Origin: a phage
Length of the DNA stretch: 64,000 nt
Sequence record: PX880101.1
Strand: one strand, 5' to 3'
Shown here: piece after piece, positions 1-64,000 of the stretch
Numbering within the stretch: position 1 is the stretch's first letter
Layout: the number at the start of each line of letters is the position of its first letter
Notes under the pieces: generated by a model
Told to the model about the DNA's origin: nothing
Database searches by the model: none
Seen by the model: the letters and a program-made list of their open reading frames with translations, nothing else
Translations under genes and position numbers: made by a program

Positions 1-1
1 T

Positions 2-1141
2 GTGTGGCAAGGTAAGAAAATTGAGTCCAGCCACACCATCTCTTTACTGATTTCTGAACTGGATTCCTCTGATAACCTACTTCAAGGTGGTGAAGAAGTT
101 TGGATCAGTATGGGCGATAAGCTGCTTAAACCGGGTCATCAAGACTCTGTCTCTGTTAAAATTGATGACAAGTGGGAAACCGTAACGCCAGGATGGATCG
201 TAAATATCCCTTTGAAGGCAAACGAGCATAACGGTAAGACCTACTACAAAGGCTCACTGGCTAAGATGGTTAAGCTGGGTGCAGGAGAGACTCCAGCAGC
301 GACTCAGCAGCAAAAACCGCAACAAGGTGCACAATCACAAGGCCAGAAGCAGAAACCTCAGCAGAATGCCAATCAGGACGTTTTACGCATCTATGGTGAT
401 GTGACTCAGATTGTTGGCAACGTGGTTACTGTTAATGACCACAAGATTGGCGAAGGTGCTATGGTTGTAACTGATGAGCAGCTTAAAGACCTGGTGGTAG
501 GTGGTCGTGTTGCAGCCATTGTTGACAAAGACACCGGAAACATTATCAGTGGTTTCAAAGCCTATCCTCCTAAGGCAGAGAACGGTACTCAAGGCTCTGG
601 TGGCAAGCGTAAATCCTCTTACGACCCTATCGGTGTGGAAACGGGGCATAGCATCAATGCGTTGCAAATCATCCTGGATCGCGGGTTTAAGGTAGACGAC
701 CCACTAGGAGTGGCTAAAACACTACACGTAGTCACTATTGAGCTTAAGAAAGAGTATGCTCAAGCCACCAACCGAACTGAAGATGAAGTAGGTGCCAGTG
801 TCGGTAATGCGGTGTTGAACGCTTGTCGCCGTATTGACAAGAAAACGAAAGTTGATGATTTTGCAGCGGCAATTACTGCAGAAGCAAAAGATGTCTTGAC
901 TAATCTGGCTGAGCCGTTGTACGATTGGATCAAGAACGGTGCTGGGTCAACTGACCATCAAGAACCTCAGGCTGCCAAACAGGAAGCAGCTCCACAGCAA
1001 AACACTGTAGACGCTCCTCCTGTAAATGATGGGGAAGATGACCCGATGGATCAGAATCCAGCACAGTATGACTTCTGTGATGACATACCTTTCGCTCCGG
1101 TAGGTCTGCAATATGGTAAAAGTAGAATCTACGCATTGTAA
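2..1141 (+). CDS. hypothetical protein, probably 5'-truncated at window edge; Gln/Pro-rich linker in middle
   Basis: Long ORF open to the window start; no recognisable catalytic motif. Confidence 0.5.
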
Positions 1142-1736
1142 GAGGTGCATCAAGTGCGGAGAGGTGAAAAACCTCTCCGAGTTCTACAAACATCCAAAGA
1201 TGGCTGACGGTCATCTTAATAAGTGCAAAGAGTGCTGTAAGAAGGCCAGCAGAGAGGCTGACCAGTTTTCCCACGACTCTTCAGAAAAAGGTGTAATACG
1301 CGTGCTGTACAAGGCTCAAAAGTGCAACAGCAAGCAAAGAGGTCACCCTCCTCCGACTTACACCAAAAAAGAGTTTAAGGAGTGGCTATACCTGAACGGT
1401 TACAAAGAGTTGTATGATCAGTGGGTAGCCAGCGGATACGACAAAAGGAAAAAGCCTTCTTGTGACAGGATAGATGATTTCAAAGGGTACTCTTTTGATA
1501 ATATCCGTTTAACAACCTGGGGAGAAAATAAAGACAAGCAGACGGAGGATATTCTGTTGCATAGAAGCACCAGCGGTAGACGGTGTAAAAATGTAAGGAG
1601 GCTGGACATGAATGGCAACGTTCTTAAAGAATGGGTATCCCACAATTCTTGTAGAAGAGAAACCGGAATATGTGTTGATTACTACATTCATGAAAAAATT
1701 CCAGCTCCCGATGGATACCTCTATGAATACTTTTAG
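1113..1736 (+). CDS. Cys-rich (zinc-ribbon-like) basic protein; start codon uncertain
   Basis: N-terminal CxxC...CxxC pattern (CKRCIKCG...CKECC); overlaps end of upstream ORF. Confidence 0.4.
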
Positions 1737-1751
1737 CACCTAACTGACATA

Positions 1752-1779
1752 GCCCTGCCCGAAAGGGTGGGGCATTTTT
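1752..1779 (+). terminator. putative intrinsic terminator
   Basis: GC hairpin ccctgccc-gaaa-gggtgggg followed by T-run. Confidence 0.5.
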
Positions 1780-1798
1780 GTATAAGGAGATCTGAAAA

Positions 1799-2215
1799 AT
1801 GACATTAGAAGATATCATTGTTAAACCTGAGAACTATGACCAATACAACCTGTCAACTCAATCTGTAGACCTTGGATGCGCCACGGTCAGTGCGTGGATG
1901 GTTAACGGAAAAGAGCTGGATAAATGCTTAGAAGCTCACATGTCTATTAACAAGTTTCTGGATGAAAATACTCACTGGCTTGAGGGTGCAGGTGTATATG
2001 CTTCATGGTTGGAGAGTATGGGATTCGACTACCAATCTGAAGAGGGGTGGTGGAGCTATTTAGCTATCTGCCCAGAGACGCTGCAATGCTTCATGAAATA
2101 TTCTGAAGATTTGGAGTACCGGGCGGTGGTTGATAGTGCTATTGCCCGTTATAGCCGTAAACCTTTTTCCCACGACATTAAAACTGTGGAAGAATTTGTT
2201 GAAGTTTTCTGTTGA
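1799..2215 (+). CDS. hypothetical protein
   Basis: ORF preceded by aaggaga RBS. Confidence 0.5.
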   Translation: MTLEDIIVKPENYDQYNLSTQSVDLGCATVSAWMVNGKELDKCLEAHMSINKFLDENTHWLEGAGVYASWLESMGFDYQSEEGWWSYLAICPETLQCFMKYSEDLEYRAVVDSAIARYSRKPFSHDIKTVEEFVEVFC

Positions 2216-2311
2216 CACAAGTTGAAAGGTGTGCAATTATAACTTCATAGAACGGGAGGACGTGATGAACGAAGAAAACTGGGATGTATAACTAACAGGA
2301 GGCCACTGCCC

Positions 2312-2509
2312 ATGATTTATCGAATCCGTGTAAGAGAAGATGCACCAGGCTGTTACTTTGACTGGCGTGGGTGGTGGTTTCTCCACCCAATGGATGGACT
2401 CACAGATAGAATGCTGGAGGCTGCCCTTTATACAGATACCGACATAGAATATAATCTTTATCTGAAGGACGGTATAGATAACGGCCTGTTTGAAGCAATT
2501 CCTGTGTAA
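2312..2509 (+). CDS. hypothetical small protein
   Basis: ORF with aggagg RBS upstream. Confidence 0.4.
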   Translation: MIYRIRVREDAPGCYFDWRGWWFLHPMDGLTDRMLEAALYTDTDIEYNLYLKDGIDNGLFEAIPV

Positions 2510-2577
2510 GAGACTATGATAGCCATGTTTTATGATCTTCCTGTAGCACCACCACCTGTTGAACCCGGAGAACTAAG

Positions 2578-3003
2578 ATGATCTATGAAATGCCAAAACT
2601 GATTCGCGACGATGCCCAAAACGCCCACACCTTTATCATGGGCAAGCGCATGGATATTATTTGTCATAAAGACTTCTGGGAAGGGAGTTACTTCACAGAG
2701 TATTTTGGTAAACTGGACAATGGTCTGCTGATCCAGTTCTACACCGATGCGGAAAACAACATTCACTGGGAGTTCGAAACTGAAGATATCCATAAACTTT
2801 TCACCTTCCTCGGTATTAAGGTTGAGGCCAAGTTTGAAGAAGGTGAGTGCGACGATTGTGGATTCTATGAGGTAACAGATTTCTACCTTCCAAGTGGTAA
2901 AAATCTCTACTACGAAAGCCACTTCGGCAACTCAAATATGCCACAGTGTTGGGATGAGTTTTTGGAAATTGCAGAAGAGGAGCTGGAATACCGTGATTAT
3001 TGA
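2578..3003 (+). CDS. hypothetical acidic protein
   Basis: ORF; no motif recognised. Confidence 0.5.
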   Translation: MIYEMPKLIRDDAQNAHTFIMGKRMDIICHKDFWEGSYFTEYFGKLDNGLLIQFYTDAENNIHWEFETEDIHKLFTFLGIKVEAKFEEGECDDCGFYEVTDFYLPSGKNLYYESHFGNSNMPQCWDEFLEIAEEELEYRDY

Positions 3004-3451
3004 TACTGTAGAGGGAGATCTAATCTCCCTTTTCAAGAAAGGGGCAGGACACATGATCCACGGTTGCAACTGCTTTCACACAATGGGTGCAGGCATAGCG
3101 AAAGATATTGCCCGTGAGTTCCCTCAAGCATTGGCAGCAGACAAAGAGACTGCTTATGGTAATCTAGACAAGCTGGGTATGTTTTCTTGTTGGGAGCATT
3201 TTGCCAAGAACAAGGTTGTATATGGAATCAACCTATATACTCAGTTCTACCCAGGACCTAATGCTGAATACTTCTCAATCATGAAAGGCTTTGAGCGAGT
3301 CAACGAGGTATTCAAAGGTATGTCATTACCGTTCTACATTCCTAAAATCGGATGCGGTATTGGTGGTCTAAAGTGGGAACACGTGGAAGACGTCATTAAT
3401 CTTGCCACCACCGACATCGATGTGATCGTGGTGGAGTACAAAAAGTGTTGA
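2993..3451 (+). CDS. macro domain (ADP-ribose binding / processing) protein; proposed GTG start overlapping upstream stop
   Basis: N-terminal GDL...HGCNCFHTMGAGIAKDI resembles the macro-domain signature (GDIT...NAAN...GGGV..AI) from memory; GIGGL near C-terminus. Confidence 0.5.
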   Translation: MIIDTVEGDLISLFKKGAGHMIHGCNCFHTMGAGIAKDIAREFPQALAADKETAYGNLDKLGMFSCWEHFAKNKVVYGINLYTQFYPGPNAEYFSIMKGFERVNEVFKGMSLPFYIPKIGCGIGGLKWEHVEDVINLATTDIDVIVVEYKKC

Positions 3452-3702
3452 CGACCATCTTCTGAGGTGATATAGTTTCCACAACAACTAAGAGAGGAGA
3501 GCACTGTGGAGACTAAAATCTTAATTCTTGCTGTGGTAGATACAACCGAAGGAGCTATATTCGAATCTGCAGGAGGGTATTTCTACCTACCATACGGAAA
3601 AAGAACTTCCGAGCCAAGTAAAGATTCAATCCTCAAAGTGTTCCCGTGTGCTTTCTGGCTGGAGATTTTGGTATAAGATTGCAGAGGATTTTGGAGAGAA
3701 TT

Positions 3703-3897
3703 ATGAGAAACAAGAAAGAGCTTTACTCTGGCGAGTGGATTAACGATCAACAGATCGGAGAGGTAACCTGCTTCCGATGTTTTACCAGGTACAATATTAA
3801 AACTGCACCAAAAAGTGTTCCAAAGACTGACGGTTATTACATAAAAGAACCTCATTGCCCAAAATGTAAATGCCGATTGTACTGGAGCAATCTGTAA
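3703..3897 (+). CDS. small zinc-ribbon protein
   Basis: CFRC...CPKC pairs; ATG with ggagag RBS; the ORF-track start further upstream lacks an RBS. Confidence 0.4.
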   Translation: MRNKKELYSGEWINDQQIGEVTCFRCFTRYNIKTAPKSVPKTDGYYIKEPHCPKCKCRLYWSNL

Positions 3898-3901
3898 GAG
3901 G

Positions 3902-3929
3902 TTGACATCTGAAAACTGCAGTGTATAAT
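3902..3929 (+). promoter_or_regulatory. sigma70-like promoter (TTGACA-N16-TATAAT)
   Basis: Consensus -35 and -10 hexamers upstream of ORF 3961. Confidence 0.55.
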
Positions 3930-3960
3930 ATACGCATAAACTAACAGAGAGTGATGTATT

Positions 3961-4152
3961 ATGGTAATTTTTAACCGGGATGGTATCATAGTTAGACAGC
4001 ACCCGTTCCTTGAATACTATCAAATTGAGCAATGGTGCTACGGGGATTGCAGTCACTCCTATGGGCAAAGTTGGGGATATCGCACAGTTTTTGAATCAAC
4101 AGACCTTGACAAAGTAAGACAGAAAGTTTTAGAACTTATTAACAACAAGTGA
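3961..4152 (+). CDS. hypothetical small protein
   Basis: ORF downstream of consensus promoter. Confidence 0.4.
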   Translation: MVIFNRDGIIVRQHPFLEYYQIEQWCYGDCSHSYGQSWGYRTVFESTDLDKVRQKVLELINNK

Positions 4153-4161
4153 GTATGATAT

Positions 4162-4494
4162 ATGGTAACATTAGAAAGACGTAAAGCTATCGCCGCCACA
4201 CTGGCAGACATCTTTTGGGATTGCAACTTAAAAGATACCAGAAATTGTGGCGCATCTGTAGATGTATTATTCCCACGGCCCACCATTGTTGCAATGGGAA
4301 ACCTGTTAAACGTAGTGTACGGAGCATGGGACAAAGAAGGTGGATTCTATATCTGGCAACCTGACTACAGAGCCTGGAAAGAGGTAAGGGGTGCGGTTGA
4401 CTTTGGGCCTGCAAGTGCTAAGATGGATGGCTGGGAAATTTATGTTGGAAACGACATGAAGCTGAAAGGCGAGATTGTTTACTGGTTACCTTAA
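4162..4494 (+). CDS. hypothetical protein
   Basis: ORF. Confidence 0.45.
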   Translation: MVTLERRKAIAATLADIFWDCNLKDTRNCGASVDVLFPRPTIVAMGNLLNVVYGAWDKEGGFYIWQPDYRAWKEVRGAVDFGPASAKMDGWEIYVGNDMKLKGEIVYWLP

Positions 4495-4514
4495 GAAAGT
4501 GCAGGAGATAAAGT

Positions 4515-4760
4515 ATGAACAAAGGGTGGACATTTGTAGACGGAGTTAAAAACATGCCTCTAGGAAAGTATATCGTAGCCATGGCTGATGAGGATGGCAA
4601 TGTAGATTTCGGAGCTTGCGAGGTTGTTCTTGCAGGATCTGGTAACTATGTGAGTAAAACCGGGATAATTAACGGTCAGTTCTACTTTGATCACAACCCT
4701 GTTGTAGCGTATATGGCTATGCCAGAGTTCAAGTTCCCAAAGGAGGGTGCAGATGTTTAA
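4515..4760 (+). CDS. hypothetical protein
   Basis: ORF with ggagat RBS. Confidence 0.45.
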   Translation: MNKGWTFVDGVKNMPLGKYIVAMADEDGNVDFGACEVVLAGSGNYVSKTGIINGQFYFDHNPVVAYMAMPEFKFPKEGADV

Positions 4761-4950
4761 GCTTAAATCTGCATGGAACATCGCTGTGGGGGACGAGATC
4801 CGTATCCCAGGTGGAAAGACCATTATGAAGATATCTCGTATTGAGTACGAAGGTGACCGTGTATTCCACATCTTCGCAGAAGATGGTCGAGAAATTTATA
4901 TACAGGCAGGTTCTCACATTTATATCCGTAAGAAAGGGGACGACAAATGA
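4747..4950 (+). CDS. hypothetical protein
   Basis: ORF overlapping neighbours, consistent with translational coupling. Confidence 0.4.
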   Translation: MQMFKLKSAWNIAVGDEIRIPGGKTIMKISRIEYEGDRVFHIFAEDGREIYIQAGSHIYIRKKGDDK

Positions 4951-5276
4951 CAGAGATCATCATTTCAACTGCAGGGTATGTGTTCCTGACAATCATTGCA
5001 CTGACTATTTTGGTGACAGTGTATGGGTTTGTTATCCTTCCTATCCTTGAGACATTTAGTTTGTGTCGGTGTTGGAGAAAAGCTTACGGTCCACAACCAT
5101 GGAAGGACTGGCCCCACCTGGTGCGCTTAGCGTTCTCTTATGCTTACGATCACTCCAGTAGTGCATGCATAACCGGATACCACGCCCACAACTGGAGCTG
5201 GGAAGGATTGAGGAAATGGAATGTTACAAAGACCATACCTCTACGCATGTACAAACCTAAAAACAAAGACAGCTGA
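4947..5276 (+). CDS. putative membrane protein
   Basis: N-terminal hydrophobic stretch AGYVFLTIIALTILVTVYGFVILPIL. Confidence 0.4.
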   Translation: MTEIIISTAGYVFLTIIALTILVTVYGFVILPILETFSLCRCWRKAYGPQPWKDWPHLVRLAFSYAYDHSSSACITGYHAHNWSWEGLRKWNVTKTIPLRMYKPKNKDS

Positions 5277-5289
5277 TACTTGAAAATTC

Positions 5290-5790
5290 CTGGCATATCA
5301 AGTGTAAGGGGGATTTCTAAAATGGATTTCCTCCTTTTGATATTTCACCGGGCTGGATATTTTAAAATTCTTAGAAAATCAGAAAATGGATCGAAAACTA
5401 AAATGGATTTTTCAGAGTAGGCGCGACAAGCTGAATAACTCATCCTATCGTTTGCACCATATTCCAGGCCACCATTATAGATTTCCCACACATGCTAACC
5501 TCCCTCTACTAGAACTTCCTCCACTTGCCCTTAACCTTCTATGGTAACAATCTAACCACTATCTTGAAGTTGCGGTGCAGCTTTCCAAGTACTCGATCTA
5601 CTTTTCATTTCATGGCTTGGATTTTCTGAAAATTTTTCTCGATAAATTTCTCAGTACTCGATCTGTTTTTCGTTTTCTGAATCGGATTTTCTGGAAATCG
5701 TTCCGGATCTCGACCTGAAATTTTTGGGGACGAAATCGATTTTTCGTTTTCAGAAATGGATTTTTAAAATTTCTATATGGGAATATTTTA
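5290..5790. repeat. AT-rich iteron-like region (repeated aaaatggattt, ggattttctg, agtactcgatct, tttcgttttc units)
   Basis: Several short motifs each occur 2-4 times in direct orientation in an ORF-free stretch. Confidence 0.6.
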
Positions 5791-5879
5791 TGGGATACTG
5801 TTTTATAGGAAATTGTTACGGAGGGTAATTAGCATGCTAATTAAATTTATTAAATGCGAGGAGTTCTCATTTAGAATTT

Positions 5880-6100
5880 TGAATGATAATCATTCTCGTT
5901 TGCAGAATAACGGGCAGGCCCGGTGATTGTCTCCCGGCCCCTGTTGCCCCGGCTTGTTATTATAGTATCACACAGGACAAAGAAAGCAAGGATTTTTTGC
6001 ATAAATTTTTAAATGATAATGATAACCGTTCTCATTTTATGCAGCGCCCATCCCCGGTGGTTGTCTCCCCCGTCACCGGTGCCTGCCGTCCTTTCGATAG
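5880..6100. repeat. two tandem ~75 bp units sharing core GGTG(A/G)TTGTCTCCC
   Basis: Units beginning aatgataat...gcag...ccggtgattgtctccc occur twice in tandem; the ORF-track reading frame here is probably spurious. Confidence 0.6.
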
Positions 6101-6293
6101 GTATATTTTGCCACCTGGCGGGGCCGCTGTCAACACTTTTCAAAAAAAAATTTCTAACCTGATGCGCTGACCGCTGCAACCTGGCGGGGCCAGCCTGGCA
6201 GGGCCTAACTGACCAGGTAGGAGATAATGAAGGCTTGCAAACCTGGTGGGCCTATGCTATAGGATAGGTAACAATTGAAGAGGAGGTACAAAA

Positions 6294-6470
6294 ATGGAAG
6301 GTAATATGATCCCCCTGGAAAATGTAGCTATTAATGACACTGAGGCTATCGCCCTGGTTGAAAAGGCTATGGCGGGAGCGTTGGAACATAAAGAAGAGTA
6401 CGAAAAAATGATGGTTAACCTGGCAGGGGCGGCGGCTGGAGAATTCTACCCAAAAAATAATTTTAACTAA
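6294..6470 (+). CDS. hypothetical small protein (58 aa, below ORF-track cutoff)
   Basis: ATG 8 nt after gaggagg RBS; hand-translated MEGNMIPLENVAIN... to TAA at 6468. Confidence 0.4.
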   Translation: MEGNMIPLENVAINDTEAIALVEKAMAGALEHKEEYEKMMVNLAGAAAGEFYPKNNFN

Positions 6471-6555
6471 TGGTTGACAGCTCGGACAGTTCTTGTTATT
6501 CTTATCCTCGCAAGGTGAACAACACCACACCAATTAACAGAGAGGATAAAAAATC

Positions 6556-6753
6556 ATGAACGCCTACGGAATTAAAGTACGTCGCAACACTCGCCAGGTG
6601 GTCACCAATCAAGTGATTTGCCGGGTGGATGTAACCATCAACAACGGGCAAGGCCTTTATAAATTTCGTCGCGGTCATAGCTATACCCTGCAGCAGCTTA
6701 ACCGTTGCGCCCTGACAAAAGGTCAGATCAACCACTGGTTTAATAAAAAATAA
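6556..6753 (+). CDS. hypothetical small basic protein
   Basis: ORF with agagagg RBS. Confidence 0.5.
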   Translation: MNAYGIKVRRNTRQVVTNQVICRVDVTINNGQGLYKFRRGHSYTLQQLNRCALTKGQINHWFNKK

Positions 6754-6817
6754 ATATTGACACGTAGTCTGACACAAAATATACTTAAATCACAAAAGAC
6801 ACTAAGAGGATAAAATC

Positions 6818-7216
6818 ATGAAAACTACAACCTTTAATTTTGACAATGCCGACTTCTCTTTTTCTGATGTTAAGAATTGCCGCCGTGATCGTGGATTTTA
6901 CAAGGCTTATAATCTGGTTGGCCTAGACGATGATAATAATTTGCACGAAGTAGCGGAGATCCGGTACTATGCCGCCGCCAGCGGTAACACTAACTACTGC
7001 GTTTTTTGGATACACGACAACAAGAATAATAAGTACGGTTATACTGGTGGCAAGGCGAGCGGTCACGGTTATGATAAGGCCAATGCAGCACTTGAGAGCG
7101 CGTTAAATGCTATGGGGATCACTGCCAACGGCTGGATCTATGAAGATGAGTTTTTGTCAGCACTTGCTGCCCACCTGGGGTATAAAAAGCACATTGTGAC
7201 ATGCGCCCACGAATAA
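6818..7216 (+). CDS. hypothetical protein
   Basis: ORF with TTGACA-N17-TATACT promoter and aagagga RBS upstream. Confidence 0.55.
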   Translation: MKTTTFNFDNADFSFSDVKNCRRDRGFYKAYNLVGLDDDNNLHEVAEIRYYAAASGNTNYCVFWIHDNKNNKYGYTGGKASGHGYDKANAALESALNAMGITANGWIYEDEFLSALAAHLGYKKHIVTCAHE

Positions 7217-7226
7217 AAAAAAATTA

Positions 7227-7254
7227 TTGACACGCTGCAAAATTAAAGTAAACT
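7227..7254 (+). promoter_or_regulatory. sigma70-like promoter (TTGACA-N16-TAAACT)
   Basis: Hexamers read directly; followed by leader hairpin and RBS of ORF 7304. Confidence 0.55.
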
Positions 7255-7264
7255 AGACACAAAA

Positions 7265-7283
7265 GGCGGGAATGTTTCCCGCC
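7265..7283 (+). promoter_or_regulatory. 5' leader hairpin GGCGGGAA-tgt-TTCCCGCC (member of a recurring leader-hairpin family)
   Basis: Perfect 8 bp inverted repeat between promoter -10 and RBS. Confidence 0.5.
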
Positions 7284-7303
7284 AACACAAAGGAAAAAAG
7301 ATC

Positions 7304-7699
7304 ATGAATAAGAACGTACGCCGCATCATGAACGAACTGGCAAACGATGAAAAAATTATTGATATGCATTTGGTAAACATTTGCCGCCGTTGTGTAACAT
7401 ATAACAACCGCGCCGCAAAAGCGCGTGAGATGAACGCAAAAGGCACCTTAAAGCCCTTTCAGGTGGTTGTAAAATCTATAACCAGTGCAGCAGACCAGGC
7501 GCATGACCACAACAACGGGAGCACTAATATTGATCCGTCTTACGTAATGAAACGGATCCGGACTTGCAAGAATAAAGAGCAGGTGTATAACGTCATAGAT
7601 TGGTTGGACTCCCTGGGCGATGTGGTTTATAATAGGTTTTCTGCAGCTATCGAGATCCAGCTTGACAGACTGGACGGGAAAGTACTGAAAACTTACTAA
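7304..7699 (+). CDS. hypothetical protein
   Basis: ORF with promoter, leader hairpin and RBS. Confidence 0.55.
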   Translation: MNKNVRRIMNELANDEKIIDMHLVNICRRCVTYNNRAAKAREMNAKGTLKPFQVVVKSITSAADQAHDHNNGSTNIDPSYVMKRIRTCKNKEQVYNVIDWLDSLGDVVYNRFSAAIEIQLDRLDGKVLKTY

Positions 7700-7710
7700 G
7701 TTTATTTTTA

Positions 7711-7734
7711 GATGGCCTTGACGCCAGGGCCATC
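7711..7734 (+). promoter_or_regulatory. 24 bp palindrome GATGGCCTTGACGCCAGGGCCATC overlapping a -35 TTGAC (operator-like), copy 1
   Basis: 10 bp arms (9/10 match) around a 4 bp centre; near-identical 45 bp element repeated at 8330 and 12068. Confidence 0.5.
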
Positions 7735-7778
7735 AATAAAGTAAACTAATCCCAGTTAAGCTAAAAGGAGGCTTGAAG

Positions 7779-7898
7779 ATGAGCACTACACGCCAGCACA
7801 CAAAGGTAACTATTATCGTTTGCATCATTGGTTATATCCTGGCGCAAATGTTGATGGGTAGCGCCAACGGTGTCGCAAAATTTTTCTTAAACTTTTAA
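7779..7898 (+). CDS. small hydrophobic protein (39 aa)
   Basis: Strong aaaaggagg RBS; hand translation MSTTRQHTKVTIIVCIIGYILAQML... Confidence 0.35.
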   Translation: MSTTRQHTKVTIIVCIIGYILAQMLMGSANGVAKFFLNF

Positions 7899-7926
7899 TT
7901 GACAAGCTAACTTAGATCGGTATACT
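7899..7926 (+). promoter_or_regulatory. sigma70-like promoter (TTGACA-N16-TATACT)
   Basis: Consensus hexamers; followed by hairpin gggaa-aac-ttccc and RBS. Confidence 0.6.
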
Positions 7927-7976
7927 AAACACATCAACGGGAAAACTTCCCAGAACACACAAAAGGAGAAAACACC

Positions 7977-8318
7977 ATGACCACTATGACCGCCGCAGAA
8001 AAAGCTATTCAGATCGCTGCCCTGAAAAAACAGATCGCAGACCTTGAGAATAAGATCGATAACTTTGAAATCGACGAGGACAAGTACGACGAAAACTATG
8101 ATGAATGGTTAGACGAGATCTACGGCGAAATTATGATCGGAAACATTTCTTTTCTTCCGTCGCGTATCCTCAAGGAGCTAGATCCTATCGCTTACCGCTG
8201 CGGATTTAGCGACTACATCGACAGCCTGGATATTGAGGACGATGAAGAATACCAGGAATTACAGACAGAGTTGGAAGAAGCAAAAGAAGAGCTTGCGGAG
8301 CTGGAAGAAAACGAGTAA
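7977..8318 (+). CDS. hypothetical acidic coiled-coil protein
   Basis: ORF with aaaaggag RBS; Glu/Asp-rich. Confidence 0.55.
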   Translation: MTTMTAAEKAIQIAALKKQIADLENKIDNFEIDEDKYDENYDEWLDEIYGEIMIGNISFLPSRILKELDPIAYRCGFSDYIDSLDIEDDEEYQELQTELEEAKEELAELEENE

Positions 8319-8329
8319 GATTATTTTTA

Positions 8330-8353
8330 GATGGCCTTGACTCCAGGGCCATC
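8330..8353 (+). promoter_or_regulatory. 24 bp palindrome GATGGCCTTGACTCCAGGGCCATC, copy 2
   Basis: Same element as 7711, including the flanking ttatttttag...aataaagtaaact. Confidence 0.5.
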
Positions 8354-8407
8354 AATAAAGTAAACTTTATACTGTTAACACTGAACTAATGCATAGGAGT
8401 TAAAACC

Positions 8408-8653
8408 ATGGCAGCACTAATCACTAAATATTACGCCCCTACCAACACCAAAAGCGCCCGTATCATGGTAAAAGGCTTCGGACGTAAAAAGGTTTACACC
8501 TGGGATTATGCCTTAGACACGGAAGACAACTACACCAACGCGATGACAGATTTTATTAATGAGCTGAACACGCGGATCTTGACAAATTATAAAATTACCG
8601 ATATTGCCTATATAGGGGAAGGCGGGATCTGTTTTGTCGGTATCGTCAAATAA
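8408..8653 (+). CDS. hypothetical protein
   Basis: ORF with taggag RBS. Confidence 0.5.
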   Translation: MAALITKYYAPTNTKSARIMVKGFGRKKVYTWDYALDTEDNYTNAMTDFINELNTRILTNYKITDIAYIGEGGICFVGIVK

Positions 8654-8666
8654 ACTGTTTTTTCGG

Positions 8667-8688
8667 TGGTCCTGGTAGCAGGGCCATC
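8667..8688 (+). promoter_or_regulatory. divergent palindrome TGGTCCTGgtagCAGGGCCA, related to the GATGGCC element
   Basis: 8 bp inverted repeat, same position relative to the downstream gene. Confidence 0.4.
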
Positions 8689-8729
8689 TATAAAGATAGT
8701 TTATCAATACAATGAAAGGAGAAAGTAAC

Positions 8730-9083
8730 ATGATCAGTGGGGCAAGTTTTATTATTGGCGCTATTGCTACGGCTTTAATTGTAAACAAGATCCAATCTAA
8801 AAACGAAAAAGAGAGCAACGCGCTCACAGAATACCCATTTTGGATATTCAACGACAATGAAGACTACATTATCAAGTACAAGAATGAGAAGGGCGACCAG
8901 GTAACACCGCGACCGATCCCGGCCTACAAGATGCAAGAAACACTATACCGCCTAAAGGCTGGAGGCGCAAAAATCGTAGACTTTTGGGGATATGATTGCA
9001 AGGATCAGGAGGTTATAAAACGGCGTATCCGGGCTATTCAGGCCAATATTGAAGTTAGCAAGGGGGGAATATATGAAGATTAA
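8730..9083 (+). CDS. putative membrane protein
   Basis: ATG after aaaggag RBS; N-terminal hydrophobic segment ISGASFIIGAIATALIV; the earlier ORF-track ATG lies inside the RBS. Confidence 0.5.
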   Translation: MISGASFIIGAIATALIVNKIQSKNEKESNALTEYPFWIFNDNEDYIIKYKNEKGDQVTPRPIPAYKMQETLYRLKAGGAKIVDFWGYDCKDQEVIKRRIRAIQANIEVSKGGIYED

Positions 9084-9270
9084 TTTTGAGAAGATTGTAA
9101 AGCGATCTCATGATTCCGAAGAGCTGCCGGAACGCCGCCAGCGTAACAATAAACTGAATAAGCCAAAAAGATTTGGGAAGATCTGGCGGAATCATTATGA
9201 TCGTAAATTGCCGGGCCTCCTTTTGGAACGTGAACGGCAGGCGGAACGATACCGCCACAAAGGCAACTAA
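9073..9270 (+). CDS. small basic protein
   Basis: Internal ATG with aagggggg RBS; Arg/Lys-rich. Confidence 0.4.
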   Translation: MKINFEKIVKRSHDSEELPERRQRNNKLNKPKRFGKIWRNHYDRKLPGLLLERERQAERYRHKGN

Positions 9271-9277
9271 CAACCAA

Positions 9278-9307
9278 CGCCCCGCCATCGTGCGGGGCTT
9301 TTTATTT
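9278..9307 (+). terminator. intrinsic terminator
   Basis: Hairpin gccccgc-catcg-tgcgggg followed by ctttttatttc. Confidence 0.6.
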
Positions 9308-9510
9308 CTACCCTACGAATAGCGCCCCTGGTTGGCCCTGTAAGCGCCAAAAAGGCCCCACCTATGCAATCGCCCCCTTTAACCTGAAAACATCGCTTAG
9401 GGCCGTTTTATGGCGTTAAAAATATCATTGACAGTGATTTTATTTAAAGCTTGACATCTTAAACAGGTTAGCTATACTAACCACATCAAAGAGAGAAAGG
9501 AGTAAACGCC

Positions 9511-9771
9511 ATGCGTAAATTAAAAAATTTTGATAAAGTTGATGTTGTCCTGAATAATTTTTACTACTGCAACAACAAGGCCATTTGGTGGCGTGATAGT
9601 TCCACCGATAAAGTCAAGGCGCGCTTTCTCCAGGGGCACTGGCAAGGCCGCCCAGTGATTAAAATCATGGGGCAATTGGTAGCGTTTAAAAATTGCCGCC
9701 GTGTTGATGACGTTGAGGAGATTTTAAACATTTTGCGCCACAATAATTTAAAAAATAGTGTTGACAAGTAA
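9511..9771 (+). CDS. hypothetical protein
   Basis: ORF with TTGACA-N16-TATACT promoter and aaaggag RBS. Confidence 0.5.
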   Translation: MRKLKNFDKVDVVLNNFYYCNNKAIWWRDSSTDKVKARFLQGHWQGRPVIKIMGQLVAFKNCRRVDDVEEILNILRHNNLKNSVDK

Positions 9772-9788
9772 ATCTCAATAAGTATAAT
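9761..9788 (+). promoter_or_regulatory. sigma70-like promoter (TTGACA-N16-TATAAT)
   Basis: Consensus hexamers; followed by hairpin ggcgg-gaaaactta-ccgcc (9799-9817). Confidence 0.6.
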
Positions 9789-9845
9789 TAAACACACAGG
9801 CGGGAAAACTTACCGCCACTAACAAAGAAAACAGGAGAAAATATC

Positions 9846-10469
9846 ATGACCACCGTTAACATTACCACAGGTTACAATTTATCTTTCGACGTGCTGACCG
9901 ACGAACAAAAAGAAAAAGCCATTGAAATGGTACGCGAAAGAGAAGAACACAGCGGGGATGACTTTTTTGCAGAAAGTGTAATTGAACACTACAAAGAATA
10001 TATCTTTCCAGAGTACGGCCTTGAAGATACCGAAGTACATTGGTCCGGCTTTTGGTGCCAGGGTGACGGCGCGTCAATCAGTGCTGAAAACGTGGATTTA
10101 GAAAAATTTTTGCGTAAAGTAAAGGCCCTGACCAAGTTCCGATCAATTCGTCACTTGTTCGGCACAATGCACGATGGCGAGTTATCAGCCAGTGTTGAAC
10201 GCGACAAGTACAGCCATTACAGCCATGAAAACACTGTAAGCGGATACATTGATACCACCTGGCTAGATCTGACCGCCAAACAAGAAAACAAAGTGGAAGA
10301 CCTGGAAGAGCTGATCACCGAGACGGTACGGGAGCTATCCCGCAAGGTTTACGTAGACCTGGAGGAGGCCTATCTAGAACAGTTCACTACCGAAAACCTG
10401 ATCGGCCTTATTGAGGCCAATGATTGGCGGTTTGATGTGGATGAATATGGAGAGATGAGTTTTTCATAA
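9846..10469 (+). CDS. hypothetical protein
   Basis: ORF with promoter, leader hairpin and RBS. Confidence 0.55.
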   Translation: MTTVNITTGYNLSFDVLTDEQKEKAIEMVREREEHSGDDFFAESVIEHYKEYIFPEYGLEDTEVHWSGFWCQGDGASISAENVDLEKFLRKVKALTKFRSIRHLFGTMHDGELSASVERDKYSHYSHENTVSGYIDTTWLDLTAKQENKVEDLEELITETVRELSRKVYVDLEEAYLEQFTTENLIGLIEANDWRFDVDEYGEMSFS

Positions 10470-10560
10470 ATAAAGTGTTGCAATAATCTAAAAACCTGCT
10501 ATATTAAAACTCAAGGGGGGGCAAGACGTTTGCCCCACACAAAACAAAGAGGAAAACATT

Positions 10561-10941
10561 ATGAAAAACACTACTAAAGCTATTGACACCGTTATGTTTA
10601 ACCTGGTTACCTTTCGCGAGGATATGAAAGATCTTCCACGTGAAACAGTGTGCGATCACATTGAAAACTATCGCAAACTAATCAAAGAGTTGCCTTTAAA
10701 ACGTGACCAGTATGCGGCTAACGCTATGCTCAACGCCATGATCAAAAAGATGATTCAGTGTGATTTAACCCTGGCCTATGATTATGCAGGTGGTCGTTTT
10801 GCAGTATACAATCAGCCCGTGCCTGGTATGAGCACCACCGAAGAATTGCACGCGTTAAATCTGAAACAAGATGTATGGGATAACATGCCCCGCGTGGTGG
10901 TGTGGGCAGAAAGCGGAAAGATTTACGGCGATAATTTTTAA
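10561..10941 (+). CDS. hypothetical protein
   Basis: ORF with promoter, hairpin gggggcaagacgtttgcccc and aagagga RBS. Confidence 0.55.
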   Translation: MKNTTKAIDTVMFNLVTFREDMKDLPRETVCDHIENYRKLIKELPLKRDQYAANAMLNAMIKKMIQCDLTLAYDYAGGRFAVYNQPVPGMSTTEELHALNLKQDVWDNMPRVVVWAESGKIYGDNF

Positions 10942-10951
10942 TCAGGTAACA

Positions 10952-10978
10952 GGCGGCATATTTGCCGCCTTATTGTTA
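10952..10978 (+). terminator. intrinsic terminator
   Basis: Hairpin ggcggca-tat-ttgccgcc followed by ttattgtt. Confidence 0.5.
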
Positions 10979-11005
10979 AACAGAACTGCAAAAGAGGTAC
11001 ATAGA

Positions 11006-11377
11006 ATGGAATTTATTATTTTGGCTGTAGTAGTTGCCTTGTTCAACGCCTGGATCGCTGGCAAGATAGGTAGATCCGCTTTTCTATGGTTTGTTATATC
11101 TATTTTCCTGGGAGTGGTTGCAACTATTGTATTGGTTATCCTTGCAATTGTTGACAAGGGCGATAATAGAAAGGGTAAAGTGTTTTCCGACCTGTATGAC
11201 GCACAAACGTTTGTCAACGCCTATTATAGTGATCTTCCAGTCTCCCTACGCTGCAGCCTGGCACAACAGGTTTTTGATGAGGCTAAAACCAGAGACCAAG
11301 CCCATGAGATATGTTTAACTGAAGCGGATCGCCTATTTGAGAGGAATAGAAAATATGTGGACCAGCCGTTTAAATAA
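11006..11377 (+). CDS. membrane protein with two predicted TM helices
   Basis: ATG after aaagagg RBS; MEFIILAVVVALFNAWIAG and FLWFVISIFLGVVATIVLVILAIV. Confidence 0.5.
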   Translation: MEFIILAVVVALFNAWIAGKIGRSAFLWFVISIFLGVVATIVLVILAIVDKGDNRKGKVFSDLYDAQTFVNAYYSDLPVSLRCSLAQQVFDEAKTRDQAHEICLTEADRLFERNRKYVDQPFK

Positions 11378-11596
11378 CGCCACGTTAATTAATCCCTTTA
11401 GTGAAGATTTGAAGCCAGCCGCCTGGCGTGACGGATTCAATAACGAACGCTTTATTTTCAGGCCTGATCTTGAGGAATTTTATAACAATGGATCGAACAA
11501 CAGCGGAGATAATTTTTCTTGTGGTGTGCGTGGTGATAGGACTCCTGGGGGCCATTGTAAACCACGTCACTACTAACAGGAGGGAAGGGGGAGACG

Positions 11597-11716
11597 ATGA
11601 CAACCAAGGATAAGCCATGCGCTGATAAGGTGCGCCGTGTTATGGTATGGCTTGAGATTATCGCCCTTGAAATATTGTTAGGCGTAGGGATGTACTTTAT
11701 CGCTGTAAGTAACTAA
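11597..11716 (+). CDS. small membrane protein (39 aa)
   Basis: Strong aggagggaaggggg RBS; hydrophobic C-terminal half; terminator follows. Confidence 0.3.
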   Translation: MTTKDKPCADKVRRVMVWLEIIALEILLGVGMYFIAVSN

Positions 11717-11720
11717 GAGC

Positions 11721-11750
11721 GGCCCCCGATCATGGGGGCCTATCTTTTAA
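11721..11750 (+). terminator. intrinsic terminator
   Basis: Hairpin ggccccc-gatcat-gggggcc followed by tatcttttaaaaaattttt. Confidence 0.6.
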
Positions 11751-11854
11751 AAAATTTTTCTTCCGGGGTGTTGCAATCCGGTCCGGAATGTGGATAATAA
11801 CAATCAACGGGGAGCTAATCCCCACCACCACAAAAACCAGAAAGGAGAAACAAA

Positions 11855-12055
11855 ATGAGCAACAATATCCGCGTTATTAACTTCAAAAAAGAAGAAAAAA
11901 TTGCCGTGCTGATTGACGGTCAAGAAATCTTCAAGGGCGACTATGAAGATCATCAAACGGCGATTAGTATCACTCGCGTGATTGGTTATCATAATTTCTA
12001 CCCCCAAGGCGCTGAGGCAGCAGTTAAACGAATCAAAGAGATTGTAGGCCTGTAA
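11855..12055 (+). CDS. hypothetical small protein
   Basis: ORF with promoter, hairpin cggggagctaatccccacc and aaaggag RBS. Confidence 0.5.
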   Translation: MSNNIRVINFKKEEKIAVLIDGQEIFKGDYEDHQTAISITRVIGYHNFYPQGAEAAVKRIKEIVGL

Positions 12056-12067
12056 AATTTATTTTTA

Positions 12068-12091
12068 GATGGCCTTGACTTCAGGGCCATC
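12068..12091 (+). promoter_or_regulatory. 24 bp palindrome GATGGCCTTGACTTCAGGGCCATC, copy 3
   Basis: Third copy of the 45 bp element. Confidence 0.5.
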
Positions 12092-12148
12092 GATAAAGTA
12101 AATTTAAACCCTGTTAAAATACCACGCAGTTAACAAGGAGTGATAGAC

Positions 12149-12448
12149 ATGTTTATCCAGGCTAATAATCTTTATTTCTTTGATGGTCAGATCGTAGATG
12201 GTGTGGAAGTGGAGATCACCGGGTGCCCTGGCGGTCAGGCTATGACTTTTCGGAATAATGCCTTTGATGATTCTCATATCGTTATGAGAATGGAAGTTAC
12301 GAAGCTGGACGACAAGAAAACACTTATTGACTATTCTGTGAAAGATCATCCAGACTACCGCATGATCCATGGTGATTTGTGCATTGTTGACCGTGACAAG
12401 GTGGGCGGCATTGTGATCGCTATTGTGAACGATGTTTTCTCAAACTAA
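12149..12448 (+). CDS. hypothetical protein
   Basis: ATG 8 nt after aaggag RBS. Confidence 0.5.
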   Translation: MFIQANNLYFFDGQIVDGVEVEITGCPGGQAMTFRNNAFDDSHIVMRMEVTKLDDKKTLIDYSVKDHPDYRMIHGDLCIVDRDKVGGIVIAIVNDVFSN

Positions 12449-12840
12449 TTTCAGCAGGCGATTTTATGAAAGTCAAACTATATTACCTTAATGAGCTTAA
12501 CCCCCTTGCCCAGGTCCGCGCCCTAGCTAATACCTTGATTTGTGAGAAATCTGTATATTGTGTTGAGCTTAACACGTCTCAAAGGTGGTTACTTTGACAT
12601 CCATGCTGCAATCAACGGCCTGAATATGGAATTTATACGCTTACGTAACAGCCGCCGGAATCTGGCAAGAATGGAACAAGATCCGGCCCACCTTCGCAAG
12701 CTGGTTATTGAAAATCATCTGATGTTTAATGCCGAGGGGGATTATTACCATTTTCACCGCAAACGCTGGTACCGTGGCGGCAATACAGGCAAGAATGCAA
12801 AATAAGGCCCCTAGCAGGGCCTGCAGCAATATAATCACAT

Positions 12841-12875
12841 AAAGGCCATGCGGTTGCATGGCCTTTATTATTTTG
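12841..12875 (+). terminator. intrinsic terminator
   Basis: Hairpin aaaggccatgc-ggtt-gcatggccttt followed by attatttt. Confidence 0.6.
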
Positions 12876-13007
12876 GCGTTACAACGGCATACGGGGCGCT
12901 TAAAAAATTTTTAAAGAAGTACTTGCATCATTCCCGACAATATGGATAATAAGAGTTGTCGAGGGGGAGGCCCCCAATCGTTGACCAGATAGATAGGAGT
13001 TAAAATC

Positions 13008-13292
13008 ATGGCTATTGTTACCGCTGGCGATGTAGTAGAAATGGAAGCAAAATACTTAAAAGCGGGTATGCACATCCTACGGAATGATCAAGAGTTATTA
13101 TTAACGATGGTTGACTATAATCACGGCCAGGATTATCCAAGCATCGACTACTTTTTTGAGTATGTTGATGAAGAGTTGAAAGAGGATGAGGCCTATTGCG
13201 GTGAGTTCTGCAACTTCTTTTGTCCTGATGAGGTTGTAAAGGTTATTTATCAACCTGGCGTAGCTTTCCCGCTGCACGCTATCAATAAATAA
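13008..13292 (+). CDS. hypothetical acidic protein
   Basis: ORF with TTGCAT...GATAAT promoter, hairpin gggggaggccccc and taggag RBS. Confidence 0.5.
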   Translation: MAIVTAGDVVEMEAKYLKAGMHILRNDQELLLTMVDYNHGQDYPSIDYFFEYVDEELKEDEAYCGEFCNFFCPDEVVKVIYQPGVAFPLHAINK

Positions 13293-13347
13293 ACCTGGCG
13301 GGGCCGAAAAGGCCCCCAATTATGAAAATAAAGAGAGGCAAATCATC

Positions 13348-13581
13348 ATGATGGAACAAATTAAACGCGCCGAGGCTATTAATGGCAACGTGATCTATTT
13401 TGTCAGCAAAAACGAAAAAGGCGTACCATATGCGGCAGTAATAGTACAACCTGACGGCGATTATTGGTTTACTGTGTACGGCGCTTATTCTTTTGGGCGT
13501 CCAGTGCATGATAAAATTTTGAAAGTAGCGAACCCTACCGGGAAGAATATCACAGCAGAAAAATTTTTTGAAAATAGTTGA
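13348..13581 (+). CDS. hypothetical protein
   Basis: ORF with aaagagagg RBS. Confidence 0.5.
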   Translation: MMEQIKRAEAINGNVIYFVSKNEKGVPYAAVIVQPDGDYWFTVYGAYSFGRPVHDKILKVANPTGKNITAEKFFENS

Positions 13582-13605
13582 CATGACCATATAAGACTGT
13601 AATAT
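13578..13605 (+). promoter_or_regulatory. sigma70-like promoter (TTGACA-N16-TAATAT)
   Basis: Hexamers; followed by hairpin ggggcaacgaacccc and aagagga RBS. Confidence 0.55.
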
Positions 13606-13656
13606 ATAAATCAAAGGGGGCAACGAACCCCACCAACTACAAAGAGGATAAAAATC

Positions 13657-13836
13657 ATGGCTATTATTGCAAAGACTGAGATCGTAGGCTTAGATTCTAT
13701 TCTCCTCGCATATGAGGAAGCTATAGAAATGTATGTGGTTTCCTATGGTGAGTATATCCGTGAATATAAATCTATTGATCTGGCTTTTGAATGTTATATC
13801 CGCCAGGTTAATAAAGCGTACGATGATTATCGTTAA
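13657..13836 (+). CDS. hypothetical small protein (59 aa)
   Basis: ATG after aaagaggataaaaatc; hand translation MAIIAKTEIVGLDSILLAYEEAIEMYVVS... Confidence 0.4.
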   Translation: MAIIAKTEIVGLDSILLAYEEAIEMYVVSYGEYIREYKSIDLAFECYIRQVNKAYDDYR

Positions 13837-13923
13837 AATAGTTTGACAACAGCCATCTTACAAAGCATAATACATAAGGCGGTGGAATGGTCCGCCACCT
13901 GGAACAAAGAAGAGGTAAACACC

Positions 13924-14169
13924 ATGAAAAGCAATAAAGGTTATAACGGTTACAAAAACAAAACTCATTGGAATGTAAGCCTTTGGATTAATAACGATGA
14001 GTCATTGTACCGGTTGGCCCAAGGCTTTATTAACGCCAATGCTAATCGTAATGATGCGGCGCGGGATATGATGCTTTTTCTGGAGCTAACCGGACAAGAT
14101 AAGACCCCGGACGGCTTCAAGTACAGCACTACGGCGATCCGTGCCGCGATGGTTGGAATGAAACACTAA
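13924..14169 (+). CDS. hypothetical protein
   Basis: ATG after aagaagagg RBS, downstream of leader hairpin ggcgg-tggaatggt-ccgcc; the upstream ORF-track start would run through the hairpin. Confidence 0.5.
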   Translation: MKSNKGYNGYKNKTHWNVSLWINNDESLYRLAQGFINANANRNDAARDMMLFLELTGQDKTPDGFKYSTTAIRAAMVGMKH

Positions 14170-14360
14170 AAGCACATAGCTGCCTTACCCTGGGGCTGTG
14201 GTAGCGGCCCCATGAATAAGGTTACTAACAGAAGAGAATAAACACCGTGAAACAGAAATTAATCGATGCAGTGATCTTGGTTATTGCCCTGGGTATTGGC
14301 CTGATTGCAACCATGTCTAATATGATCTTGTCTTCCAACGGTATCTGGTGAGGTTGGCAA

Positions 14361-14576
14361 ATGATCACTAACAAAACAGGCAAAACGGAATTTTTACGCA
14401 ACTTACAGATCGGCAAGCCTGAGATCTGGTACTGCACTAAAACACCGCGTGACGAAATGAAAGACTTCACCGCCACGCTGCAACGGGTAAAGATATCTAT
14501 CACGCAGAAAAAGGCCTTACTAGTGGTGGAAGGGGAGATCCCCCAAACCGTTGTTATAGTTGAGCGTACAGCATAG
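14361..14576 (+). CDS. hypothetical small protein
   Basis: ORF. Confidence 0.4.
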   Translation: MITNKTGKTEFLRNLQIGKPEIWYCTKTPRDEMKDFTATLQRVKISITQKKALLVVEGEIPQTVVIVERTA

Positions 14577-14667
14577 TTTAATTTATACAGATACCTGAAA
14601 ATTAACCAACAAAGCATAAACAGGCGGTTACCGCCGCCTTAAACGTAGCAGAAAGAGGATAGACACA

Positions 14668-14952
14668 ATGAAAAAGATGATCGCAGTGGTTACCCTGGTT
14701 GTTGGACTTAATGCGCCTGTAATGGCTAAAGAGCTGGCAAAAGAGGTTAATCTAACGGATATTCATGCCGTCAATCAAATCGGGGTTACTTATCGCTTAT
14801 GCCTTGCCGCTAAAACTTTTAAGGACGGCACAACAGAGTACTACGGATTCGAGGGTATCCGGTGCGGTGAGCTTGCTCGCGACCTTAAGGAAGATCCAGA
14901 CCTGGAGGAACTGCCCATAACCGTGAACGGGAAAACTTACGTGAACCGTTAA
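14668..14952 (+). CDS. putative secreted or periplasmic small protein
   Basis: Signal-peptide-like MKKMIAVVTLVVGLNAPVMA; aagagga RBS; leader hairpin ggcgg-tta-ccgcc upstream. Confidence 0.5.
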   Translation: MKKMIAVVTLVVGLNAPVMAKELAKEVNLTDIHAVNQIGVTYRLCLAAKTFKDGTTEYYGFEGIRCGELARDLKEDPDLEELPITVNGKTYVNR

Positions 14953-14954
14953 CC

Positions 14955-15089
14955 ATGAGAAAGATAATTATTACCATGGGGATCGTGGCGGCAATGTTGG
15001 CGATCTTTCCCTTTATGGTTAGGTATGTGCTGATTAATGTTGTCCTGGTAGTCAGCGATCTGGTGTTATATATTAACTCATTGTTTTAG
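14955..15089 (+). CDS. small membrane protein (44 aa)
   Basis: ATG overlapping upstream stop; hydrophobic throughout. Confidence 0.3.
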   Translation: MRKIIITMGIVAAMLAIFPFMVRYVLINVVLVVSDLVLYINSLF

Positions 15090-15097
15090 GCGCGATA

Positions 15098-15289
15098 ATG
15101 ACAGCGGAAGAAGTTAAAAAAGTACTGGCGGTACTGCGTTATCATAATCATTGCAAGGTGAAGAATGATCCTGATTATCTTGATTCATCCCTTGAAGAGG
15201 ATACACTACAAGCCATAAGCAACATGCAAGAATTGCTTAAGCGTATGACAGAGAAAAACCGACCGGACTACATAGGGGGTAAAATATGA
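15098..15289 (+). CDS. hypothetical small protein
   Basis: ORF. Confidence 0.4.
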   Translation: MTAEEVKKVLAVLRYHNHCKVKNDPDYLDSSLEEDTLQAISNMQELLKRMTEKNRPDYIGGKI

Positions 15290-15597
15290 TCGCTATTACG
15301 CCAACCGTTTTAGATTGGTATCGGCAACGCATAGCGCCTCCGCTGGCTATCTTCAAAGATGCGGAAGCAAAACAACGCCGGATCTCAATACATGAGATCA
15401 TCAACCTTAACGCTGGAGGCACACCATACCGCCCAGGACCTGGCCGTGAGATGGACAATACATTGGCGATCCTGAAGATACGCCGTAAACGGTCCTCCCT
15501 TACGCTGGATTCATTACACACAATGCAGTCTCCGTTCCAGGTGACTGGGAAACGGATCGCCAGGTCCTGGACAAAGGCCAATGACCGGACCGTATAA
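15286..15597 (+). CDS. hypothetical protein
   Basis: ORF overlapping upstream stop by 4 nt. Confidence 0.4.
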   Translation: MIAITPTVLDWYRQRIAPPLAIFKDAEAKQRRISIHEIINLNAGGTPYRPGPGREMDNTLAILKIRRKRSSLTLDSLHTMQSPFQVTGKRIARSWTKANDRTV

Positions 15598-15651
15598 ATA
15601 AAAAGTGTTTTGGTACTGATTTTGGGGTTGACTTGTTCGGCCCCTTTTGCT

Positions 15652-15707
15652 ATTCTTATTAAACGGGCGGCACTTGGGAACAGGGGGAGACAATCACCAG
15701 GCCTGCC
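15652..15707 (-). repeat. inverted copy of the GGCAGGCC-GGTGATTGTCTCCC element seen at 5913-5958
   Basis: Reverse complement caggcaggcctggtgattgtctccccctgttccc closely matches gggcaggcccggtgattgtctcccggcccctgttgccc. Confidence 0.55.
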
Positions 15708-15816
15708 TGTCATATAAGAACTATAAAAACCGTTGACATCTGCCAGGGGGGTGGGGTAACATTTATCTTGAAGGGGCAAAGGTGCCCACACAACAACCAG
15801 AAGAGAGGAAAACACT

Positions 15817-16089
15817 ATGTCAAGCTGGATTAATCAAGAAGTCGAATCACGTTTTAATGCTATTTGGGATCTCATCGAAAAAGAAGACGGCACATCAAGC
15901 CCCTACCTCAACAATTTGGAATTCCATTTTGTGGAAGCGATGAACGCAGAACATGATCACGAAGGTGGTGCGGACGAGTTCGCTAAAGGGTATGGCTTCA
16001 ATAATGCCAACGAAATGATCGAGGCGGTTGTACTCCAGGCTGAGGAAGATTATCAATTAAAAACGCTTGAATTCTGCCGCCGTAAGTAA
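15817..16089 (+). CDS. hypothetical acidic protein
   Basis: ORF with promoter, hairpin ggggcaaaggtgccc and agagagg RBS. Confidence 0.5.
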   Translation: MSSWINQEVESRFNAIWDLIEKEDGTSSPYLNNLEFHFVEAMNAEHDHEGGADEFAKGYGFNNANEMIEAVVLQAEEDYQLKTLEFCRRK

Positions 16090-16149
16090 TAGGATAATGA
16101 CACGGGCCGGGAGGCCCACTAATCAGAACCACACAAAGAGGTAAACATC

Positions 16150-16413
16150 ATGAAACGTCTTGATCAGCTTAAACTAGTTCAGTACATGGCCTACAAAGTT
16201 CTTGAAGTCCAAAAAGGTAGCAAAAAAGAGGTTTGCGAGAAAGCATATAAGATCTTTACCCGTAAAAAAGATGATTGGATGTTACGCCAGACCAAAAAAG
16301 CCGATATCCTGGGATACCTGGAAGAAGAGATCCGACTTGAAGAACAAGAAGAGATCCGCCGTAGTGAGGCAGATTATCAGGCAGCTTGGGAAAACTGGAT
16401 GAGTAACAAATAA
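16150..16413 (+). CDS. hypothetical protein
   Basis: ORF with hairpin gggccgggaggccc and aaagagg RBS. Confidence 0.5.
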   Translation: MKRLDQLKLVQYMAYKVLEVQKGSKKEVCEKAYKIFTRKKDDWMLRQTKKADILGYLEEEIRLEEQEEIRRSEADYQAAWENWMSNK

Positions 16414-16480
16414 TACAACAAGTTACATGGTCAGGGGCAATAAAGCCCCTTGATCGCATAAAAAATTATGCTATCCTTGG

Positions 16481-16509
16481 TTGACAAGGATCGTCAGTTT
16501 TGCTATATT
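16481..16509 (+). promoter_or_regulatory. sigma70-like promoter (TTGACA-N17-TATATT)
   Basis: Hexamers upstream of ORF 16558. Confidence 0.55.
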
Positions 16510-16557
16510 CTTTTTGAAGGGAAGTTGTAAGAAAATTAACTAAGAGGTAAAAACACC

Positions 16558-16977
16558 ATGAACATTAAATCTAATAATCCGGCATATAGCTTTGATAACG
16601 CTTTTTGTCACGGTCCGGCGGCGAAAGGATTCGAAATCGATGGTAAACTAATTATTGTCAATGTTGACGGGGAAGAGGTTGCAGTATATCCGGTGGCAGA
16701 CGTAAAAAGCCGTTTACAATGCCGCATTGATGTTACCGCCTATCAGCTTGATCCGGTCCGCATAGTTGCCCTGGTCCTGGAAGAAGAAATTAAAGCCATG
16801 CACCATAGCAACAGATTTATTGGTGACGCGCAGGATAATATGAAAGTATGCCGCCATAAAGTTAATGAAGTGCTTAAAGAGTACGGCTATAAAGATCTTA
16901 TGATCAAACGTGAGGAAAAATTCCGCTACCGTAACGACCTGGCAAATCGAATCTATGAAATATACGAATCATTATAA
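16558..16977 (+). CDS. hypothetical protein
   Basis: ORF with aagagg RBS. Confidence 0.55.
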   Translation: MNIKSNNPAYSFDNAFCHGPAAKGFEIDGKLIIVNVDGEEVAVYPVADVKSRLQCRIDVTAYQLDPVRIVALVLEEEIKAMHHSNRFIGDAQDNMKVCRHKVNEVLKEYGYKDLMIKREEKFRYRNDLANRIYEIYESL

Positions 16978-16994
16978 TTTCTTAACTAAACTAT

Positions 16995-17024
16995 CAGGGG
17001 CTTTAAAAGGCCCCTTTCTTTTTG
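16995..17024 (+). terminator. intrinsic terminator ending the plus-strand small-gene array
   Basis: Hairpin aggggc-tttaaaa-gcccct followed by ttctttttg. Confidence 0.6.
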
Positions 17025-17599
17025 TCTGTATTTCTCCTACCACAAACGGCCCAGCCTGGCAAGTGGAATAATTGACTAGCCATCAATCCCACACACTGTA
17101 CAAATATACATGGAAAATAACTATTGCATAATTTTTCATTGTGTGGTAGCAAGTCCATTTTTACCCGTTTTCTCTCTCAAAATTGCACGTAATGCCGCTA
17201 TTGCACAAATTTTAACCTGATGCACATCTCCAATATCTTGTCAACAACTAAAAATCTTTATAAGTCATACACTTACACAGCATCGAAAGCGTGTTCTACG
17301 CGAAAAATCGAGTATAACTATAGCCGCCAGATCTCAGAATTCACGTACGCACGCCATTCTATAGCCTGCAAAGTATTTATTCCAACCACAGAATAACGGA
17401 ATAGTCAATACCTGCATAAAATAATTATTCGTGTAAACTGCATAACATAAATCAGCTCAGGTGTCAACATTTTTCGTAAACAGTCCGAAATTATCACGAT
17501 GAGTTATCATAAACAGAGAAATCTTTAGTCGTCTAATGTTTACTGTACATTACTATACTGACTGGAATCATTAGATGACTAAGAGAAAGATAAGAAATA

Positions 17600-18020
17600 A
17601 TTAATAATGTAATTATTTTACCTGTAACAATAAGGCAACTATGCAAACGAATGGCATGGCGCGACGGAGTCGCGACATAATATAAAAGCAGTAACCATCA
17701 CCCCCGTGATAGTTTGTCTGCAATCTATTAATCAGATCATAGTTGCCTTGTATTCAGTTAATCATGACATAATAAGCAAGGCAACTATAGATCTGCTAAT
17801 AGTTGCCCTGCTTTTATATTATGTCATAGAAACACCCGAAGGGGTGACCAAAGGTCACCTGGCATGGCCAGTGAAAGATTATTAACTTGTTAATTGTTAA
17901 CTTGCTAATTGTTTTCATGCAAACGAATGTCATGGCTTATCCTATCTGTGTAAACAGTTAAGGTGTAAACTATCCAGGCGTAAACAGTCTATGCGGGAAC
18001 AATCTATACGTGAACAGTGA
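17600..18020. repeat. cluster of direct and inverted repeats
   Basis: AGGCAACTAT x4 in both orientations; catgcaaacgaatg(g/t)catggc x2; palindrome ggtgacc-aaa-ggtcacc; five copies of a G(T/C)GTAAACAG-like iteron between 17945 and 18015. Confidence 0.6.
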
Positions 18021-18629
18021 AACATGAAATAATAACAATCGTTATTGTGTCGAAAGTGTATAAGGTGTCATAGTATGTCAGACAAGTTTTTCTCCTCTTT
18101 GTCAAGTGCTGCATGAAAATTTACAAACTGGTATGGTAGCATTTTTGCGGCCCTGTTTACATTCAGTTGTGTATGTATAACCCTTGTTGTGTGGGCGTTT
18201 AGACGTCTGGACGGTTGGAAGTCTACAGGTCAATATCTAATCTATTGGCTGCTAACTATATCCCACACAAATAGTAAGAAATACAATTGTTATGTGAGTA
18301 AACGGTAACTCATGTTATCAATCCCTGTATGGATCGCCAGTGGTGCGCATAATGGGTATTATGTTAAATTGCCCGTAATGATAACTATTCTCACAATGAT
18401 AGGTATTCTCATTCACTCCCACAAGATAGGTTGCAAATGTTGTGCCACTGTGTGAACGGCCTCACCTATTAATTTGCCTCACTGCCTCGATATTTGAGAA
18501 TTGTTATAAGAATGAGAAGTATTCCCATTTCGTCCGCCTGGCAGCACTCCAGTCGCTACCGCTCATGACAGGGCAGAACTGGGTCCATTCAGATATTTCT
18601 GGCTGACTCTTCAGGTCTGTGTGGGAAAA

Positions 18630-18810
18630 GCCAACCTCTCCGGCGGGGCAGGGGTAGGTCAATTAAAAAATTTACGTGGTGTATGAAGAGCCCTTCAGGT
18701 AAGGCATGTATTATGGGATGAAACACCCTTCAGGCAATGATATTTGTGGGTGGGATATTTGCTGGAAAGCCAGATATGACGGGACTCCTGGCGGGGCAGG
18801 GGTAGTACAG
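18630..18810. repeat. direct repeats (ggcggggcaggggtag x2; cccttcagg x2)
   Basis: Two ~17 bp units about 148 bp apart, plus a second repeated unit between them. Confidence 0.55.
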
Positions 18811-19500
18811 ACAGGGGAAATATGGTGGATGTAGTTGGGTGGATTGATCAGGCAGGTAGAGTATGGAATATGTTACAAGTATGTTAAATATGGAGGATGA
18901 ATATCTGTAGGATTTGTGTGTAAAATCAAAGACTTAAGTGGTGTTGTGGTATTTTCTATAAATAATTCAAGTTTAATAGGTAATATTTGTCTCTATCCGC
19001 TTTGTGTGGTAAACAAATTCAGATGGTGTTGGTTTACAAGTGTATACATAATATACAAATTAAAGATACAAGAAACCCCCCTCCCCCTTCGGCTACCATT
19101 CACCTTTTCCTCTGACTGGTACTTAAACACTTATTCAGACTCTTCAGGTTATCACCCATATATCATATGGCAGTGACTGGTGTCCTCCGGCCCCTCTTTC
19201 GTCACCCGTCCGCTTCGCCATGCTAATGCCATAGCCAACGGTTCGGTTGTTCACCCTGTTCACTCAGGTGTATCTCCATACCCCTTCAAACCGAAGAGAA
19301 CAGAAAACCCGAATTACTCGGTAAAAGAAAAGAGAAGAACTTAATTTTATCAGGATAGGCAAGAATGTCAAGGCATGACTGCTCACTAAACAAGCAAACA
19401 GTCATGTGTGGAAGGTAAGTGATTGTGGTGGTAGGAAATTTAGTTGAAAGATGTGTTATAGGTGCGCTTCCAGCACTTTAGCCGGGCAGCTAATTGTGTG

Positions 19501-19716
19501 TCAGTCCAGCGGTTCATCCTCTACTTCACTGAAATCAATGTTCATGGTCTCTTCCCAACCATCGATCTCAGCACAAGAGTGGAGTTCTTTAGGGTTTACT
19601 CCCAAAGCCTCAGCAACAGAGTCTATATTTAACACCTCTGGCAGGTATGATTCATCGAATTCAAGGTAAATCAGGCCACGAGTGTTGTCAGCTCCACCAA
19701 ATATTTCTATCTTCAT
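19501..19716 (-). CDS. small acidic protein (N-terminus MKIEIFG resembles paralog family A)
   Basis: ORF at the distal end of the minus-strand block. Confidence 0.4.
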   Translation of the reverse strand: MKIEIFGGADNTRGLIYLEFDESYLPEVLNIDSVAEALGVNPKELHSCAEIDGWEETMNIDFSEVEDEPLD

Positions 19717-19837
19717 AAAATCTCCTCTGGAAATGAGAGTGTGAACAGGGTTTTATACGTTCTAATGCACAGGAATTATACACGTTTTCCTCTTCAGGCC
19801 ATGCTTTAGCATGAGGAACCTGTGTGGGCTCGGTGCT

Positions 19838-20050
19838 TCATAGTCTACCACCCCTGAACTCTTCGTGCTCAGGCATAATAGAGAACCAGATATCTACGAT
19901 GTCTTCCCACGTTAGGTCATCAGCCTCAGGATCTACCTGGAGCGAAGATGGAGAATCTTCAGAATCGAAGTTTTCCTCTTTCACTGGCTCAGCCAAGGGA
20001 CATATAGTCACTCCTTTGGATGTCTCTTCAGATGCATGTGTGTTTATCAT
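19838..20050 (-). CDS. small acidic protein
   Basis: ORF, Asp/Glu-rich. Confidence 0.4.
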   Translation of the reverse strand: MINTHASEETSKGVTICPLAEPVKEENFDSEDSPSSLQVDPEADDLTWEDIVDIWFSIMPEHEEFRGGRL

Positions 20051-20354
20051 GTTCCACCCGTGAGTATTCCGGCAACAGCCGCTATGGACGTAATGATCAT
20101 CAGGATCACCACTAAAACTTCGGACAATGTTCTCATTGTGTACCTCATATTCTCCAAACTATGTGTGGATACTATCACGAGAGTGGCAATGTGTCAACAG
20201 AAACGCCGCGAGGGTTTGGTTAAAATCCGAGCGTATGGTGATTTGGGTCAAAACGGACGTGCGTTCTCGCTACGCTCGAAATATGGAGTTGTTTGTAGGA
20301 AGCTCTTAAACGCTCTGTAATGAGATTATCTGTCCAAGGTATGCAATCGTGCAC

Positions 20355-20387
20355 CAGATAAAGAAAAGGACGCCACAGAGCGTCCTA
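20355..20387 (-). terminator. putative intrinsic terminator on minus strand
   Basis: Palindrome aggacgccacagagcgtcct with a T-run on the minus strand. Confidence 0.45.
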
Positions 20388-20410
20388 GGTGTCTTAAATT
20401 TGATATTTTG

Positions 20411-20722
20411 CTATACCCATGAGGGCTTATCAAGGTTGGAGTAGCTGAAAGGTGTCAAAAGGTGACTGTCAAAATCCCTCAAACTATCCAAATCTTTTTC
20501 CTCGTCCTGACACCATCTGTGCCTACATTTATTGTTGTAGTGCATGGAATGCATGGCGTTCTGCAACTTAACAGGCACAAGTGATTCAGGAGTAGATAGT
20601 ATTGTTGGGTATGCCAGAACCACCTCAAACAGTGGAAACACATCGAAACTAAAGTCTACCTCTGCAGAGGTTGATGGCATATAGGAGTATTTAGCCGCCT
20701 TTGTAGACATAATCCACCTCAC
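20411..20722 (-). CDS. hypothetical protein
   Basis: ORF. Confidence 0.45.
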   Translation of the reverse strand: MRWIMSTKAAKYSYMPSTSAEVDFSFDVFPLFEVVLAYPTILSTPESLVPVKLQNAMHSMHYNNKCRHRWCQDEEKDLDSLRDFDSHLLTPFSYSNLDKPSWV

Positions 20723-21051
20723 ACAGGTTTGATAATACCTTTACCGAATAACTCTTCGTATCTAATCTTGTCCGGATCCCACTCCTGGATAATTTCGAAG
20801 ACAATATCCAACCCAGGAACAATCACTTCTCCAGTGTCAAGCTTAGCAAGAACAAAACCGGAAGGTTGAATGGTTTCCCAGTTACGGCGATCAGAATAAA
20901 ATACTTCGAAAATATCACCAACCTCAATCCGTTTCTGTTGCTCAAGATGCTCAAGGTTCTCTTTCATACGGATGCAACGGATTTTTCGTACAGGCCATAG
21001 ACCACCTGCATCACGTTCATTCAATTCTTTTACAGTGATCGGCATACCCAT
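20719..21051 (-). CDS. hypothetical protein
   Basis: ORF overlapping neighbour by 4 nt. Confidence 0.5.
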   Translation of the reverse strand: MGMPITVKELNERDAGGLWPVRKIRCIRMKENLEHLEQQKRIEVGDIFEVFYSDRRNWETIQPSGFVLAKLDTGEVIVPGLDIVFEIIQEWDPDKIRYEELFGKGIIKPV

Positions 21052-21106
21052 CTCAAATCTCCTTCATAGATAGTAAAAAGAGGGGCCTAAGCCCCCCTCT
21101 TTGTCA

Positions 21107-21412
21107 TTATTCTACAGAGCGTTTGAACAGAATGTCTGCCTCAGACATGTGCTCAACCTCTTCTTCGATTTTAGCTCGACGTTTTTCAGCCTCATATCGA
21201 ATATCGAACTCGGTAGCCACCAAAGATTTGATGAATTTAGGAGAATACAGATGATCCTGCTTCTCAACAAGAATGATATCCTTGATGGCATCTTTCAGAT
21301 CTTTAATCTGAAGCTGGAGTTCCACCAGTTCTTCGATTGTTTTGCGAAGGCGATCACGTTCTGCAGTGTCAGAAGGAAGAGAGGTGAACAGTTCAACTTT
21401 AGATTTAGCCAT
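21107..21412 (-). CDS. coiled-coil protein
   Basis: Heptad-like charged/hydrophobic pattern. Confidence 0.45.
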   Translation of the reverse strand: MAKSKVELFTSLPSDTAERDRLRKTIEELVELQLQIKDLKDAIKDIILVEKQDHLYSPKFIKSLVATEFDIRYEAEKRRAKIEEEVEHMSEADILFKRSVE

Positions 21413-21440
21413 AGTAAGAGTCTCCTTATGTTGTTTTAAA

Positions 21441-21758
21441 TTAACGTTCTACAAAAATACCGTTCAGTTCAATAACCAGGAATTTCTGGTCTTCACTATC
21501 GTCTCGTGCCAGCACCTCACAGACGTATCGGTCATCCCCATCATCATCGCAGTCAAATACAAGACTGAGGACTTTATCATGATAAACCTTCGCCACTACC
21601 GCCTCATAAGTATTGCCGATTGTGAATCCAAGATAATCTCCGATGCATTTGACAACAACATGGTCGCCAGCATTCAAGTCAATCTTCGTCATTACTGCGC
21701 TCCTTGGGTAATAATACTGTATGTAAAACTTTAACCAGAGATGTGAATAACGCCCCAA
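21441..21758 (-). CDS. hypothetical protein
   Basis: ORF. Confidence 0.45.
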   Translation of the reverse strand: MGRYSHLWLKFYIQYYYPRSAVMTKIDLNAGDHVVVKCIGDYLGFTIGNTYEAVVAKVYHDKVLSLVFDCDDDGDDRYVCEVLARDDSEDQKFLVIELNGIFVER

Positions 21759-21847
21759 AACACACCGATAGCGCTAAAACAGACAAGGCCATCATTAAAG
21801 CTTCAGTAAAATCAGTCACTCCTCACCTCTTGTTAGTCACTATACTG

Positions 21848-22111
21848 TCATTTATCCTTGCCGTCAAGAACTTTTTTAAATCTTTCAGGAATATCACCTG
21901 TTCTTAGATAGTTCATGACCTCACAAGGTTCCCACTTGAATTTCTTACAAAGCAGGGCGGCTGAGATTGTTTCATTGCGAAAAGAAAGGATATTAATATC
22001 CCATTCTGAGAACCCCAACTTCCGAAGGGTAGCTACAGAAATCCTCACCGCAACCCAGCAGCAAAAACATGCAACAAACGCCACTGCTATAACCCACATC
22101 AGGATGTTCAT
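21848..22111 (-). CDS. small membrane protein
   Basis: N-terminal TM segment ILMWVIAVAFVACFCCWVAV. Confidence 0.45.
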   Translation of the reverse strand: MNILMWVIAVAFVACFCCWVAVRISVATLRKLGFSEWDINILSFRNETISAALLCKKFKWEPCEVMNYLRTGDIPERFKKVLDGKDK

Positions 22112-22200
22112 ACAAGCACCTCACTGAAATACAAGACACAGTGTTAAGGTTACTGACCAGCAAATAATTAACAGTACCGTTGCAACCTTGGCAAGATTTA

Positions 22201-22488
22201 TCATAGTGCCTCTAAGATTTCATATCCTTCGGGTCGGAATACAAGCCACTCCGTGGCTCCGTTTGGTCGATACGCTTTATACAGAACAACCTGGTCTCGG
22301 CACATGCACATGGCTACATAGTTTTCATCCACACCTGCAGCCTGCATTGCATCTTCTTCTCCGGCAACTGCTTTGCTTACAACTTCCTTGGTAGGCAGGT
22401 GTGCGATCAGCTCGTCACCATCATTAATTCCAAAATGGCTGAGTTCGCCGTTGGTATCTTTAATCTTAATCTTAACCAGATCTTTCAT
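22201..22488 (-). CDS. hypothetical protein
   Basis: ORF; start overlaps upstream stop. Confidence 0.5.
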   Translation of the reverse strand: MKDLVKIKIKDTNGELSHFGINDGDELIAHLPTKEVVSKAVAGEEDAMQAAGVDENYVAMCMCRDQVVLYKAYRPNGATEWLVFRPEGYEILEAL

Positions 22489-22817
22489 TAGTCTTCCCCC
22501 AGGTTCAAAGGTCCTAAGATTTCATATGCCAGATTAGAAGTTACAAGAGGGTCTTCTGCGTCTTTAGTATTATACCACCCGTGAATAACCAGAGTCCCAC
22601 TTTGTTTCATGTCCAACTGGAACTCTTCTGCCGTTTCCTCATCCAGCTCCAAGATTTCCATAAGGTATTTGATGTTAGGGAGGTATGCAGCTGTTACAGT
22701 CCCCTCTACCAGACCTTCAGGCCAACCTACATCTGGATGACAAGTAGGAACCAGGTTGGTCAGCTTAATGGTGTACGCTTTTTCTGCACGAGCCTTCAGT
22801 AACGGGTCAATCTTCAT
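22488..22817 (-). CDS. hypothetical protein
   Basis: ORF; coupled to neighbours. Confidence 0.5.
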   Translation of the reverse strand: MKIDPLLKARAEKAYTIKLTNLVPTCHPDVGWPEGLVEGTVTAAYLPNIKYLMEILELDEETAEEFQLDMKQSGTLVIHGWYNTKDAEDPLVTSNLAYEILGPLNLGED

Positions 22818-23167
22818 TATTCGTCCTCCTCTTCGGTACCTGCTTCCAGTAATAAGTTAAGAATATCTTCTGCACAAGGCTCATAGAACTCTTGGCCTTC
22901 ATTATCGATGATTTTATAGTCATCTCCACGAATAATCAGGGGATCACTCTCAAAATTATCGAGACCTTTAACAACGACAACACGATCGATTGCCATCATT
23001 GTAAGAACTTTATCGACATCTTCCTCTGCTACACCATACTGCAGCAGAATGTCTTTGGTAGGAGGAACAGCATCCACCACAACACCGTTACCAAAACCTT
23101 CCGGGAGTTTAGCTAAAATATCTTCCGGAACCACATTCACATCAAAACCAGTAATTTCTACTTTCAT
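22817..23167 (-). CDS. small acidic protein (family A-like MKVEITG N-terminus)
   Basis: ORF; acidic C-terminus. Confidence 0.5.
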   Translation of the reverse strand: MKVEITGFDVNVVPEDILAKLPEGFGNGVVVDAVPPTKDILLQYGVAEEDVDKVLTMMAIDRVVVVKGLDNFESDPLIIRGDDYKIIDNEGQEFYEPCAEDILNLLLEAGTEEEDE

Positions 23168-23428
23168 TTACAGCACCTCTTCGTCAACTACTTCATAAAA
23201 ATGGCTTGGGATTGCAATAGCGTTCTCACCTTCACCCAAGAACACTGTCCCACTAACGATTAACATTAGAAGAACGTCTGCGATACCTTCCTCGGGGACG
23301 TTGCCAAAACCTTTGATCAGCTCGTAGGTTGGAATATTTACCTCTAAGATGTCACCATCTTTAGAACGGAAATCAACACCGTCCTGAATCTCTGCCGTTT
23401 CAAGGTTTTTCAATTTAATCTTCATCAA
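23168..23428 (-). CDS. paralog family A small acidic protein
   Basis: N-terminus MMKIKLKNL and C-terminus YEVVDEEVL shared with other family members. Confidence 0.5.
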   Translation of the reverse strand: MMKIKLKNLETAEIQDGVDFRSKDGDILEVNIPTYELIKGFGNVPEEGIADVLLMLIVSGTVFLGEGENAIAIPSHFYEVVDEEVL

Positions 23429-23504
23429 TCGGTCTCCTGTCTTGTTAAGATGAAGGTATTATTTCACACAGGGTTGGCGTTGTCAACACCTGTGTGCAAG
23501 AAAA

Positions 23505-23900
23505 TTACTGAAACAGTGCAGATAAATTACCTTCTGGTGGGAACTTATCTGCCAAAAACGGTGTTAGCACAGTAGCCTTCTGAAGATCTGGGGTCCACTC
23601 GTTGTTCAGAACATCCCAGTAGTACGCAATATTGCTGTGTGGGTGCCGCATTACGAACTTTTTCCCTTCGTAGTCATCTGAAACCTCTACAGAAGAAATA
23701 ACAACAGAATCTTCAAGGGTTTCTTCATAGAAAGATCCACCTTCAAATTTCCAACGAGATGCAAGAGCCCCTGCCTTGAACGCTGCAGATAACGGACTGT
23801 CGGCAAGAACATACATTTCTTGCACTCTGTCGCTGCGATCTTTGCTTCTTACGTTGTATACAGTATCTGAGCTATACTCAACACGGTATAGGCTTACCAT
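23505..23900 (-). CDS. paralog family B protein
   Basis: Shares AFKAGALASRWKFEGG and HPHSNIAYYWDVLNNEWTP with ORF 25712-26110. Confidence 0.5.
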   Translation of the reverse strand: MVSLYRVEYSSDTVYNVRSKDRSDRVQEMYVLADSPLSAAFKAGALASRWKFEGGSFYEETLEDSVVISSVEVSDDYEGKKFVMRHPHSNIAYYWDVLNNEWTPDLQKATVLTPFLADKFPPEGNLSALFQ

Positions 23901-24259
23901 TACCGCACCTCCTCAATAACTTCCACATCTGAACCTACCACAAATGCAAAAGGACAGGTTTCATGAAAGATATCCGGATCGCCGCCAAGCTTGCTAACAA
24001 TTTCTCCACCACTAATAAACACAAGCTCACCGATATTCATCAGATTGCTGAAATAGTACCCATAATGATTAAAGAATGCAGCAGGGTCAGGTAGACTAGT
24101 AGCCTCAAGCACTACATCGGTTGAGGTTACTTTCTTATCATAACCTCTCGCCTTTTGAGATGCAAGATCTGCAGAATCCTCAGGAGACCGGAGATGCACA
24201 GGAATTGTTTCACCAATAAAGCGTACTTTCATATTATCACCCAACAACCATAGCTTCAA
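23900..24259 (-). CDS. hypothetical protein with family A-like C-terminus (VGSDVEVIEEVR)
   Basis: ORF; C-terminal motif shared. Confidence 0.5.
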   Translation of the reverse strand: MKLWLLGDNMKVRFIGETIPVHLRSPEDSADLASQKARGYDKKVTSTDVVLEATSLPDPAAFFNHYGYYFSNLMNIGELVFISGGEIVSKLGGDPDIFHETCPFAFVVGSDVEVIEEVR

Positions 24260-24500
24260 AAGGAGTCATGAACGAATAAACGGCATCATCATCTGCTTCA
24301 GGGAATGCTCCCAAAGACTTCATGTCTGAGCCCTTGACAAATACAAGGTTTTGATCAAAAGCTTCTTGGGGGTCAATCCGATACATATTTCGTAGAATAT
24401 CGCTTACCTCCTCATCAAGAGGTGAGTATGCTGTGCACGTTTTTCCGATCAAGCTTTGAGAATCAGGGTAGCCACCTGAAGTTTTAAAATAAACAATCAT
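24237..24500 (-). CDS. hypothetical protein
   Basis: ORF. Confidence 0.45.
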   Translation of the reverse strand: MIVYFKTSGGYPDSQSLIGKTCTAYSPLDEEVSDILRNMYRIDPQEAFDQNLVFVKGSDMKSLGAFPEADDDAVYSFMTPFEAMVVG

Positions 24501-24591
24501 ATAGTATCACCTCTGGTAAGAGATTGGGATTCCTTTCCCATAAATAATTACAAATCTTCCTTAGCGAGGAAGTATGCTAATCCAAGCAGGA

Positions 24592-24861
24592 TTATTCCTC
24601 TACAATCTCATACACATCAGGAGTTACAATCAACTCTTCTCCATTACCAGGTGCAACAAACACCACCAAACCCTCAGGTGTGTGCTTTTTAGCCATCTCG
24701 ATAACATCTTCTCGCAGAGCTGGCTCCATCAGATCAAAACCTTCACCCAGGGCATCACGAACCACCTTCATATAGTCCACTGGTTGTGCTTCAACAATCA
24801 TGCCTTCAACCAGACCACAATTTTTGTCTGCCAGCTCAGTTTTGAATAATTTAATTTTCAT
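24592..24861 (-). CDS. paralog family A small acidic protein
   Basis: MKIKLFKTEL...PDVYEIVEE. Confidence 0.5.
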   Translation of the reverse strand: MKIKLFKTELADKNCGLVEGMIVEAQPVDYMKVVRDALGEGFDLMEPALREDVIEMAKKHTPEGLVVFVAPGNGEELIVTPDVYEIVEE

Positions 24862-24998
24862 TTAGAGGTCTCCTCAATTATTTGATATTAATAGCCGTAA
24901 CCTAACACATTAACTACAACTGCGATTGCAAACATAATTTCAAAGCATGCAATCTCTACATTTGGGACTAATTTCTTAATCACACCCATTGTAGCACC

Positions 24999-25319
24999 TC
25001 ATTCTCCAAAGTCAATCTTTACTTTGCCTTTCCCCTTACCTTTCTTTCCACCGCATTTAGCCAGCTGACGTGCTGCAACATCTACCATACGGTCAGTTGC
25101 CTCGTAAGCATCACTGCCTTTAGCCTTGGCAATAACTTCTTTTCCAGAATTGTCAAAAATGAACGCCATAACTTCCTGGTGATCATTTTCAACTTTTACA
25201 CTCACACGTGCATAGTTAACAGAGGGATGTAAACGCTCCAGCTTGGACATTTTGCGGGAAATAAAAGATACCATACCTTCTGTGATTTCTACATTGTTGC
25301 CAGTGATTTCAATTTGCAT
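24999..25319 (-). CDS. hpf: ribosome hibernation promoting factor / RaiA-like protein
   Basis: MQIEITGNNVEITEG...KLE...VSVKVE...AKG.DAYEA.D...ARQL closely resembles the E. coli HPF N-terminal signature as recalled from memory; Lys/Gly-rich tail. Confidence 0.65.
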   Translation of the reverse strand: MQIEITGNNVEITEGMVSFISRKMSKLERLHPSVNYARVSVKVENDHQEVMAFIFDNSGKEVIAKAKGSDAYEATDRMVDVAARQLAKCGGKKGKGKGKVKIDFGE

Positions 25320-25403
25320 AACGTGTTCCTTTTAAGGAAGAGGGAATAACTATCTCTCTTTGAAAACAATGATACTAAATCTGAAGCGTTGTGTCAACAG
25401 TTT

Positions 25404-25694
25404 TTACAGCTTGTTGTCGATAGTTTTTAAAATATCCACAGCAAGATCTGCCATTTTTCGAACATACTCTGCAAACTCAACAGGATCCTTGATCAAAGAA
25501 TTCACAGGGTCGTACCCTAGAGCGTTTAAAATGGCTGCAGCATCTACAACCTTCTCATCATTTGCGAAGATCTCTCCGTCAAACTTGTAGGTCCATTTTG
25601 AGTCAACCTTAGCAGAGCAGGGTTTGTCCATGCTTGTTACACCATCGTCTTTAAACTCTCCTGCGTTATCAATATTTAGAATTAAATCCATCAT
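25404..25694 (-). CDS. hypothetical protein
   Basis: ORF. Confidence 0.45.
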   Translation of the reverse strand: MMDLILNIDNAGEFKDDGVTSMDKPCSAKVDSKWTYKFDGEIFANDEKVVDAAAILNALGYDPVNSLIKDPVEFAEYVRKMADLAVDILKTIDNKL

Positions 25695-25711
25695 GGTGAC
25701 ACCTCACTGTT

Positions 25712-26110
25712 TCAGTTTAGCTTTTCTTCAACAACCCCATAACTTGGGGCAGAGTCAAGAGCTTTCTGGTTTAAAAGTGGCGTAGCAGAATCTGCAAACG
25801 GTGTCCAAGTTTTTGTTCTGGCATTCCAGTAATGCTTCACTCTGGAATCTGGATGCACTATAACAAAAACTTTTTCACTTGTCAACACATTAATTTCTTC
25901 TACACCCTTGCTGATAATTTCTCCGTCATAGCCCCCAGTCTGGTATCCTTCGTACCAGGTTCTTGCATAGGCATAGCCAGCCTGCCAGCATGCAGCCTCC
26001 TCCGAGGTGGAGACTACGTAGAAGTCTTTCTCAAATTCCGGAATACGCCCTTGCTTTACGCTCCAAGCTCCGCGAATTTTCATTGTTACTTTGAAAAGCT
26101 TGTTCTTCAT
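25712..26110 (-). CDS. paralog family B protein
   Basis: Shares CWQAGYAYARTWYEGY and HPDSRVKHYWNARTKTWTP with ORF 23505-23900. Confidence 0.5.
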   Translation of the reverse strand: MKNKLFKVTMKIRGAWSVKQGRIPEFEKDFYVVSTSEEAACWQAGYAYARTWYEGYQTGGYDGEIISKGVEEINVLTSEKVFVIVHPDSRVKHYWNARTKTWTPFADSATPLLNQKALDSAPSYGVVEEKLN

Positions 26111-26111
26111 A

Positions 26112-26366
26112 CTACCGCTCTACAATCTCTACGTCTGTTCCTACACCGAAGGCATAGTAATGTTCTTCCCCAAAGTAATACTTGGGGACACCCGCTTTGA
26201 TCAGATCTAACCCGCGAATAAATACCACACCGTGTGATACAGTGGAATGCTTCTGACGCACAGGATCGTTGTCAGGCAACCATTCAAAGTACACCGCAGG
26301 TACAACCTTTCCCTTCAGGAAGGATTGTCCCAAGTAGACGTTAGAATCAAGAATTTTAACCTTCAT
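26112..26366 (-). CDS. paralog family A small acidic protein
   Basis: MKVKILDSNVYLGQ...GTDVEIVER. Confidence 0.55.
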   Translation of the reverse strand: MKVKILDSNVYLGQSFLKGKVVPAVYFEWLPDNDPVRQKHSTVSHGVVFIRGLDLIKAGVPKYYFGEEHYYAFGVGTDVEIVER

Positions 26367-26583
26367 TCTCGTCCTCCACTATCTCTACATCCTCACCAAG
26401 GGCAAAGTTGTAGGTCCACTGGCTGTCAAAGCAGTCCTGAGATGCACCAGCGGCAATAAGATCTGCACCTTTTATTTTTAAAAGGTCAGGATAATCTTCG
26501 TTAGGGATAGCGGTAAACACTTTCCCCACTAAGGGCTCCTGACCAATATAGAAGCTTGAATCTAAAACTTTAACTTTCATCAA
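26356..26583 (-). CDS. paralog family A small acidic protein
   Basis: MMKVKVLDSSFYIGQ...GEDVEIVEDENEG; tandem with 26112-26366. Confidence 0.55.
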   Translation of the reverse strand: MMKVKVLDSSFYIGQEPLVGKVFTAIPNEDYPDLLKIKGADLIAAGASQDCFDSQWTYNFALGEDVEIVEDENEG

Positions 26584-26867
26584 CGGTCTCCCTCAGGCGG
26601 TTGTGGGACGTAAACACTGTTACGAATATCGTCAGCAGTGTAGTAATAAGTGGTTCCAACCCTATCTCGGGCTGCAATGTACTCTGCTATACCAACAAGT
26701 GCCATTGATTTGGTGGCGTATCTTCCCCACTCGTTAGCTCCCCAGTAGAATTTAGACCAGTAGGGAATAAGACCGAACAAATATACCTTTTGACGAACTT
26801 CCCAGTAAGTGCCTTTTCCGACAAGTTTAAACTCTACTTCACTACTGTTAATCTTTTTCATTATCAA
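26580..26867 (-). CDS. hypothetical protein
   Basis: ORF; 4 nt overlap with neighbours. Confidence 0.45.
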   Translation of the reverse strand: MIMKKINSSEVEFKLVGKGTYWEVRQKVYLFGLIPYWSKFYWGANEWGRYATKSMALVGIAEYIAARDRVGTTYYYTADDIRNSVYVPQPPEGDR

Positions 26868-27160
26868 TCTCCCTCTACCGTGGTCGGATTGTCAGTAAGA
26901 AATTGAGCATTGGCTGGAGGCACGCCTGACATTTTCCACACAACCATAAGTTTATAACCAGGCACTCTATTAAGTGCAGATCGAGTAGAGTTTGTGCACG
27001 TATACTTTCGCTTTCCAAACCCGTTCTCCATCATAATCCAGTACCCAGTATCTTTGTCACCAGGTATCGGTAGACCACCTTCATCAACCCACTGAATTGA
27101 CCACGGCACGATGGCTACAGCTTTATATTTAAACTTTTTAAACCACTCAAAAAGTTTCAT
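26864..27160 (-). CDS. hypothetical protein
   Basis: ORF. Confidence 0.45.
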   Translation of the reverse strand: MKLFEWFKKFKYKAVAIVPWSIQWVDEGGLPIPGDKDTGYWIMMENGFGKRKYTCTNSTRSALNRVPGYKLMVVWKMSGVPPANAQFLTDNPTTVEGD

Positions 27161-27255
27161 AATTCAGCCCCGCATAGACATAATCACTATAAACAGGCAA
27201 ACAATGAATCCGAATGCCACGCCACCCATAAACGTTAATATTGATGCAATCATAG

Positions 27256-27519
27256 TCAATCAGCCTCGCCTGGCAACTCTTCTACCTTAACATGCCGAAA
27301 AGTGTTACCGTAATGGTTGATCCATGACATCAGCTCACTTTCTTGCTCTTCCTCTGGGATGAACTCTCGAATACTGACAAGTTTTAAGAAAACCCAATCA
27401 CAATCTGCACCCATTCTACCAGACAGACAATAGTGCTTCATAAAAACCCTCCCGCCCGGTTTAGAATATTGCTTCTTCCATTGCGCCTGAGAGCAACAAA
27501 GAGGCAATCTGGCTAACAT
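27256..27519 (-). CDS. hypothetical protein
   Basis: ORF. Confidence 0.4.
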   Translation of the reverse strand: MLARLPLCCSQAQWKKQYSKPGGRVFMKHYCLSGRMGADCDWVFLKLVSIREFIPEEEQESELMSWINHYGNTFRHVKVEELPGEAD

Positions 27520-27651
27520 TCATCTCAGACTCTACTTCCTCCCCTTTGAAAGGTTCGCGGCAGAATAGGACTGTTTCAGGACTTTTACTTCGAACAATAT
27601 AATACAAATCATTCAATGTGTTGTAGTAATAAGTGTTAAAACGTAAGTTTT

Positions 27652-27939
27652 TCATTTTCTAGTCCCCTTCTTAGATTTTTGTGCAGAAACGCTTTCTGCA
27701 ATACGAGACAGGCGTTCTTCTGAAGCTTTACCTATCCCAGGTTTCTTGAGCGGGTTATCTTTATGACCGCAATCCAATTGGATATTGGATACCTCCCCAA
27801 TCTTGTAAGTCAATTCTAGCAAAAGGTTGTCGTCCTTGTCAAATGTTTTTACGATAAATTTTTTATCGTTCTCCTGAACTTCATATCTGGTACCTGCAGT
27901 ATACAGCATGGTGCCATCAGCATAGGATATCCAGATCAT
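27652..27939 (-). CDS. hypothetical protein
   Basis: ORF. Confidence 0.45.
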   Translation of the reverse strand: MIWISYADGTMLYTAGTRYEVQENDKKFIVKTFDKDDNLLLELTYKIGEVSNIQLDCGHKDNPLKKPGIGKASEERLSRIAESVSAQKSKKGTRK

Positions 27940-28283
27940 TGAGCCTCCTTTTGCTGCAACAGCATTAACTCTTTGTTAGAGATCTTTACTGCTGTTTTTA
28001 TTGTTCCATCTTCACGAAACCACGACCAGAACTCTACAGTGTCACCACTATCAAGTAAAGCATACCCATGGTAAAAATCTTTGTCCTTAGACAGTTTCTC
28101 ATCGATATCTGCATCGACACATTCGTGATCCATAGCATTTTGCCTGAACGCATCGGTTATGCCAATGCACGCCTTGCTCTCAAGACTGGTATATCCGATA
28201 TCTTTTAATTCAGTTTCCCAAGTCCAGTACCCTATAAAAGCTAAAACAGCTACCCACAGTAATAACGTTTTAATCTTTGGCAT
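27936..28283 (-). CDS. membrane-anchored or secreted protein
   Basis: N-terminal signal/anchor IKTLLLWVAVLAFIGYW. Confidence 0.45.
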   Translation of the reverse strand: MPKIKTLLLWVAVLAFIGYWTWETELKDIGYTSLESKACIGITDAFRQNAMDHECVDADIDEKLSKDKDFYHGYALLDSGDTVEFWSWFREDGTIKTAVKISNKELMLLQQKEAQ

Positions 28284-28345
28284 TCTCTCTACCTCTTTCT
28301 TAGTTTATTTCACTATGGCACATCCTTTGTGCCATATCTCAACTA

Positions 28346-28816
28346 CTACTTAAATAGTAGTTCAAAATAGTGCAAAATTAACAGAAGTTGAACTACACCT
28401 AGTGCAACGGCGAGTATGTTAATCTTAGAATCGAAAAACTTCTTAACTTTTACTCTAAAAGGTTCCTTAATGTCCTTTACGATCCTATCTATAGATGACC
28501 TCATATCCCTGATTACCATCCTGAACATTAAAGACGGATGCTCCCCCATCTCTGTAACGGAATCGAAAACATACTCTCTTCGGTCATAAGGGCCGCCAGC
28601 TCTGCGTATTAACCTCTCCACAGAGACCTCGAACGTCACACCTGTAACGTAATCATCTATAACAAGTCGTGACGGGTCTTTACCTTTACTATCAAGAGGT
28701 ATCAAAGTTATCTTTCCAGATTTTGTTAAAATTTCCCCTTTTTCAAGCAAGGTGTACCAATGCTCTCTGCCAAGACTGTTGAGGCACGTTTTTACATATT
28801 TAACAAACATCGTCAC
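28346..28816 (-). CDS. hypothetical protein with C-terminal TM segment
   Basis: ORF; hydrophobic C-terminus NILAVALGVVQLLLILHYF. Confidence 0.45.
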   Translation of the reverse strand: MTMFVKYVKTCLNSLGREHWYTLLEKGEILTKSGKITLIPLDSKGKDPSRLVIDDYVTGVTFEVSVERLIRRAGGPYDRREYVFDSVTEMGEHPSLMFRMVIRDMRSSIDRIVKDIKEPFRVKVKKFFDSKINILAVALGVVQLLLILHYFELLFK

Positions 28817-29016
28817 CCCTCATCGCACGTCTGATATAACCACTCTATAAAATCTTGATACCATTCGCCCTCTGAGCGCTCCGTAGGCCAATAATCTTCA
28901 CCCTCTCGTGCATTAAAATCTGAGTATTCAACTTTCCACTCCTTTACCAGCTCGTGGAGAAGGTTTTCAGCCTGCTCTAAAGATTTATTTTTTACCATTG
29001 CTGTCTCCTTTTTCAA
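28813..29016 (-). CDS. hypothetical small protein
   Basis: ORF. Confidence 0.4.
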   Translation of the reverse strand: MKKETAMVKNKSLEQAENLLHELVKEWKVEYSDFNAREGEDYWPTERSEGEWYQDFIEWLYQTCDEG

Positions 29017-29217
29017 GATAGTTATACATCAGAACTGCACCACCTAAGATGGCTACCAGTAACAATATCCCAGATAGCATCTCAATAAACATGGCTTGAA
29101 ACACTGGAAGGTCTCCCTAAATTAACGCACCATTTTAAATACATGCTCTTTTCCCATAAAGGTGCCTGGCTAAGATCTGCGTAGAACGCAATCTCTTTAA
29201 GAACAGTATAGATAGTT

Positions 29218-29445
29218 TTAGGTGCGGTCTCCATCCCTACTCTCCTTCCTGATATTCTTGTAGTAATCAACTAGGCACATTATTACGATGAAGATAACAA
29301 CAGGCCAAAAAGGTGCAGCAGTGATGATGGTGATAAAATCATCAAACTTCACCCTTCGTCTGGACACGATGCATACACCTGTCAAGAATACCGCTGTTAT
29401 AACGGACATTACCAGGTAACCTATTAGCACAACATTTATACTCAT
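29218..29445 (-). CDS. small membrane protein (two TM segments)
   Basis: VVLIGYLVMSVITAVFLTGVCIV and ITAAPFWPVVIFIVIMCLV. Confidence 0.4.
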   Translation of the reverse strand: MSINVVLIGYLVMSVITAVFLTGVCIVSRRRVKFDDFITIITAAPFWPVVIFIVIMCLVDYYKNIRKESRDGDRT

Positions 29446-29475
29446 TGGTCCTCCCTTTGTAGGTTAAATTGTATA

Positions 29476-30009
29476 CTACAAATGGTCGCTGAGGGTGTCA
29501 AGAAAATTATCCCGTTCTTTCTCAGAGTTTTCATGTGTGTAGCTGAAAAACATATCGAGAATAACCTTATTGATATATTCCAGCTCCTCTGTGTTCAGAT
29601 GCTTAGCAGGATCTACAATGACATCCCAAATATCATACAGACCACACTCATGATACCCATAACGCCACTCAATTGTCAAGCTGAGCGGCAAATCTTTACC
29701 TTCACAAACAACCTTCCATCTACATATGTTGGTATCTGGTCGTACCTGTGCACGGTACACCTGCACAAAATCCAATTTGAATTTGAGGTACTCGTCATAC
29801 AATTTAAGCACAAAGCTCTCGATTTGTGGAGACACTTTTGCAGCAAACTGTGCGTATTTGTACTTGCACTGGATGATCTTTCTGCGTTTTGCAGTTAAAT
29901 TTTTTGCCGCCAGTTGTTCTTCAGTGTATCTCCACCTACGATCAACAAACGCAACAGGGTCTTTGTCCCCATATAGGTCTTCCCAGTTAATCAGAAGCAT
30001 ACCTGTCAC
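29476..30009 (-). CDS. hypothetical protein
   Basis: ORF. Confidence 0.5.
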   Translation of the reverse strand: MTGMLLINWEDLYGDKDPVAFVDRRWRYTEEQLAAKNLTAKRRKIIQCKYKYAQFAAKVSPQIESFVLKLYDEYLKFKLDFVQVYRAQVRPDTNICRWKVVCEGKDLPLSLTIEWRYGYHECGLYDIWDVIVDPAKHLNTEELEYINKVILDMFFSYTHENSEKERDNFLDTLSDHL

Positions 30010-30239
30010 TCCTCCACAACTTCAAGGCCTTTACCGCCTCGCTCTGGCAGATTACTTAAAGATAGGTAATACATATAATCAGGAGAGATCCTGCCAGACT
30101 CTGCACCTGCAGCTAGTAAATCCTTCCCTTTAACCAGGACAACATTCTCGTTTGCAGATAGCCGTTTTGCTTCCACAATTTTACCAACACAGTCAACCAA
30201 GGAAGGGTACCCTAAATCTGTAAGAAATTTAACTTTCAT
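30006..30239 (-). CDS. paralog family A small acidic protein
   Basis: MKVKFLTDLGY...GLEVVEE. Confidence 0.5.
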   Translation of the reverse strand: MKVKFLTDLGYPSLVDCVGKIVEAKRLSANENVVLVKGKDLLAAGAESGRISPDYMYYLSLSNLPERGGKGLEVVEE

Positions 30240-30276
30240 GCTACCTCCTACCTACCGTCCCTGGTAAGATAAATTA

Positions 30277-30675
30277 TTACTGAACAGAGCGCGGTGCTGG
30301 GAAGGATAACTCTTCTAAAGAGAAGATTTCATTTCCTACCACCCAAGTTGCTGGGTCATCTGGATCAACAGGTTGGATAATCATTACCTCATCCGCCTCG
30401 CACACACGTTTCCCACCCATAGTAGCGTCAGCCACTAACATACGCGGCTCTTCAGAAATGCACAGGTAGCCACCTCGGCCCACTGTTCCTTCCACGGGAT
30501 CCTGCCCTTTGACCACAATGAATACCTTCTCTCCTGTGGCGATATTACTTTTCACACTAACAGTTTGACCAACTTTAGATGTACCGATCTTGGTGGCTTC
30601 AAACATTAAATCCCGAATTACTGTTGCATAGTTGCCGGACACTTTCTTACCTTCTTTAGTAATCTCAATCTTCAT
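30277..30675 (-). CDS. hypothetical protein
   Basis: ORF. Confidence 0.45.
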   Translation of the reverse strand: MKIEITKEGKKVSGNYATVIRDLMFEATKIGTSKVGQTVSVKSNIATGEKVFIVVKGQDPVEGTVGRGGYLCISEEPRMLVADATMGGKRVCEADEVMIIQPVDPDDPATWVVGNEIFSLEELSFPAPRSVQ

Positions 30676-30947
30676 AATCTAGGCTCCTTAAATGAATCTA
30701 TGTAATCAATTAAATCCCAAGCATCGCGATGGGCTGTCAGAGGGTATACTTCTCCGAGAGGGATCATAGCAATAAGTCTATCAAAAACCCAGTCTGGACG
30801 CAACATTTTATGGTGATATTCCCACTCACCTTCCACAGATTTTTTCTCAGTGATCAGGATCTCTGTGTAGTGTTTCGCCTGTCTTGAGTAGATTGAAAAT
30901 GACTTGTACATAAATGACCCCCTCTTGTTGAAAACAACAATACACAA
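30672..30947 (-). CDS. hypothetical protein
   Basis: ORF. Confidence 0.45.
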   Translation of the reverse strand: MCIVVFNKRGSFMYKSFSIYSRQAKHYTEILITEKKSVEGEWEYHHKMLRPDWVFDRLIAMIPLGEVYPLTAHRDAWDLIDYIDSFKEPRL

Positions 30948-31262
30948 CTACCAGGTTACTGTCAAGTAGGCAACCGTATTATTTTTCTCTGGGGAGATGC
31001 CAACAACATCTACCTGCAGACCTCCTGCCCTTAAATCTCCAACAATGTGCGGGAAGTAATCTGAGAGATGCGAGGGTAGATTTATCGAAAATCCGCACCC
31101 CAGAAAGCCTGCTAACGCTTTATTTTGTATCTCCCCTACAATCGCATCATAAATGGAGTTAAGCTCGTCAGGGAGCGTTACAGGACGTTTTAGCGCTAAC
31201 TGGTGTAATTTGTCCTTAGCACTCATTTTCATTTCAGGTCTACCTCTGGTGGTGCCAACCAC
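30948..31262 (-). CDS. hypothetical protein
   Basis: ORF. Confidence 0.45.
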   Translation of the reverse strand: MVGTTRGRPEMKMSAKDKLHQLALKRPVTLPDELNSIYDAIVGEIQNKALAGFLGCGFSINLPSHLSDYFPHIVGDLRAGGLQVDVVGISPEKNNTVAYLTVTW

Positions 31263-31762
31263 ATAAATGGCGGCAAGCCTAAACGGTTTTTCTTATCCCA
31301 CACAAAATATGCATATGCTTGCCCGTCAGTTCTGCCATTTGATTGAAAAGATGGACGCTTAGATATTGTGATCACAGTGGTAGGTGCATTATCAAGCCAC
31401 CATTCAAATCTGGCTTTGCTTTCCAGAAAATTAAGACGCAAAAGCATAATAACTACGTCAGCATCTTTCAACGCCTTGTCTACAAACTCACGAGCCAAAC
31501 TGTATGGTGGGTTGGTGATAATACAGTCAACATGGTTGTATTCTGTATTCAGATAGTCAACACCTTCTTGGATTTCTCCCCATGCAGATCCTAACGGCAT
31601 ACGGGAGTAGAACACACCTGAGGCACTATTCCTGCAAGGCTCTAAGTAGGTCCAGTCTTCTGGGAACGGAATAAGGTCATACAGCCCTTCTGCACACCAC
31701 TCCGGTGTCACATACTCATCGTAGGCGTTACGTTGTTCATCAGGTTTTCGAGCACAAGTCAT
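31229..31762 (-). CDS. putative small DNA N6-adenine methyltransferase
   Basis: NPPY tetrapeptide (IITNPPYSLAREF), the catalytic motif IV of amino-methyltransferases. Confidence 0.5.
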   Translation of the reverse strand: MTCARKPDEQRNAYDEYVTPEWCAEGLYDLIPFPEDWTYLEPCRNSASGVFYSRMPLGSAWGEIQEGVDYLNTEYNHVDCIITNPPYSLAREFVDKALKDADVVIMLLRLNFLESKARFEWWLDNAPTTVITISKRPSFQSNGRTDGQAYAYFVWDKKNRLGLPPFMWLAPPEVDLK

Positions 31763-31775
31763 GCAAATCTCCAGA

Positions 31776-31802
31776 TCATAAAAGCCCTCCGAAGAGGGCT
31801 TT
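31776..31802 (-). terminator. putative intrinsic terminator or attenuator on minus strand
   Basis: Hairpin agccctc-cgaa-gagggct with flanking T/A runs. Confidence 0.45.
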
Positions 31803-31813
31803 AGAATTAATGT

Positions 31814-32863
31814 TTAAGCTTCTTCGACAATCCCTGCACCCAGGATTTTTTCATTGAGCTCTTTTGCTGTTTTAATAATATTGTCCACCAGACGCTTGCG
31901 AGTCTTATCTTTTACCTTAACCTCTTCACCGCCGTTCAGGGTTGTCTTCAATTGGGACAGAATGTCTTGAAGTTCAACGACAGAGAATCGCTGCAGATCT
32001 TCTGAGGTAATCTCGCCTAAGGCAATCTTAACGGTCTCACCACTTTCCATCTGCAGGTTCAGGAACACAGTGTGAACATCACCTTTCGAACCACCCGCTT
32101 TTGCAGATTCAACAGCATGAACTAGCTCATCTAAAGAGGTGCACTGGTGAATCTCCGGAAGACCTGCTTCACCTAGCACACCTTCTTCATCACCTTTTGC
32201 CAAAAGCTTTTTAGGTTTTTGTCCGTTCTGGATGCGTTGTATGTTGCCTTCATCCAGAATGATAGCTCCAGTTCGAGCTGCCAGCTCCTCTCCGTCCAAC
32301 CACACTTCGCCACCAGCTGTGATGGATGCGATCTCATCTTCTGTCAGCACCCAACCGTAGTATTTTTCGATCAGGCGTTCGAAACGTTTTTTCCAGTAGC
32401 TGACCTGAGTATTCATGTTCACACCATTGCCATAAGTGCCGCCTTGATAGTAGTGGAACATAAACTCTGTGTCCGGAGCCACAGTGCGTTCTTTGCAACC
32501 CAGCCATAGGATTGTTCCAGCAGAGCAGCACATCCCTTCAGCATGTGCAACAACGCTTGCCTGAGACTCGCGGAATGCCTGTAGATAAGCCATTGCAATG
32601 TGCACGCAACCCCCAGGGCTATTGATGATCACACGAATGCTTTCTTCCGGCTGAGCCATACGGATCGTCTGCAGACGAGACATATGATCCTGCAGGTCCT
32701 CCAAATCGTCGATATAAAGAACGTGGTCAACAACAGGTGTTGGGTAGCTGTATGTTTCCATAATACCACCCGGCATACCAAACATTTTATTACTCATAGG
32801 TTCGAAACCGTTCTGTTTTTCTTTCATGCCGTGTACCATGGTGCTGCGAGGTGTTAAATTCAT
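31814..32863 (-). CDS. ClpP-family (S14) serine protease homolog with ~150 aa C-terminal extension
   Basis: INSPGG motif and GMCCSAG active-site-serine context typical of ClpP and prohead proteases; C-terminal region charged, predicted helical. Confidence 0.6.
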   Translation of the reverse strand: MNLTPRSTMVHGMKEKQNGFEPMSNKMFGMPGGIMETYSYPTPVVDHVLYIDDLEDLQDHMSRLQTIRMAQPEESIRVIINSPGGCVHIAMAYLQAFRESQASVVAHAEGMCCSAGTILWLGCKERTVAPDTEFMFHYYQGGTYGNGVNMNTQVSYWKKRFERLIEKYYGWVLTEDEIASITAGGEVWLDGEELAARTGAIILDEGNIQRIQNGQKPKKLLAKGDEEGVLGEAGLPEIHQCTSLDELVHAVESAKAGGSKGDVHTVFLNLQMESGETVKIALGEITSEDLQRFSVVELQDILSQLKTTLNGGEEVKVKDKTRKRLVDNIIKTAKELNEKILGAGIVEEA

Positions 32864-32923
32864 GAGAAATCCTTAATATTGGAAGTTGAAAGCTATTTAT
32901 TTAAACCTGATTCACATTTACCT

Positions 32924-33235
32924 TTATTTAGCAATCACTATGGAATACTTACGATTGTCAGAAGCATCACAACTCAATGATTGCCAGTCTACCACATACC
33001 ACGTATCATTGTCAACAATTACTTTATCGCCTGTTCTGTAGCAGATGCTGCTTTCAATAATTCGAGACTCGATAAAGAATCTGTGTCGGCGCTCACGTAG
33101 CAACGCTAAGTTGATTATGTTACCACCGCTGTCCTTGATCCACACATTCTTGGATCCTTTATTTGCCAAAATTGTCTCGCCGTTATAGACAAACAGGCAG
33201 TATATTTTATTCAGTTTCTCTTGTATTGTAGCCAT
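32924..33235 (-). CDS. hypothetical protein
   Basis: ORF. Confidence 0.45.
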   Translation of the reverse strand: MATIQEKLNKIYCLFVYNGETILANKGSKNVWIKDSGGNIINLALLRERRHRFFIESRIIESSICYRTGDKVIVDNDTWYVVDWQSLSCDASDNRKYSIVIAK

Positions 33236-33336
33236 ACTGTCCTTCTCTCTGTTTTGTCCGATAATAATATCTAAAGTTTACCTATTTGTCAACAACTGTT
33301 TTAGATATTTAAGGGTGGAATAACCACCCTTCTGTA

Positions 33337-34125
33337 TTACTCGGAAACAGGGGTCCAAATATGATTTGCACGATCCTCAATAAGATTGAGTGCGATCTGA
33401 CGACCCAACCCAGAACGAACGACATCGTCTGGACTATCAAAGCTGATCATTCCAACCTCAGGATCTGGATGACGAGTAAAGAAATCCGTCACCCATGCAA
33501 GGCCAGATTTACCAGGGATGTCACGTTGGCTATTATCACCCATAATTACAAGGGTGGCTTGATCAGAGATCCTTGTGATAATTGACAACATTTCTTCAGG
33601 GTTAGTTTGCTGTGCCTCGTCAATCAGGACAAAGCATCGCTCATCGAAACTACGACCACGAATGCTTTCAACTTCACAAATCTCGATACGGCTGTTCTGA
33701 CCGTCTCCCAGCATTGCGGCAAAAGCACCTTTGCCAACACGACGACAAATCGTGTCCATCATGCTTCGAAGATAGGGCCACAGTTTCTGCATTGCATTTC
33801 CAGGTTTAAATCCTGAAGTCTTTCCTGTCTGAACGTAAGGACGTGCAACAATAATCTTATCAATCTCGTTCTTACGCAGAAGATCACCTGCATATGCAGA
33901 TGCCATGAATGTCTTACCGGATCCAAACACACCGTTTACAATAATAATCTTACGTGACCCTAGATAATCAAGATACTTTTGCTGCTTCTTATTCATTGGT
34001 CGGAGAGCTGGAGCGGTGTGCTCTCTTTCGTCAGCAAATTTCTCAGCAGCCTTACGCAGGCGATCAGATTTGCGAGCCTCTCTAGCTTCATCACGCATGC
34101 GCTTTGTTTCTTTAGCTCGACCCAT
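33337..34125 (-). CDS. phoH: PhoH-like ATPase
   Basis: Walker A GVFGSGKTF, Walker B VLIDEAQ, overall PhoH-like arrangement. Confidence 0.8.
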   Translation of the reverse strand: MGRAKETKRMRDEAREARKSDRLRKAAEKFADEREHTAPALRPMNKKQQKYLDYLGSRKIIIVNGVFGSGKTFMASAYAGDLLRKNEIDKIIVARPYVQTGKTSGFKPGNAMQKLWPYLRSMMDTICRRVGKGAFAAMLGDGQNSRIEICEVESIRGRSFDERCFVLIDEAQQTNPEEMLSIITRISDQATLVIMGDNSQRDIPGKSGLAWVTDFFTRHPDPEVGMISFDSPDDVVRSGLGRQIALNLIEDRANHIWTPVSE

Positions 34126-34163
34126 GTTGGGACTCCTTTCAGATTGAGATGTGCCAAGTACTT

Positions 34164-34514
34164 TTACTGCAACAGTTTTTCAATAGCCGCTTCCATGCTG
34201 CTTGCAACAGCCTGAACTCGGATATTCATCTCTTCTTGGTGGATCAGCTCCTTAAGCTCTTTAATGGTAAATTCTTTAGAGAAACCTTCCACCATAATCT
34301 TGTGCAAGGCTTCTTGCGTGTCTACTTGCAAGAACTTTTCCAGTTTGTTGGCAGAGGCTTCTAAATCAGCCCGAATACGAGGGTCATCTGTGCGATTCAG
34401 CATTAGGCGTAAGCCATCAAGATTAGTAGAAATAGCATCTGCATGTTGAGTAACTAACCGTGGCAAAATGAGATCTACAAACTTATTAGCCAAATCGATA
34501 CGTTCTTGTGTCAC
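34164..34514 (-). CDS. hypothetical protein
   Basis: ORF. Confidence 0.45.
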   Translation of the reverse strand: MTQERIDLANKFVDLILPRLVTQHADAISTNLDGLRLMLNRTDDPRIRADLEASANKLEKFLQVDTQEALHKIMVEGFSKEFTIKELKELIHQEEMNIRVQAVASSMEAAIEKLLQ

Positions 34515-34686
34515 TGTTGCACCCCCTCTTCATCTTCATGATGTTTCTTTTCACGCTTGTGTTTTTTCTTAAGCTCAAGCGCAATCTCTTTCTTGTACGC
34601 CTTCTTCAAGGCTTTTTTAGCCATTTGGCACCTCCTCTGCTTTCATTACGGCAATTATAACCAACTCAACAAAGCTTTGTCAACAA

Positions 34687-35160
34687 CTAGTCTACCTGAA
34701 CCCAACCGCCTGATACTTTTTTAAACATTCTTTGGTTATCACTGCCTCGGAACGGTTTCTTGGTTGGTAAATCTTTTACATACTTACCGTCAATGATGAT
34801 ATCAGCCAGTTTAAGAACATCACTAGAGATATGGTCAAATGTGAACCCAGTATATACAAGAATAGTTTTCTTGTCACCAAATTTTTCCTTAATTTTCTCC
34901 ATCAGGCTAATAATATCTGGCTCATTATAGTATGCTAAGGGTTCTCCACCCAGTAGAGAGATACCGCACACAGACGGGTTATCTAAATCTGACAAGATTT
35001 TTTGCAAGTCTTCTTCAGTGAACTTCCTCCCCTTATCTTTTGACCAAAATGCCTGATTAAAGCAACCAGGGCAAGCGTGTGGGCACCCAGATACCCACAA
35101 GGCAGTTCTAATACCTGGTCCTTCGGTGTAAGATATTTCTGTGTATCCAGCAATGTTCAT
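34687..35160 (-). CDS. nrdG: anaerobic ribonucleotide reductase activating protein (radical SAM)
   Basis: Cys cluster GCPHACPGC near N-terminus, size ~157 aa, adjacent to nrdD. Confidence 0.8.
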   Translation of the reverse strand: MNIAGYTEISYTEGPGIRTALWVSGCPHACPGCFNQAFWSKDKGRKFTEEDLQKILSDLDNPSVCGISLLGGEPLAYYNEPDIISLMEKIKEKFGDKKTILVYTGFTFDHISSDVLKLADIIIDGKYVKDLPTKKPFRGSDNQRMFKKVSGGWVQVD

Positions 35161-35273
35161 AGATACTCCGCATCACATTTAGGGCAATGCCAAATAAAAT
35201 CGTCTAGTGCCTTGCACCAACGAAGATTACAACTACAGCCGCACTTGCAAATTTTATAAATACCTGATGACAT
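35157..35273 (-). CDS. small Cys-rich zinc-ribbon protein (38 codons) between nrdD and nrdG
   Basis: Hand translation MSSGIYKICKCGCSCNLRWCKALDDFIWHCPKCDAEYL; stop overlaps nrdG start (ATGA). Confidence 0.35.
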   Translation of the reverse strand: MSSGIYKICKCGCSCNLRWCKALDDFIWHCPKCDAEYL

Positions 35274-35336
35274 ACTGCACCTCCTAGCTCACTGTGTGTC
35301 AATAATATGCCACATCCTTGTGGCTTTTGTCAAGAA

Positions 35337-37460
35337 TCAGCAACCACAACTTCCGTAGTGCTTAACTCGCTCGATAACTTCCGCTTGCTTACCTTTATTG
35401 TAAGGACGGGAGTTAGGACTGGAAAGGTATCCAGACACACGTCGAATTACACTGATCGTTCCCTCTTCATGGTTTCCACACTCTGGGCATACAAAGCCTT
35501 TAGCTGTTGCACTGAACTCACCAGAGAAACCACACTTGAGACATTTATCCACAGGTTGGTTAATACCAAAATACATAATGTGTTTATACCCGAAGTCAAC
35601 AAGAGCCTCTAAAGCATCCAGGTTGTTTTTCAGGTTAGGTGTTTCTACGTATCCGATGTTGCCACCAGAGGAGATCATAGCAAAACCTTCCTCATACTCC
35701 CACTTATCAAAAGGAGAGCTATTTATCCATACTGGCTGATGGAAACTGTTGGTGAGATATTCATGCTCGTGCTTCAACACTTCCGGATATTCACGATCCA
35801 GACAGGTTGCAGCTTTATAGCATAGACTCTCAGAAGGAGTGCCGTACAAGCTAAATGCTAGTCTACTTTCCTTCTTGTATCGCTCACAAGCATCTCTCAT
35901 GTGCTGAAGGATTCCAAGAGCTAAAGCCTTGTCACCCTCTCTGCCCAAAATCTGACAGGTTTCATACACACCGATATACCCAATACTGATGGAAGCGTAC
36001 CCGTCATAGAAGAGTTTATCAATACTCTCTTCAGGATCCAGGCGAGCAAGAGCGCCTTCACACCACATGATGGGGTTCTGCCCTGCCTTTGTTCCTTTTA
36101 GACGATTAACCCTTACAAGGTGAGCCTCGTATGCAAGATCCAAGTATTCGTCAAGAACTGCAAAGAAATCAACACCTTCCGTCTTGGCTTTTGCCGCAAT
36201 CATTGGCAGGTTAAGGCTAACAACGCCTAAGTTAAATCTGCCAAGGTATTTCTCCTCGCCTGTTTCCAAGTCATTGTATTTGCTAAGAAAACTCCTGCAA
36301 CCCATGCTAGTTACTTTGCCATCTGTCGAGCCTGTCACTTTTCTATTTAGTGGTACAGATACGAAGTCAGGATAGATACGTTCTGCACAGCATTCCAGAG
36401 CTAATCGTTTCAAATCATAGTTAGGATCCCCAGGGTTCATGTTGACACCCTCTTCCAGGAAGAACAGCACTTTAGGGAACACAGGTGTGATACGTTCTTC
36501 ACCAAGACCCATTTTGTGGACTTTCAGGTAGTTTTTGGTAATCATTCTACCAAAGACCGAGGTATCCAGTCCTAAACTCAATGTGATGAATGGAGTTTGC
36601 CCGTTGACAGAAGTTAACGTGTTGATTTGATAGAGCAAAGTCTGCATGCTGTCAAATACGTCTTTATCTGTCATTTGCATTGCAACAGTTTCAGCATCCG
36701 GCAACCAATGTTCCTGGCAAAATTTAAGGTTCTTCTCATAGGTTGCTTCAGCATACTGTGCCAGATAATGATCAATATGGCTCATAGTCTGACCACCATA
36801 TTGAGCACTAGCTACCGCACTAGAGATTTGGCTAAGGATTGTTGTTGCAACCCCTATTGACTTCGGCTTACTGACATAGGCGTTACCAATGTTGAATCCG
36901 TTTTCCAACATATCTGGATAATTTACCAAACAACAGTTTGTTAACGGACTGATCAAGTAGTCAAGATCATGCACATGGATGAATCCTTTATTGTGCTCTT
37001 CGGAGACACGGTCTGGCAGGATCTGTGTTGATGCAAGGTGTTTGCTAAGAATACCTGCAAGCAGGTCGCGATGAGTGTGTACATGATTAGTAGGCTTATT
37101 TGCGTTTTCTTTTGTAAATTCATCACAAGTTCGATCCAAGAAGCCACTAATATCTGCAAGCAGTTTTCCACCTGCCTCTCTGTTATTATCTCTTGTCTGT
37201 CTATACTGGATGTATTCTCTGGCTGCACATTTTAAACCCATATCCATAAGAGCATCTTCAACAAGGATATGGATATTTTTTACAGAGATCGTGCACTGGT
37301 CGGTTGGTAGATTGTTAGCAACAACTTCATTAACCGCGCAGGCGATCCGGTAAGCTTCTTCTTCAGTATGTCCAGACTCAAGTAAGGCGGACTCTGCCGC
37401 CTTGATCACCTTAATTCCGTTATAGAACTCTTCTCTACCGTCCCGTTTTACAACTTTCAC
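35337..37460 (-). CDS. nrdD: anaerobic ribonucleoside-triphosphate reductase (class III)
   Basis: C-terminal glycyl-radical motif RRVSGYL, zinc ribbon CLKCG...CPECG, N-terminal ATP-cone, 707 aa. Confidence 0.9.
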   Translation of the reverse strand: MKVVKRDGREEFYNGIKVIKAAESALLESGHTEEEAYRIACAVNEVVANNLPTDQCTISVKNIHILVEDALMDMGLKCAAREYIQYRQTRDNNREAGGKLLADISGFLDRTCDEFTKENANKPTNHVHTHRDLLAGILSKHLASTQILPDRVSEEHNKGFIHVHDLDYLISPLTNCCLVNYPDMLENGFNIGNAYVSKPKSIGVATTILSQISSAVASAQYGGQTMSHIDHYLAQYAEATYEKNLKFCQEHWLPDAETVAMQMTDKDVFDSMQTLLYQINTLTSVNGQTPFITLSLGLDTSVFGRMITKNYLKVHKMGLGEERITPVFPKVLFFLEEGVNMNPGDPNYDLKRLALECCAERIYPDFVSVPLNRKVTGSTDGKVTSMGCRSFLSKYNDLETGEEKYLGRFNLGVVSLNLPMIAAKAKTEGVDFFAVLDEYLDLAYEAHLVRVNRLKGTKAGQNPIMWCEGALARLDPEESIDKLFYDGYASISIGYIGVYETCQILGREGDKALALGILQHMRDACERYKKESRLAFSLYGTPSESLCYKAATCLDREYPEVLKHEHEYLTNSFHQPVWINSSPFDKWEYEEGFAMISSGGNIGYVETPNLKNNLDALEALVDFGYKHIMYFGINQPVDKCLKCGFSGEFSATAKGFVCPECGNHEEGTISVIRRVSGYLSSPNSRPYNKGKQAEVIERVKHYGSCGC

Positions 37461-37735
37461 TTTTTCTCTCCAAAACCATTCTTAACAAAAGAGATGAAAT
37501 CGTCGGCACCGCCTATATGGACACTGTCAAGATCGCTTTCTAAGAAGATCTGCGGCAACGTTCTGGGGACAATTGGACTGCACTTCTCAATAAGCTCTTC
37601 TTTTGTGTAGCCCTCGCCAAGTGTCTTATATACAAAAGGCAGACCTTTGCTGATTGCAAATTCTTTTGCTCTGACACAATGTGGGCAGTTATCCTTACCG
37701 TAAATGATGATGAAAAAAGATTTTTCGCAGCTCAT
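37457..37735 (-). CDS. glutaredoxin / NrdH-like redoxin
   Basis: CPHC active site in thioredoxin-fold context (IIIYGKDNCPHCVRAK); overlaps nrdD start by 4 nt. Confidence 0.7.
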   Translation of the reverse strand: MSCEKSFFIIIYGKDNCPHCVRAKEFAISKGLPFVYKTLGEGYTKEELIEKCSPIVPRTLPQIFLESDLDSVHIGGADDFISFVKNGFGEKK

Positions 37736-37738
37736 ATA

Positions 37739-38827
37739 TTAAAACTCCCAAATTTCTTCTTCAGCGTCGTTAACAGTTGTGTTGACGCGGTAGTCAGTGT
37801 TCGACATTTCTTGGTTCGCCGTCTGTTGTAATGAAGGTTTCATCCACACCTGCATGAACGGTAGCGGGTCCTTTGTTGGCGGCACAAAGTCTTTGTCGAT
37901 GTCGTAGTAATCATAAATCGGTGAGCAGTTATAGTCAACCCACTCTTTAAGCAACGGTGAGTTAAGACCTATAATCGCTCTTCCTTCGCTGAAAATATAG
38001 TCACTCCAACCGTACTCTTTGGTTCGTACTTCATCAAAAATCTCTTTTAACTCCCCCTTTATCTCAAGGAAGCTTTTCTCCCATGCGGGATCATTAAGCA
38101 AGATATCAATGATGGCAAAATCACCTTTCGAATGTAGCATTTCGTCAAGCATGATTTTTTGAACAAGCTGCGCCACCTGAACAAAGATACCCTGTTCAGC
38201 TACTGCGAAAGTGCATGCAAAACTTGCAATAAACTCAATACTTTCCAGAGCTAAAAGCGCAAAAAGCGCTCTAAGAATGCATTTCCGCACAATATCTTCT
38301 TCAACACTAGAAGGATCCAAGCGGTATTTTGCACCAATAACCTCAAGCTCTTGCATGTATTTGACAATAACGCCGGATCTGCTCAGAACGTTTTGGTTTT
38401 CCTGAATCTCTTCTATAATCTCACGGGCATTGGGGAGGCATTGTCTAACAATCTCTGAGTAAGTTAGTGCGTGAAGAACTTCAATCTCTGACTGTTTCAT
38501 CAATAGAGTGAAAAGCTCACTATTAGTGATGAATGGTGAAAAGAGGCAGATGATCGATCTTGCCGCAACGCTATCAGCCTCCCATTGCCACATCAAGGTC
38601 TGCACCATCACGTCATAAGTTGACTTTGAGCATGTTACAAAATCTGAAATAGATTGCGACAAATCCACTTCATCCTCTGCCCAATCTTGCTCTTTTTGTT
38701 TTTTGTATAGTTCAAACAGTTGTGGATATTTTTTGTTGATAGAGTCGTACATACCCATTTGCTGTCCCAGAAACAGCGGATAGTCACCAGTTTTATGAGC
38801 GGTGTTCTCAGCATTAAATACAGCCAT
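37739..38827 (-). CDS. nrdB: ribonucleotide reductase class Ia small subunit
   Basis: Ferritin-like R2 pattern with conserved E/H residues; start set at ATG after agaggtag RBS rather than the upstream M that would overlap nrdA. Confidence 0.85.
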   Translation of the reverse strand: MAVFNAENTAHKTGDYPLFLGQQMGMYDSINKKYPQLFELYKKQKEQDWAEDEVDLSQSISDFVTCSKSTYDVMVQTLMWQWEADSVAARSIICLFSPFITNSELFTLLMKQSEIEVLHALTYSEIVRQCLPNAREIIEEIQENQNVLSRSGVIVKYMQELEVIGAKYRLDPSSVEEDIVRKCILRALFALLALESIEFIASFACTFAVAEQGIFVQVAQLVQKIMLDEMLHSKGDFAIIDILLNDPAWEKSFLEIKGELKEIFDEVRTKEYGWSDYIFSEGRAIIGLNSPLLKEWVDYNCSPIYDYYDIDKDFVPPTKDPLPFMQVWMKPSLQQTANQEMSNTDYRVNTTVNDAEEEIWEF

Positions 38828-38844
38828 TATTCTACCTCTAAAAT

Positions 38845-38858
38845 GGGGCCGAAGCCCC
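38845..38858 (-). promoter_or_regulatory. intergenic hairpin between nrdA stop and nrdB start
   Basis: ggggccgaagcccc perfect stem-loop. Confidence 0.4.
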
Positions 38859-38865
38859 TTTAAAA

Positions 38866-41181
38866 TTATAGTGCACAGCTTTCGCAATACGGATCTTCAA
38901 CTGAACTATCTGCAATCAAAGGATAGTTCTTTCTGGTTTCATCTTCAGCCTGTTTCTTGGCATGAAGTTCCTCTGCCAAGGAGTCACCAGCACCAACCCT
39001 AGAGTTTAAATAATACCATGTCTTCATCCCGAATTTAGTGGCACGGATAAGGTACCCTAACTGCTCCTTCATTGAAATTTTACCATCTTTCAACTTGGTG
39101 TAGTCTATGTATAAATCCGCGCTGATTGCCTGACCTGTGAATTTTTGAATCACGGCATACATATCGATCATGTCGTTAGTATCAACGTCCCAAGCCGAGG
39201 TGTAATACTCTTTCAACTCATCATAGTCAGGAACGATAAACAGCACCTGCCCTTGTGGCGACTTTTTAAAGATAATGTGCTCACGGACAGGATAAACCCC
39301 GTTAGTGGTGTTTGTTGCCAGCGAAGAGCTTTCATTAGGCATATATGCTTCAAGAACGCTATTACGTAGCCCACCATTCTCAATGATTTCTTTACGTAAC
39401 CCTTCCCAATCCTGTTTAAGAGAAGGATCTTTCACCACGCTATCGACCTCTTTGTTATAGGTGTCGATTGGTAACCAACCTTCTGGATATTTTGTTTTAT
39501 GCATCCACTCGCAGACACCACGCTCTTTTGCCAACCGTAAACTTGCCTTATGCAAGCTGTAGCTGTGAAGTTCTGCAAGATCGTGAACGAGCTGTTTACT
39601 TTCAGGAGACCCGTAAGTAACCTTGTGGCTGGCAATAAAATGTGCAACATTGGTAAGGCCAACCCCGATGGATCTGCGTTTTTTAACTGTGCTTTCCATA
39701 TTTTCATACGGATATGTCATGATTTCCATAACATTGTCAATCATAAGCACCGTATAGTATGCAACATCCTCATACTCCTCTGGAGTAACCCTCCCAGCTA
39801 CAAGAGATGACAGGAAGCACAATGCAACCTCTCCATCATCAGCATCGTACTTGAAGATATTACGCATATCTGAATAGCCTTTTGTCGGGAGGGCTATTTC
39901 TGCACACAGGTTGCTTGAATAGATCACATCTTTAAAAGGTGTATGTCTATTCATCTCATCTGTCCAGTATACGTACAGCCTTCCCACCTCAGTGCGCTGC
40001 GTGATCAGTTCAACAGCAAGATCTCTAGCTCGGATCCATGTTTTAGGAATACTGTCATCTTTAGCAATACGATCAACCTCTGCATCAAACTCCTCCATAG
40101 ACATGGTGAAGATACCCTCATGCAGTTGAGGCGCGTGCTTATAAGAAACAAGCATCCAATCTAAATTCTTAGCCACACGGTTGATAAACGACCTATTAAT
40201 ACCGATGGAGTAGTCCATGGTGTTGATTCTTTTTGAAGCAACAGTCATAGGGTTTCTCAAACGGATTAGCTCATCAATCTGCGGGTCCAGTGCAAGGAAT
40301 GATACTGTTGCAGAACCACCACGTGATTGTTGTCTGTTCTCCTTAACCCCAGCATCAATACCTCGATAATATGGAATCTTACCCATATGTTTAATAGTGT
40401 TACCACGAACACCATCGCCTGCAGATCTTGAGGATAAGTAGTAGCCGATACCTGCTTGGTTAACCGTCATTGTGTACGCAACTTCACGTGCCACACCAAT
40501 AGATTTTGCTGTATCGTCAGCTTTTATTACACAACAAGATGCATACCCTGTCTTACCTGTGCGCAGCCCGTTTAAGTACGGTGTTGGGGCATTGATCTTT
40601 AAGTCGGACAGATAAGTGTATAATTTTACAACATCGTTGATACGACGTTCTTTCGGCATATTCTTCATGACAGCCATTGCTATCCCCATAAACATCATCT
40701 GGGGAGATTCAAACAAGGTGTCTTTAAGAGTATCCTTGATCCCGTATTTGTCGCGAAACTGTTTAAGGACTGCATAGCCATAACCGAGATCTTTACTGTG
40801 GTCAATAACAGCGTCTAAAGTGTTTAGCTCGGTAAAGCTATAACCCATATCCTCCCAATAACCTTTCTCAACCATGTCATTGTAAAATGATGGTAAGGAA
40901 GGGATCTTTGTAAACCCTCCAAAAGCCTCTTTATAGATCTGACCAATAAGAACACGACCAGCCATACGGGAATGTGCTTCGTCTTTACGGCTAACACAAG
41001 AGTCTATAATAGCTTGGTTAACTTCTTTGGTTGTACATCCATCATACAACCGCTTGTAGGCATCCAGTGCAATATGTGACCAATTGCCGTTACCATCGTC
41101 ACCGAAAATAGCTGCCTTATTTAAACGTTCTGGATCGAATGCCACTTCACATCCGTTGCTTTTAATTACCTTGGTGATCAA
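38866..41181 (-). CDS. nrdA: ribonucleotide reductase class Ia large subunit
   Basis: N-terminal ATP-cone, active-site NLCAEIALPT motif, 771 aa. Confidence 0.9.
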   Translation of the reverse strand: MITKVIKSNGCEVAFDPERLNKAAIFGDDGNGNWSHIALDAYKRLYDGCTTKEVNQAIIDSCVSRKDEAHSRMAGRVLIGQIYKEAFGGFTKIPSLPSFYNDMVEKGYWEDMGYSFTELNTLDAVIDHSKDLGYGYAVLKQFRDKYGIKDTLKDTLFESPQMMFMGIAMAVMKNMPKERRINDVVKLYTYLSDLKINAPTPYLNGLRTGKTGYASCCVIKADDTAKSIGVAREVAYTMTVNQAGIGYYLSSRSAGDGVRGNTIKHMGKIPYYRGIDAGVKENRQQSRGGSATVSFLALDPQIDELIRLRNPMTVASKRINTMDYSIGINRSFINRVAKNLDWMLVSYKHAPQLHEGIFTMSMEEFDAEVDRIAKDDSIPKTWIRARDLAVELITQRTEVGRLYVYWTDEMNRHTPFKDVIYSSNLCAEIALPTKGYSDMRNIFKYDADDGEVALCFLSSLVAGRVTPEEYEDVAYYTVLMIDNVMEIMTYPYENMESTVKKRRSIGVGLTNVAHFIASHKVTYGSPESKQLVHDLAELHSYSLHKASLRLAKERGVCEWMHKTKYPEGWLPIDTYNKEVDSVVKDPSLKQDWEGLRKEIIENGGLRNSVLEAYMPNESSSLATNTTNGVYPVREHIIFKKSPQGQVLFIVPDYDELKEYYTSAWDVDTNDMIDMYAVIQKFTGQAISADLYIDYTKLKDGKISMKEQLGYLIRATKFGMKTWYYLNSRVGAGDSLAEELHAKKQAEDETRKNYPLIADSSVEDPYCESCAL

Positions 41182-41486
41182 TTTGCTTCCTCCACTTCAC
41201 TAACGTATTTATCAAGGCAGGTATCAGTATCTTGCTGGATAAAAGTATCCTCTTCTACAGAGATATTTATAATTTTACCTGTATACTCGTCATAATAGAC
41301 ATCATCATACATTTTAATATCGTTTGTCAGGCCATTGAACCAAAGCCAACCAACATACTCTGCCCGACTTGCAAAACCAAGATCCTTCCACTTGGAGTTA
41401 TGACTCATCTTCACCACCTTAGCTTTCAATACCGAATAATTTTTCCAGGCGATGCAGATCTTCAAAATTGAAAGGTTCATCAACAA
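41178..41486 (-). CDS. hypothetical protein
   Basis: ORF; 4 nt overlap with nrdA. Confidence 0.4.
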   Translation of the reverse strand: MLMNLSILKICIAWKNYSVLKAKVVKMSHNSKWKDLGFASRAEYVGWLWFNGLTNDIKMYDDVYYDEYTGKIINISVEEDTFIQQDTDTCLDKYVSEVEEAN

Positions 41487-41919
41487 TATGAATATCTTCA
41501 GCCTTTTCAGATTGTTTTGTATACTTTCTTACATTAACACGATCCTCTACAGGGATATCATACGGGAGATCTTGAACAAGCATTGCCTCACCAGGTGCTT
41601 TATCTACATCTAAAATATCTACACCGTTATACATTTGTGGGTATCTAAAGTCTGCACGCATGACACCAGCAAATACATCTGCCTTTCGATAATGTGTTGG
41701 CTTATTTTTGCATCGAACGTTTTTTCCACGAAGAACATCAATACTTTTTAAATCAAACCCTACGGCAAAGAGTGCAGCTCGGAGACCGTTTCGTGTGCGA
41801 ACGTTAAACCCGGGGACGGTAGATAGAAAATCTAAAGTAACTGAAATAAATGTCTTTTTAGGAATCATAACATTACTCATATCTGTCTCCATTTCTGGCT
41901 CACCAACAAAGTGAGCCAT
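41419..41919 (-). CDS. hypothetical protein
   Basis: ORF. Confidence 0.45.
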   Translation of the reverse strand: MAHFVGEPEMETDMSNVMIPKKTFISVTLDFLSTVPGFNVRTRNGLRAALFAVGFDLKSIDVLRGKNVRCKNKPTHYRKADVFAGVMRADFRYPQMYNGVDILDVDKAPGEAMLVQDLPYDIPVEDRVNVRKYTKQSEKAEDIHIVDEPFNFEDLHRLEKLFGIES

Positions 41920-41978
41920 TATTATAGATTATCTAATACTATTAGTCAACACAAAAGTTACCTATCGCTGTGATAGGA

Positions 41979-42962
41979 TTAACCTTTCACGAAGTGGTTA
42001 TTAAGCAGTTGTCTGTGCTGAACCCACCCACAAAAGTTGGCAGACCAGAATTTACCATCACGGTCTTGATGGGTTACACCTTCCTGCCAAGTACTGATGT
42101 CTTGTGTGATTTCACATGAAGACAGGTAGTAGTTTAAACGTTCCATTGCGTTATCGTGATCCATAGGTGTTGCCTGGTGCTCGTAAGGGCTTGCATGAAT
42201 ACGATCCCCACCAATCAATTTTTTAGCCACACTATCTGCCTTTTCAAACGTGCTGTCAATATTTCGATAAGATACTTGTGCACAGCAACTAGCACTGATA
42301 GACAGAGCTTCTTTAGTATCGAGAATGCAGAGCTTTCCTTCTGTGTCACGTACAGCGTAGTTAAACTCTCCGTCCAAATAAACGTGCTCTACATATGGGG
42401 TGTGCCATTGACCCGGTTTAAGGATTTCAGGAGTGCTATTCTCAAGAGCCTCCCACATACAATTAGCTAACATCTGAATCGTAGGATCCGCATCGTGCCA
42501 GCAACGGAGGTGGAAAAAATTATTCCACTCGGTGCTTGTTACAACTGTTTTCATGCGCTGGAACGGCTCCACTAAGCGGTTACATACTTGCTTATGGTAA
42601 CCAGCAAGGGCGAACTTCTCTGCATGCCAAGCGGCGTTTTTTGCAGCTTCTTTCCAAAACTCTTCAGGAGTTAGCTCCATGTCAGTGTACTCTACACGGA
42701 TCTTTTGATCGTGTTCCCCACCATCTTCCATTCCTCGCTTATTTACACCGAAGCGAACTGGCATTGCCGGATTCTCCACAATCTGTTGCAGCATCTTGCC
42801 GACAGGTACTGCACGGGAAGACATGGCGTTTCGGCTGAACACTCGGTGCGTCATAAGCTCTGAGTGAATAATTCGAGGGTACTCTAGTTCAAAAGTGGTG
42901 ATACGCTTACCTTTCTCGGAAATGCTGTCAGCAATAATCTTTGCAGTGCACAGTTTTAGCAT
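41979..42962 (-). CDS. putative flavin-dependent thymidylate synthase (ThyX-like, divergent)
   Basis: THRVFSRNAMSS fits the ThyX RHR-x7-S signature with T in place of the first R; longer than typical ThyX. Confidence 0.4.
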   Translation of the reverse strand: MLKLCTAKIIADSISEKGKRITTFELEYPRIIHSELMTHRVFSRNAMSSRAVPVGKMLQQIVENPAMPVRFGVNKRGMEDGGEHDQKIRVEYTDMELTPEEFWKEAAKNAAWHAEKFALAGYHKQVCNRLVEPFQRMKTVVTSTEWNNFFHLRCWHDADPTIQMLANCMWEALENSTPEILKPGQWHTPYVEHVYLDGEFNYAVRDTEGKLCILDTKEALSISASCCAQVSYRNIDSTFEKADSVAKKLIGGDRIHASPYEHQATPMDHDNAMERLNYYLSSCEITQDISTWQEGVTHQDRDGKFWSANFCGWVQHRQLLNNHFVKG

Positions 42963-43162
42963 TATTTAGCTCTCCTTGTTTTAATTTTGGAAATTTCGTC
43001 TGGGTTTATGTTGGCCTTAAATGCAAGGTATCTGTTGAACATGTCAGAGCACATATCTTGGGTGATCCTAGAGGCATACACTAGCTTACCTCCTAGATCA
43101 TACACCTCTAGCCAGTCACCGTATCTGACTACAGGATCGCCACCTTTAGAACATCTGCCCAT
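42962..43162 (-). CDS. hypothetical small protein
   Basis: ORF. Confidence 0.4.
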   Translation of the reverse strand: MGRCSKGGDPVVRYGDWLEVYDLGGKLVYASRITQDMCSDMFNRYLAFKANINPDEISKIKTRRAK

Positions 43163-43163
43163 T

Positions 43164-43757
43164 TCAAATACCTTCTAAAAATTTTCCTATTTTATACCAG
43201 CTATTAGCGGTATAGTCAACACTGACCTTTAACTCCTCGAATTGCTCATAAGGCGTATCTTTTAGGATTTTAATAACTTCAGGTCGTGAAGCGAATTGGT
43301 TCAGGTATTCATGCCTGTCGTCAATTATAACATCTACAGCCACATTCCCTTTGAAATGTGTGGCGTAGAAGCCGTGGCCCTGGGTGTGATCGTCCAGATC
43401 CATAAAATCACTGGTCCAACGCTTTAAGAACCTTGATTTAGATGCAAGGTGACCTTTCTTGCATACCGAGATAAATGCAAGCTTGTGACCACGAGCCACC
43501 AAATCTTTCATAACCTCAATAGCCCCCTCTTCAGGCTTAAGGAAGTCGTAGAGGAACGGATCACTCCAGAAATCAAAAGGTCCTATGATGTTTTCTTTGG
43601 GACGATCAGGCCAATACTTTGACAGATCGTAATACATTAGCCCATTAGAAGGTTTAGCCACTGTCTTACTGGCTGGACCATACAAACGCTCCAACCACTC
43701 CCACCATGCTGTTCCTGAATCTACCAGTGTCAGATCTACATCAATTCCGATTAACAT
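43164..43757 (-). CDS. HAD-superfamily 5'(3')-deoxyribonucleotidase-like protein
   Basis: N-terminal DxDxT motif (IGIDVDLTLVD). Confidence 0.55.
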   Translation of the reverse strand: MLIGIDVDLTLVDSGTAWWEWLERLYGPASKTVAKPSNGLMYYDLSKYWPDRPKENIIGPFDFWSDPFLYDFLKPEEGAIEVMKDLVARGHKLAFISVCKKGHLASKSRFLKRWTSDFMDLDDHTQGHGFYATHFKGNVAVDVIIDDRHEYLNQFASRPEVIKILKDTPYEQFEELKVSVDYTANSWYKIGKFLEGI

Positions 43758-44368
43758 TCTTCTTGGGCCTCTTTAGCATCAATATACTTGCACACAATCT
43801 CCGATGCACACTCCCAAGGTGCACCTTCAGGGTTTACAACATCAAACTCAACCCCTTTTATTCCGTTCTTTTCCAGACTTAGATAGGTTCTGGAATCATT
43901 TCCCCAGTCATATCCTACACGGTGAATACGGAACAACAACAGATCTCCACCTGTGCTGTATGCGTACTCGCTAAGGCATGCCAGCTCCTCTTTGAATCCC
44001 CCATCGGAGTAAACAATAACCCCTTTACCTTCAGGGAAATCTTTCTTCAAAGATGCGACTGCGGCTTTACCGAAAGCATCTTCACCAAAGATAGGTTTAA
44101 TCAGATTTTCACTACAATGGATCATCCATTCTCGCGGAGAAACATGCTTGCCGTCTATCATTAAGAAAGGGCAAGGCTCTTCTTTGTAGTGGCGGTCATA
44201 AAGTGCATTCCAGAGTTGAGGAGTTACACCAGCTGCCTTAATTGCCACGCTGAAGAGCATCTCCTTAACCTCACGGTGGTGTGAGTTAGGAATAGCTTCC
44301 AACAAGAGATCTGCAATGTGATCCTTACCACTGCTGGGTGGGGCGTTAAGAACAATAATATCCATCAA
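43751..44368 (-). CDS. P-loop nucleotide (dNMP) kinase-like protein
   Basis: Walker A NAPPSSGKD at N-terminus; located within the nucleotide metabolism cluster. Confidence 0.5.
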   Translation of the reverse strand: MMDIIVLNAPPSSGKDHIADLLLEAIPNSHHREVKEMLFSVAIKAAGVTPQLWNALYDRHYKEEPCPFLMIDGKHVSPREWMIHCSENLIKPIFGEDAFGKAAVASLKKDFPEGKGVIVYSDGGFKEELACLSEYAYSTGGDLLLFRIHRVGYDWGNDSRTYLSLEKNGIKGVEFDVVNPEGAPWECASEIVCKYIDAKEAQEEC

Positions 44369-44568
44369 AAACCTCCGTGGTATTCTTCAACTGCATCAAT
44401 AATACTTTTACACTTATCTACCAGCTCGTTAGCCACTACAGCATCGTCTTCCCAAACAGCTTCCTCAATCTGATCAAGCAATGATCGCATCTTACCCATC
44501 ATTTCTGGGATAAAGTTTTCTGAAAAGCTGTCTGGAATTGTTAACTTTAGTGTCATTGCGGTCTCCAA
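44365..44568 (-). CDS. hypothetical small protein
   Basis: ORF. Confidence 0.4.
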   Translation of the reverse strand: METAMTLKLTIPDSFSENFIPEMMGKMRSLLDQIEEAVWEDDAVVANELVDKCKSIIDAVEEYHGGF

Positions 44569-44583
44569 TCATACTATGCGTTA

Positions 44584-45042
44584 TTAGAAGTTTGTTTTTA
44601 CACGTCCCTTTTCATCAACTTCGTTGTTAGCTAAAAGCGTTACAAAGTCTGTGAAACGGACATGAAGAACTCTTTTCTTGTCAAGGTATCCTAAAGCCAC
44701 CCCTGAGAAATTTAGCATCAAAGGGGCTAAAGAAGCTCTAGCACTGAAATGCTGTTGTTCTACCCTTCCAACACCCTTAGTATAGGATGGGTTGAGATTG
44801 TAAGTTCTGAATCCAAGTTTTGTTGGAGCTTTAGAATTAAAAACAACTTTGTAGCGTTTCTTACTCAACTTATGCTCCAGGATAAGCATTCCCTTATCGC
44901 CCTTGATAAGTTGAAAATCTGTAAAGTGCTCTTTTAAGACGAAAGGTAGTGCCAGTCCCATCGCCTGCCCCCTTTGTACCGCTGTCTCACCAAAAGCTTT
45001 TGCATCAGTAAGTTCTTTGGTCAAGTCTATGCTTTTGATCAT
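44584..45042 (-). CDS. hypothetical protein
   Basis: ORF. Confidence 0.45.
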   Translation of the reverse strand: MIKSIDLTKELTDAKAFGETAVQRGQAMGLALPFVLKEHFTDFQLIKGDKGMLILEHKLSKKRYKVVFNSKAPTKLGFRTYNLNPSYTKGVGRVEQQHFSARASLAPLMLNFSGVALGYLDKKRVLHVRFTDFVTLLANNEVDEKGRVKTNF

Positions 45043-45853
45043 ACCTAGTCTCCAAAATGTATTGTAGTTCTTTCTTACCTATACTCTTCATTCCGGCAGT
45101 CTTACCTGCTTCTTCTTGAAAGGAAGAATAGCATTCAGCAAACACTCTGTCAACACCGTCAACTAAAGATTTTATGAAATATGTTGATTCTTCAGATTTT
45201 GGGTCATCCTCCCCCAATACTTTTCCAGCATTATACCCAACACGTCTTACACAGAAGTCGTAGTCATCTGGAGTGCTAAAAGAAAATAACCTATTCTCCC
45301 CAATCTCTACAGGATCCCTATTGCACTCCTTTTTCTCCCAAATTTGGAAAACACATGGCACGTCATAAGGTTTGCCATTAAGTAAAAACGAATTCTTAGG
45401 GCACCTTTCGCTGTAGACAAGGTGCATCGACATGTCCAGTTTGTTTGCAAAAAATATTTTTTCAAATGTCCGTGGCAAGATGAAGGCTATAGCCCCTCCA
45501 AGCTCTAGCAATGATGCACAATGGTTGAAGAATTTGCAAGCTAAAGATGAATTCTTGCCAAATGGTGGGTTACCTATGAAGACATCTGCCTTGGGATGAA
45601 CCTCCAAGAAGTTTGCCTGAATGCACGGTGTTGGTCCTTCAAATTCAGGATCTGGTACTAAATCGTACGACAGTATCTCTGAAAATAGTTTTGAAAAAGA
45701 ACCCCTTCCAGCAGAAGGCTCAACGTATGCACAATTCCCATACTTATCTTTTACTTTACCAACAAGATATTCTGCATACTCAGGGTTTGTGTAATATTTG
45801 TCGTTGGACTCTTTCTTGCTCAAAGTGCCTCCAAAAGGAAAAGGGAGGCGCAA
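45005..45853 (-). CDS. DNA N6-adenine methyltransferase
   Basis: SAM-binding-like EPSAGRGSF and catalytic NPPF (FIGNPPFGKN). Confidence 0.6.
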   Translation of the reverse strand: MRLPFPFGGTLSKKESNDKYYTNPEYAEYLVGKVKDKYGNCAYVEPSAGRGSFSKLFSEILSYDLVPDPEFEGPTPCIQANFLEVHPKADVFIGNPPFGKNSSLACKFFNHCASLLELGGAIAFILPRTFEKIFFANKLDMSMHLVYSERCPKNSFLLNGKPYDVPCVFQIWEKKECNRDPVEIGENRLFSFSTPDDYDFCVRRVGYNAGKVLGEDDPKSEESTYFIKSLVDGVDRVFAECYSSFQEEAGKTAGMKSIGKKELQYILETRYDQKHRLDQRTY

Positions 45854-45868
45854 GCCTCCCTATAATTG

Positions 45869-46852
45869 TTAGATTATCTGAATCAGGGTGTTTTTCATTT
45901 CTTCTCTGGTACGGATGTTGTTACGGTCACGAACAACAGATCCACAACCTTCGCAGCGGTATGTTTTAAATGCACTCAGCTGAGTATATGCCAAAGCTTC
46001 TTCCTCGTGAAGGTGTTCTCCACCACAGCGTGGGCAACGAACCTTTGGCTCCTCGTCCTGGTAGTACAATGACATGTTTGGGTGCTGCTTAGCAAACGGG
46101 CGAGCCAGCAAATACAGTCCTTCCAGAGACAGGATATCACCAACATTATACTCCCGCATCTGTTTAAATGCCTCAAGATCGCCATGGACACACTTGATCC
46201 ACATTTCAAATGTGTGATCAATCAGTTTCTGTCTGGCCAGTTGGAAGTATTTGCATGCATACTCCAAAGTGTTTGCATTCAAACGGAATGCCTTCTTGAT
46301 CATTTTAAGGGTGTCAACCTCTTTGTAGGGGCTTGTTGGAGGCAACCCGTGAAATGCAAATCGTTGGTTGGCCCACCCGCAGTCAAAACCTGAATTGTGG
46401 GCTACTGCGACATCGCATTTATCCAGATAATACCACAAATCCTGAATCAATTCGAGATCATTGTGAATATCCTCATCCCACATTTTGTAATCGGGAAGAG
46501 CGCAGTCAACCACACTAGGGCTGTCTAACCACTTACCTGCGAAAGTTAGCATATAAGGCATAACTTCAATACCACAGGTTTGAATGTTGGTCTTATAGTG
46601 CCCAAAGAACCAGCCGTTTGTTGGGGATGTCTCTGTATCATACACCCAAACTTTAGCGCCTTTGTGCTCTTCAAGGAAGCGCTCCGTTGCTTCTCCTACA
46701 ATCTCTGACATATTCTCTTGTGCACGTTTAAGCTGTAGTCGGATCCAGCTCTCACGTGACTCACGGCCTAAAAATTCACGAGCAATTTGTCTATTAGTGT
46801 ATCCCTGTTGCTTTAGTGTTAAAATTTGCTCAAGAGTTAACTTTGTCATCAT
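45869..46852 (-). CDS. DnaQ-like (DEDD) 3'-5' exonuclease with N-terminal HTH and C-terminal zinc ribbon
   Basis: Exo I VWVYDTETS, Exo II HNSGFDCGW, N-terminal LTLEQILTLKQQGYTNRQIAREF, C-terminal CPRCGG...CEGCG. Confidence 0.5.
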   Translation of the reverse strand: MMTKLTLEQILTLKQQGYTNRQIAREFLGRESRESWIRLQLKRAQENMSEIVGEATERFLEEHKGAKVWVYDTETSPTNGWFFGHYKTNIQTCGIEVMPYMLTFAGKWLDSPSVVDCALPDYKMWDEDIHNDLELIQDLWYYLDKCDVAVAHNSGFDCGWANQRFAFHGLPPTSPYKEVDTLKMIKKAFRLNANTLEYACKYFQLARQKLIDHTFEMWIKCVHGDLEAFKQMREYNVGDILSLEGLYLLARPFAKQHPNMSLYYQDEEPKVRCPRCGGEHLHEEEALAYTQLSAFKTYRCEGCGSVVRDRNNIRTREEMKNTLIQII

Positions 46853-46864
46853 CGTTAAGATTCC

Positions 46865-47086
46865 TTAGTAAAACTGAAGAATGTCTTTTAAAGCGAAGTC
46901 ACGATATTCGCCCTTGTCTACATCGAAGGCACGCATCAACCACTGCTCTTCTTTATGATACTCTGTAGAGCCAAACCATAAATTAGGCTCAGTAACGCAG
47001 CGATCTGCAACAACACCTTTCCAGTTACGGTATTTCATCCTGATCAGGACTGAGTCGCAAGGATTGAATACCTTTTTCATCCCCAT
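46865..47086 (-). CDS. hypothetical small protein
   Basis: ORF. Confidence 0.4.
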   Translation of the reverse strand: MGMKKVFNPCDSVLIRMKYRNWKGVVADRCVTEPNLWFGSTEYHKEEQWLMRAFDVDKGEYRDFALKDILQFY

Positions 47087-47630
47087 AGAAATCTCTCTCC
47101 TCAGTTTTCTTTATAAACTCCTGCATGTAGAACTCAATAGCCTCATGCTTGGTGCACTCCGGATTAATGACAAGATTGAGATCTGATTCTGCTCGTGCAA
47201 TGATCGTAGCTTTAGAGCATCTCCTCAAGAACTTTGTCATATCATCTCTGTAGTTTTTGTGGAGCGGGAAGTCGCTGTAGTCTTTCTCCAAATAGTCAGC
47301 CATCCGGCGCAACGCCTCTGATAAACTGCAATCTGTATACTCGTTACAGTATTTCATCCAGTATTTAAGCACATACCCCTCAAAGGTATTAGTGCATTGA
47401 GACAAAACACCCCTGCAACGACCAGTCAGATGATCATGATCTAAACAAGGCTTACGAAGTGGCTCGCACAAGATTGGATCAAGACCATCCTGCTCCTCTG
47501 ACAATTCTTTTCGAAAGTTGGCTATGTCCTTAGAATCTTTTAACCACCCGTTATGAACGGGAGCTTTGACAGCTTTCTTTCTTATTTTACGCTTTGCGAT
47601 AATCCCTCCAGATGCGCCCTGCCTATCCAA
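47025..47630 (-). CDS. endonuclease VII-like (T4 gp49 family) junction-resolving nuclease
   Basis: CLDHDHLTGRCRGVLSQCTNTFEG resembles the endo VII HNH-type core (C..C...DHDH..G..RG.LC..CN..EG) as recalled. Confidence 0.6.
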   Translation of the reverse strand: MDRQGASGGIIAKRKIRKKAVKAPVHNGWLKDSKDIANFRKELSEEQDGLDPILCEPLRKPCLDHDHLTGRCRGVLSQCTNTFEGYVLKYWMKYCNEYTDCSLSEALRRMADYLEKDYSDFPLHKNYRDDMTKFLRRCSKATIIARAESDLNLVINPECTKHEAIEFYMQEFIKKTEERDFYGDEKGIQSLRLSPDQDEIP

Positions 47631-48211
47631 TAAGCATCTGCAAGATCGGCCTTACCTTGTACCAAATTGATCCCATCTAGGAACCCAGGTTCAGATACTT
47701 CGCAGGCCTTAACCATCAACTTTTTATCCATCGTAACAGGTTTCTTCACAGTATGCTCTTTACCTGTCCTTTTGTCAAGCTTTTTCTTCTCCTCAAAAGC
47801 AAGTTCCTCAGGAAGATGACTACGAGCAAACTTTTTGGCAGTTGTTGGTGTCACTGTGTGAACCTTAAACAGGCCGTCATTTTCACAATCAGCTAAAGCA
47901 TCCCAAAGCATAACTTCGAGACCGTAAAACAACCCAGCCAGTTCACGTGTGGCATCCCCGCGTGATCCAAAGGAAAGCCCTTCCATAACCACGGTGTCAA
48001 CGTGGTGCGTGTGGATATAATATCTGACCTGTTTGCAGATCCAGTCAATACGCTCAGCAGCTGTTGCAAAAGAAACCGTCCCTGGTTTCTTCTCTTTTGC
48101 AGATGAGCTTTGAGTTCGTAACACAACCTTGTGAACAGGCTTTCCATCGTCCCATACAACGCAAGCTGTGTGTGTCAACGACTGGTCTATGGATAATAGA
48201 CGCTCTCTCAT
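47582..48211 (-). CDS. putative RuvC-like Holliday junction resolvase
   Basis: N-terminal LLSIDQSLTHTACVVW resembles the RuvC start ILGIDPG..TG.GV; candidate acidic residues VVMEGLSFG and ADLADAYW. Confidence 0.4.
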   Translation of the reverse strand: MRERLLSIDQSLTHTACVVWDDGKPVHKVVLRTQSSSAKEKKPGTVSFATAAERIDWICKQVRYYIHTHHVDTVVMEGLSFGSRGDATRELAGLFYGLEVMLWDALADCENDGLFKVHTVTPTTAKKFARSHLPEELAFEEKKKLDKRTGKEHTVKKPVTMDKKLMVKACEVSEPGFLDGINLVQGKADLADAYWIGRAHLEGLSQSVK

Positions 48212-48543
48212 GCTTCCTCATCCTCCTCTCCTTCATCAGGAGCATAAGCCTTATCTTTGAACAGGACGAGAGAGCAAAGCTTAACATCTGTTTCCACACT
48301 GGTGAACATGCATAACCGCTCGCCCTCAATCAGCTCACAATCCTCTTTTAAAACAGCAGACCATACACGGTCATCTGCGTAATCATCCGTGTACAGGATG
48401 TATGAAATGGTGTCATCTTCGTACAACCGCCACATACCTGTGGCAACAATAAATGTATTTTTTGTTTTAATGGTCCCTGTTGTATGATCATCCTCAAAAA
48501 CAGCTTCCATAATTGCATTATCTACAGAATTTTTAGTCATCAA
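48208..48543 (-). CDS. hypothetical protein
   Basis: ORF. Confidence 0.45.
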   Translation of the reverse strand: MMTKNSVDNAIMEAVFEDDHTTGTIKTKNTFIVATGMWRLYEDDTISYILYTDDYADDRVWSAVLKEDCELIEGERLCMFTSVETDVKLCSLVLFKDKAYAPDEGEEDEEA

Positions 48544-49679
48544 ATTGCTCCAACATTTCTAAGAACGTTAACAAGTTTTGTTTGATCATTGAATGTTCGC
48601 TTCATATACAAACAGTCAAAAATTATACTCATCCATTGACCTACGGAAATTCTACGATCAACACCATTGAAGTCAGTATACTTAACAACACCTTTCGGGA
48701 ACCACTTCTTGTACTGATCAATAATAGCCACCCACATCTCCTTTGGAGTGCTGCACTGAGACAGTAGGTAGAATGCTGAGGCATCCCCGAACTTACCCTT
48801 ACCGATAAGTCCTTGATACGGCTTGATATTGTCAGCAGAGTCACCACACAGCATTTGGTATCCGAAGAACAGCATTCCGTAACCACCAACCTCTCCATTA
48901 GGCTTCATGAAGATGTTCCCCATACCGTTATCGATCAGCATAGGGGTTTCCCTTACAAAATCTCCCTTATCGTTTCGCATGGGATCGAACACAAGCCCCG
49001 GTAGTGTTCTTTGGTCCTTATCAATAGAGATAATAAACTTGTTGAACTTACCTGTTTTTTGGTAGTGGTTCCAACCTTCAAATTGCTGAATAGCTAACCA
49101 GTCGTCAGCCTCGATACCGTTGATCACTTGAGCATTATACTGCTTTTGGAGATACTGTCTTGCATCTCCAAGCAGCAGTGGTCGAAGAGTATTGTTACGG
49201 TTGGCCTTGTATCTTTCCGGCATTGGAAGATCTAGTCTGAAGTTACCTGTGCCTCCCAACACCCCGACACATCGCTCTTCCGGAATACCCAGATAGTTAA
49301 GAACTGCATTAGCTTTACACTTAATTGTGTGTAAGCAGTTCTCTACAGGATCAGGGGTTTGGATATCCAAGACATCGAAATCTTCTCGTGTCCACGGAAT
49401 AAACTCCTTGCCAGCCTTTTTACATGCAGCTTCACGGTTGGTATTCTCAGCTTTTAACCAACCACCAACGGTGTTCTTCTGCCGCCCCCAGAACTCTGTT
49501 CGTGTTTTAAACATCTTCTTACGTCCGGAGGCTTTGTGTGTTACCTCAATTGTCCTTTTTTCACAACTTGCTGCAGCTTGATATGCAACCTGATCGAAGT
49601 CATAATAAACTATAGCGTCAGGTTCAAGAAGATCAGCCAGACAATCTATGGACTCAATAAGTGGATATTCTCTACTCAA
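48540..49679 (-). CDS. 5'-3' exonuclease / flap endonuclease (FEN / RNase H family)
   Basis: GIEADDWLAIQ and SIDKDQRTL motifs characteristic of the 5' nuclease family. Confidence 0.6.
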   Translation of the reverse strand: MSREYPLIESIDCLADLLEPDAIVYYDFDQVAYQAAASCEKRTIEVTHKASGRKKMFKTRTEFWGRQKNTVGGWLKAENTNREAACKKAGKEFIPWTREDFDVLDIQTPDPVENCLHTIKCKANAVLNYLGIPEERCVGVLGGTGNFRLDLPMPERYKANRNNTLRPLLLGDARQYLQKQYNAQVINGIEADDWLAIQQFEGWNHYQKTGKFNKFIISIDKDQRTLPGLVFDPMRNDKGDFVRETPMLIDNGMGNIFMKPNGEVGGYGMLFFGYQMLCGDSADNIKPYQGLIGKGKFGDASAFYLLSQCSTPKEMWVAIIDQYKKWFPKGVVKYTDFNGVDRRISVGQWMSIIFDCLYMKRTFNDQTKLVNVLRNVGAI

Positions 49680-49980
49680 AGACCCTCCTGTTAGTTATTC
49701 TGCAAGATGGTTGGATGCTGTAATGGAATGCATCATCACTCTCTGCAATAAGTGACTCAACATCCCAATACTTTTCAAAAAGGAACGGATTAGACCCCCA
49801 GTGGTGGGTTATTTTCATCAAGGAGTCTGGTATCATATAACCACAGATCTTAATTACATCGCCAGGTTGAATTGTGTTTTCATGAAGGTTGCTTGCCTTC
49901 TTCAGAATCATACCTTTATGATTCTCGTTTGCATACAACTGGACAATATCTTTATCTTCAACAATAAAAATTTTAAGCAT
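49672..49980 (-). CDS. hypothetical protein
   Basis: ORF. Confidence 0.4.
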   Translation of the reverse strand: MLKIFIVEDKDIVQLYANENHKGMILKKASNLHENTIQPGDVIKICGYMIPDSLMKITHHWGSNPFLFEKYWDVESLIAESDDAFHYSIQPSCRITNRRVFE

Positions 49981-50039
49981 ATCTAGTTCTCCTAGTTTAT
50001 AGATATCTGACCGATAATATCAGATTAATAACACTTTTG

Positions 50040-50333
50040 TCAAGACTTTTTAGTCTTTCTTGGAGAGCTTTTTGTTGATCTTTTCCTTTTGTGGTAGATT
50101 CCAAGTGCAGCGTTTTCTTGGGCGCACGTTTTAACAGTTCTCAGACAAGAACTTTCAGCTTTAGGCAGGTTTAACTCCCACCAACCAAGCCAGTAAAGTT
50201 CTGATTCAGACAACTGCTCAGATTCAGCCTTCCGATACAGGGCTTGCATACCTCTGATGATATCGTCCAGAGGTGTATCGAATACAAAAGCTGTCTTATC
50301 AAATTTCTCTTTTGCAGGTTTCTTAGCCATCAA
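50040..50333 (-). CDS. small basic protein
   Basis: Lys/Arg-rich termini. Confidence 0.4.
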   Translation of the reverse strand: MMAKKPAKEKFDKTAFVFDTPLDDIIRGMQALYRKAESEQLSESELYWLGWWELNLPKAESSCLRTVKTCAQENAALGIYHKRKRSTKSSPRKTKKS

Positions 50334-50787
50334 GGTAACCCTCTATCCACGAAAAGTCAGTCTTCCATTCTGGAACTTTACTAAGCTCACGCCACTCTGC
50401 AAAGCAGTCTCGGTAATACGCCTCTGCCATACCTTTGGTGATCTTATTCACCTTAGCCAACTGATTAACTGCTTGAGCATACTTTCCACGGATATTTGCT
50501 AACCCAGGATGCACAGATGTGTGACAATCTGGGCACAACGCTATCAGTCCGACAAGCCGGATCACTCCCTCTTCGAAAGTGTAAAGTTCATGACACTCCA
50601 CTGGATGTTTGCTGCCTTTACCTCCGCACACCTCACAAGTGTAGTTGGCTTCTCTGTAGCACTTCTTACGGATCTTATCCCACTCACTCTTCTTCACAGC
50701 GTTTCGTAGGTTATTATACCAAGCTGTTTCTGGGATCAGTTGCACAATAAGCCTGCGTTCAGACTTCATTAAACGTCCGTCTTCCAC
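50323..50787 (-). CDS. Cys/His-rich putative zinc-binding protein (HNH-like assignment not supported)
   Basis: CEVCGG...ECHEL...CPDCH cluster. Confidence 0.4.
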   Translation of the reverse strand: MEDGRLMKSERRLIVQLIPETAWYNNLRNAVKKSEWDKIRKKCYREANYTCEVCGGKGSKHPVECHELYTFEEGVIRLVGLIALCPDCHTSVHPGLANIRGKYAQAVNQLAKVNKITKGMAEAYYRDCFAEWRELSKVPEWKTDFSWIEGYLDG

Positions 50788-50796
50788 GTATTCTCC

Positions 50797-51003
50797 TCAT
50801 TCAAAGAAATGGGTGCGAGGACAAGATCCAGCCTCGCCTTGTTTCACAAGCTCGTAGAGCTCACCTTGACTTGTCTCATAAAGGCAAATACGTTTACCAT
50901 TGTCCCGATATACATCGACAAGATACGCTGTTTCACCTGCAAACACGACACCACAGGCCAGACATGCTGCCATGAACAAAATTGCCAACAGAAAATCTTT
51001 CAT
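50797..51003 (-). CDS. small secreted or lipoprotein-like protein adjacent to endolysin
   Basis: N-terminal signal-like LLAILFMAACLACGVVFAG. Confidence 0.4.
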   Translation of the reverse strand: MKDFLLAILFMAACLACGVVFAGETAYLVDVYRDNGKRICLYETSQGELYELVKQGEAGSCPRTHFFE

Positions 51004-51066
51004 GGTTAAACCCTCCTAAACATTTTATGAGGCAACAATACCACGTCCGTGTGGTTATGTCAATGA

Positions 51067-51537
51067 TCAATCAAGGACAACACCGCCTGCCTTTTTAAAC
51101 ACCTCGATCAACTTCTCAATCTTCTGTTCATGCTGACCATATCCAGCACCAGGTAACGAAGCCCAGCGGGAACGGCATTTATGGATAGCCTCGTGGATAC
51201 GCCCTTCGTCAATGTCGGCGAGAGCCTTGCACTCACGGATCAGTTGCAACGCAATCTTGTCCTGACTGGCAGGGCCAAAATCTGGCAATCCTAACTGTTC
51301 CATGTAGTGTTTAGCAAACTTCTCCAAAACCTGGTAACGCCCAGCAGCGGAGGAGGTAAGTTTAGCATTTAGCTTAACGTACACACCTGGATGCTTGCTG
51401 TAATCGCTAAACAGCTTGCCACCAACTATGACATCATAGCCCCGATCCTTGGTGGGTTGTCTACCATTATCTGTGCCTTCTGAATATGCGATCATATCCA
51501 AGAAAGCTTTTCGTTGAACATTTTTATCAAGTTTCAT
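51067..51537 (-). CDS. endolysin, lambda R-like lytic transglycosylase
   Basis: MIAYSEGTDNGRQPTKDRGYDVIVGG...ASLPGAGYGQHEQ matches phage lambda R sequence recalled from memory. Confidence 0.8.
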   Translation of the reverse strand: MKLDKNVQRKAFLDMIAYSEGTDNGRQPTKDRGYDVIVGGKLFSDYSKHPGVYVKLNAKLTSSAAGRYQVLEKFAKHYMEQLGLPDFGPASQDKIALQLIRECKALADIDEGRIHEAIHKCRSRWASLPGAGYGQHEQKIEKLIEVFKKAGGVVLD

Positions 51538-51661
51538 TTTTCATACTCTCCAGTTTACTCATAACTAACCAGATCAACAACACTACACAGTGTGGTTATG
51601 TAGGTGCCAATTGAAAAACCATCATTCGATTGGCTACCGTTACCTACTAAACCTTCCTACA

Positions 51662-52945
51662 TCATTCCAGAACCTCCCAAGTGTCTGGGTCAACATTTCG
51701 GACGCATATACCGACAGGGAATTGGTAGTTGTTGTCTTCTGTCCTTGATTGATATTTGAAGGTGACAAACTTGCCGATCATTTCCTGCATCCTGTCATAG
51801 CTACGCTCCTCGTGCGTGCCTTTCATCTTCATTTTAACAATAACACCTTCCTTGTCAACACAGATAAGAACACCTTCATCATTCTTATCTTTCTCAACGT
51901 CAATAACTTTCACCTCTGCGTCGTTGAACTTTTTCCATTTCAATGCTTCAGATGTTCGCTGACCGTACTCGTATTTACCGCAGAAATTACGCATGATAGT
52001 ACCTTCATATCCTTCGGACATGAATATACCAACAGATTCTTCGCAATGATCAACTGTGTACGCAAGCTCTGCGTCAACAACCTTGATATGGTCAAGCATC
52101 AGAGTGGTAACGGTATCCTCTGCATCCATAAGATCCTTGCAGCGTCCAGACTCTGTTTCTGGATCCCACCACACCTTGTCGCTAGGAATATCAAAAATGT
52201 GATACTCCAGATCGTAGCTACAGTACCCACCGTAACGCAAATCATCACGAACAGGCTCAACATCGACAGGAATATCTACCTTGTTGAAGTTTTTGTATGT
52301 TGATAAGCCTGCCTTAATTGCTGCATGACGGCGTTTTTTATCTGCCTCATAGTCTTTATCGATCTCGGCCTGAATCTCTTCCTGTGTGCGCCACCGTTTA
52401 GCAAGAGACACTATTTTCTGCAAAGGAAGACCATGAATGTATAGTTCCCCATCAAGTTGTTTAATCCCAGTGGTAGAATGGAAAGAACGAAGTTGCTCTA
52501 AAAGCTTTCCTTGAATAGGGTAGGACTTATTACCACGGGAAATAAATTTAGGCTCACCATTTTGGAAAACAACAAGCAGACGAAGGCCATCTAACTTACG
52601 CAAGATCCAGCAAGGTAATTTAAGTGCCTTGCCACGCTTCAGGTAGTCATGCACCAGCATGGGTAAAAGATCAACACCCTGCTCGCAATCTTCCATGTTT
52701 TCAACATACCCCAGACGGACTTGTTTTTCCCACTTGCTGATAGCCTCAAGCTCGGCCTGTTGCTCAGCTGTAGTCTCGTTGGCACGACCTACGTTCTTAG
52801 GTGTGCATACCGTCTCTTTGTACTGCAGTTTACCATCAAGCTTGCCAAACTCTACGATAACCTTATCACCATCCGTGAATACTTTCCACTGTTGGTAGCT
52901 GCCATCTTTATTCAGTGCGTACAGTGTTGTTTTGATCTGATGCAT
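51662..52945 (-). CDS. ATP-dependent DNA ligase
   Basis: Nucleotidyltransferase motifs: I LRKLDG, III LDGELYIHG, IV EGYEGTIMRN, V LKWKKF. Confidence 0.6.
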   Translation of the reverse strand: MHQIKTTLYALNKDGSYQQWKVFTDGDKVIVEFGKLDGKLQYKETVCTPKNVGRANETTAEQQAELEAISKWEKQVRLGYVENMEDCEQGVDLLPMLVHDYLKRGKALKLPCWILRKLDGLRLLVVFQNGEPKFISRGNKSYPIQGKLLEQLRSFHSTTGIKQLDGELYIHGLPLQKIVSLAKRWRTQEEIQAEIDKDYEADKKRRHAAIKAGLSTYKNFNKVDIPVDVEPVRDDLRYGGYCSYDLEYHIFDIPSDKVWWDPETESGRCKDLMDAEDTVTTLMLDHIKVVDAELAYTVDHCEESVGIFMSEGYEGTIMRNFCGKYEYGQRTSEALKWKKFNDAEVKVIDVEKDKNDEGVLICVDKEGVIVKMKMKGTHEERSYDRMQEMIGKFVTFKYQSRTEDNNYQFPVGICVRNVDPDTWEVLE

Positions 52946-53214
52946 TACTCGGTCTCTTCCTTAAAAATTTTAAACATCTCTTCTTTACTCATTACCAACC
53001 AGTCTCCCATAAAGTCAACTAGCCAATCTCCCTGGTACAAGACAAGGTTACCAAAAGGCTCGACAAGCTCACACATGCGACGAAGATCTCTGGTCCGAAC
53101 AGGTGACGATGTAAACACACCTGTATCAATCCACCGTTGCAGATCAGATACTGATGAAGAGCTTCCGTCAAACTGATGTGCTTCTACAGGTTTAGCAAGA
53201 TTAAATAACGGCAT
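52945..53214 (-). CDS. hypothetical small protein
   Basis: ORF. Confidence 0.4.
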   Translation of the reverse strand: MPLFNLAKPVEAHQFDGSSSSVSDLQRWIDTGVFTSSPVRTRDLRRMCELVEPFGNLVLYQGDWLVDFMGDWLVMSKEEMFKIFKEETE

Positions 53215-53509
53215 TGCAGTCCTCCTTCTGTAGTAGGTCTTTTATAGGATAAACAAGTAAGTGTGGGTCGTAATAACGTATAGTCCTATTCTGCCACACT
53301 ATGAACTTTATTACAACCAAATTTACAATATCTTTATCACCATGTAGCCCAACACACACATTTGTCCATATTTTGTGGTTGAAGACCTTGCTATCGATGT
53401 AGATTTTAGTGTCAAACTTATCTTCCATTCTACCAATAAGTTTGATCAGCTCCTTCATCTGGTCGCCAAACACAGCATCTTTTTCAAGATCTCTGGAATG
53501 CTTGTACAT
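53201..53509 (-). CDS. hypothetical protein
   Basis: ORF. Confidence 0.4.
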   Translation of the reverse strand: MYKHSRDLEKDAVFGDQMKELIKLIGRMEDKFDTKIYIDSKVFNHKIWTNVCVGLHGDKDIVNLVVIKFIVWQNRTIRYYDPHLLVYPIKDLLQKEDCNAVI

Positions 53510-53571
53510 AACTGACTACCTCACTGCATACTTTCCATAATAAGTAAAGCCGGGTAATCCCGGCTATGTTG

Positions 53572-54285
53572 TTAAATATACTCTGTTACATCCTTGAAGC
53601 TCGAAGGCTTCATAATCTTACCTTTACTGTCAAGGAATATAATAACTTTATTGCCGTTGTAGAACTCCTCTTTAGCAACGAAACCTTCGTAGCGACCACC
53701 AAAACGACGCTCAAGATCTTTAATCTCCAACTCGATGAGTTGTTCAGCAGGCATATCTGCACTGGCACCGTGTGAATGCCGTAGATGGTTGATCCGTGCA
53801 AACTTACTGTCATTAGATTTTAGAACCTTCCGCATCATCCCACACACATCCCCGCTAAGCTGGAACAGCAAAGCTGTTGATAACTCCGCTAGTCGGTAAG
53901 ATGACGCTCTTTGCTTGGATGTGTTTTTCGCAGCGATCAGTGTATCATAGAACTCACCGATCTTGAACTTAAGACCTCGCGGATTATCAAACAGGTTTGA
54001 CCACTTTTCGTGGTTATCATTAACAAGATAAGCTGCATAACTTGTGACAACGTGAAGATCGCAGGCCTCTTTTAGCAGGTGATCTCCACCATCACCTTTC
54101 TCCAGCTCTTCCAAAACCTCATTGAACTCTTCCTCAATGAAGCTAAGCTGTAATTCGAATGGTGTGTATGATTTTTTCACTTTAGCTGCCACACGGTTCC
54201 AGTTTTCCACCCAGTTGGCAGACCAAAGGTAGTTTTCAGGCTGGGACAGTTTTTCCAGGTTGTCGATCAGTTTAGTATTCAGCAT
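53572..54285 (-). CDS. hypothetical protein, possibly MazG-like NTP pyrophosphohydrolase
   Basis: EEEFNEVLEELEKGD...LLKEACDL resembles the MazG EExxE...D pattern; weak. Confidence 0.3.
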   Translation of the reverse strand: MLNTKLIDNLEKLSQPENYLWSANWVENWNRVAAKVKKSYTPFELQLSFIEEEFNEVLEELEKGDGGDHLLKEACDLHVVTSYAAYLVNDNHEKWSNLFDNPRGLKFKIGEFYDTLIAAKNTSKQRASSYRLAELSTALLFQLSGDVCGMMRKVLKSNDSKFARINHLRHSHGASADMPAEQLIELEIKDLERRFGGRYEGFVAKEEFYNGNKVIIFLDSKGKIMKPSSFKDVTEYI

Positions 54286-54298
54286 TAAAGGTCTCCTT

Positions 54299-55060
54299 TT
54301 AAAGTTCCATAAAGTTTTCTACAGTTTCAATAAATGCTTTATCAGAGAAAGCGTCAACAGCACCGTTAAACCATACAGGGATCCCGCGATCCTCATATTG
54401 ATAAAGGTCGCTACGTGAAATGCCACTTCCATCTGCACTCTGCGAATCATACTTGTTTACAATCAGCAGTTTTGTGCCTTTACAAGTAGCAGGAAACAAT
54501 TCCCAGTTAAAATTAATAACTGTGTTAGAACAACCTACCAGGATCACCATATCATTGCTTGTGAGAGATGTCAACAGGTCATACATGTCTGTATACTTAG
54601 GAGCAACCTCACCGAAGAACACTACATTGGGCTTAACCCAGGTATACTTGCCTGTATCTACCTCCGTGTATCCGATATTTTTAATTACATCATTACCTTC
54701 AGCATCTTCGTAGGTGATTTCAGGCAAATACCCGTGGACATGTAAAATATCTTCATGTTTTACACCAGCACGCTCCAGCAAATCATCTACATTGGTAGTA
54801 AGGTTGATCACACGACCAGACCAGCGGGAATACCACTCAGCGATCCGAAGATGTGCAAGGTTAGGATCAACACTGCCCAGAGCTACACGACGTGCATTGT
54901 AAAAGTCATGCACCTTATAGTAGTTCTTGGCAAAGGTGTGGATGTTGCACACCTCATCGATGCTGAAATTCTCCCACATTGCAGTGCTACCAGATCGGAA
55001 AGTGGGAATACCAGATTCAGCGCTCAAACCAGCACCGGAGATAATAATCAGTCGTCGCAT
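54299..55060 (-). CDS. Sir2-family (sirtuin-like) NAD-dependent enzyme
   Basis: GAGLSAESGIPTFRS and NVVFFGE match sirtuin signatures; no CxxC zinc ribbon seen. Confidence 0.7.
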   Translation of the reverse strand: MRRLIIISGAGLSAESGIPTFRSGSTAMWENFSIDEVCNIHTFAKNYYKVHDFYNARRVALGSVDPNLAHLRIAEWYSRWSGRVINLTTNVDDLLERAGVKHEDILHVHGYLPEITYEDAEGNDVIKNIGYTEVDTGKYTWVKPNVVFFGEVAPKYTDMYDLLTSLTSNDMVILVGCSNTVINFNWELFPATCKGTKLLIVNKYDSQSADGSGISRSDLYQYEDRGIPVWFNGAVDAFSDKAFIETVENFMEL

Positions 55061-55068
55061 AAGTGTCC

Positions 55069-55449
55069 TCAGTAGATGTTTTGTTTAATCTCTATTCCAA
55101 ACTTCTTGAATGAGTCAGCAGCAAGCATAAATTTACGAGCTGCCGATGGATTAGAAGTATGCACGAAAATAATCACGTTGTCAATAAGTGGTGGCTTTCC
55201 GAATACAAGTTTCTCCTCTAGCGCAGAGAAGCAGTCGTACCCTTCAAGCACTTCACCTAGATCATTGTCAAAATGCCACTCAGAAACGCGCCTGTAGAGC
55301 TTTCTATTATCGTTAATAAAATCCATGAACTCAGAAGAGTTCTTCAGCCAAAGAGCATCTTGGATTCCGTAATTTGACGGATCTCTCAAGTCATCTAGCC
55401 ACACAATCAACTTCTTCATTGCATATAGTCCTCGTTGTGAAAATAGCAA
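55069..55449 (-). CDS. hypothetical protein
   Basis: ORF. Confidence 0.4.
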   Translation of the reverse strand: MLFSQRGLYAMKKLIVWLDDLRDPSNYGIQDALWLKNSSEFMDFINDNRKLYRRVSEWHFDNDLGEVLEGYDCFSALEEKLVFGKPPLIDNVIIFVHTSNPSAARKFMLAADSFKKFGIEIKQNIY

Positions 55450-56333
55450 TCAAGTATCTCACGGCGTTCCTGCTCCAGGAGGCAGTTCCACACATCTTCT
55501 GTGTAATTGCTACGAATGAAGTTTACCATGCCATAAAACTCTTCGTCAATACGTTTAAAGATATCATCATCCCAAATCTTCCAAGCTTTACCCCTCATTA
55601 CGGCCTTCCGTGCCAAATAGTATGGAGACTTGATCTTCAGCTGCAGGTCATAAGGGTAGTAAGGCTTACGGATCATATACCCTTCGCCCCTTGTTTCTGC
55701 AGCTAATTCTTTTGCATAGCTGAACGGGATTTCACGCACAGTGTGAGGACGTTTTGCACCAAGGTATTTGGCAATCCCATCTAAAGCTGCTTCTGGTAGC
55801 ATTATTCCAGAATCATTATATCTGCAACCTATCAAATATGCGCCATGGTCTTCTTGAACAATATGCGGATCTGAAGGGTGACAAATTTCAAACATGAATG
55901 TCATGTTTTCATTGCCCATAACCTTCTTGATAAGATCTAAATTACCACATTGCTCTTGGATGGTTTCCTTTGCAAGGTTACAATATGGAGAATCAAGAGA
56001 CCCGGTTGTTGAGAACAATAGGTCACCTTTATGAGATGATACCACACCAAGGAATCCGTTCTTTTTCTCTACCGCAGTCACAAGCTTATTGTCAGGCAGG
56101 TTGGTGGAGTTTTCTCCCAAGTTAAACACTTTTGTGAAGGGCCATGCCACAACATTTCCTTCATTACCTACAACAATGCCTCGGCACTCCAGTAAACGAG
56201 GGGACAAATGCCATAAATTGTTGTAAAATACTTTTCTAGCATATTTATAGATCTTTAACCCGAGATCTGGGTAATACCTACTGGTTACAAGACCTTTGTC
56301 AACTAGGTCGTCTGCATTAAAATACTTCATCAT
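55416..56333 (-). CDS. putative RNA ligase (Rnl2-like nucleotidyltransferase)
   Basis: Candidate motifs I EKKNG, III FMFEI, IV EGYMIRKP, V LKIKS; no DNA-ligase OB fold evident. Confidence 0.45.
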   Translation of the reverse strand: MMKYFNADDLVDKGLVTSRYYPDLGLKIYKYARKVFYNNLWHLSPRLLECRGIVVGNEGNVVAWPFTKVFNLGENSTNLPDNKLVTAVEKKNGFLGVVSSHKGDLLFSTTGSLDSPYCNLAKETIQEQCGNLDLIKKVMGNENMTFMFEICHPSDPHIVQEDHGAYLIGCRYNDSGIMLPEAALDGIAKYLGAKRPHTVREIPFSYAKELAAETRGEGYMIRKPYYPYDLQLKIKSPYYLARKAVMRGKAWKIWDDDIFKRIDEEFYGMVNFIRSNYTEDVWNCLLEQERREILDCYFHNEDYMQ

Positions 56334-56395
56334 ACGTTCCTCATTTGTCGTTTTGTCAGTCTATCCTGTCACACAAATAACCTAGTGTCAACACT

Positions 56396-56424
56396 TGAAA
56401 TTAACAAAACAGTTAGATATACTA
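56396..56424 (+). promoter_or_regulatory. sigma70-like promoter (TTGAAA-N17-TATACT)
   Basis: Hexamers upstream of the kinase gene. Confidence 0.45.
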
Positions 56425-56451
56425 TCGTTGAAATTAAAACGGAGGGTCACT

Positions 56452-56862
56452 ATGTCTAAAATGCTATATATCGTGCGTGGTCTACCAAGGTCTGGCAAAT
56501 CAACACTGGCAAATGCGCTATCTTTAGAGGGTCTGTATCCACATTTTGAGAACGACATGTTCTGGTATGACGATGACGGCAATTACAACTGGGATGCAAG
56601 TAAAGTAACACTCGCAGCGAAATGGTGCAAAGATAACGTAGAAGATATGATGCGTATGGGATACGACCGTATCGTGGTAAGTAATACGTTTACAAAAGAA
56701 AAACATGTGCAGGAATATGTTGACATGGCAATCAGTCATGGGTATAGTTATACCGTGATCGTGGTTGAAAACCGCCACGGTAATAAAAGCATTCATGATG
56801 TTCCAGACAAGGTTGTGGATCGTATGGAACGCCAGCTTAAAAACTGCATTAAACTTAAATGA
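56452..56862 (+). CDS. P-loop polynucleotide-kinase-like protein
   Basis: Walker A GLPRSGKST at N-terminus; start set at ATG after ggaggg RBS. Confidence 0.5.
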   Translation: MSKMLYIVRGLPRSGKSTLANALSLEGLYPHFENDMFWYDDDGNYNWDASKVTLAAKWCKDNVEDMMRMGYDRIVVSNTFTKEKHVQEYVDMAISHGYSYTVIVVENRHGNKSIHDVPDKVVDRMERQLKNCIKLK

Positions 56863-56869
56863 GGAATGT

Positions 56870-57424
56870 ATGAAATACTTTGTAACAAGCGACACACACT
56901 TTCTCCACCAGCGGGTCATGGAGTTTGATTCATGTCAAAAACACAGATCTCAGTATGATCACAATCTTGACAGTATGAATGCGGGAATCATCGCCGAATG
57001 GAACTCTGTTGTGTCACCTGCAGACACTGTGTTCCACTTGGGAGATATTGCGTGCACTAATGATAAGAATATCAACAACTTACTTCCAGATATTCTAAAT
57101 ATGTTGAACGGACATATTATTCTTGTTCGTGGCAACCATGACACAAGGACGACTGTCAGAATTATGAAAGAGTTCGGTCATGAGGTTGTAGATTATTACG
57201 AGCTTCGCCACAACAAGAATTTGATCTGTATGAGCCATTACCAATTTGCAAAGTGGAACAGAAAGCCTCACGGATCAGTCCAACTGTTCGGTCATGCTCA
57301 CGGAACCACACAACAGTTGTTTGGCAGGCAGCTTGATGTCGGTTGGGATGTGTGGGGGAGACTCTTACCATTAGAAGAGGCATACCGTATTGCAATGAGT
57401 TTTGCTATTGACAGCGGGGAGTAA
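56870..57424 (+). CDS. calcineurin-like metallophosphoesterase
   Basis: SDTHF, GDIA and GNHD motifs; start set at MKYFVTSDTHF rather than the upstream in-frame M inside the kinase gene. Confidence 0.6.
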   Translation: MKYFVTSDTHFLHQRVMEFDSCQKHRSQYDHNLDSMNAGIIAEWNSVVSPADTVFHLGDIACTNDKNINNLLPDILNMLNGHIILVRGNHDTRTTVRIMKEFGHEVVDYYELRHNKNLICMSHYQFAKWNRKPHGSVQLFGHAHGTTQQLFGRQLDVGWDVWGRLLPLEEAYRIAMSFAIDSGE

Positions 57425-57471
57425 TCCCTGCTATTTTAAAGAAAATTGCCACACAAGGAGAATCAGGAGAT

Positions 57472-57822
57472 ATGAAAGATGGGGATAAGCTGCTATATCT
57501 TAAAGTCCCCCTTGAAATACTGTCTATGTCAAAAGTTTTGAATGACACAACTGGAGAGGTTGTTGTTCTTGACTTGTATGACAAGATCGTATACTGCTAC
57601 CTGCACAACTGGTATAAGCTTGGAGGAAATTCACGCTTCACACCCAGCACAAGGAAAATTGCAGCAGATGTTGGGATAAAGAAAACAAAAGCAGCAGCGT
57701 GCGTTAAAACTTTAGAGTGTGCAGGGGTGGTTGAAATATCCACACAAGGGAGAGGTAAAAGATGCACATTTTCCAAAGTTTTGCCACCAGAAGAAGTTAT
57801 TCGGATGTCAACAACTGGTTAG
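57472..57822 (+). CDS. hypothetical protein, possible HTH DNA-binding
   Basis: C-terminal STRKIAADVGIKKTKAAACVKTLECAGVV resembles a helix-turn-helix; lies just upstream of the palindromic iteron array. Confidence 0.4.
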   Translation: MKDGDKLLYLKVPLEILSMSKVLNDTTGEVVVLDLYDKIVYCYLHNWYKLGGNSRFTPSTRKIAADVGIKKTKAAACVKTLECAGVVEISTQGRGKRCTFSKVLPPEEVIRMSTTG

Positions 57823-57896
57823 ACCAGTAAAAACTTAAATATCTGTACTATAAGGATTCGTATGTTTTATGTTCGCTCTAGAATAGAGGTCAGTAA

Positions 57897-57979
57897 CTGT
57901 CCGTGATACGGACACTACTGTCCGTCACGCGGACACATCTGCCCGTAATACGGACACTAACTGTCCGTGATACGGACAC
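57897..57979. repeat. four tandem ~19 bp units each containing inverted repeat GTCCGT-N-ACGGAC, ~21 bp period
   Basis: ctgtccgtgatacggacac at 57897, 57918 (variant), 57938 (variant), 57961. Confidence 0.7.
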
Positions 57980-58120
57980 ATAAAGAATATAACTAAAATA
58001 ACTAAATAATAAAAAAATAAAAGATCTAGTACTTATGGTACTAAAGTACATATACTTAACTTATGTAGAATATACCAGATCCTAAGTACCATGTTTTAAA
58101 TTTATTACTTACTATAGGTA

Positions 58121-58370
58121 GTGTCGGCCCTTCATTGGCACTCGCCTACGAGGGGCGAGATGCCGGGCCTCCATAGTGCACACATGCAGGTCTGTTAACA
58201 TGTGTGGGAGCGAAGCGATAGAGCAGGCCAAAGGCCGAGCACTAATGTGGACCACCGACGAAAGCTTGCCAGCGCCGTAAGGAGTCGGTTGAGAGCCTCC
58301 CGCGCGAGTTTGGATAAAGTTTATGTGTGGAAACGGACAATGAGGCCCCTAAATCGCTCCACAGCCATAT
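58121..58370 (+). other. GC-rich ORF-free island, candidate structured non-coding RNA
   Basis: Sharp GC-rich island without a long ORF between an AT-rich stretch and gene 58467; several local inverted repeats. Confidence 0.3.
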
Positions 58371-58466
58371 AAACTATACCAAGTAAGGCAATCGCACCAG
58401 TTCGATAGAAAAGCTCGTTACAAAGCGATACAGTGAGTTTTTCTATAACTTGAAGAGGAGGCAGCT

Positions 58467-59045
58467 ATGAGTCCACGCAAAGATGACCGTGAAAAGATTG
58501 CAAAACGTTATCAGAATGAAGAACAGATGGAGAAAACTTTCAAGTGGAAGCCAGGTTTCCAGCGTAATCATTCTAACGCTCGTGATCGTAAGCATCCGGA
58601 TAAGTGGCTAACACCGCCAAATGATGGCATACAGGTTGGTAATGAGAAGGAGCTGTCACCAGGAAAAGATGGCAACTACATTCGCACTAAGGAAGCAGGT
58701 CCAAAGGATGACAGCTATCTTGTAGATAAGGTTCTTGATGGTATTGATGTAGATGTTGACACTTCACGAAACCTTTTTCTTGGTTGGTATCGTACAGGGT
58801 TTTTCGACATCAAGGCTATTCGTCGTGTTTGTGATATTAAAAAGTCTGCCTATGATGATGACTCTCTACATCGCACTCTGAGACAATACTCAGAGAGATA
58901 CGGTCATCCAGTTATCACTCTTGACGATATTAACGAAGTGATGTATCATGCAGAGGTTGTTGCAGGTAGATTCGGTGATGCATATCTCGGTATTCTTTCT
59001 GCAAAAGATGAGGTAATGTTAAATAAAATTTACTATGAACGCTGA
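58467..59045 (+). CDS. hypothetical protein
   Basis: ORF with gaggagg RBS. Confidence 0.5.
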   Translation: MSPRKDDREKIAKRYQNEEQMEKTFKWKPGFQRNHSNARDRKHPDKWLTPPNDGIQVGNEKELSPGKDGNYIRTKEAGPKDDSYLVDKVLDGIDVDVDTSRNLFLGWYRTGFFDIKAIRRVCDIKKSAYDDDSLHRTLRQYSERYGHPVITLDDINEVMYHAEVVAGRFGDAYLGILSAKDEVMLNKIYYER

Positions 59046-59244
59046 GGGGCGCTTAATGAACAACCCGGTAGCAAAGAACTGTAATAAGTTCAACAAGTCT
59101 GCAATTCACACTGACAGGAAAAAGAGCTGGTCTCCTGACATTGACGAGGAGCTTGAGAGTTACTTTGAAGACCTGGTCACCAATGCAGATGAGGTTGCGA
59201 TTAAAGAATACGCAGACAGGAAGGATAAGGCCGGAATCTGTTGA
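59035..59244 (+). CDS. hypothetical small protein
   Basis: ORF; start uncertain. Confidence 0.35.
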   Translation: MNAEGRLMNNPVAKNCNKFNKSAIHTDRKKSWSPDIDEELESYFEDLVTNADEVAIKEYADRKDKAGIC

Positions 59245-59320
59245 CAAAAATAGTGTTACCTGATAAGATCTGCAATATGATGTGATGCAATTTTAACTTA
59301 CGAGGTCTACAGGTAATGCT

Positions 59321-59563
59321 ATGTTTAAGGTTAAGCTCGTTTTTCGTTCCATGAATGAGGATTATTTAGAAGATGAAGGTGAATTTCGTGCACTGGATGA
59401 TGCAATAGATTTTGCCAACGACTTAGCTTGTATGAATACAGGTTATGGGCTATGTTGTTGGGATGGTGGTGTTCAGATCGGTGATAGCAAGATCTTCTAC
59501 TTCTACCCTGAGCCTGATAACAAACAAATTAAGTATGTTTTATTTATTTGTGCTTTACAATGA
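59321..59563 (+). CDS. hypothetical protein
   Basis: ORF with TTGACA...-10 promoter-like sequence upstream. Confidence 0.45.
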   Translation: MFKVKLVFRSMNEDYLEDEGEFRALDDAIDFANDLACMNTGYGLCCWDGGVQIGDSKIFYFYPEPDNKQIKYVLFICALQ

Positions 59564-59852
59564 GGTTGTTTTCGTGTATCATGATGAATATCCAATTTAA
59601 AGATGAATTTGATGGCTTTATCTCTGGATGCTTTGAAACAGGGTTCAGAGAAGACTGAGTTCCCCTTAGAGGGCTTGATAGTGCACCACACTTAAAATGG
59701 TAGGGGCAGCCAGCACATGACGATGTGACCCCAGCCAACCTGTAACAAGGTCGAGCCGAAGCGCGGGTAATAGGCCTCTGGTAACCCACTTGTTGGGTCT
59801 TGCTGGTCCAGGACGCTGGACAAGTCGCAGGGAATACCACCCTGCGGCGAAC

Positions 59853-59881
59853 TTGACAATCAGTATTTGCTATGATAAAAT
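59853..59881 (+). promoter_or_regulatory. sigma70-like promoter (TTGACA-N17-TAAAAT)
   Basis: Hexamers upstream of ORF 59910. Confidence 0.5.
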
Positions 59882-59909
59882 CCACCTATCACGTGATAAT
59901 GGAGGAAAC

Positions 59910-60248
59910 ATGGCGGATACAACTAAAAAGCGTCGCCGTAGAGGCAGACCTCTGAAAGAGGAGTCCAACGCCATTCAGCTAGAGAAGAACATCCTTGATA
60001 TGAAGGAATCTTTTATAGCGATGGTTCCAGAAGCTCACAAAGTTTTAAGAGAGCTGATGTTGGACCCGAAAACCAAACAAAATATTCGTCAAAGCATTGC
60101 AGAGTATGTTCTTGATAAGGCAGACCGAATGCAGGAAGAATATGATGAGATGTTTGGTGAAGAGGAAGAGGTGGTAGTGGAAGAGGCTGAAAAACCAGCA
60201 CCTTTTATGCCATTTACTACAGAAATACAGCCTGTTAGCAATAGCTAA
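59910..60248 (+). CDS. small DNA-binding-like protein (RRRRGRP N-terminus, acidic C-terminus); possibly terminase small subunit
   Basis: ATG after ggagga RBS; KKRRRRGRPLKEE; the ORF-track start further upstream lacks an RBS. Confidence 0.4.
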   Translation: MADTTKKRRRRGRPLKEESNAIQLEKNILDMKESFIAMVPEAHKVLRELMLDPKTKQNIRQSIAEYVLDKADRMQEEYDEMFGEEEEVVVEEAEKPAPFMPFTTEIQPVSNS

Positions 60249-60257
60249 AATATTTTC

Positions 60258-60286
60258 TTGACAAACTTTGCTTAACAGTGTAATAT
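60258..60286 (+). promoter_or_regulatory. sigma70-like promoter (TTGACA-N17-TAATAT) for the tRNA cluster
   Basis: Consensus hexamers ~60 bp upstream of the first tRNA. Confidence 0.55.
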
Positions 60287-60344
60287 TGTAAACATGGTCT
60301 CCCACCTTTTCTGGCGGCTAAGGTGTAAAAGAAAGCCACCCAGT

Positions 60345-60419
60345 GCCCTGTTAGCTTAGTGGATAAAGCAGCGGCCTTCTAAGCCGTTGACACTGGTTCG
60401 AGTCCAGTACGGGGTGCCA
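60345..60419 (+). tRNA. tRNA-Arg (anticodon TCT)
   Basis: Hand-folded cloverleaf: acceptor GCCCTGT/ACGGGGT with G-U pairs, loop CTTCTAA, T-loop TTCGAGT, encoded CCA. Confidence 0.75.
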
Positions 60420-60423
60420 AATT

Positions 60424-60510
60424 GGGGAGTTATCCCGTAGAGGTAGCGGTGTAGACTGTAAATCTATTGTCATTGCGACTCGGGTGGTTCGACTCCACCA
60501 CTCCCCACCA
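60424..60510 (+). tRNA. tRNA-Tyr (anticodon GTA)
   Basis: Acceptor GGGGAGT/ACTCCCC, loop CTGTAAA, long variable arm, T-loop TTCGACT, CCA. Confidence 0.8.
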
Positions 60511-60624
60511 AATTTATATTTTTAGATGCATAAATAATACAGATAATGGCATTGATATTTATCGTCGTTTATACTAGTCACTAACTGCTCGAAAATCAGT
60601 GTCATTATCAGTATAATTTATAAA

Positions 60625-60715
60625 GGAGGGTAGGGAGCAATGGTGCTCAAGCGGTCTTGAAAACCGTCCCGTTGGGTATGACTCGATGATGGTTCGATTC
60701 CATTACTCTCCGCCA
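60625..60715 (+). tRNA. tRNA-Ser (anticodon TGA)
   Basis: Acceptor GGAGGGT/ACTCTCC, loop CTTGAAA, long variable arm, T-loop TTCGATT, CCA. Confidence 0.7.
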
Positions 60716-60813
60716 CATTGTTGACCTTGTAATTAAGCGAAAGCCGGAAGCAGAACCGGATTATCAAATGTTACAGTCGTCATCGCCGACTAGCAACATG
60801 GTCAACATACTGA

Positions 60814-60912
60814 GCTAGGTAAGCCCTTTGGCAAGGGCGAGGATTTTTAATCCTGAAAATAGACGAGGTAGTAGTTGAATACATAGGTGGTTCGATTCCA
60901 TCACCTAGCACC
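60814..60912 (+). tRNA. aberrant tRNA-like element (possible Lys-TTT loop) with ~29 nt insertion before the T-arm
   Basis: Perfect acceptor GCTAGGT/ACCTAGC, D-arm GCCC-TTTGGCAA-GGGC, T-loop GGTTCGATTCC, but oversized variable region and imperfect anticodon stem; no encoded CCA. Confidence 0.35.
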
Positions 60913-60917
60913 TTTTT

Positions 60918-60993
60918 GCTGATGTAGCACAATCGGTAGTGCAATTGATTTGTAATCAATAGGTTGTAGGTTCAAGTCCTGCCATCAGCACCA
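60918..60993 (+). tRNA. tRNA-Thr (anticodon TGT)
   Basis: Acceptor GCTGATG/CATCAGC, D-arm GCAC/GTGC, loop TTTGTAA, T-loop TTCAAGT, CCA. Confidence 0.8.
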
Positions 60994-60994
60994 A

Positions 60995-61069
60995 GGCCCT
61001 GTAGCTGGAAGGTTCAAGCAAGCGACTCATAATCGCCAGACGGTGGTTCAATTCCACCCAGGGCCACCA
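60995..61069 (+). tRNA. tRNA-Met (anticodon CAT; could be Ile-lysidine type)
   Basis: Acceptor GGCCCTG/CAGGGCC, loop CTCATAA, T-loop TTCAATT, CCA; no initiator-type features. Confidence 0.7.
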
Positions 61070-61080
61070 AATAATAAATA

Positions 61081-61157
61081 CTCCGCGTAGCTCAGCTTGG
61101 TAGAGCGCCTGATTTGGGATCAGGAGGTCGAGTGTTCGAATCACTCCGTGGAGACCA
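61081..61157 (+). tRNA. tRNA-Pro (anticodon TGG)
   Basis: Acceptor CTCCGCG/CGTGGAG (C1:G72), D-arm GCTC/GAGC, loop TTTGGGA, T-loop TTCGAAT, CCA. Confidence 0.75.
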
Positions 61158-61205
61158 CTTTCAGTTATACTTTAAACATATATATAAACAAAAGGAACCT
61201 TTAAA

Positions 61206-61475
61206 ATGTATACACTTAAAATTGTAGAGCGTGTAAATCCAACCCATACCGTAGATTTTCGTGACGATTTCAATCCTCTGGCTGTAAATCTTCGAGAGTC
61301 ATATCATGAACTCAGCTGCGATGCAGTGGTGGTCTTTTTTGAAGACAACTCTGAAGGGGCGGTAGCTTGTGTTGTTGATAGTGAGCAGAAGTTTTATATT
61401 TACAGAGATGTAGATGCATACTTGATGAATGAAAACGCAGTTACTGTTAGAATCATCCACCGAGTGCCTCGATAA
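61206..61475 (+). CDS. hypothetical protein
   Basis: ORF with aaggaa RBS just after the tRNA cluster. Confidence 0.45.
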   Translation: MYTLKIVERVNPTHTVDFRDDFNPLAVNLRESYHELSCDAVVVFFEDNSEGAVACVVDSEQKFYIYRDVDAYLMNENAVTVRIIHRVPR

Positions 61476-61580
61476 GTATTAGTCTCCTTTTAGTTAGTTT
61501 CGATCTATTTAGGTTACTCAATTTTAACCCGCCCCGTTAGCTGTATAGCTGCGGGGTTTTTTCGTTTCTGGAGCCTTAAA

Positions 61581-61979
61581 ATGATTTCAGGTTTAACATG
61601 GCTGAGTAGGTATAGAGGGATCATAAAAGGTTTAGTTTTTGCAGCGGCTATAGGTACAGCTTATCTTGGGGCCGTGTATTGGTTTAACTCTAAGCTTAAT
61701 GAAGCCTACCAAGAAGGTGTGTTAGCAACAGAGTTGAAGTGGGAACGGATCCTTGATCAGCAACAAAAGCAGGCCGACAAAATTAAAATGGGCCACGCAG
61801 AGGAGGTTAAAAACCTTGAAAAATCCCTTTCTGATCTACAGGATAAATTAAATATAGCTGAGAGGGCAGGTAGAGAAAAGCAGATTATCTACCTCCAATC
61901 ACCTGAAGGTAAGAAGTCAACACTTCCTGATCAGCTTATAGATATTTATAATGAGAGTATCAATCAGGAGGATCGATGA
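61581..61979 (+). CDS. putative i-spanin (Rz-like)
   Basis: N-terminal TM segment GLVFAAAIGTAYLGAVYWF followed by charged coiled-coil; next gene is a Pro-rich lipoprotein. Confidence 0.5.
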   Translation: MISGLTWLSRYRGIIKGLVFAAAIGTAYLGAVYWFNSKLNEAYQEGVLATELKWERILDQQQKQADKIKMGHAEEVKNLEKSLSDLQDKLNIAERAGREKQIIYLQSPEGKKSTLPDQLIDIYNESINQEDR

Positions 61980-62263
61980 GAGTTGCCACACTGTTTATTG
62001 CGTGCTTGTTATTATGTGGGTGTGCAACCAGCGTTGAGAGAGAATACAAGATTGACCCTCCGGATGTAGGAAGGTTGATTGTTAAACCCCCAGAAGGTGC
62101 CATGAAACCACCTGCTAAAGCTATGCCTTTGAAGAAAGGTGCGCCAGATGCAGTGAATTCTGGCATTATGAGGGATAATAATCTGTCTTGTAGCAATGAT
62201 AGAGCTAAATTGATCATTTTGCAAGACTATATTAGAACACTGTTTCCAAAGGAGAGAGGTTAA
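61976..62263 (+). CDS. putative o-spanin (Rz1-like outer-membrane lipoprotein)
   Basis: Signal peptide with lipobox-like LLCGC, proline-rich mature part; start overlaps upstream stop. Confidence 0.5.
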   Translation: MRVATLFIACLLLCGCATSVEREYKIDPPDVGRLIVKPPEGAMKPPAKAMPLKKGAPDAVNSGIMRDNNLSCSNDRAKLIILQDYIRTLFPKERG

Positions 62264-63810
62264 TGTCTAAGATTTACGGACCGTGTTCTGAAAAGCAGAA
62301 GATGATCCTCGAAAACGATGCAGATATCTTGGTAATCGGCGGTGCCGCAGGGTCTGGCAAGTCGTTCCTCTTGCAGTTGATGCCACTTAAAATTATTGAT
62401 GACCCCCACAGCTCTGTGGTTATGTTCCGAAGAACAACCCCACAGTTGGAAGGTGAGGGTGGACTATGGCCTAAAGCAGTAGCTATTTATAGTGATCTGC
62501 CTGAAAACATTAAGCCAAAGTTCAGAGAGAAGGATCATAAGTTCATTTTTCCACGGTTTGATCCGAACACTGGTAAGTGGGATAGAAGCAAAAAGGGAGC
62601 TGTTGTAAAATACTGCCATATGGAGTATGTGCAAGATAAGCTTAACCATCAGGGGCTTGAGTACACCATGGTTTGCTTCGATGAGGGCACGCAGTTCGAA
62701 TGGGAGCAGATAGACTACCTGATGTCTCGTCTGCGATCTCAGTCAAAGTATCCATCAAGAATGGTTATCAGCTGTAACCCCGATTCAGAACACATGCTTG
62801 CCAAACTGGTTAGATGGTGGTTGGACGATGAAGGGTATCCAGATCCGGAGAAATGCGGTAAGAAAAGATATTTTATCCGACGCGACGGGGAATTTATCTG
62901 GGGAGATTCTAAAGAAGAGTTGATAGAGAAATACACCACGGTTAACGGACTTGGTGTAGAGATCAAGCCAAGACCGTTGTCATTCTCGTTCATAGGCGCA
63001 ACAATATTCGATAATCCTGTCTGTTTGAGAGACAACCCAGAATACCTTGCTTTCCTCGAAGGTCTACCAGAGCTGGAAAAAGCTCAGCTTCTCCATGGTA
63101 ACTGGTTTGCAAAGCCTGAGGGTGCAAACTATTTTCAAAGATCTTTCCTTCGTGATGCCGATAGAGTACCTCTTGGGTCAGTATCTTGCAGGGCATGGGA
63201 TAAGGCAGGAACCGAGAGAACTTCCGGTAATAAATTTCCTGACTTTACTGCCAGTATTAAGGTAAGTAAAGATAGCGACGGCTTTTATTACCTGTCCGGT
63301 GATTATTGTCCTGAGAACGTGGATGACGGGAGGTATTCCACAGGTCTGGAAGGCAAGTTCTGTAAAAAGGCTGGTGAACGAGATGTGATCATCAGGAAAC
63401 AGGCGCAGTTCGATGGTGATGATTGCATAATCGTCTTCTCTGTAGACCCAGGGCAGGCAGGTAAGAGTGAGTTCTTAACCTCCTCCAGATCCTTGCTTGC
63501 CGAAGGGTTCAGGGTTGAAGAAGACCCAATGCCTTCCAACAAGTCTAAACTGACAAGGTTCTCACCTTTTGCCAATCTTGCCCAACAAGGAATGGTGAGG
63601 ATTGTAAAATCCAGTTTCCATCCTGATACTCTGGAAGCATTTCTGACTGAACTTGAAAAATTCAACGGGGAAAGATCAACATTTAACAGAAAAGACGACT
63701 GGGCCGACTGCGTAGCTTCTGCGATTAATTTCCTGGAGAAAGAGGAGGTAGCACTTCCTTGTGTGATTCCATCAATCTCATCACCTTCTATGTTCAAGCG
63801 TTTTATCTAA
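62263..63810 (+). CDS. terminase large subunit
   Basis: Walker A ILVIGGAAGSGKS, Walker B MVCFDEGTQ, C-terminal nuclease-like acidic residues, 515 aa. Confidence 0.8.
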   Translation: MSKIYGPCSEKQKMILENDADILVIGGAAGSGKSFLLQLMPLKIIDDPHSSVVMFRRTTPQLEGEGGLWPKAVAIYSDLPENIKPKFREKDHKFIFPRFDPNTGKWDRSKKGAVVKYCHMEYVQDKLNHQGLEYTMVCFDEGTQFEWEQIDYLMSRLRSQSKYPSRMVISCNPDSEHMLAKLVRWWLDDEGYPDPEKCGKKRYFIRRDGEFIWGDSKEELIEKYTTVNGLGVEIKPRPLSFSFIGATIFDNPVCLRDNPEYLAFLEGLPELEKAQLLHGNWFAKPEGANYFQRSFLRDADRVPLGSVSCRAWDKAGTERTSGNKFPDFTASIKVSKDSDGFYYLSGDYCPENVDDGRYSTGLEGKFCKKAGERDVIIRKQAQFDGDDCIIVFSVDPGQAGKSEFLTSSRSLLAEGFRVEEDPMPSNKSKLTRFSPFANLAQQGMVRIVKSSFHPDTLEAFLTELEKFNGERSTFNRKDDWADCVASAINFLEKEEVALPCVIPSISSPSMFKRFI

Positions 63811-63910
63811 GTGTTGCCAATCTTAATTAGATGTGGTACAATAAAGTAATTGGAGATACTAGCCCTCTGACGAGGGCTATTTTGTTATACTGTTTTGAGG
63901 GGTAAAGCTT

Positions 63911-64000
63911 GTGTCCAAAAAGAACCGCAGGAAACACAACGCCACAGCCAAAACTGTGAATAAATCTGGGAACGCAGGCGCACCAACTCATAATGTTCGT
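63911..64000 (+). CDS. start of downstream gene, 3'-truncated (possibly portal)
   Basis: GTG after gagggg RBS; open to window end. Confidence 0.3.
   Translation, partial: MSKKNRRKHNATAKTVNKSGNAGAPTHNVR

Follow-up and report, generated by a model that had tools for sequence, protein, structure and literature searches.

We believe that the repeated element reported here is best read as an RNA hairpin that appears to resemble the RNase III sites of T7, and that may also act as a linker of the PeSL (promoter-early stem-loop) type; the alternative of an operator is unsupported. Most likely, the element marks sites of early-message cutting or stabilisation and of cassette loss, and not an operator bound by a protein. 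Stated in full, the proposal is an intercistronic cassette of early operons in which RNA structure is the selected feature and which combines an RNase III-type site with a recombination linker; we give it about an even chance of being correct.

Results

Copies and position

The window (64,000 nucleotides of record PX880101.1) belongs to an rV5-like coliphage, genus Vequintavirus. A repeat search in it recovers a 51-nt family at 7697-7747, 8316-8366 (96%) and 12054-12104 (88%), with a variant at 8651-8701 (67%). The original prediction of three near-identical copies and one related variant is thus borne out, and its starts (7702, 8321, 12059 and 8667) are correct within a few bases; the conserved unit is longer than the 45 bp it assumed. 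Exact matches to GATGGCCTTGACNNCAGGGCCATC are found at 7711-7734, 8330-8353 and 12068-12091, all on the + strand, where dinucleotide shuffles give a chance expectation of 0.00.

The search of the whole genome (~135 kb), proposed with the prediction as a check, yields these four copies only. The element is present in ~121 related phage genomes and absent from everything else searched: there is no host-side match in 5,426 E. coli genomes and 185,579 species genomes, and it was found in no other replicon. No Rfam family corresponds to it; the best overlap is with the rhtB sRNA (23.1 bits against a gathering score of 55, E = 1.7).

The four copies are confined to one early block of 4.4 kb. On the coding strand a stop codon lies 0-2 nt from the start of every copy, and the next start codon follows ~30-45 nt downstream of each, with a Shine-Dalgarno (SD) sequence in between. 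Promoters matching the consensus at 10-11 of 12 positions lie upstream of the copies; both P194 and P192 are included in Table S4 of the rV5 promoters (PMC3606486). Those at 7227-7254 and 7899-7926 should ensure transcription through copies 1, 2 and the variant, and the terminator at 9279..9298 presumably ends the operon. Most intercistronic junctions of the same operons have no such hairpin. The neighbouring genes are all ORFans with no function assigned by annotation, and their homologues occur in unrelated phages. The rV5-like lineage also has ORFans in common with T4-type phages. The original rV5 genome paper and all inspected annotations list no promoter or terminator at the element sites.

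Table 1. Features of the early block (window coordinates; energies are for the RNA fold)
Feature	Position	Strand	Details
Upstream sigma-70 promoter	7227..7254	+	10/12; equivalent to rV5 P194
Hairpin copy 1	7699..7747	+	MFE -25.3 kcal/mol, z -5.98; its first base is the final stop-codon base of the 131-aa ORF; lower stem 7699-7708/7738-7747; upper stem 7711-7720/7725-7734; internal loop 7709-7710 and 7735-7737; loop 7721-7724; covariance model match 7694-7754, 79.3 bits
Sigma-70-like hexamers, copy 1	7718..7747	+	TTGACG 7718-7723, 18-nt spacer, TAAACT 7742-7747; 9/12; equivalents at 8337-8366 (copy 2) and 12075-12104 (copy 3)
Repeat period	7748..8366	+	619 bp; 39-aa ORF 7779-7898, promoter, 113-aa ORF 7977-8318, copy 2
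Strong promoter within the period	7899-7926	+	11/12; rV5 P192
Hairpin copy 2	8318..8366	+	-23.5 kcal/mol, z -5.16; right after the stop codon of the 113-aa ORF; covariance model match 8313-8373, 80.1 bits
Diverged (variant) copy	8650..8704	+	-28.2 kcal/mol, z -7.2; downstream of the 81-aa ORF; two-tier, 13-bp lower stem, upper stem GGUGGUCCUG/CAGGGCCAUC, loop GUAG, without TTGAC; compensatory pairs relative to the main copies; covariance model match 8648-8708, 73.6 bits
First canonical intrinsic terminator past copies 1, 2 and the variant	9279..9298	+	GC stem plus TTTTTATTT; terminator scan
Hairpin copy 3	12055..12105	+	-24.7 kcal/mol, z -4.96; downstream of the 66-aa ORF; lower-stem pair 7-53 is A-U in place of G-C; covariance model match 12051-12111, 78.6 bits

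RNA structure and covariation

The “24 bp palindrome” does exist; however, it is imperfect (one T·G per main copy, two in the variant, at positions that pair on the + strand only), and it is only the top of a larger two-part structure. In all four copies the + strand transcript can fold, from the stop codon of the preceding ORFan onwards, into a hairpin of two tiers. A tetraloop caps the GC-rich upper stem of 10 bp; below it come a 2/3-nt internal loop and an A/U lower stem of 10-13 bp, which is built by the T-run following the stop codon together with the previously proposed “-10”. The two stems form a near-continuous helix of ~20-23 bp. The arms do not flank TTGAC, as had been supposed: its TTG ends the left arm at the top, and its AC supplies the first two of the four loop nucleotides.

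The + strand folds reach -23.5 to -28.2 kcal/mol (z about -5 to -7.2), with the same MFE and centroid fold in each of the four copies and an equally stable structure in 0 of 200 shuffles. The - strand RNA is weaker, at -13 to -19 kcal/mol, because of the G·U wobbles, and the DNA fold of the element gives only -10 to -12 kcal/mol. Accordingly, from the “bidirectional stem-loop” we retain the stem-loop but not its bidirectionality, also considering that a U-tract follows the stem on neither strand.

A transcription terminator, intrinsic or bidirectional, is the explanation that we find the least probable of all. It agrees with a stable GC-rich stem placed right after stop codons, and a PeSL stem-loop did reduce lacZ read-through in a reporter (PMC2839356); but the tails are AAUAAAG (+ strand) and UAAAAAU (- strand), and the terminator scan, which calls six canonical U-tract terminators across the same 12-kb stretch, skips the element and finds none before 9279. 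The - strand fold is weak, and there are no - strand genes nearby.

An independent RNAalifold analysis of 36 distinct copies, drawn from 17 phage genomes or contigs, recovers the same 10+10 bp structure, with four compensatory pairs in the lower stem. When this structure is imposed on the alignment, 92.6% of the cells pair, against 36-54% with slid partners. Covariation scores 0.187; slid partners give no more than 0.065, and 0 of 500 shuffles attain the observed value. This covariation represents few independent events among closely related sequences. Changes in the upper stem are all one-sided and preserve pairing through wobbles (A-U to G·U, C-G to U·G, U·G to C-G, G-C to G·U); in diverged copies, indels fall only in the loop or internal loop and both helices stay intact. 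In some copies the outer pairs of the lower stem contain uncompensated mismatches (A·C in four cases, A·A in five, C·A in three). The unpaired bases (the UA/AAU internal loop and the A-C of the loop) are as well conserved as the stems.

These data bear directly on the operator, i.e., a dimeric phage or host protein that would cover the -35 box by binding to the 24-bp dyad of the DNA duplex. A dyad of 10+10 bp overlapping TTGAC and high sequence conservation, unpaired bases included, are what one would expect of it. However, the imperfections are all T·G or G·T on the + strand (C·A if read on the - strand), so that the symmetry is strand-specific, and the variant alters one arm only, at three positions, which leaves a DNA symmetry of 7/10 but an RNA pairing of 10/10. 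Conservation also reaches a second helix with compensatory changes, which an operator would not predict; the variant keeps the hairpin without TTGAC; the centre spacing is not fixed (a loop of 4 or 5 nt); 10 bp would be an unusually long half-site; and no regulator emerged as a candidate. We consider an operator highly improbable.

Discussion

Likeness to RNase III sites

We presume that the hairpin is a processing and 3'-end-stabilising site of the RNase III type, comparable to the R sites between the cistrons of T7 early mRNA. Host RNA polymerase starting from the promoters at 7227 and 7899 would read through the element; cleavage in the internal loop would part the cistrons, and the message on the upstream side would keep a protective hairpin at its end. 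RNase III action on the element is what we infer here purely from analysis.

Substrates of RNase III need about two helical turns (~22 bp), and internal loops confine the cleavage to one strand, which results in a protective 3' hairpin (PMC1540722; PMC6212723). The element has 10 bp plus 10-13 bp across the 2/3-nt internal loop, which is long enough for a T7-type site if coaxial stacking is allowed. The published distal box places U-A and then U·G directly under the pair that closes the loop, and the cut lies 11 positions away. The three main copies agree with it exactly (G-C closing pair, U-A, U·G, internal loop at position 11), while the variant has C-G at the stringent U·G position; in each of the four copies, counting from the loop, the internal loop starts at position 11, which is a comparison of structure. 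For the proximal box the optimum is G-C, A-U/U-A, A-U, A-U/U-A, without G-C at position 2. The agreement here is partial: position 2 is A-U, which is acceptable, and the inhibitory G-C is absent there, but U-A replaces the optimal G-C at position 1, and G-C the optimal A-U at position 3.

With the T7 early sites (R0.3, R0.5, R1, R1.1, R1.3) the element has in common that the hairpin is intercistronic and follows closely on a stop codon, that a tetraloop-capped upper stem of ~10 bp is separated from a lower stem by an asymmetric internal loop (about two helical turns in total), that U-A and U·G lie directly under the loop-closing pair (in the three main copies), and that promoters occupy the same intergenic spaces; R1.1 folded from NC_001604 gives a 10-bp upper stem and tetraloop over an internal loop. 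The differences are as follows. Sequence homology is lacking, the covariance model giving no match in the early region of T7; T7 has the larger internal loop (about 4/5 nt, compared with 2/3 nt here); and the proximal box agrees only in part.

The REP/BIME-type and other intercistronic stabiliser hairpins of E. coli are repeated, strand-specific and GC-rich, lack a U-tract, and can shield upstream mRNA from 3' exonucleases. The element is likewise a repeated, strand-specific, GC-rich intergenic hairpin without a U-tract; however, it has no match in the host genomes searched and has an additional A/U helix.

A phage-encoded RNA-binding protein (a translational repressor, an antiterminator or a decay factor) could also read the hairpin together with the bases of its loops. 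The equal conservation of unpaired bases and stems is consistent with this, as are four copies in one early block, which could form a small regulon. Yet the variant differs from the main copies in both the internal loop (UC/UAU) and the loop and is still maintained, and no RNA-binding protein is recognisable among the neighbouring ORFans. We regard such a site as unlikely.

Likeness to PeSL cassettes and the role of the promoter

PeSL cassettes are described in T4-type phages RB49/phi1, PST and nt-1 (Arbiol et al. 2010, PMC2839356; Comeau et al. 2014, PMC4122927). All four copies share with them the layout of a repeated composite intergenic motif that runs from the upstream stop codon through an AT-rich stretch and precedes the SD and ATG. 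Also similar are sigma-70-like hexamers with a G-T-containing stem-loop able to overlap the -35 box (in the element, the upper stem holds the TTG of TTGAC and one T·G pair, and the lower stem holds TAAACT), and the position between ORFans of a plastic early region in which relatives differ by cassette indels with a junction inside the motif. The lineages differ, however (Vequintavirus here, Straboviridae for PeSLs), and there are four copies against about 50.

It is tempting to propose that the element is mainly an internal sigma-70 early promoter (a UP-like T/A run, TTGAC, TAAACT) serving the downstream ORFan, with a stem-loop that merely attenuates upstream read-through, as was proposed for the PeSLs of RB49/phi1. 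TTGAC is kept in 25 of the 27 distinct main copies; its last two bases, A28 and C29 of the loop, are kept in 26-27 of 27, whereas the two adjoining loop bases vary freely. The accepted promoter 7227-7254 shares the -10 context AAAGTAAACTA, the distance of ~30-45 nt to the SD and ATG is suitable, and the described PeSL subclasses include stem-loops overlapping the -35 box (PMC2839356). The retention of A28 and C29, which the RNA model leaves unexplained, points to a real -35 box or to another sequence-specific reader.

A sigma-70-like TTGAC-N18-TAAACT does overlap the stem-loop, as the original prediction had it for the -35 box; but this site is weak (9/12 with an 18-nt spacer), is missing from the variant, which has no -35 box, and falls in a class that is mostly expected by chance here (42 sites against 25 in shuffles). 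It is not the strong promoter of a PeSL: the real PeSLs of Krischvirus have a near-consensus TTGACA-N17-TAnnAT and a short G/C stem of 6-8 bp inside the promoter, an anatomy other than a two-tier helix of ~50 nt. The promoter lists of the rV5 authors (PMC3606486) omit the element. In two natural copies, both with intact helices, the -35 and -10 lie farther apart (Phage 203 copy 1, 19 nt; Ga0129313 copy 1, 20 nt), and a promoter does not predict the compensatory changes in the lower helix. We treat a promoter-centred cassette as a possible but doubtful alternative. Under the RNA-processing proposal, the embedded hexamers may add a weak internal sigma-70 promoter that is not the conserved core.

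Cassette loss

At least three relatives and one metagenomic viral contig (phiWec189, ime, ECP26 and UViG L025) lack exactly one 619-bp period containing two ORFans. This is based on blastn of the window against phiWec189 and ime, a single-piece match in ECP26, and a chimeric element in UViG L025. The carriers of the deletion retain a single chimeric element with the left flank of copy 1 and the right flank of copy 2, so the junction is inside the element. The most divergent relative (84% identity) carries the cassette; therefore, loss by repeat recombination is the parsimonious direction. As the copies are near-identical direct repeats, they have acted as homologous-recombination linkers deleting an ORFan cassette, which is shown for this one event. 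Polymorphisms common to paralogous copies (e.g., G at the internal loop, TAAGATT/TAAATTT variants) suggest gene conversion between them.

Integron attC sites are strand-specific imperfect hairpins at the 3' end of each gene cassette, and cassettes are lost at them. The PeSL authors likewise draw this analogy (PMC2839356). The element likewise occupies the 3' end of ORFan cassettes and forms an imperfect, strand-specific hairpin interrupted by an internal loop; the junction of a cassette-sized indel falls within it, and the homologues of neighbouring ORFans in unrelated phages would suit exchange. One could thus propose a dedicated recombination site or small mobile element whose recombinase reads the hairpin in the attC manner, which we consider highly improbable, as we do the operator; only slightly less improbable is an attC-like cassette-exchange site at the 3' end of each early ORFan cassette, read by a putative phage function with mini-circles as intermediates. 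Plain homologous recombination across direct repeats of ~50-60 bp explains the indel, and only one type of rearrangement is seen among ~121 genomes. No integrase or recombinase partner was identified; the element fits a ssDNA substrate poorly, its fold being far stronger as RNA; it was found in no other replicon; and no evidence was found of its insertion into new contexts.

Significance

The rV5-like phages are widely used candidates for therapy and biocontrol, and their early gene regulation is uncharted. The analysis defines a conserved RNA structure with covariation support at sites lacking an annotated promoter or terminator. The prediction of RNase III-dependent ends in the internal loops would offer a first handle on the processing of early polycistronic messages in the genus. 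Regulatory cassettes as recombination linkers have so far been reported for T4-type phages only, an idea that the present analysis extends to an unrelated myovirus lineage. Should a cassette-exchange site prove true, it would mean an integron-like gain and loss of anti-host genes in rV5-like phages. The element is a natural deletion hotspot, which bears on the engineering and genome stability of therapeutic stocks.

Results

The 24-nt core of the element occurs three times exactly on the + strand of the window (0.00 expected), and the repeat search returned a single 51-nt family, the fourth member of which is the diverged variant (Table); the repeated element of the original prediction is therefore real. 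The whole-genome motif search proposed with it was run on Escherichia phage A6-1 (exact pattern, 3 mismatches, covariance model at E up to 10) and gave no copy beyond these four. A6-1 is the best (99.7%) of the 124 phage records matched by a 6-kb query around the element, and is followed by rV5, FFH2, FV3 and the BASEL phages, all of the genus Vequintavirus.

Structural parts of the element in + strand RNA, and coordinates of the element copies and of other features in the window
Feature	Coordinates	Size or form	Remark
Copy 1	7697-7747		exact core at 7711
Copy 2	8316-8366		exact core at 8330
Copy 3	12054-12104		exact core at 12068
Variant	8651-8701		67% identical
Lower stem		10-13 bp	T-rich run from the stop codon pairs with AAAGTAAACT, the putative "-10"
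Internal loop		2 nt on 5' side, 3 nt on 3' side	MFE/centroid fold
Upper stem		10 bp, GC-rich	capped by tetraloop
Last two loop bases (alignment columns 30-31)	7723-7724, 8342-8343, 12080-12081		
5'-UTR hairpins	7264-7283, 7926-7963, 9789-9826	GGGAAAACTTCCC or GGCGGGAA..TTCCCGCC	preceded by TAAACACA
Motif just 3' of copy 3	12112-12121	TGTTAAAATA	
Tandem direct repeats	5579-5764	three, ~65-74 nt	74-76% identity
Inverted-repeat units	57888-57979	three closely spaced copies, CTGTCCGTGATACGGACAC type	family D3

A 54-nt query matched 350 places in 121 phage records. These records are all Vequintavirus, and almost every genome shows three matches, a count that leaves out the variant, which is too diverged to register. 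Neither 185,579 species genomes of bacteria and archaea nor 5,426 E. coli genomes gave a match. The metagenome and IMG/VR matches are rV5-like contigs only (an earlier, looser IMG/VR pattern gave mostly chance matches in unrelated contigs and was set aside), and the single "plasmid" match is an rV5-like genome. The covariance model gave no match in the T7 early region, in a PeSL-rich region of a Krischvirus, or in a Mydovirus region (one ~17 kb stretch only, a weak negative); a homologous element in other genera is therefore not demonstrated. Scanning 7000-13000 against Rfam with a permissive E-value cutoff returned nothing credible and no family matching the element.

Two labels in the databases deserve a comment. 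PLSDB entry CP057073.1 (137,565 bp), filed as a non-mobilisable E. coli plasmid, has three copies of the element and an rV5-like size, and is probably a phage genome, present as a pseudolysogen or as a contaminant. Seventeen GenBank MG0656xx records (e.g., MG065658 and MG065682) bear the name "Campylobacter phage" with C. jejuni as host and share 96-100% identity with this E. coli rV5-like region; the host assignment is probably an error or the result of contamination.

The element lies inside the long leftward early unit of rV5 (the + strand of the window), among a series of small ORFs of unknown function. The 33 promoters and 20 terminators listed in the rV5 genome paper do not include it (PMC3606486 Table S4), the RefSeq record has no regulatory feature at its site, and no Vequintavirus transcriptome came up in a literature search. 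As to other repeats in the window, the tandem array at 5579-5764 is upstream of the early ORFan block, has no convincing ORF, and could be iterons or another regulatory array.

As + strand RNA, all four copies adopt an identical MFE and centroid fold, of which the palindrome is only the upper part, with energies of -23.5 to -28.2 kcal/mol (z from -5 to -7.2). On the complementary strand the wobble positions turn into C·A, so that the energies there are no lower than -13 to -19 kcal/mol; DNA parameters yield a weak fold (-10 to -12 kcal/mol). The suggested stem-loop is thus present, but it is strand-specific and not "bidirectional"; the bidirectional reading was rejected on the weak opposite-strand fold and the missing U-tract. 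A terminator was rejected as well, since the stem has no trailing U-tract on either strand; the terminator scan, which called six canonical terminators over the same 12 kb, did not call the element. When 1-17.5 kb was scanned by sliding-window MFE for other hairpins devoid of a U-tract, the output was too noisy for use.

The palindrome had been considered an operator at which a dimeric DNA-binding protein occludes a promoter. Such an operator predicts strand-independent dyad symmetry, fixed spacing and no second helix. All three fail (the symmetry is strand-specific, the spacing varies and a second helix is present), and the operator reading is not supported.

Selection on the structure was assessed with 57 copies, 36 of them distinct and ungapped, taken from the window, from 11 GenBank phages and from metagenomic or viral contigs. 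Unguided RNAalifold recovered the same 10+10 bp structure, with two-sided changes at four pairs: 7-53 (G-C/A-U/G-U), 8-52 (U-A/C-G), 10-50 (U-A/G-U/A-U/G-C) and 11-49 (A-U/U-A). Imposing the structure leaves 92.6% of cells paired, versus 36-54% with slid partners; the covariation score is 0.187 versus at most 0.065 and is reached by 0 of 500 shuffles, the sequences being closely related and the independent events few. All upper-stem differences between the three main copies and the variant are one-sided and wobble-preserving, and the two outermost lower-stem pairs have uncompensated mismatches in some copies. In Ga0129313, the most divergent genome (84% identity), copy 1 has 5 nt in its loop and 4 nt on the 3' side of the internal loop; substitutions of A for G and of U for C convert U·G to U-A and G-C to G·U, and the fold is retained (-22.6 kcal/mol).

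The last two loop bases show at least five dinucleotide states (GC, TC, TT, AC, CC) and are far more variable than the rest of the element, among genomes otherwise ~95% identical. Either a mutational hotspot at the tip of the hairpin or gene-conversion shuffling may be responsible.

The string TTGACN-N18-TAAACT scores 9/12 against sigma-70, a score class that is mostly background here (42 sites versus 25 in shuffles); the evident early promoters of the region score 10-12/12 with spacers of 16-17 nt. It might still be a weak functional promoter, which we consider possible though somewhat improbable. The loop bases A28 and C29 are nearly invariant while the next two have up to four states, and the accepted promoter 7227-7254 shares the -10 context AAAGTAAACTA; however, TTGAC is missing from the variant, and the spacer is 19 nt in Phage 203 and 20 nt in Ga0129313 with the helices intact. 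An additional promoter is also unnecessary in this stretch, with the promoters 7227 and 7899 placed ahead of copies 1, 2 and the variant and with no U-tract terminator before 9279. Functional or otherwise, this promoter does not make up the element's core. A promoter formed by the hairpin in ssDNA was rejected, as its -35 and -10 would not be in order on one helix.

Other signals were noted nearby. The motif behind copy 3 exactly matches the "late promoter" motif of rV5 P030 (PMC3606486 Table S4C), and a conserved C(A/T)GTTAA is found at the equivalent offset for copies 1 and 2. The repeated 5'-UTR hairpins directly follow strong sigma-70 promoters and are a second conserved leader-structure family in the same region.

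Discussion

The fold resembles the sites at which RNase III cuts T7 early mRNA (R sites). E. coli RNase III substrates span about two helical turns, and internal loops confine the cut to one strand, so that the upstream RNA keeps a protective hairpin at its 3' end (PMC1540722; PMC6212723). The T7 early R sites, folded from NC_001604, have the same form: R1.1 is AAGGUCAUUC-GCAA-GAGUGGCCUU above an internal loop, in an intergenic space that also holds promoters. Pertzev and Nicholson describe an 11-position helix from tetraloop to cut, with a distal box (U-A, then U·G under the closing pair) and a proximal box where G-C at position 2 blocks binding. In the main copies the closing G-C followed by U-A and U·G matches the distal box exactly; C-G, C-G, G-C and G-C come below it; in the proximal box U-A at position 1 and G-C at position 3 are non-optimal while A-U at position 2 is permitted; and the internal loop is at position 11 from the loop, as in the 11-position rule. 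The conserved "mismatch" of the palindrome would then be explained, since this U·G would be part of the distal box. The variant is devoid of the U·G, so the match is suggestive, not decisive. By analogy, we infer that the element would work like a T7 RNase III site.

The arms of T7 R1 (CAGGUCAUC / GGUGGCCUG; T7 3094-3179) resemble those of the variant (GGUGGUCCUG / CAGGGCCAUC; window 8665-8688) with the 5' and 3' arms swapped, so that one and the same duplex carries its loop at opposite ends in the two. The resemblance may be due to chance or to convergence on a helix that suits RNase III.

The copies also serve recombination. The phages phiWec189 and ime align to the window through 7747 and restart at 8307 or 8318, the overlap being inside a single element; they are without exactly one 619-bp period (a 39-aa ORF, a strong promoter and a 113-aa ORF), and ECP26 and an IMG/VR viral contig (L025) have the same arrangement. 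The element that remains is a chimera in which the left flank comes from copy 1 and the right flank from copy 2. Because the most divergent genome keeps copies 1 and 2 and the cassette between them, the parsimonious reading is loss of the cassette through recombination between the repeats. A chimeric junction with cassette loss is the signature described for the promoter-early stem-loop (PeSL) cassettes of RB49/phi1 (PMC2839356; PMC4122927), and the element acts like a PeSL recombination linker, with one event shown. The actual PeSLs of a Krischvirus are unlike it in anatomy: in them a near-consensus promoter encloses a short G/C stem. Polymorphisms shared by paralogous copies point to gene conversion. 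In addition to the RNase III-like and linker roles, the element possibly includes a weak internal promoter.

The laboratory variant rV5_ev146 (LR699804) has deletions of 7297-7790 and 9219-15691, ending at 13-19-nt microhomologies outside the element, so that copies 1 and 3 are lost, along with ~7 kb of early ORFans. The region is therefore dispensable under laboratory conditions, and the element is not the sole deletion route.

We conclude that the element is an RNA hairpin cassette that lies between cistrons, is specific to the genus and had not been annotated before. Several of the early genes of rV5 carry an RB49-like annotation, the macro-domain (Tk.4) gene (~2990-3451) is 65% identical to its counterpart in Krischvirus (the RB49-like, PeSL-bearing group), and the 81-aa ORFan 8408-8653, between copy 2 and the variant, has homologues (43-47% aa) in the Seuratvirus siphophages CAjan and slur01; the early block therefore trades genes with other coliphages.

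Follow-up and report, generated by a model that had tools for sequence, protein, structure and literature searches.

A non-coding gap of an rV5-like phage genome as the probable concatemer junction, centred on a 458-bp direct terminal repeat

Fixed genome ends in the non-coding gap

The gap between the two convergent gene blocks of this phage is, with high probability, the concatemer junction of a Vequintavirus genome whose ends are fixed and carry a short direct terminal repeat (DTR), as in T7. The centre of the region is a 458-bp DTR (18081..18538), placed there because the termini of the close relatives HdK5, Gotham and Pr121LW map to 18081 and 18538 of the window, i.e., the whole 64,000-nucleotide stretch of record PX880101.1 that was analysed. 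The phage itself is a 137-kb myovirus infecting E. coli, and is identified as a Vequintavirus (rV5-like) by the 122 Vequintavirus records that match the window at 88-98%. Its ends are assigned by homology, with 91-95% identity within the repeat; the DTR is single in the present circular-type assembly and, judging from these relatives, is found at both ends of the virion DNA.

The published and annotated termini of relatives could be mapped exactly. Terminal redundancy has been reported as 458 bp in EdH4 and HdK5 and as 459 bp in Gotham. The HdK5 record begins at the reverse complement of 18538 and finishes at 18081, with the repeat at both record ends, while the two 459-bp repeat regions annotated in Gotham are mutually identical and correspond to the reverse complement of 18081-18538. 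The Pr121LW record starts with GACAAG (18081) and ends with TATGTCA (18080), and several further Vequintavirus records are linearised at these same two points. Across 14 aligned genomes, identity within the DTR is 0.91-0.98, conservation starts sharply at base 18081, and indel-rich patches lie directly outside both boundaries. The region thus has, by homology, the fixed ends with an identical sequence of a few hundred bp that characterize T7-type short-DTR genomes, and this repeat sits in a non-coding junction abutted by arrays of short motifs. Conflicting descriptions exist, as the rV5 paper marked the region merely as “non-coding” and called the genome circularly permuted, and one 2026 paper includes a PhageTerm headful call for a Vequintavirus. 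However, the same fixed ends are given in two papers and in three records that were deposited independently of one another, which argues against headful packaging with circular permutation. Other break points that recur in records (17841, 18129, and 18269) look like arbitrary linearisation rather than ends.

These data separate the three interpretations offered in the original prediction: the terminal-repeat boundary or packaging locus holds, with the physical ends of the genus and the 458-bp DTR mapping to 18081-18538 and termini being reported at this very place rather than absent from it, while the replication origin does not (see below). A DTR is already known for the genus, and papers on Vequintavirinae DTRs give the repeat length alone. 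The sub-structure is new detail: the arrays, the inverted TGYYA^RR motif (here and below, a caret marks the cut), the palindrome, the G-skew block and the promoter unit are undescribed in the Vequintavirinae DTR papers that we consulted.

The last plus-strand CDS (16558..16977) and the last minus-strand CDS (19501..19716) converge on the gap, and the predicted lack of a convincing ORF at 16980-19500 is borne out by careful annotations of relatives, which likewise place no CDS between the blocks. Most of the gap ORFs, of 36-86 aa, are broken in the majority of 13 relatives, and the few that persist show no third-codon-position bias (7/7/7 and 5/8/5, against 3/2/17 in a real flanking gene), which argues against hidden small genes. 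An ORF that some records annotate at ~18706-18834 has its frame disrupted in 6 of the 14 aligned genomes by a frame shift. The gap is also as repeat-dense as predicted, with 152 bases under repeated 12-mers, against 31 +/- 37 in other 2.5-kb windows of the 64 kb (only 2 of 226 reach 152) and 13 +/- 20 in first-order Markov simulations; every repeat family listed by the prediction was recovered at or near its given coordinates. Outside of two hypervariable patches, this non-coding DNA matches the flanking genes in conservation (0.9-1.0 across the 14 aligned genomes). Rfam 15 at the gathering score returned tRNAs only in the whole window (60.3-61.2 kb), and at E values up to 5 the best matches in the gap had E = 0.12-4.5, far under gathering scores. 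Inspection of the region by eye found no Chi sequence (GCTGGTGG) near the ends.

A shared inverted motif at the cut sites

The two cut sites share one sequence rule. The left cut site, TGTCA^GAC on the plus strand (18076..18083), is cut between 18080 and 18081 in HdK5, Pr121LW, and Gotham, and the right one, TGCCA^GGC as read on the minus strand (18536..18543), between 18538 and 18539 in HdK5 and Gotham. The junction of a tandem duplication in the CM1 record falls at the same base as the right cut. Written from outside to inside, the boundaries are TATGTCA^GACAAG on the left and, as the reverse complement, GCTGCCA^GGCGGAC on the right; rV5 departs from this in having T instead of A immediately outside the right cut. 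The motif TGYYARRC occurs just three times in the region, twice at the DTR boundaries.

The Mydovirus and Seunavirus relatives obey the same rule. In KPP-1, the boundaries are GGTGCTA^GACGGAC and ATTGCTA^AACACAA, and the forms TG(C/T)TA^GACGGACA and TG(C/T)TA^AA(C/A)AC are kept in DP, GEC_vB_MG, and 4MG, with the KP12 and DP records breaking at this same boundary base. TGYYA^RR, on opposite strands, is present at every boundary examined (four phage lineages), as a rule derived post hoc from few independent lineages. As a sequence pattern, this shared inverted motif fits a model in which the strands are nicked in a staggered manner and the repeat is then copied by strand displacement.

Motifs inside the repeat

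Several motifs within the DTR are conserved beyond the genus. Two boxes, TTGTCAAG and AATTTACAAA, separated by a variable spacer on the plus strand (18094..18125), recur in Mydovirus and Seunavirus at the distance from the DTR end that they have in Vequintavirus, and may represent a promoter-like element or a protein-binding site. Further inside, two tandem copies of an 18-bp repeat, AATGATAACTATTCTCAC (18374..18412, plus strand), are accompanied by related copies at 18508-18527 and, on the minus strand, at 18495; this motif is identical to one beside the DTR of phages DP and GEC_vB_MG. Conservation of a 17-nt motif, AATGATAAC(T/A)ATTCTCAC, and of the end-proximal boxes extends to genera that have no detectable similarity in flanking genes. 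AATGATAAnnATTCTCA is found in three copies in the DTR, with further copies in a second ORF-poor region at 5.88-6.02 kb of the window, and both a Mydovirus and a Seunavirus carry the identical 17-mer next to their DTR.

The DTR motif and its relatives resemble Fur boxes, with 13-16 of 19 matching positions and a clustering in 6-bp phase like that of Fur sites, as far as sequence can indicate. The DTR motif matches the 19-bp Fur box GATAATGATAATCATTATC at 13-14 of 19 positions, in a type of consensus matching known to be unreliable, and the terminal regions of KPP-1, DP, GEC, and 4MG match at 15-16 of 19, again by consensus only. In the window, 19 sites match at 14 of 19 positions or better, against 3.2 in simulations, an excess that abundant -10-like sequences may inflate, the genome being rich in promoters. 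Consensus matches are reported to be able to fail to bind Fur. We give a low probability to AATGATAAnnATTCTCA being a genuine binding site for this host iron regulator. If Fur were to bind, it would be recruited to the genome ends and early regulatory regions, and end processing or terminal transcription could be coupled to host iron status, or Fur titrated off host genes. The second ORF-poor region (5840-6110), compared with 5,426 E. coli genomes as a check for host mimicry, has no blastn similarity to them; a putative likeness of its box at 5879 to the fhuA operator is therefore given no weight.

The left flank: terminator, cassette, and arrays

On the left, the plus-strand early-gene block is closed by an intrinsic terminator identified in a terminator scan (16996..17025, plus strand), with an 8-bp stem, AGGGGCTT/AAGGCCCCT, followed by a T run; it is also annotated in the records of phages Alma, Murica, and HdK5. 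The AT-rich DNA that follows (17026..17640) is conserved, with an identity to the window of 0.87-0.97 per 50 nt across 13 relatives, and ORFs are broken there. Its GC skew of -0.18 to -0.29 denotes an excess of C over G on the plus strand. This stretch is possibly a back-up Rho-dependent termination zone, since plus-strand read-through RNA would be untranslated and C-rich.

Next comes a cassette (17641..17936) bounded by the predicted 20-bp direct repeats ATGCAAACGAATG(G/T)CATGGC, which we located at 17641-17660 and 17917-17936. The FV3 record is missing the 276-bp cassette through a deletion exactly between these repeats, and the cassette with its palindrome is found in 118 of ~122 records. 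The palindrome is imperfect, spans 152 bp (17674..17825), and has 18-bp perfect outer arms, with four copies of AGGCAACTAT on its inner arms. This motif was predicted in four copies and both orientations, and indeed occurs at 17633 (plus), 17739 (minus), 17779 (plus), and 17799 (minus, with one mismatch), i.e., four times against 0.63 expected. The folding energy of the palindrome is -55 kcal/mol as DNA (z = -9.6), with z = -8.2 as RNA, and rV5 and LL12 carry a 33-nt insertion at its apical loop. According to this folding model, it could be extruded as a cruciform or a single-strand hairpin. A role as transcription terminator was rejected, as no U run follows the palindrome on either strand. 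Beside it, the predicted small perfect palindrome GGTGACCAAAGGTCACC (GGTGACC-AAA-GGTCACC) is present at 17843-17859, is variable or deleted in some relatives, and adjoins a terminator-like hairpin detected on the minus strand (17833-17846).

The interval between cassette and DTR is occupied by two arrays in a left hypervariable patch: units of ~15 bp come first, followed by units of ~10 bp that end at the left cut. The 15-bp units (17948..18018, plus strand; core GT(A/G)AAC(A/T)(A/G)) correspond to the five closely spaced GTAAACAG-like iterons of the original prediction, and start at 17950, 17965, 17980, 17995, and 18010 with a strict 15-bp period. The ~10-bp units, with core TGTCA (18046..18080, plus strand), are present in 2-6 copies in relatives, and their last copy abuts the genome end.

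In a rival reading, the gap is or contains a replication origin: GTAAACAG iterons would bind an initiator, and AT-rich DNA with the palindrome would serve for unwinding or priming. Consistent with this idea, the GTAAACAG-like motif, counting the five phased units and flanking copies, occurs 12 times in the region when at most one mismatch is allowed, against 3.2 expected; GC content drops to 28-31% at 17400-17650, with the 152-bp palindrome close by; and cumulative GC skew reaches an extreme at the gap. Yet the number of iterons, five here, ranges from 1 to ~10 among phages that share 90-98% identity elsewhere, and conservation in the region is lowest in this array (identity 0.40-0.58, with indels), so that 15-bp phasing is present without a conserved set of copies. 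No initiator-like gene is adjacent either. The skew switch coincides with the change in transcription direction, as the rV5 authors also concluded, and a skew maximum would mark a terminus and not an origin. The position of the arrays is explained without an origin because they end exactly at the packaging cut site. We therefore regard an origin in this gap as highly improbable, and this part of the original prediction as unsupported.

The right flank: G-rich block, promoter, and conserved unit

On the right, the DTR is followed by a second hypervariable patch (18549..18607), in which most relatives carry insertions of 14-50 nt. Beyond this patch, two 16-bp G-tract repeats, GGCGGGGCAGGGGTAG (at 18642 and 18790; 18642..18805, plus strand), enclose two copies of GATATTT and two of CCCTTCAGG (at 18691 and 18726), in agreement with the predicted direct repeats. 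The plus strand then shows a large excess of G over C (18730..18990), where skew rises as far as +0.72 and is more extreme than anywhere else in the 64-kb window. That this block is non-coding is shown by an indel at 18824, which shifts the frame in 6 of the 14 genomes. Since its minus-strand RNA would be C-rich, G-poor, and untranslated, the block is a candidate site for Rho-dependent termination of leftward transcription.

This side also carries a near-consensus sigma-70 promoter on the minus strand (19344..19371; TTGACA-16-TGaTAAAAT), which matches at 11 of 12 positions, has an extended -10, and is kept in 13-14 of the 14 genomes. No ORF follows this promoter, which closes the series of minus-strand promoters and is directed at the DTR. 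Behind it lies a sharply bounded conserved block of ~255 bp (19083..19337, minus strand) that ends at a G5AG6-T3 tract. Among 14 genomes, 19083-19357 holds 6 variable columns out of 275, against >100 out of 480 next door. The block may represent a non-coding RNA or a protein-binding element. The main function of the gap could even be to encode such an RNA, of ~255 nt (19337 to ~19083), the DTR being incidental. This is what a strong outward promoter with no ORF after it would suggest, as would conservation bounded sharply by this promoter and the G5AG6-T3 tract, variable sites without a coding pattern, an identity of at least 98% in 118 genomes, and an excess of G over C on the putative RNA strand.

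Nevertheless, the RNA reading has no Rfam match, and folding of 19060-19337 barely beats shuffled sequences (z = -1.7 on the minus strand and -0.4 on the plus strand). The variable sites of 19083-19337 show no compensatory change, and substitutions break one predicted helix. A weak terminator-like hairpin, CCGAGTAATTCGG followed by a U run (19299..19321, minus strand; terminator scan), lies ~20 nt past the predicted start, and probably terminates the minus-strand gene block. Neighbouring coding DNA is about equally conserved, no counterpart was found in KPP-1, and such an RNA would account for only ~300 bp of the 2.5 kb. As to host mimicry and distribution, 19060-19400 has no blastn similarity to 5,426 E. 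coli genomes, and in IMG/VR two contigs only match 19060-19337. On balance, an RNA as the main function of the gap is possible but somewhat unlikely, while 19083-19337, behind the outward promoter, may encode a new phage non-coding RNA.

Considered together, the two flanks could also be read as a mostly dispensable spacer or termination buffer in which repeats are by-products of slippage and recombination, and only the two cut sites are sequence-specific. Wide copy-number variation and frequent indels beside the boundaries point in this direction, as do the cassette-less FV3 record, the rearrangements of the gap in the CM1 and I29 records, and the presence of terminators and rut-like composition. 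Because array copy numbers differ widely, the precise array structure is indeed not essential. However, the TGTCA and GTAAACAG cores are kept through these changes in copy number, conservation outside of the two patches equals that of the flanking genes, and both the near-universal palindrome and the cross-genus conservation of the 17-nt motif and end-proximal boxes are at odds with filler DNA. We thus consider a mere spacer unlikely, and favour a concatemer junction with a structured terminal repeat.

A proposed mechanism of end formation

In the mechanism that we propose for this junction, one repeat copy would link neighbouring genomes in replicating DNA. Terminase would recognise 5'-TGYYA^RR-3' on opposite strands at the two boundaries, and introduce a nick on each of them where the repeat has its 5' edge. 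From there, DNA polymerase could extend both 3'-OH ends across the repeat by strand displacement, yielding a full copy for each daughter end. For T7, PMC4281155 summarises why the repeat has to be duplicated and how this could occur, by strand displacement or through a hairpin; transcription pausing has also been proposed to play a role in T7. Candidate recognition sites include the TGTCA array, with a spacing of about one helical turn, the GTAAACAG array, and AATGATAAnnATTCTCA within the repeat; a protein bound there, be it the small terminase subunit, an accessory protein, or one from the host, could position the cuts. The nicking polarity, the strand displacement, and all of these protein-binding assignments are inferences.

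For the remaining part of the 2.5 kb, a probable role is to shield the junction from the early-gene blocks that converge on it from both sides. Parts of this insulation would be the intrinsic terminator at 16996, the weak one at ~19299-19321, and C-rich, untranslated RNA as a putative Rho substrate on both approach strands. The strong outward host-type promoter and its ~255-bp conserved unit are comparable, in position and direction, to the leftward promoter A0 of T7.

Implications for genome maps

With the ends placed at 18081 and 18538, this phage and its ~120 sequenced relatives can be mapped correctly as linear genomes. Many relatives' records were deposited as “circularly permuted” or opened arbitrarily, and a few have assembly artefacts exactly here. 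Since the repeat and cut sites must stay intact, such a map is useful for engineering or rebooting therapeutic rV5-like phages. The shared TGYYA^RR rule also offers a simple and testable prediction of termini across Vequintavirinae. For now, the Fur-like motifs are no more than leads, as is the conserved promoter unit; both could reveal an input from host factors.

Comparison with known packaging systems

Within Vequintavirus, the DTRs are the same element, the HdK5 and Gotham repeats aligning base-for-base with 18081-18538. Outside of the genus, the Mydoviruses KPP-1 and DP have a DTR of 514 bp, which in KPP-1 likewise occupies a gap with few ORFs on which blocks of small genes converge. The KPP-1 authors reported T7-type packaging by PhageTerm, with pile-ups of read starts and a twofold coverage across the repeat. 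Homology between the whole Vequintavirus and KPP-1 repeats was rejected (z = 0.14, not significant), leaving short colinear blocks only; the G-tract region (18642..18805) has a weak colinear counterpart in KPP-1 (nhmmer E = 0.41), and the proteins flanking the KPP-1 repeat have no homologues in the window.

Two further systems were compared. The lambda cosB region has R sites and IHF sites, and P1 pac has hexamers. By analogy, the cleavage site beside phased repeats here resembles lambda cos and P1 pac, with repeats to which the small terminase subunit or an architectural protein of the host could bind; unlike this phage, those systems have cohesive ends or headful-permuted genomes, and no direct terminal repeats. 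No IHF consensus was evident in the region by eye. The pseudo-ToxI of the rV5-like phage phiTE was discarded as a precedent for expandable RNA repeats, as its locus lies in the tRNA/terminase region and not in a gap between convergent genes at the genome end; the repeats of our region have periods of 10, 15, and 18 bp, and not the ~36 nt of ToxI-like repeats.

The last comparison is with the concatemer junction of T7 and T3. The T7 record shows a 160-bp repeat with CCTAAAG arrays on both sides at a spacing of ~12 bp. The E. coli promoter A0 lies at nt 224 and points leftward, and phiOR is directed at the right end. Our region differs from it in several respects: the two are not similar in sequence, the repeat here has three times the length, clear arrays are confined to one of its sides, transcription of the terminal genes runs to the two ends and not inward, and the Vequintavirus group is not reported to have a single-subunit phage RNA polymerase. 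The likeness lies in the design. As in T7 and T3, a short direct repeat with fixed ends is located in a non-coding junction, and has to be duplicated during processing. Arrays of short motifs abut the repeat (CCTAAAG in T7, TGTCA and GTAAACAG here), and a host-type promoter faces the end outward (A0 in T7, 19371-19344 here). The recurrence of an array-beside-repeat layout in an unrelated myovirus suggests, by analogy, that it may represent a general design for short-DTR packaging.

Genome termini within a non-coding junction

Plus-strand genes stop at 16977 and minus-strand genes at 19501, with no CDS in between in carefully annotated relatives. In an alignment of 14 genomes, the majority of ORFs of 36-86 aa in this gap were interrupted in most relatives, and the few kept open varied equally across the three codon positions; in the flanking gene at 19501-19716, 17 of 22 variable sites were third positions. 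Repeated 12-mers made up 152 bases of the region, against a mean of 31 ± 37 for 2.5-kb windows elsewhere in the 64 kb (two of 226 reached 152) and 13 ± 20 in Markov simulations. Its lack of coding capacity and its richness in repeats are both genuine, as the original prediction of an ORF-poor gap at the convergence point had it, and every repeat listed there was found in its place. The hexamer TGTGGG/CCCACA occurs about six times, versus ~1.2 expected (17089, 18189, 18264, 18418, 18621 and 18745; counts and coordinates by eye). The last plus-strand gene (16558-16977, 139 aa), for which the Murica and Pr121LW annotations give a Rel homology domain, is missing in four of 13 aligned relatives (Alma, ev146, FV3 and APCEc02), and gene content beside the right genome end is thus variable.

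Using blastn, 122 phage records matched 2.7 kb around the region at 88-98% identity, all of them rV5-like phages of the genus Vequintavirus, with Escherichia phage A6-1 the closest (98.5%). Nineteen "Campylobacter phage" records (GenBank MG0656xx; host Campylobacter jejuni) share 90-96% identity with E. coli vequintaviruses over the region, and this host label looks doubtful. The rV5 genome paper already marked this stretch with a grey "non-coding" box that "contained no ORFs", put the local GC-skew change down to the change in transcription direction, and called the genome circularly permuted.

Relevant published data come from Korf et al. 2019, who described "short terminal redundancies of 458 bp" in vequintaviruses EdH4 and HdK5, and from Dias et al. 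Among several blastn-matched records, two linearisation points recur, at query 1102 and 1559, i.e., window 18081 and 18538, 458 bp apart. The HdK5 record retains both repeat copies, starting at window 18538 (running leftward) and ending at 18081; the two annotated repeat_regions of Gotham are mutually identical and the exact reverse complement of window 18081-18538; and Pr121LW, from a different laboratory, begins with GACAAGTTTTTC (18081) and finishes with ...CAGTATGTCA (18080). Together with the published 458 bp, these record ends therefore identify the centre of the region as a direct terminal repeat (DTR), and the 2.5-kb gap as the junction of the right and left linear-genome ends in a circular-type assembly. 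The genome ends of this phage are putative assignments, by homology to relatives 91-95% identical within the repeat. A terminal-repeat boundary or packaging locus, one of the readings first offered, was hence correct, as the fixed ends of relatives fall on window 18081 and 18538. Novelty is low, since a 458-bp DTR with fixed ends is already published for the genus and annotated in GenBank; our modest, testable additions to it are hypervariable arrays ending at the cut site, an inverted boundary rule shared across genera, a G-skew block, an outward promoter with a conserved unit, a Fur-box-like motif, and a T7-like layout.

Two records show rearranged copies of this locus. In Shigella phage CM1 (MK962749, 1425-2470), a perfect 523-bp tandem duplication comprises 64 nt of left flank and a 459-bp DTR, with its junction exactly on the DTR right end (...CGTCCGCC^, the caret marking the cut); this is probably an assembly artefact made by the terminal repeat. 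In Escherichia phage I29 (ON286975, 2303-2900), window 18322-18865 is duplicated with a 60-nt inverted snap-back junction; the assembly is either chimeric here or reflects a genuine rearrangement next to the DTR.

Hypervariable arrays and a shared boundary motif

Across 14 genomes, the non-coding DNA was conserved at 0.9-1.0, versus 0.85-1.0 in the coding flanks, except for two indel-rich patches (17858-18070 and 18549-18607) immediately outside the two DTR boundaries. The left patch holds two arrays whose motif cores persist while copy number differs between phages: units of ~15-16 bp with core GT(A/G)AAC(A/T)(A/G), in 1 to ~10 copies, and units of ~9-11 bp with core TGTCA, in 2-6 copies. The genome end directly adjoins the final TGTCA unit, and conservation begins precisely at the base after that unit. 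Because the array ends at the cut site and conservation starts there, the "iterons" of the original prediction are the outer part of a hypervariable array ending at a packaging cut site. A replication origin, another of the readings first offered, is not supported: iteron number is highly variable, no segment is less conserved than their array, an initiator gene is lacking, and GC skew follows transcription. The notion of a mere spacer, or dispensable filler, is contradicted by comparison with relatives, in which most of the region is conserved and motifs are common to genera whose flanking genes have no detectable similarity.

Read from outside to inside, the left DTR boundary is TATGTCA^GACAAG and the right one, read on the other strand, is GCTGCCA^GGCGGAC; those published for Mydovirus KPP-1 are GGTGCTA^GACGGAC and ATTGCTA^AACACAA. 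The KPP-1 terminal region has blastn homologues in 66 records from other Vequintavirinae genera, two of which, KP12 and DP (annotated 514-bp repeat), are linearised at its boundary base. In an alignment with two Seunavirus genomes, TG(C/T)TA^GACGGACA and TG(C/T)TA^AA(C/A)AC are conserved and the outside DNA is not. Since all these boundaries fit it, TGYYA^RR, inverted at the two repeat edges, holds in every lineage examined, as a rule derived post hoc; an exception is rV5, where T is the base immediately outside the right cut. Over 128 kb of single strand there are 46 TGYYARRC sites; just three fall in the region, and two of the three are at the boundaries. The Vequintavirus and KPP-1 repeats gave no significant overall alignment (z = 0.14).

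A single repeat copy per junction would have to be duplicated at genome excision. Staggered nicking would need one motif placed on opposite strands at the two edges, as is the case here, and the most likely mechanism is nicking followed by extension: nicks at 18080/18081 (plus strand) and 18539/18538 (minus strand) would each leave a 3'-OH outside the repeat, which a polymerase would extend through the repeat to the opposite nick, yielding two complete ends. The small terminase subunit or accessory proteins may bind the TGTCA units, which follow each other at about one helical turn, the GTAAACAG units and the intra-repeat sites.

Elements flanking the repeat

To the left, an imperfect 152-bp palindrome (17674-17825) holds four AGGCAACTAT copies, folds as DNA at -55 kcal/mol (z = -9.6), and at its tip takes a 33-nt insertion in rV5 and LL12. 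It sits inside a 276-bp cassette edged by the 20-bp direct repeats noted originally. In FV3 (NC_019517, ~649), the cassette is missing precisely between these repeats, a deletion unique to FV3 (two GenBank records, NC_019517 and JQ031132) among ~122 records. Because FV3 is without the cassette, yet 118 of the ~122 records have the palindrome, the cassette was either dispensable in one isolate or lost in the early FV3 sequencing project.

To the right, GC skew reaches its extreme for the entire 64-kb window at 18730-18990 (+0.72, >4 SD). Leftward transcripts over this block would be rich in C, poor in G and untranslated, and the left flank (17000-17450; skew -0.2 to -0.29) would give the same RNA type for rightward read-through. 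This composition, along with intrinsic terminators at 16996-17025 and, more weakly, 19309-19321, suggests that the flanks may shield the junction from transcription arriving from both convergent early-gene blocks, in part via Rho. Strong sigma-70-type promoters occur throughout the window in the orientation of the genes; the last of the minus-strand series (TTGACA-16-TGaTAAAAT, 19371-19344) has no downstream ORF and is directed at the DTR. Behind it, 6 of 275 columns are variable in 19083-19357, versus more than 100 of 480 in 18600-19082. This sharply bounded block is at least 98% identical in 118 genomes and terminates at a G5AG6-T3 tract. A non-coding RNA locus, a reading compatible with a DTR junction, could explain these ~300 bp; against the promoter and conservation stand a folding z-score of only -1.7, a terminator-like hairpin ~20 nt past the predicted start, and searches that yielded no Rfam match, E. 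coli homologue or covariation support. The block may be an RNA gene or act as a site at the DNA level.

Within the DTR, an 18-bp tandem repeat, AATGATAACTATTCTCAC, recurs once more 11 bp short of the right cut and is identical to a motif found just outside the DTR in Mydovirus DP and Seunavirus GEC_vB_MG. The 17-nt motif AATGATAAC(T/A)ATTCTCAC is thus shared unchanged by these two phages and Vequintavirus, although the surrounding DNA does not align; its sites are window 18374-18527 and, in retrieved sequences, L025 543-561, L026 ~1757-1775 and L017 4295-4319. Resemblance to the E. coli Fur box reaches 13-14/19 in the window DTR and 15-16/19 in the terminal regions of relatives, and the window has 19 matches of at least 14/19, versus 3.2 in simulations. 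A match to the Fur-box consensus is known to be an unreliable guide, and we therefore consider this resemblance a lead, not a finding. A second ORF-poor region (5550-6290) has Fur-box-like sites at 5879-5903 (15/19) and 6009-6039 (16/19), both followed by a G+C-rich, structure-prone stretch of ~60-90 nt, and CCTGGCGGGGCC repeats at 6114 and 6180 (further copies at 13294 and 18787). Small RNAs under Fur control may be encoded there, or the region may have some other regulatory role. Elsewhere, within the tRNA cluster at 60.3-61.2 kb, ARAGORN predicts, at 60814-60912, a 99-nt tRNA that it gives no identity and a four-base anticodon (atcc), a weak tRNA in Rfam (35.5 bits) that may be intron-containing, frameshift-suppressor-like or degenerate.

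Comparison with known terminal-repeat phages

The 514-bp DTR of KPP-1, with T7-type packaging by PhageTerm, also lies within an ORF-poor gap with convergent small-gene blocks on either side. For T7, the strand-displacement model and the hairpin or primase models are summarised in PMC4281155, and by analogy the palindrome is a possible counterpart of the proposed hairpin intermediate. The resemblance to T7 can be read directly from the sequences: about twelve CCTAAAG units come straight after the 160-bp T7 repeat, a similar array precedes the repeat at the right end, the leftward E. coli promoter A0 (nt 224) points at the end, and phiOR reads toward the right end.

Follow-up and report, generated by a model that had tools for sequence, protein, structure and literature searches.

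A short-HPF-type protein encoded by an rV5-like Escherichia coli phage: a selected polybasic tail, altered rRNA-contact positions and a possible role in ribosome preservation

The window, the whole 64,000-nucleotide stretch of phage DNA analyzed here (sequence record PX880101.1), is, on the evidence of its nucleotide identities, the genome of a Vequintavirus (rV5-like) phage of E. coli, and it encodes a 106-residue protein that, by profile and predicted-fold criteria, is a member of the HPF/YfiA family of ribosome hibernation factors. The best explanation of this gene (hereafter hpf), to which we give a probability of roughly one half, is that its product is a functional HPF-family protein that would park idle ribosomes and thereby preserve them for use by the phage. 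Genes of the rV5 type are already known: annotations of hpf date back to 2006, and a paper of 2019 described the gene and probed its product by experiment, so that its existence, homology and distribution are on record. What the present analysis adds is evidence of selection that includes the tail, the loss of the residues equivalent to K80 and K89 in two phage lineages, the gene's own promoter, an orthologue in a divergent lineage, and a search of phage records in which no RMF was found. These additions provide a concrete basis for a low-salt retest of ribosome binding, and the shared loss of lysines, together with the selected polybasic tail, makes the choice between hibernation and anti-hibernation directly testable.

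Results

The hpf gene and its close relatives

The gene is a minus-strand ORF with an ATG start that fills positions 24999-25319 exactly, with 106 codons and the TGA stop included (Table 1). Its product (MQIEITGNNVEITEGMVSFISRKMSKLERLHPSVNYARVSVKVENDHQEVMAFIFDNSGKEVIAKAKGSDAYEATDRMVDVAARQLAKCGGKKGKGKGKVKIDFGE) reads MQIEITGNNVEITEG...VKVE...ARQLAKCGGKKGKGKGKVKIDFGE, as quoted in the preliminary description of this DNA; the gene reported there is thus a real ORF with the quoted sequence, and its strand, previously unstated, is minus. The plus-strand reading of the same interval gives a meaningless translation and contains no ORF.

Table 1. Positions in the window of hpf, the parts of its product and its upstream signals
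Feature	Position	Strand	Basis
hpf-like coding sequence	24999..25319	-	Orthologue of rV5 ORF144 / ABI79209; Pfam, NCBIfam and PDB matches
HPF-like core, residues 1-90	25050..25319	-	Pfam match to residues 3-89; AF2 model; Foldseek
Lys/Gly tail, residues 91-106 (GKKGKGKGKVKIDFGE), with stop	24999..25049	-	pLDDT <50 for residues 91-104
Sigma70-type promoter, TTGACA, 17 nt, TATCAT	25369..25397	-	Consensus scan, 11/12; rV5 P144
Shine-Dalgarno-like AAGGAA, 6 nt upstream of ATG	25326..25331	-	Read from the sequence

The 2.5 kb around hpf are 99.7-99.9% identical to the corresponding region of Escherichia phages ECO111 5-P, rV5_ev146, naswa and magaca and 90-96% identical to that of about 115 other Vequintavirus records, and tblastn recovers the protein, at 93-100% identity, in 119 phage records (119 of about 121 related ones). 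In rV5 itself (DQ832317), the gene bears the name ORF144 (ABI79209) and is immediately preceded by an annotated sigma70 promoter, P144. ORF144 and hpf of the window are one and the same gene: they share their genomic position and promoter, and the proteins are 97% identical; the window allele has one additional Asn (106 aa against 105 aa) and two substitutions, which leave the interpretation unaffected. At codons 8-9 (25293-25298), the window reads GNNVEITEG, with the same loop as E. coli HPF, whereas rV5 and most of its relatives read GNVEITEG, a 3-nt indel that falls in the beta1-alpha1 loop, a 16S rRNA contact in some species.

In the related records, the gene is annotated variously as 'sigma 54 modulation factor', 'ribosome hibernation promoting factor', 'RaiA' or 'ribosome hibernation factor'. 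A few Vequintavirus records (OR062525, OR062530, MT884008-11) label it as a type I 'ATP-dependent protease La', which is an annotation error. Eighteen records of 'Campylobacter phage' (MG0656xx) share about 96% identity with this region of an E. coli phage, which points to a probable error in the host label or to contamination of the isolates. After the experimental study of 2019, hpf was mentioned again in rV5 isolates (Mathieu et al. 2020; PMC6969025), and in the literature searched we found no functional follow-up of rV5 HPF after 2019.

Family membership and predicted fold

The homology to HPF/RaiA that had been proposed from the letters of the sequence is borne out at every level of comparison that we used. 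The Pfam search suggested at that stage returned a significant match of PF02482 (Ribosomal_S30AE) to residues 3-89 (E 4.2e-15; 56.7 bits, with a gathering cutoff of 23.7), and the HPF/YfiA family model TIGR00741 scores 56.8 bits against a cutoff of 40.9. Among the NCBIfam models, the HPF equivalog NF007780 ranks first, with 65.2 bits, below its cutoff of 125, and the RaiA equivalog NF007654 gives 22.8 bits against a cutoff of 158. The top matches among PDB sequences are E. coli HPF (2rql, 4v8h, 6h4n; E ~4e-15) and Vibrio cholerae HPF, with the YfiA chains ranking far behind. The identity to E. coli HPF is 42-44% over 88 residues (residues 1-88; tblastn and PDB alignments), and that to YfiA is about 21-25% (tblastn and structure alignment); the HPF query used for tblastn agrees with the PDB alignment and is 94.7% identical to an annotated Salmonella protein.

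The AF2 model of the phage protein predicts the HPF topology (pLDDT 85, pTM 0.74; core pLDDT 85-96), with the core elements E2-8, H14-30, E34-44, E47-56, E61-68 and H71-90. In Foldseek comparisons, this model aligns with V. cholerae HPF (4hei_A) at a TM of 0.94 normalized to the target and with ribosome-bound E. coli HPF (6h4n_x) at an rmsd of 1.1 A and 43% identity, and all 35 PDB matches at E <=1e-3 are hibernation factors. A likeness to the T7 dGTPase inhibitor Gp1.2 and to the dsRBD (E >=2e-3, TM ~0.5) was treated as generic alpha/beta similarity. The 106-aa protein contains a single Pfam domain and lacks the C-terminal dimerization domain of long HPF.

From the profile scores, PDB matches, identities and Foldseek results, we conclude that the protein is a short-HPF-type member of the family. 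It is descended from a short HPF and yet falls below the HPF equivalog cutoff and differs in contact residues and tail, and it is neither a YfiA/RaiA orthologue nor a long HPF. The close resemblance to 'HPF/YfiA' that was first noted therefore stands for short HPF, YfiA/RaiA being only distantly similar, and its extent was understated: not the N-terminal two-thirds but residues 1-90, about 85% of the protein, are HPF-like. Given the low identity to YfiA and the low RaiA equivalog score, the RefSeq name 'RaiA' is to be read as a family-level name and not as a statement of orthology. The 'sigma 54 modulation' label is presumably historical, reflecting that hpf lies in the rpoN operon, and nothing in our analysis suggests a sigma54 role for the phage protein.

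Distribution and origin

The search for relatives outside the genus points to a gene that has long been resident in phages. A word-indexed protein search returned only five clusters, all from phages, and a scan of IMG/VR only two loci. With phmmer, 141 of 1.84 billion representatives matched at E <=1e-3, and the only match below 1e-10 is an orthologue from a sister lineage (P0004; 103 aa, 64-66% identical to the window protein), the gene for which occupies the same position, in the small-gene block, on 44-137 kb contigs of a divergent, uncultured rV5-like lineage. The closest cellular representative is only 44% identical to the phage protein. The second-ranked non-phage match (P0007; 1160 aa, eight stretches) is a repeat protein; its score adds up across the repeats, and it was discarded as a false positive.

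A blastn search of 5,426 complete E. coli genomes found no nucleotide source of hpf, and the GC content of the gene (41.4%) and its GC3 (35.5%) are the same as those of its phage neighbors; together, these two observations rule out a recent capture from E. coli. Combined with the divergent orthologue in the same position and the limited identity to the closest cellular protein, they indicate that the capture is old and that the gene is fully integrated. In a published phylogeny, the rV5-group HPFs, which are listed among virus-encoded ribosomal proteins, fall among gammaproteobacterial HPFs (Mizuno et al. 2019, Nat Commun 10:752; PMC6375957). Probably, the ancestor of the rV5-like phages acquired a gammaproteobacterial short HPF in the distant past, and the gene was subsequently kept under strong selection. 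When E. coli HPF was used as a tblastn query for independent phage HPFs, the matches beyond Vequintavirus were mostly on contigs of 3-15 kb, which are suspected of bacterial contamination.

Altered rRNA-contact positions

The rRNA-contacting positions were compared using an alignment (A1), 73 homologues and a published list of contacts drawn from cryo-EM structures of Gram-negative HPF-ribosome complexes (bioRxiv 10.1101/2025.10.07.680626). The conserved basic surface that contacts 16S rRNA comprises, in E. coli numbering, K23, K26, K80, R83, K87, K89 and K91, along with D75. The phage protein keeps K23, K26, R29, E44, E61 (=E60), D76 (=D75), R84 (=R83), K88 (=K87) and K92 (=K91), as well as the near-invariant D70, Y72, D76 and Q85. 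K80, a lysine in 62 of the 73 homologues, is V in the window protein (V or T across the two phage lineages), and K89, a lysine in 60 of the 73, is G (G or S across the two lineages); furthermore, T53 is replaced by F (F or R across the two lineages), H55 by F, and the aromatic residue or His at position 30 by L. Because the same positions are changed in the sister-lineage orthologue, these replacements appear to be shared, selected differences rather than decay. Read from the alignment, this divergence at contact positions could mean weakened or altered binding to the ribosome.

Selection on the gene and its tail

Within the genus, the Nei-Gojobori dN/dS of hpf is 0.049 against rV5 and 0.047 and 0.034 against two further relatives (L005 and L006, respectively), or about 0.03-0.06 overall; between the window and L006, there are 31 synonymous and 6 non-synonymous differences. 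Against the divergent L002 lineage, dS is saturated and dN is 0.30. Judging from these substitution patterns, purifying selection on hpf is strong, and it extends to the tail, where the window and L006 differ by 6 synonymous changes, 1 non-synonymous (V-to-G) change and 1 codon deletion. Given that synonymous changes outnumber non-synonymous ones in this comparison, the K/G pattern of the tail seems to be kept at the protein level.

In the window protein, the tail consists of a polybasic Lys/Gly run followed by a hydrophobic-acidic tip, and residues 91-104 are predicted to be disordered (pLDDT <50). The tail of the sister-lineage orthologue (YSKSKGIDKRTAKWDY, ending ...KWDY) has another sequence of similar length that is still net positive and, like that of the window protein, ends in a hydrophobic-Asp-aromatic pattern. 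The Lys/Gly-rich tail had been described as unusual, and so it is in composition: it contains 6 Gly and 6 Lys in a KG repeat, and no such repeat was detected in any of the 73 sampled cellular homologues. In length, on the other hand, it is ordinary, with 18 residues after K88 against a family median of 17; past the equivalent of K88, about 6 residues follow in E. coli HPF and about 23 in YfiA. The tail of YfiA runs toward the RMF site and is held to block the binding of RMF.

Promoter and genomic neighborhood

The -10 hexamer of the hpf promoter, TATCAT, ends about 50 nt upstream of the ATG, and the context of the -35 element, AACTGTTGACACA, is also preserved in front of the 64%-identical orthologue of the divergent lineage (L002/L004). 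Near-consensus sigma70 sites (>=11/12) number 20 in the window, compared to about 2 in shuffled sequences, and all are co-oriented with the local genes. They lie on the plus strand at 3902-16481 and 56720-59853 and on the minus strand at 19371-51858, with a switch of orientation at ~16.5-19.4 kb; an extended -35 context, CTGTTGACA, occurs 5 times in the window, against 0.7 expected.

In the annotated genome of phage MaxBurger, hpf is located inside a long co-directional block in which nucleotide-metabolism genes come first and about 35 small hypothetical genes follow; the first genes of the block are nrdAB, nrdDG and those for a glutaredoxin, a PhoH-like protein, a ClpP-like protein and a methyltransferase. 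The ten nearest neighbors of hpf all belong to PHROGs without an assigned function. Together, the promoter and this context suggest that hpf is transcribed by the host polymerase, probably early, and they make the initial placement of the gene among early genes plausible. No RNA motif, raiA-type or other, was found near hpf, and Rfam at the gathering threshold returned only tRNAs in the window. A hairpin in the 5' UTR (AGAGGG...CCCTCT) can be seen in rV5, but it has only an imperfect counterpart in the window and none in the L002 lineage, and it was set aside as a candidate element.

Several other features of the region deserve to be recorded. A minus-strand ORF at 24888-24989, which starts 9 nt past the hpf stop, encodes a strongly hydrophobic product of 33 aa (MGVIKKLVPNVEIACFEIMFAIAVVVNVLGYGY); it corresponds to rV5 ORF145 and constitutes a separate PHROG, 15151, and the divergent L002-L004 lineage has no called gene at the matching location. 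Paralogous small genes on the minus strand flank hpf, namely, two copies of a ~131 aa family (phrog_7379; 23505-23900 and 25712-26110) and three copies of an ~80 aa family (phrog_5009; 24237-24500, 26112-26366 and 26356-26583), and several of the small flanking proteins end in a similar acidic '...DVEIVE' motif, a pattern which suggests that a module of small genes was duplicated locally, to either side of hpf. Farther away, at 60345-61157 (plus strand), there are seven tRNA genes, those for Arg-TCT, Tyr-GTA, Ser-TGA, Thr-TGT, Met-CAT and Pro-TGG and an odd, 99-nt tRNA-like gene (60814-60912), to which ARAGORN assigns an 8-nt anticodon loop with the 4-base anticodon 'atcc' and a long variable arm, and which scores 35.5 bits with the Rfam tRNA model, just above the threshold. 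The ORF for an nrdD-like anaerobic ribonucleotide reductase (35337-37460, minus strand; 707 aa) is uninterrupted in the window, whereas the nrdD-like gene of MaxBurger (L007, 3116-5823) is annotated as two joined segments flanking a putative homing-endonuclease gene, which indicates that this insertion is variably present within the genus.

Discussion

Ribosome preservation as the favored reading

In the favored reading, the product of hpf is a ribosome-preserving factor, and the host sigma70 RNA polymerase would transcribe the gene from its own promoter, which would make it independent of the starvation signals that control the host hpf, raiA and rmf genes. [quoted passage not shown] Idle ribosomes would then be parked as protected 70S particles. 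According to published reports, hibernation factors keep rRNA and ribosomal proteins from being degraded (PMC7764885; PMC12320835), and the likely benefit to the phage would be that ribosomes stay intact and reusable in a starved or slow-growing infected cell that is unable to make its own hibernation factors. A role in ribosome preservation that is uncoupled from host starvation signaling, following the logic of auxiliary genes, is in our assessment the most parsimonious one, with about even chances of being correct.

RMF, HPF and YfiA are routinely removed from ribosomes by high-salt washing. This matters for the ribosome-association test on gradients that had been proposed for the phage protein, which in essence was already performed by Mizuno et al. 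(PMC6375957). Expressed from pBAD24 in E. coli NM522, rV5 HPF was detected by mass spectrometry in the crude extract and was absent from the 70S and 100S fractions of sucrose gradients, and the formation of 100S particles was unchanged; the cells were harvested at OD600 = 1, in late-exponential phase, the cushion through which the ribosomes were pelleted contained 1.1 M sucrose and 500 mM NH4Cl, and the authors name growth phase, salt stripping or a genuine loss of binding as possible causes (PMC6375957). This result counts against ribosome preservation, as do the divergence at the contact positions and the HPF equivalog score of 65 against 125. However, given the salt in the cushion and the stage of harvest, it is a weak negative.

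Competition with host hibernation

The main rival to ribosome preservation is that the protein counteracts hibernation, a possibility that we take seriously although we consider it unlikely. Here, weak or transient occupancy of the HPF/YfiA site, combined with a tail that blocks RMF, would prevent the formation of 100S particles driven by RMF and HPF, so that ribosomes would remain available for phage mRNAs. A version of this scenario was put forward by Mizuno et al., who proposed that viral HPF might compete with its cellular homologues and prevent ribosome dimers (PMC6375957), and several of our observations are compatible with it. The tail, with 16 residues past helix 2, against about 6 in E. 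coli HPF, is nearer to that of YfiA, which inhibits RMF binding, but it is basic and glycine-rich, unlike the acidic end of YfiA, and its sequence differs in the sister lineage. Binding that is weaker and more reversible would accord with the replacement of two near-invariant lysines of helix 2 in both phage lineages and with the failure to find the protein on salt-washed ribosomes, although the small 100S peak was not visibly changed upon expression in E. coli (PMC6375957). We found no RMF homologue in 50,697 phage records or in the window, which implies that the phage does not bring a 100S partner of its own, but this search had no positive control. More doubtful is the possibility that the rV5-type protein, with two near-invariant lysines lost and a flexible polybasic tail gained, is no conventional hibernation factor but a derived one that would bind loosely in the channel and serve anti-hibernation or the shielding of the ribosome, its tail blocking either RMF or host nucleases and toxins directed at the A site. 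If this were the case, the ribosomes of stressed hosts would be spared both dimerization and damage and could be put back to work on phage mRNAs at once.

Shut-off and repurposing

The two other readings are less likely still. Shut-off of host translation, whereby an early, excess protein would block the A and P sites of free 30S and 70S particles and lower initiation on host mRNAs, would agree with a sigma70 promoter that is strong and of the constitutive type, with the location of hpf among small takeover-type genes and with the occupation of tRNA and mRNA sites by HPF and YfiA. We nevertheless regard it as improbable: no feature would spare the phage mRNAs, which depend on the same ribosomes as those of the host, the changes in the binding surface look like a weakening and not a strengthening, and E. 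coli tolerated expression from pBAD both during the overnight pre-culture and up to OD600 = 1, with normal ribosome profiles (PMC6375957). Repurposing of the dsRBD-like HPF fold for a job off the ribosome, such as the binding of another RNA, a host protein or a nucleotide signal, is just as improbable, given the clear sequence homology to HPF (44% identity), the retention of most of the basic patch of helices 1 and 2 and of the near-invariant residues, the exclusively hibernation-factor matches of the fold, and a negative binding result that the high-salt wash may explain; what speaks for it is that very failure to detect ribosome association (PMC6375957), the loss of several contact residues in both lineages despite strong selection, and the precedent of the SPO1 anti-CBASS sponge Acb4, which has a fold like that of V. 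cholerae HPF (bioRxiv 10.1101/2024.12.30.630793), so that an Acb4-type sponge is kept only as a low-probability rival.

The roles first suggested for the protein, shutting down or protecting host ribosomes or stabilizing them for phage translation, are thus far speculative. Phage-encoded translation factors illustrate viral tuning of the host ribosome.

Comparison with known hibernation factors

Among the known systems, the short HPFs of gammaproteobacteria (E. coli YhbH/HPF, 2rql, 6h4n and 6y69; V. cholerae HPF, 4hei) have the same fold as predicted for the phage protein and, in part, the same basic rRNA-contacting surface. The phage protein differs from them in the replacement of K80, K89, T53, H55 and the aromatic residue at position 30, as well as in its Gly/Lys-rich tail, which is 10-11 residues longer, and the phage gene is under a sigma70 phage promoter instead of being part of the rpoN operon, with no phage-encoded RMF partner. 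With YfiA/RaiA (protein Y) of E. coli, the phage protein has in common the family, the fold and a C-terminal extension of similar length past helix 2, but its tail is a polybasic Gly/Lys sequence, whereas that of YfiA ends in an acidic stretch. The long HPFs of Firmicutes and other bacteria have the N-terminal S30AE fold in common with the phage protein; lacking the C-terminal dimerization domain and consisting of a single Pfam domain, the latter cannot dimerize ribosomes by the long-HPF route.

The HPF fold is also encoded by jumbo phages, in the S30AE proteins of Cronobacter phage GAP32 (K4F6Q6) and Escherichia phage PBECO4 (L7TII8), which belong to phrog_8990, whereas the rV5 group forms its own PHROG, 12469. 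In structure alignments, the jumbo-phage proteins are only 18-26% identical to those of the rV5 type, and they are missed by tblastn at 1e-5; they thus represent separate lineages. The low identity and the separate PHROGs indicate that the jumbo phages and the rV5-like phages acquired their S30AE genes independently.
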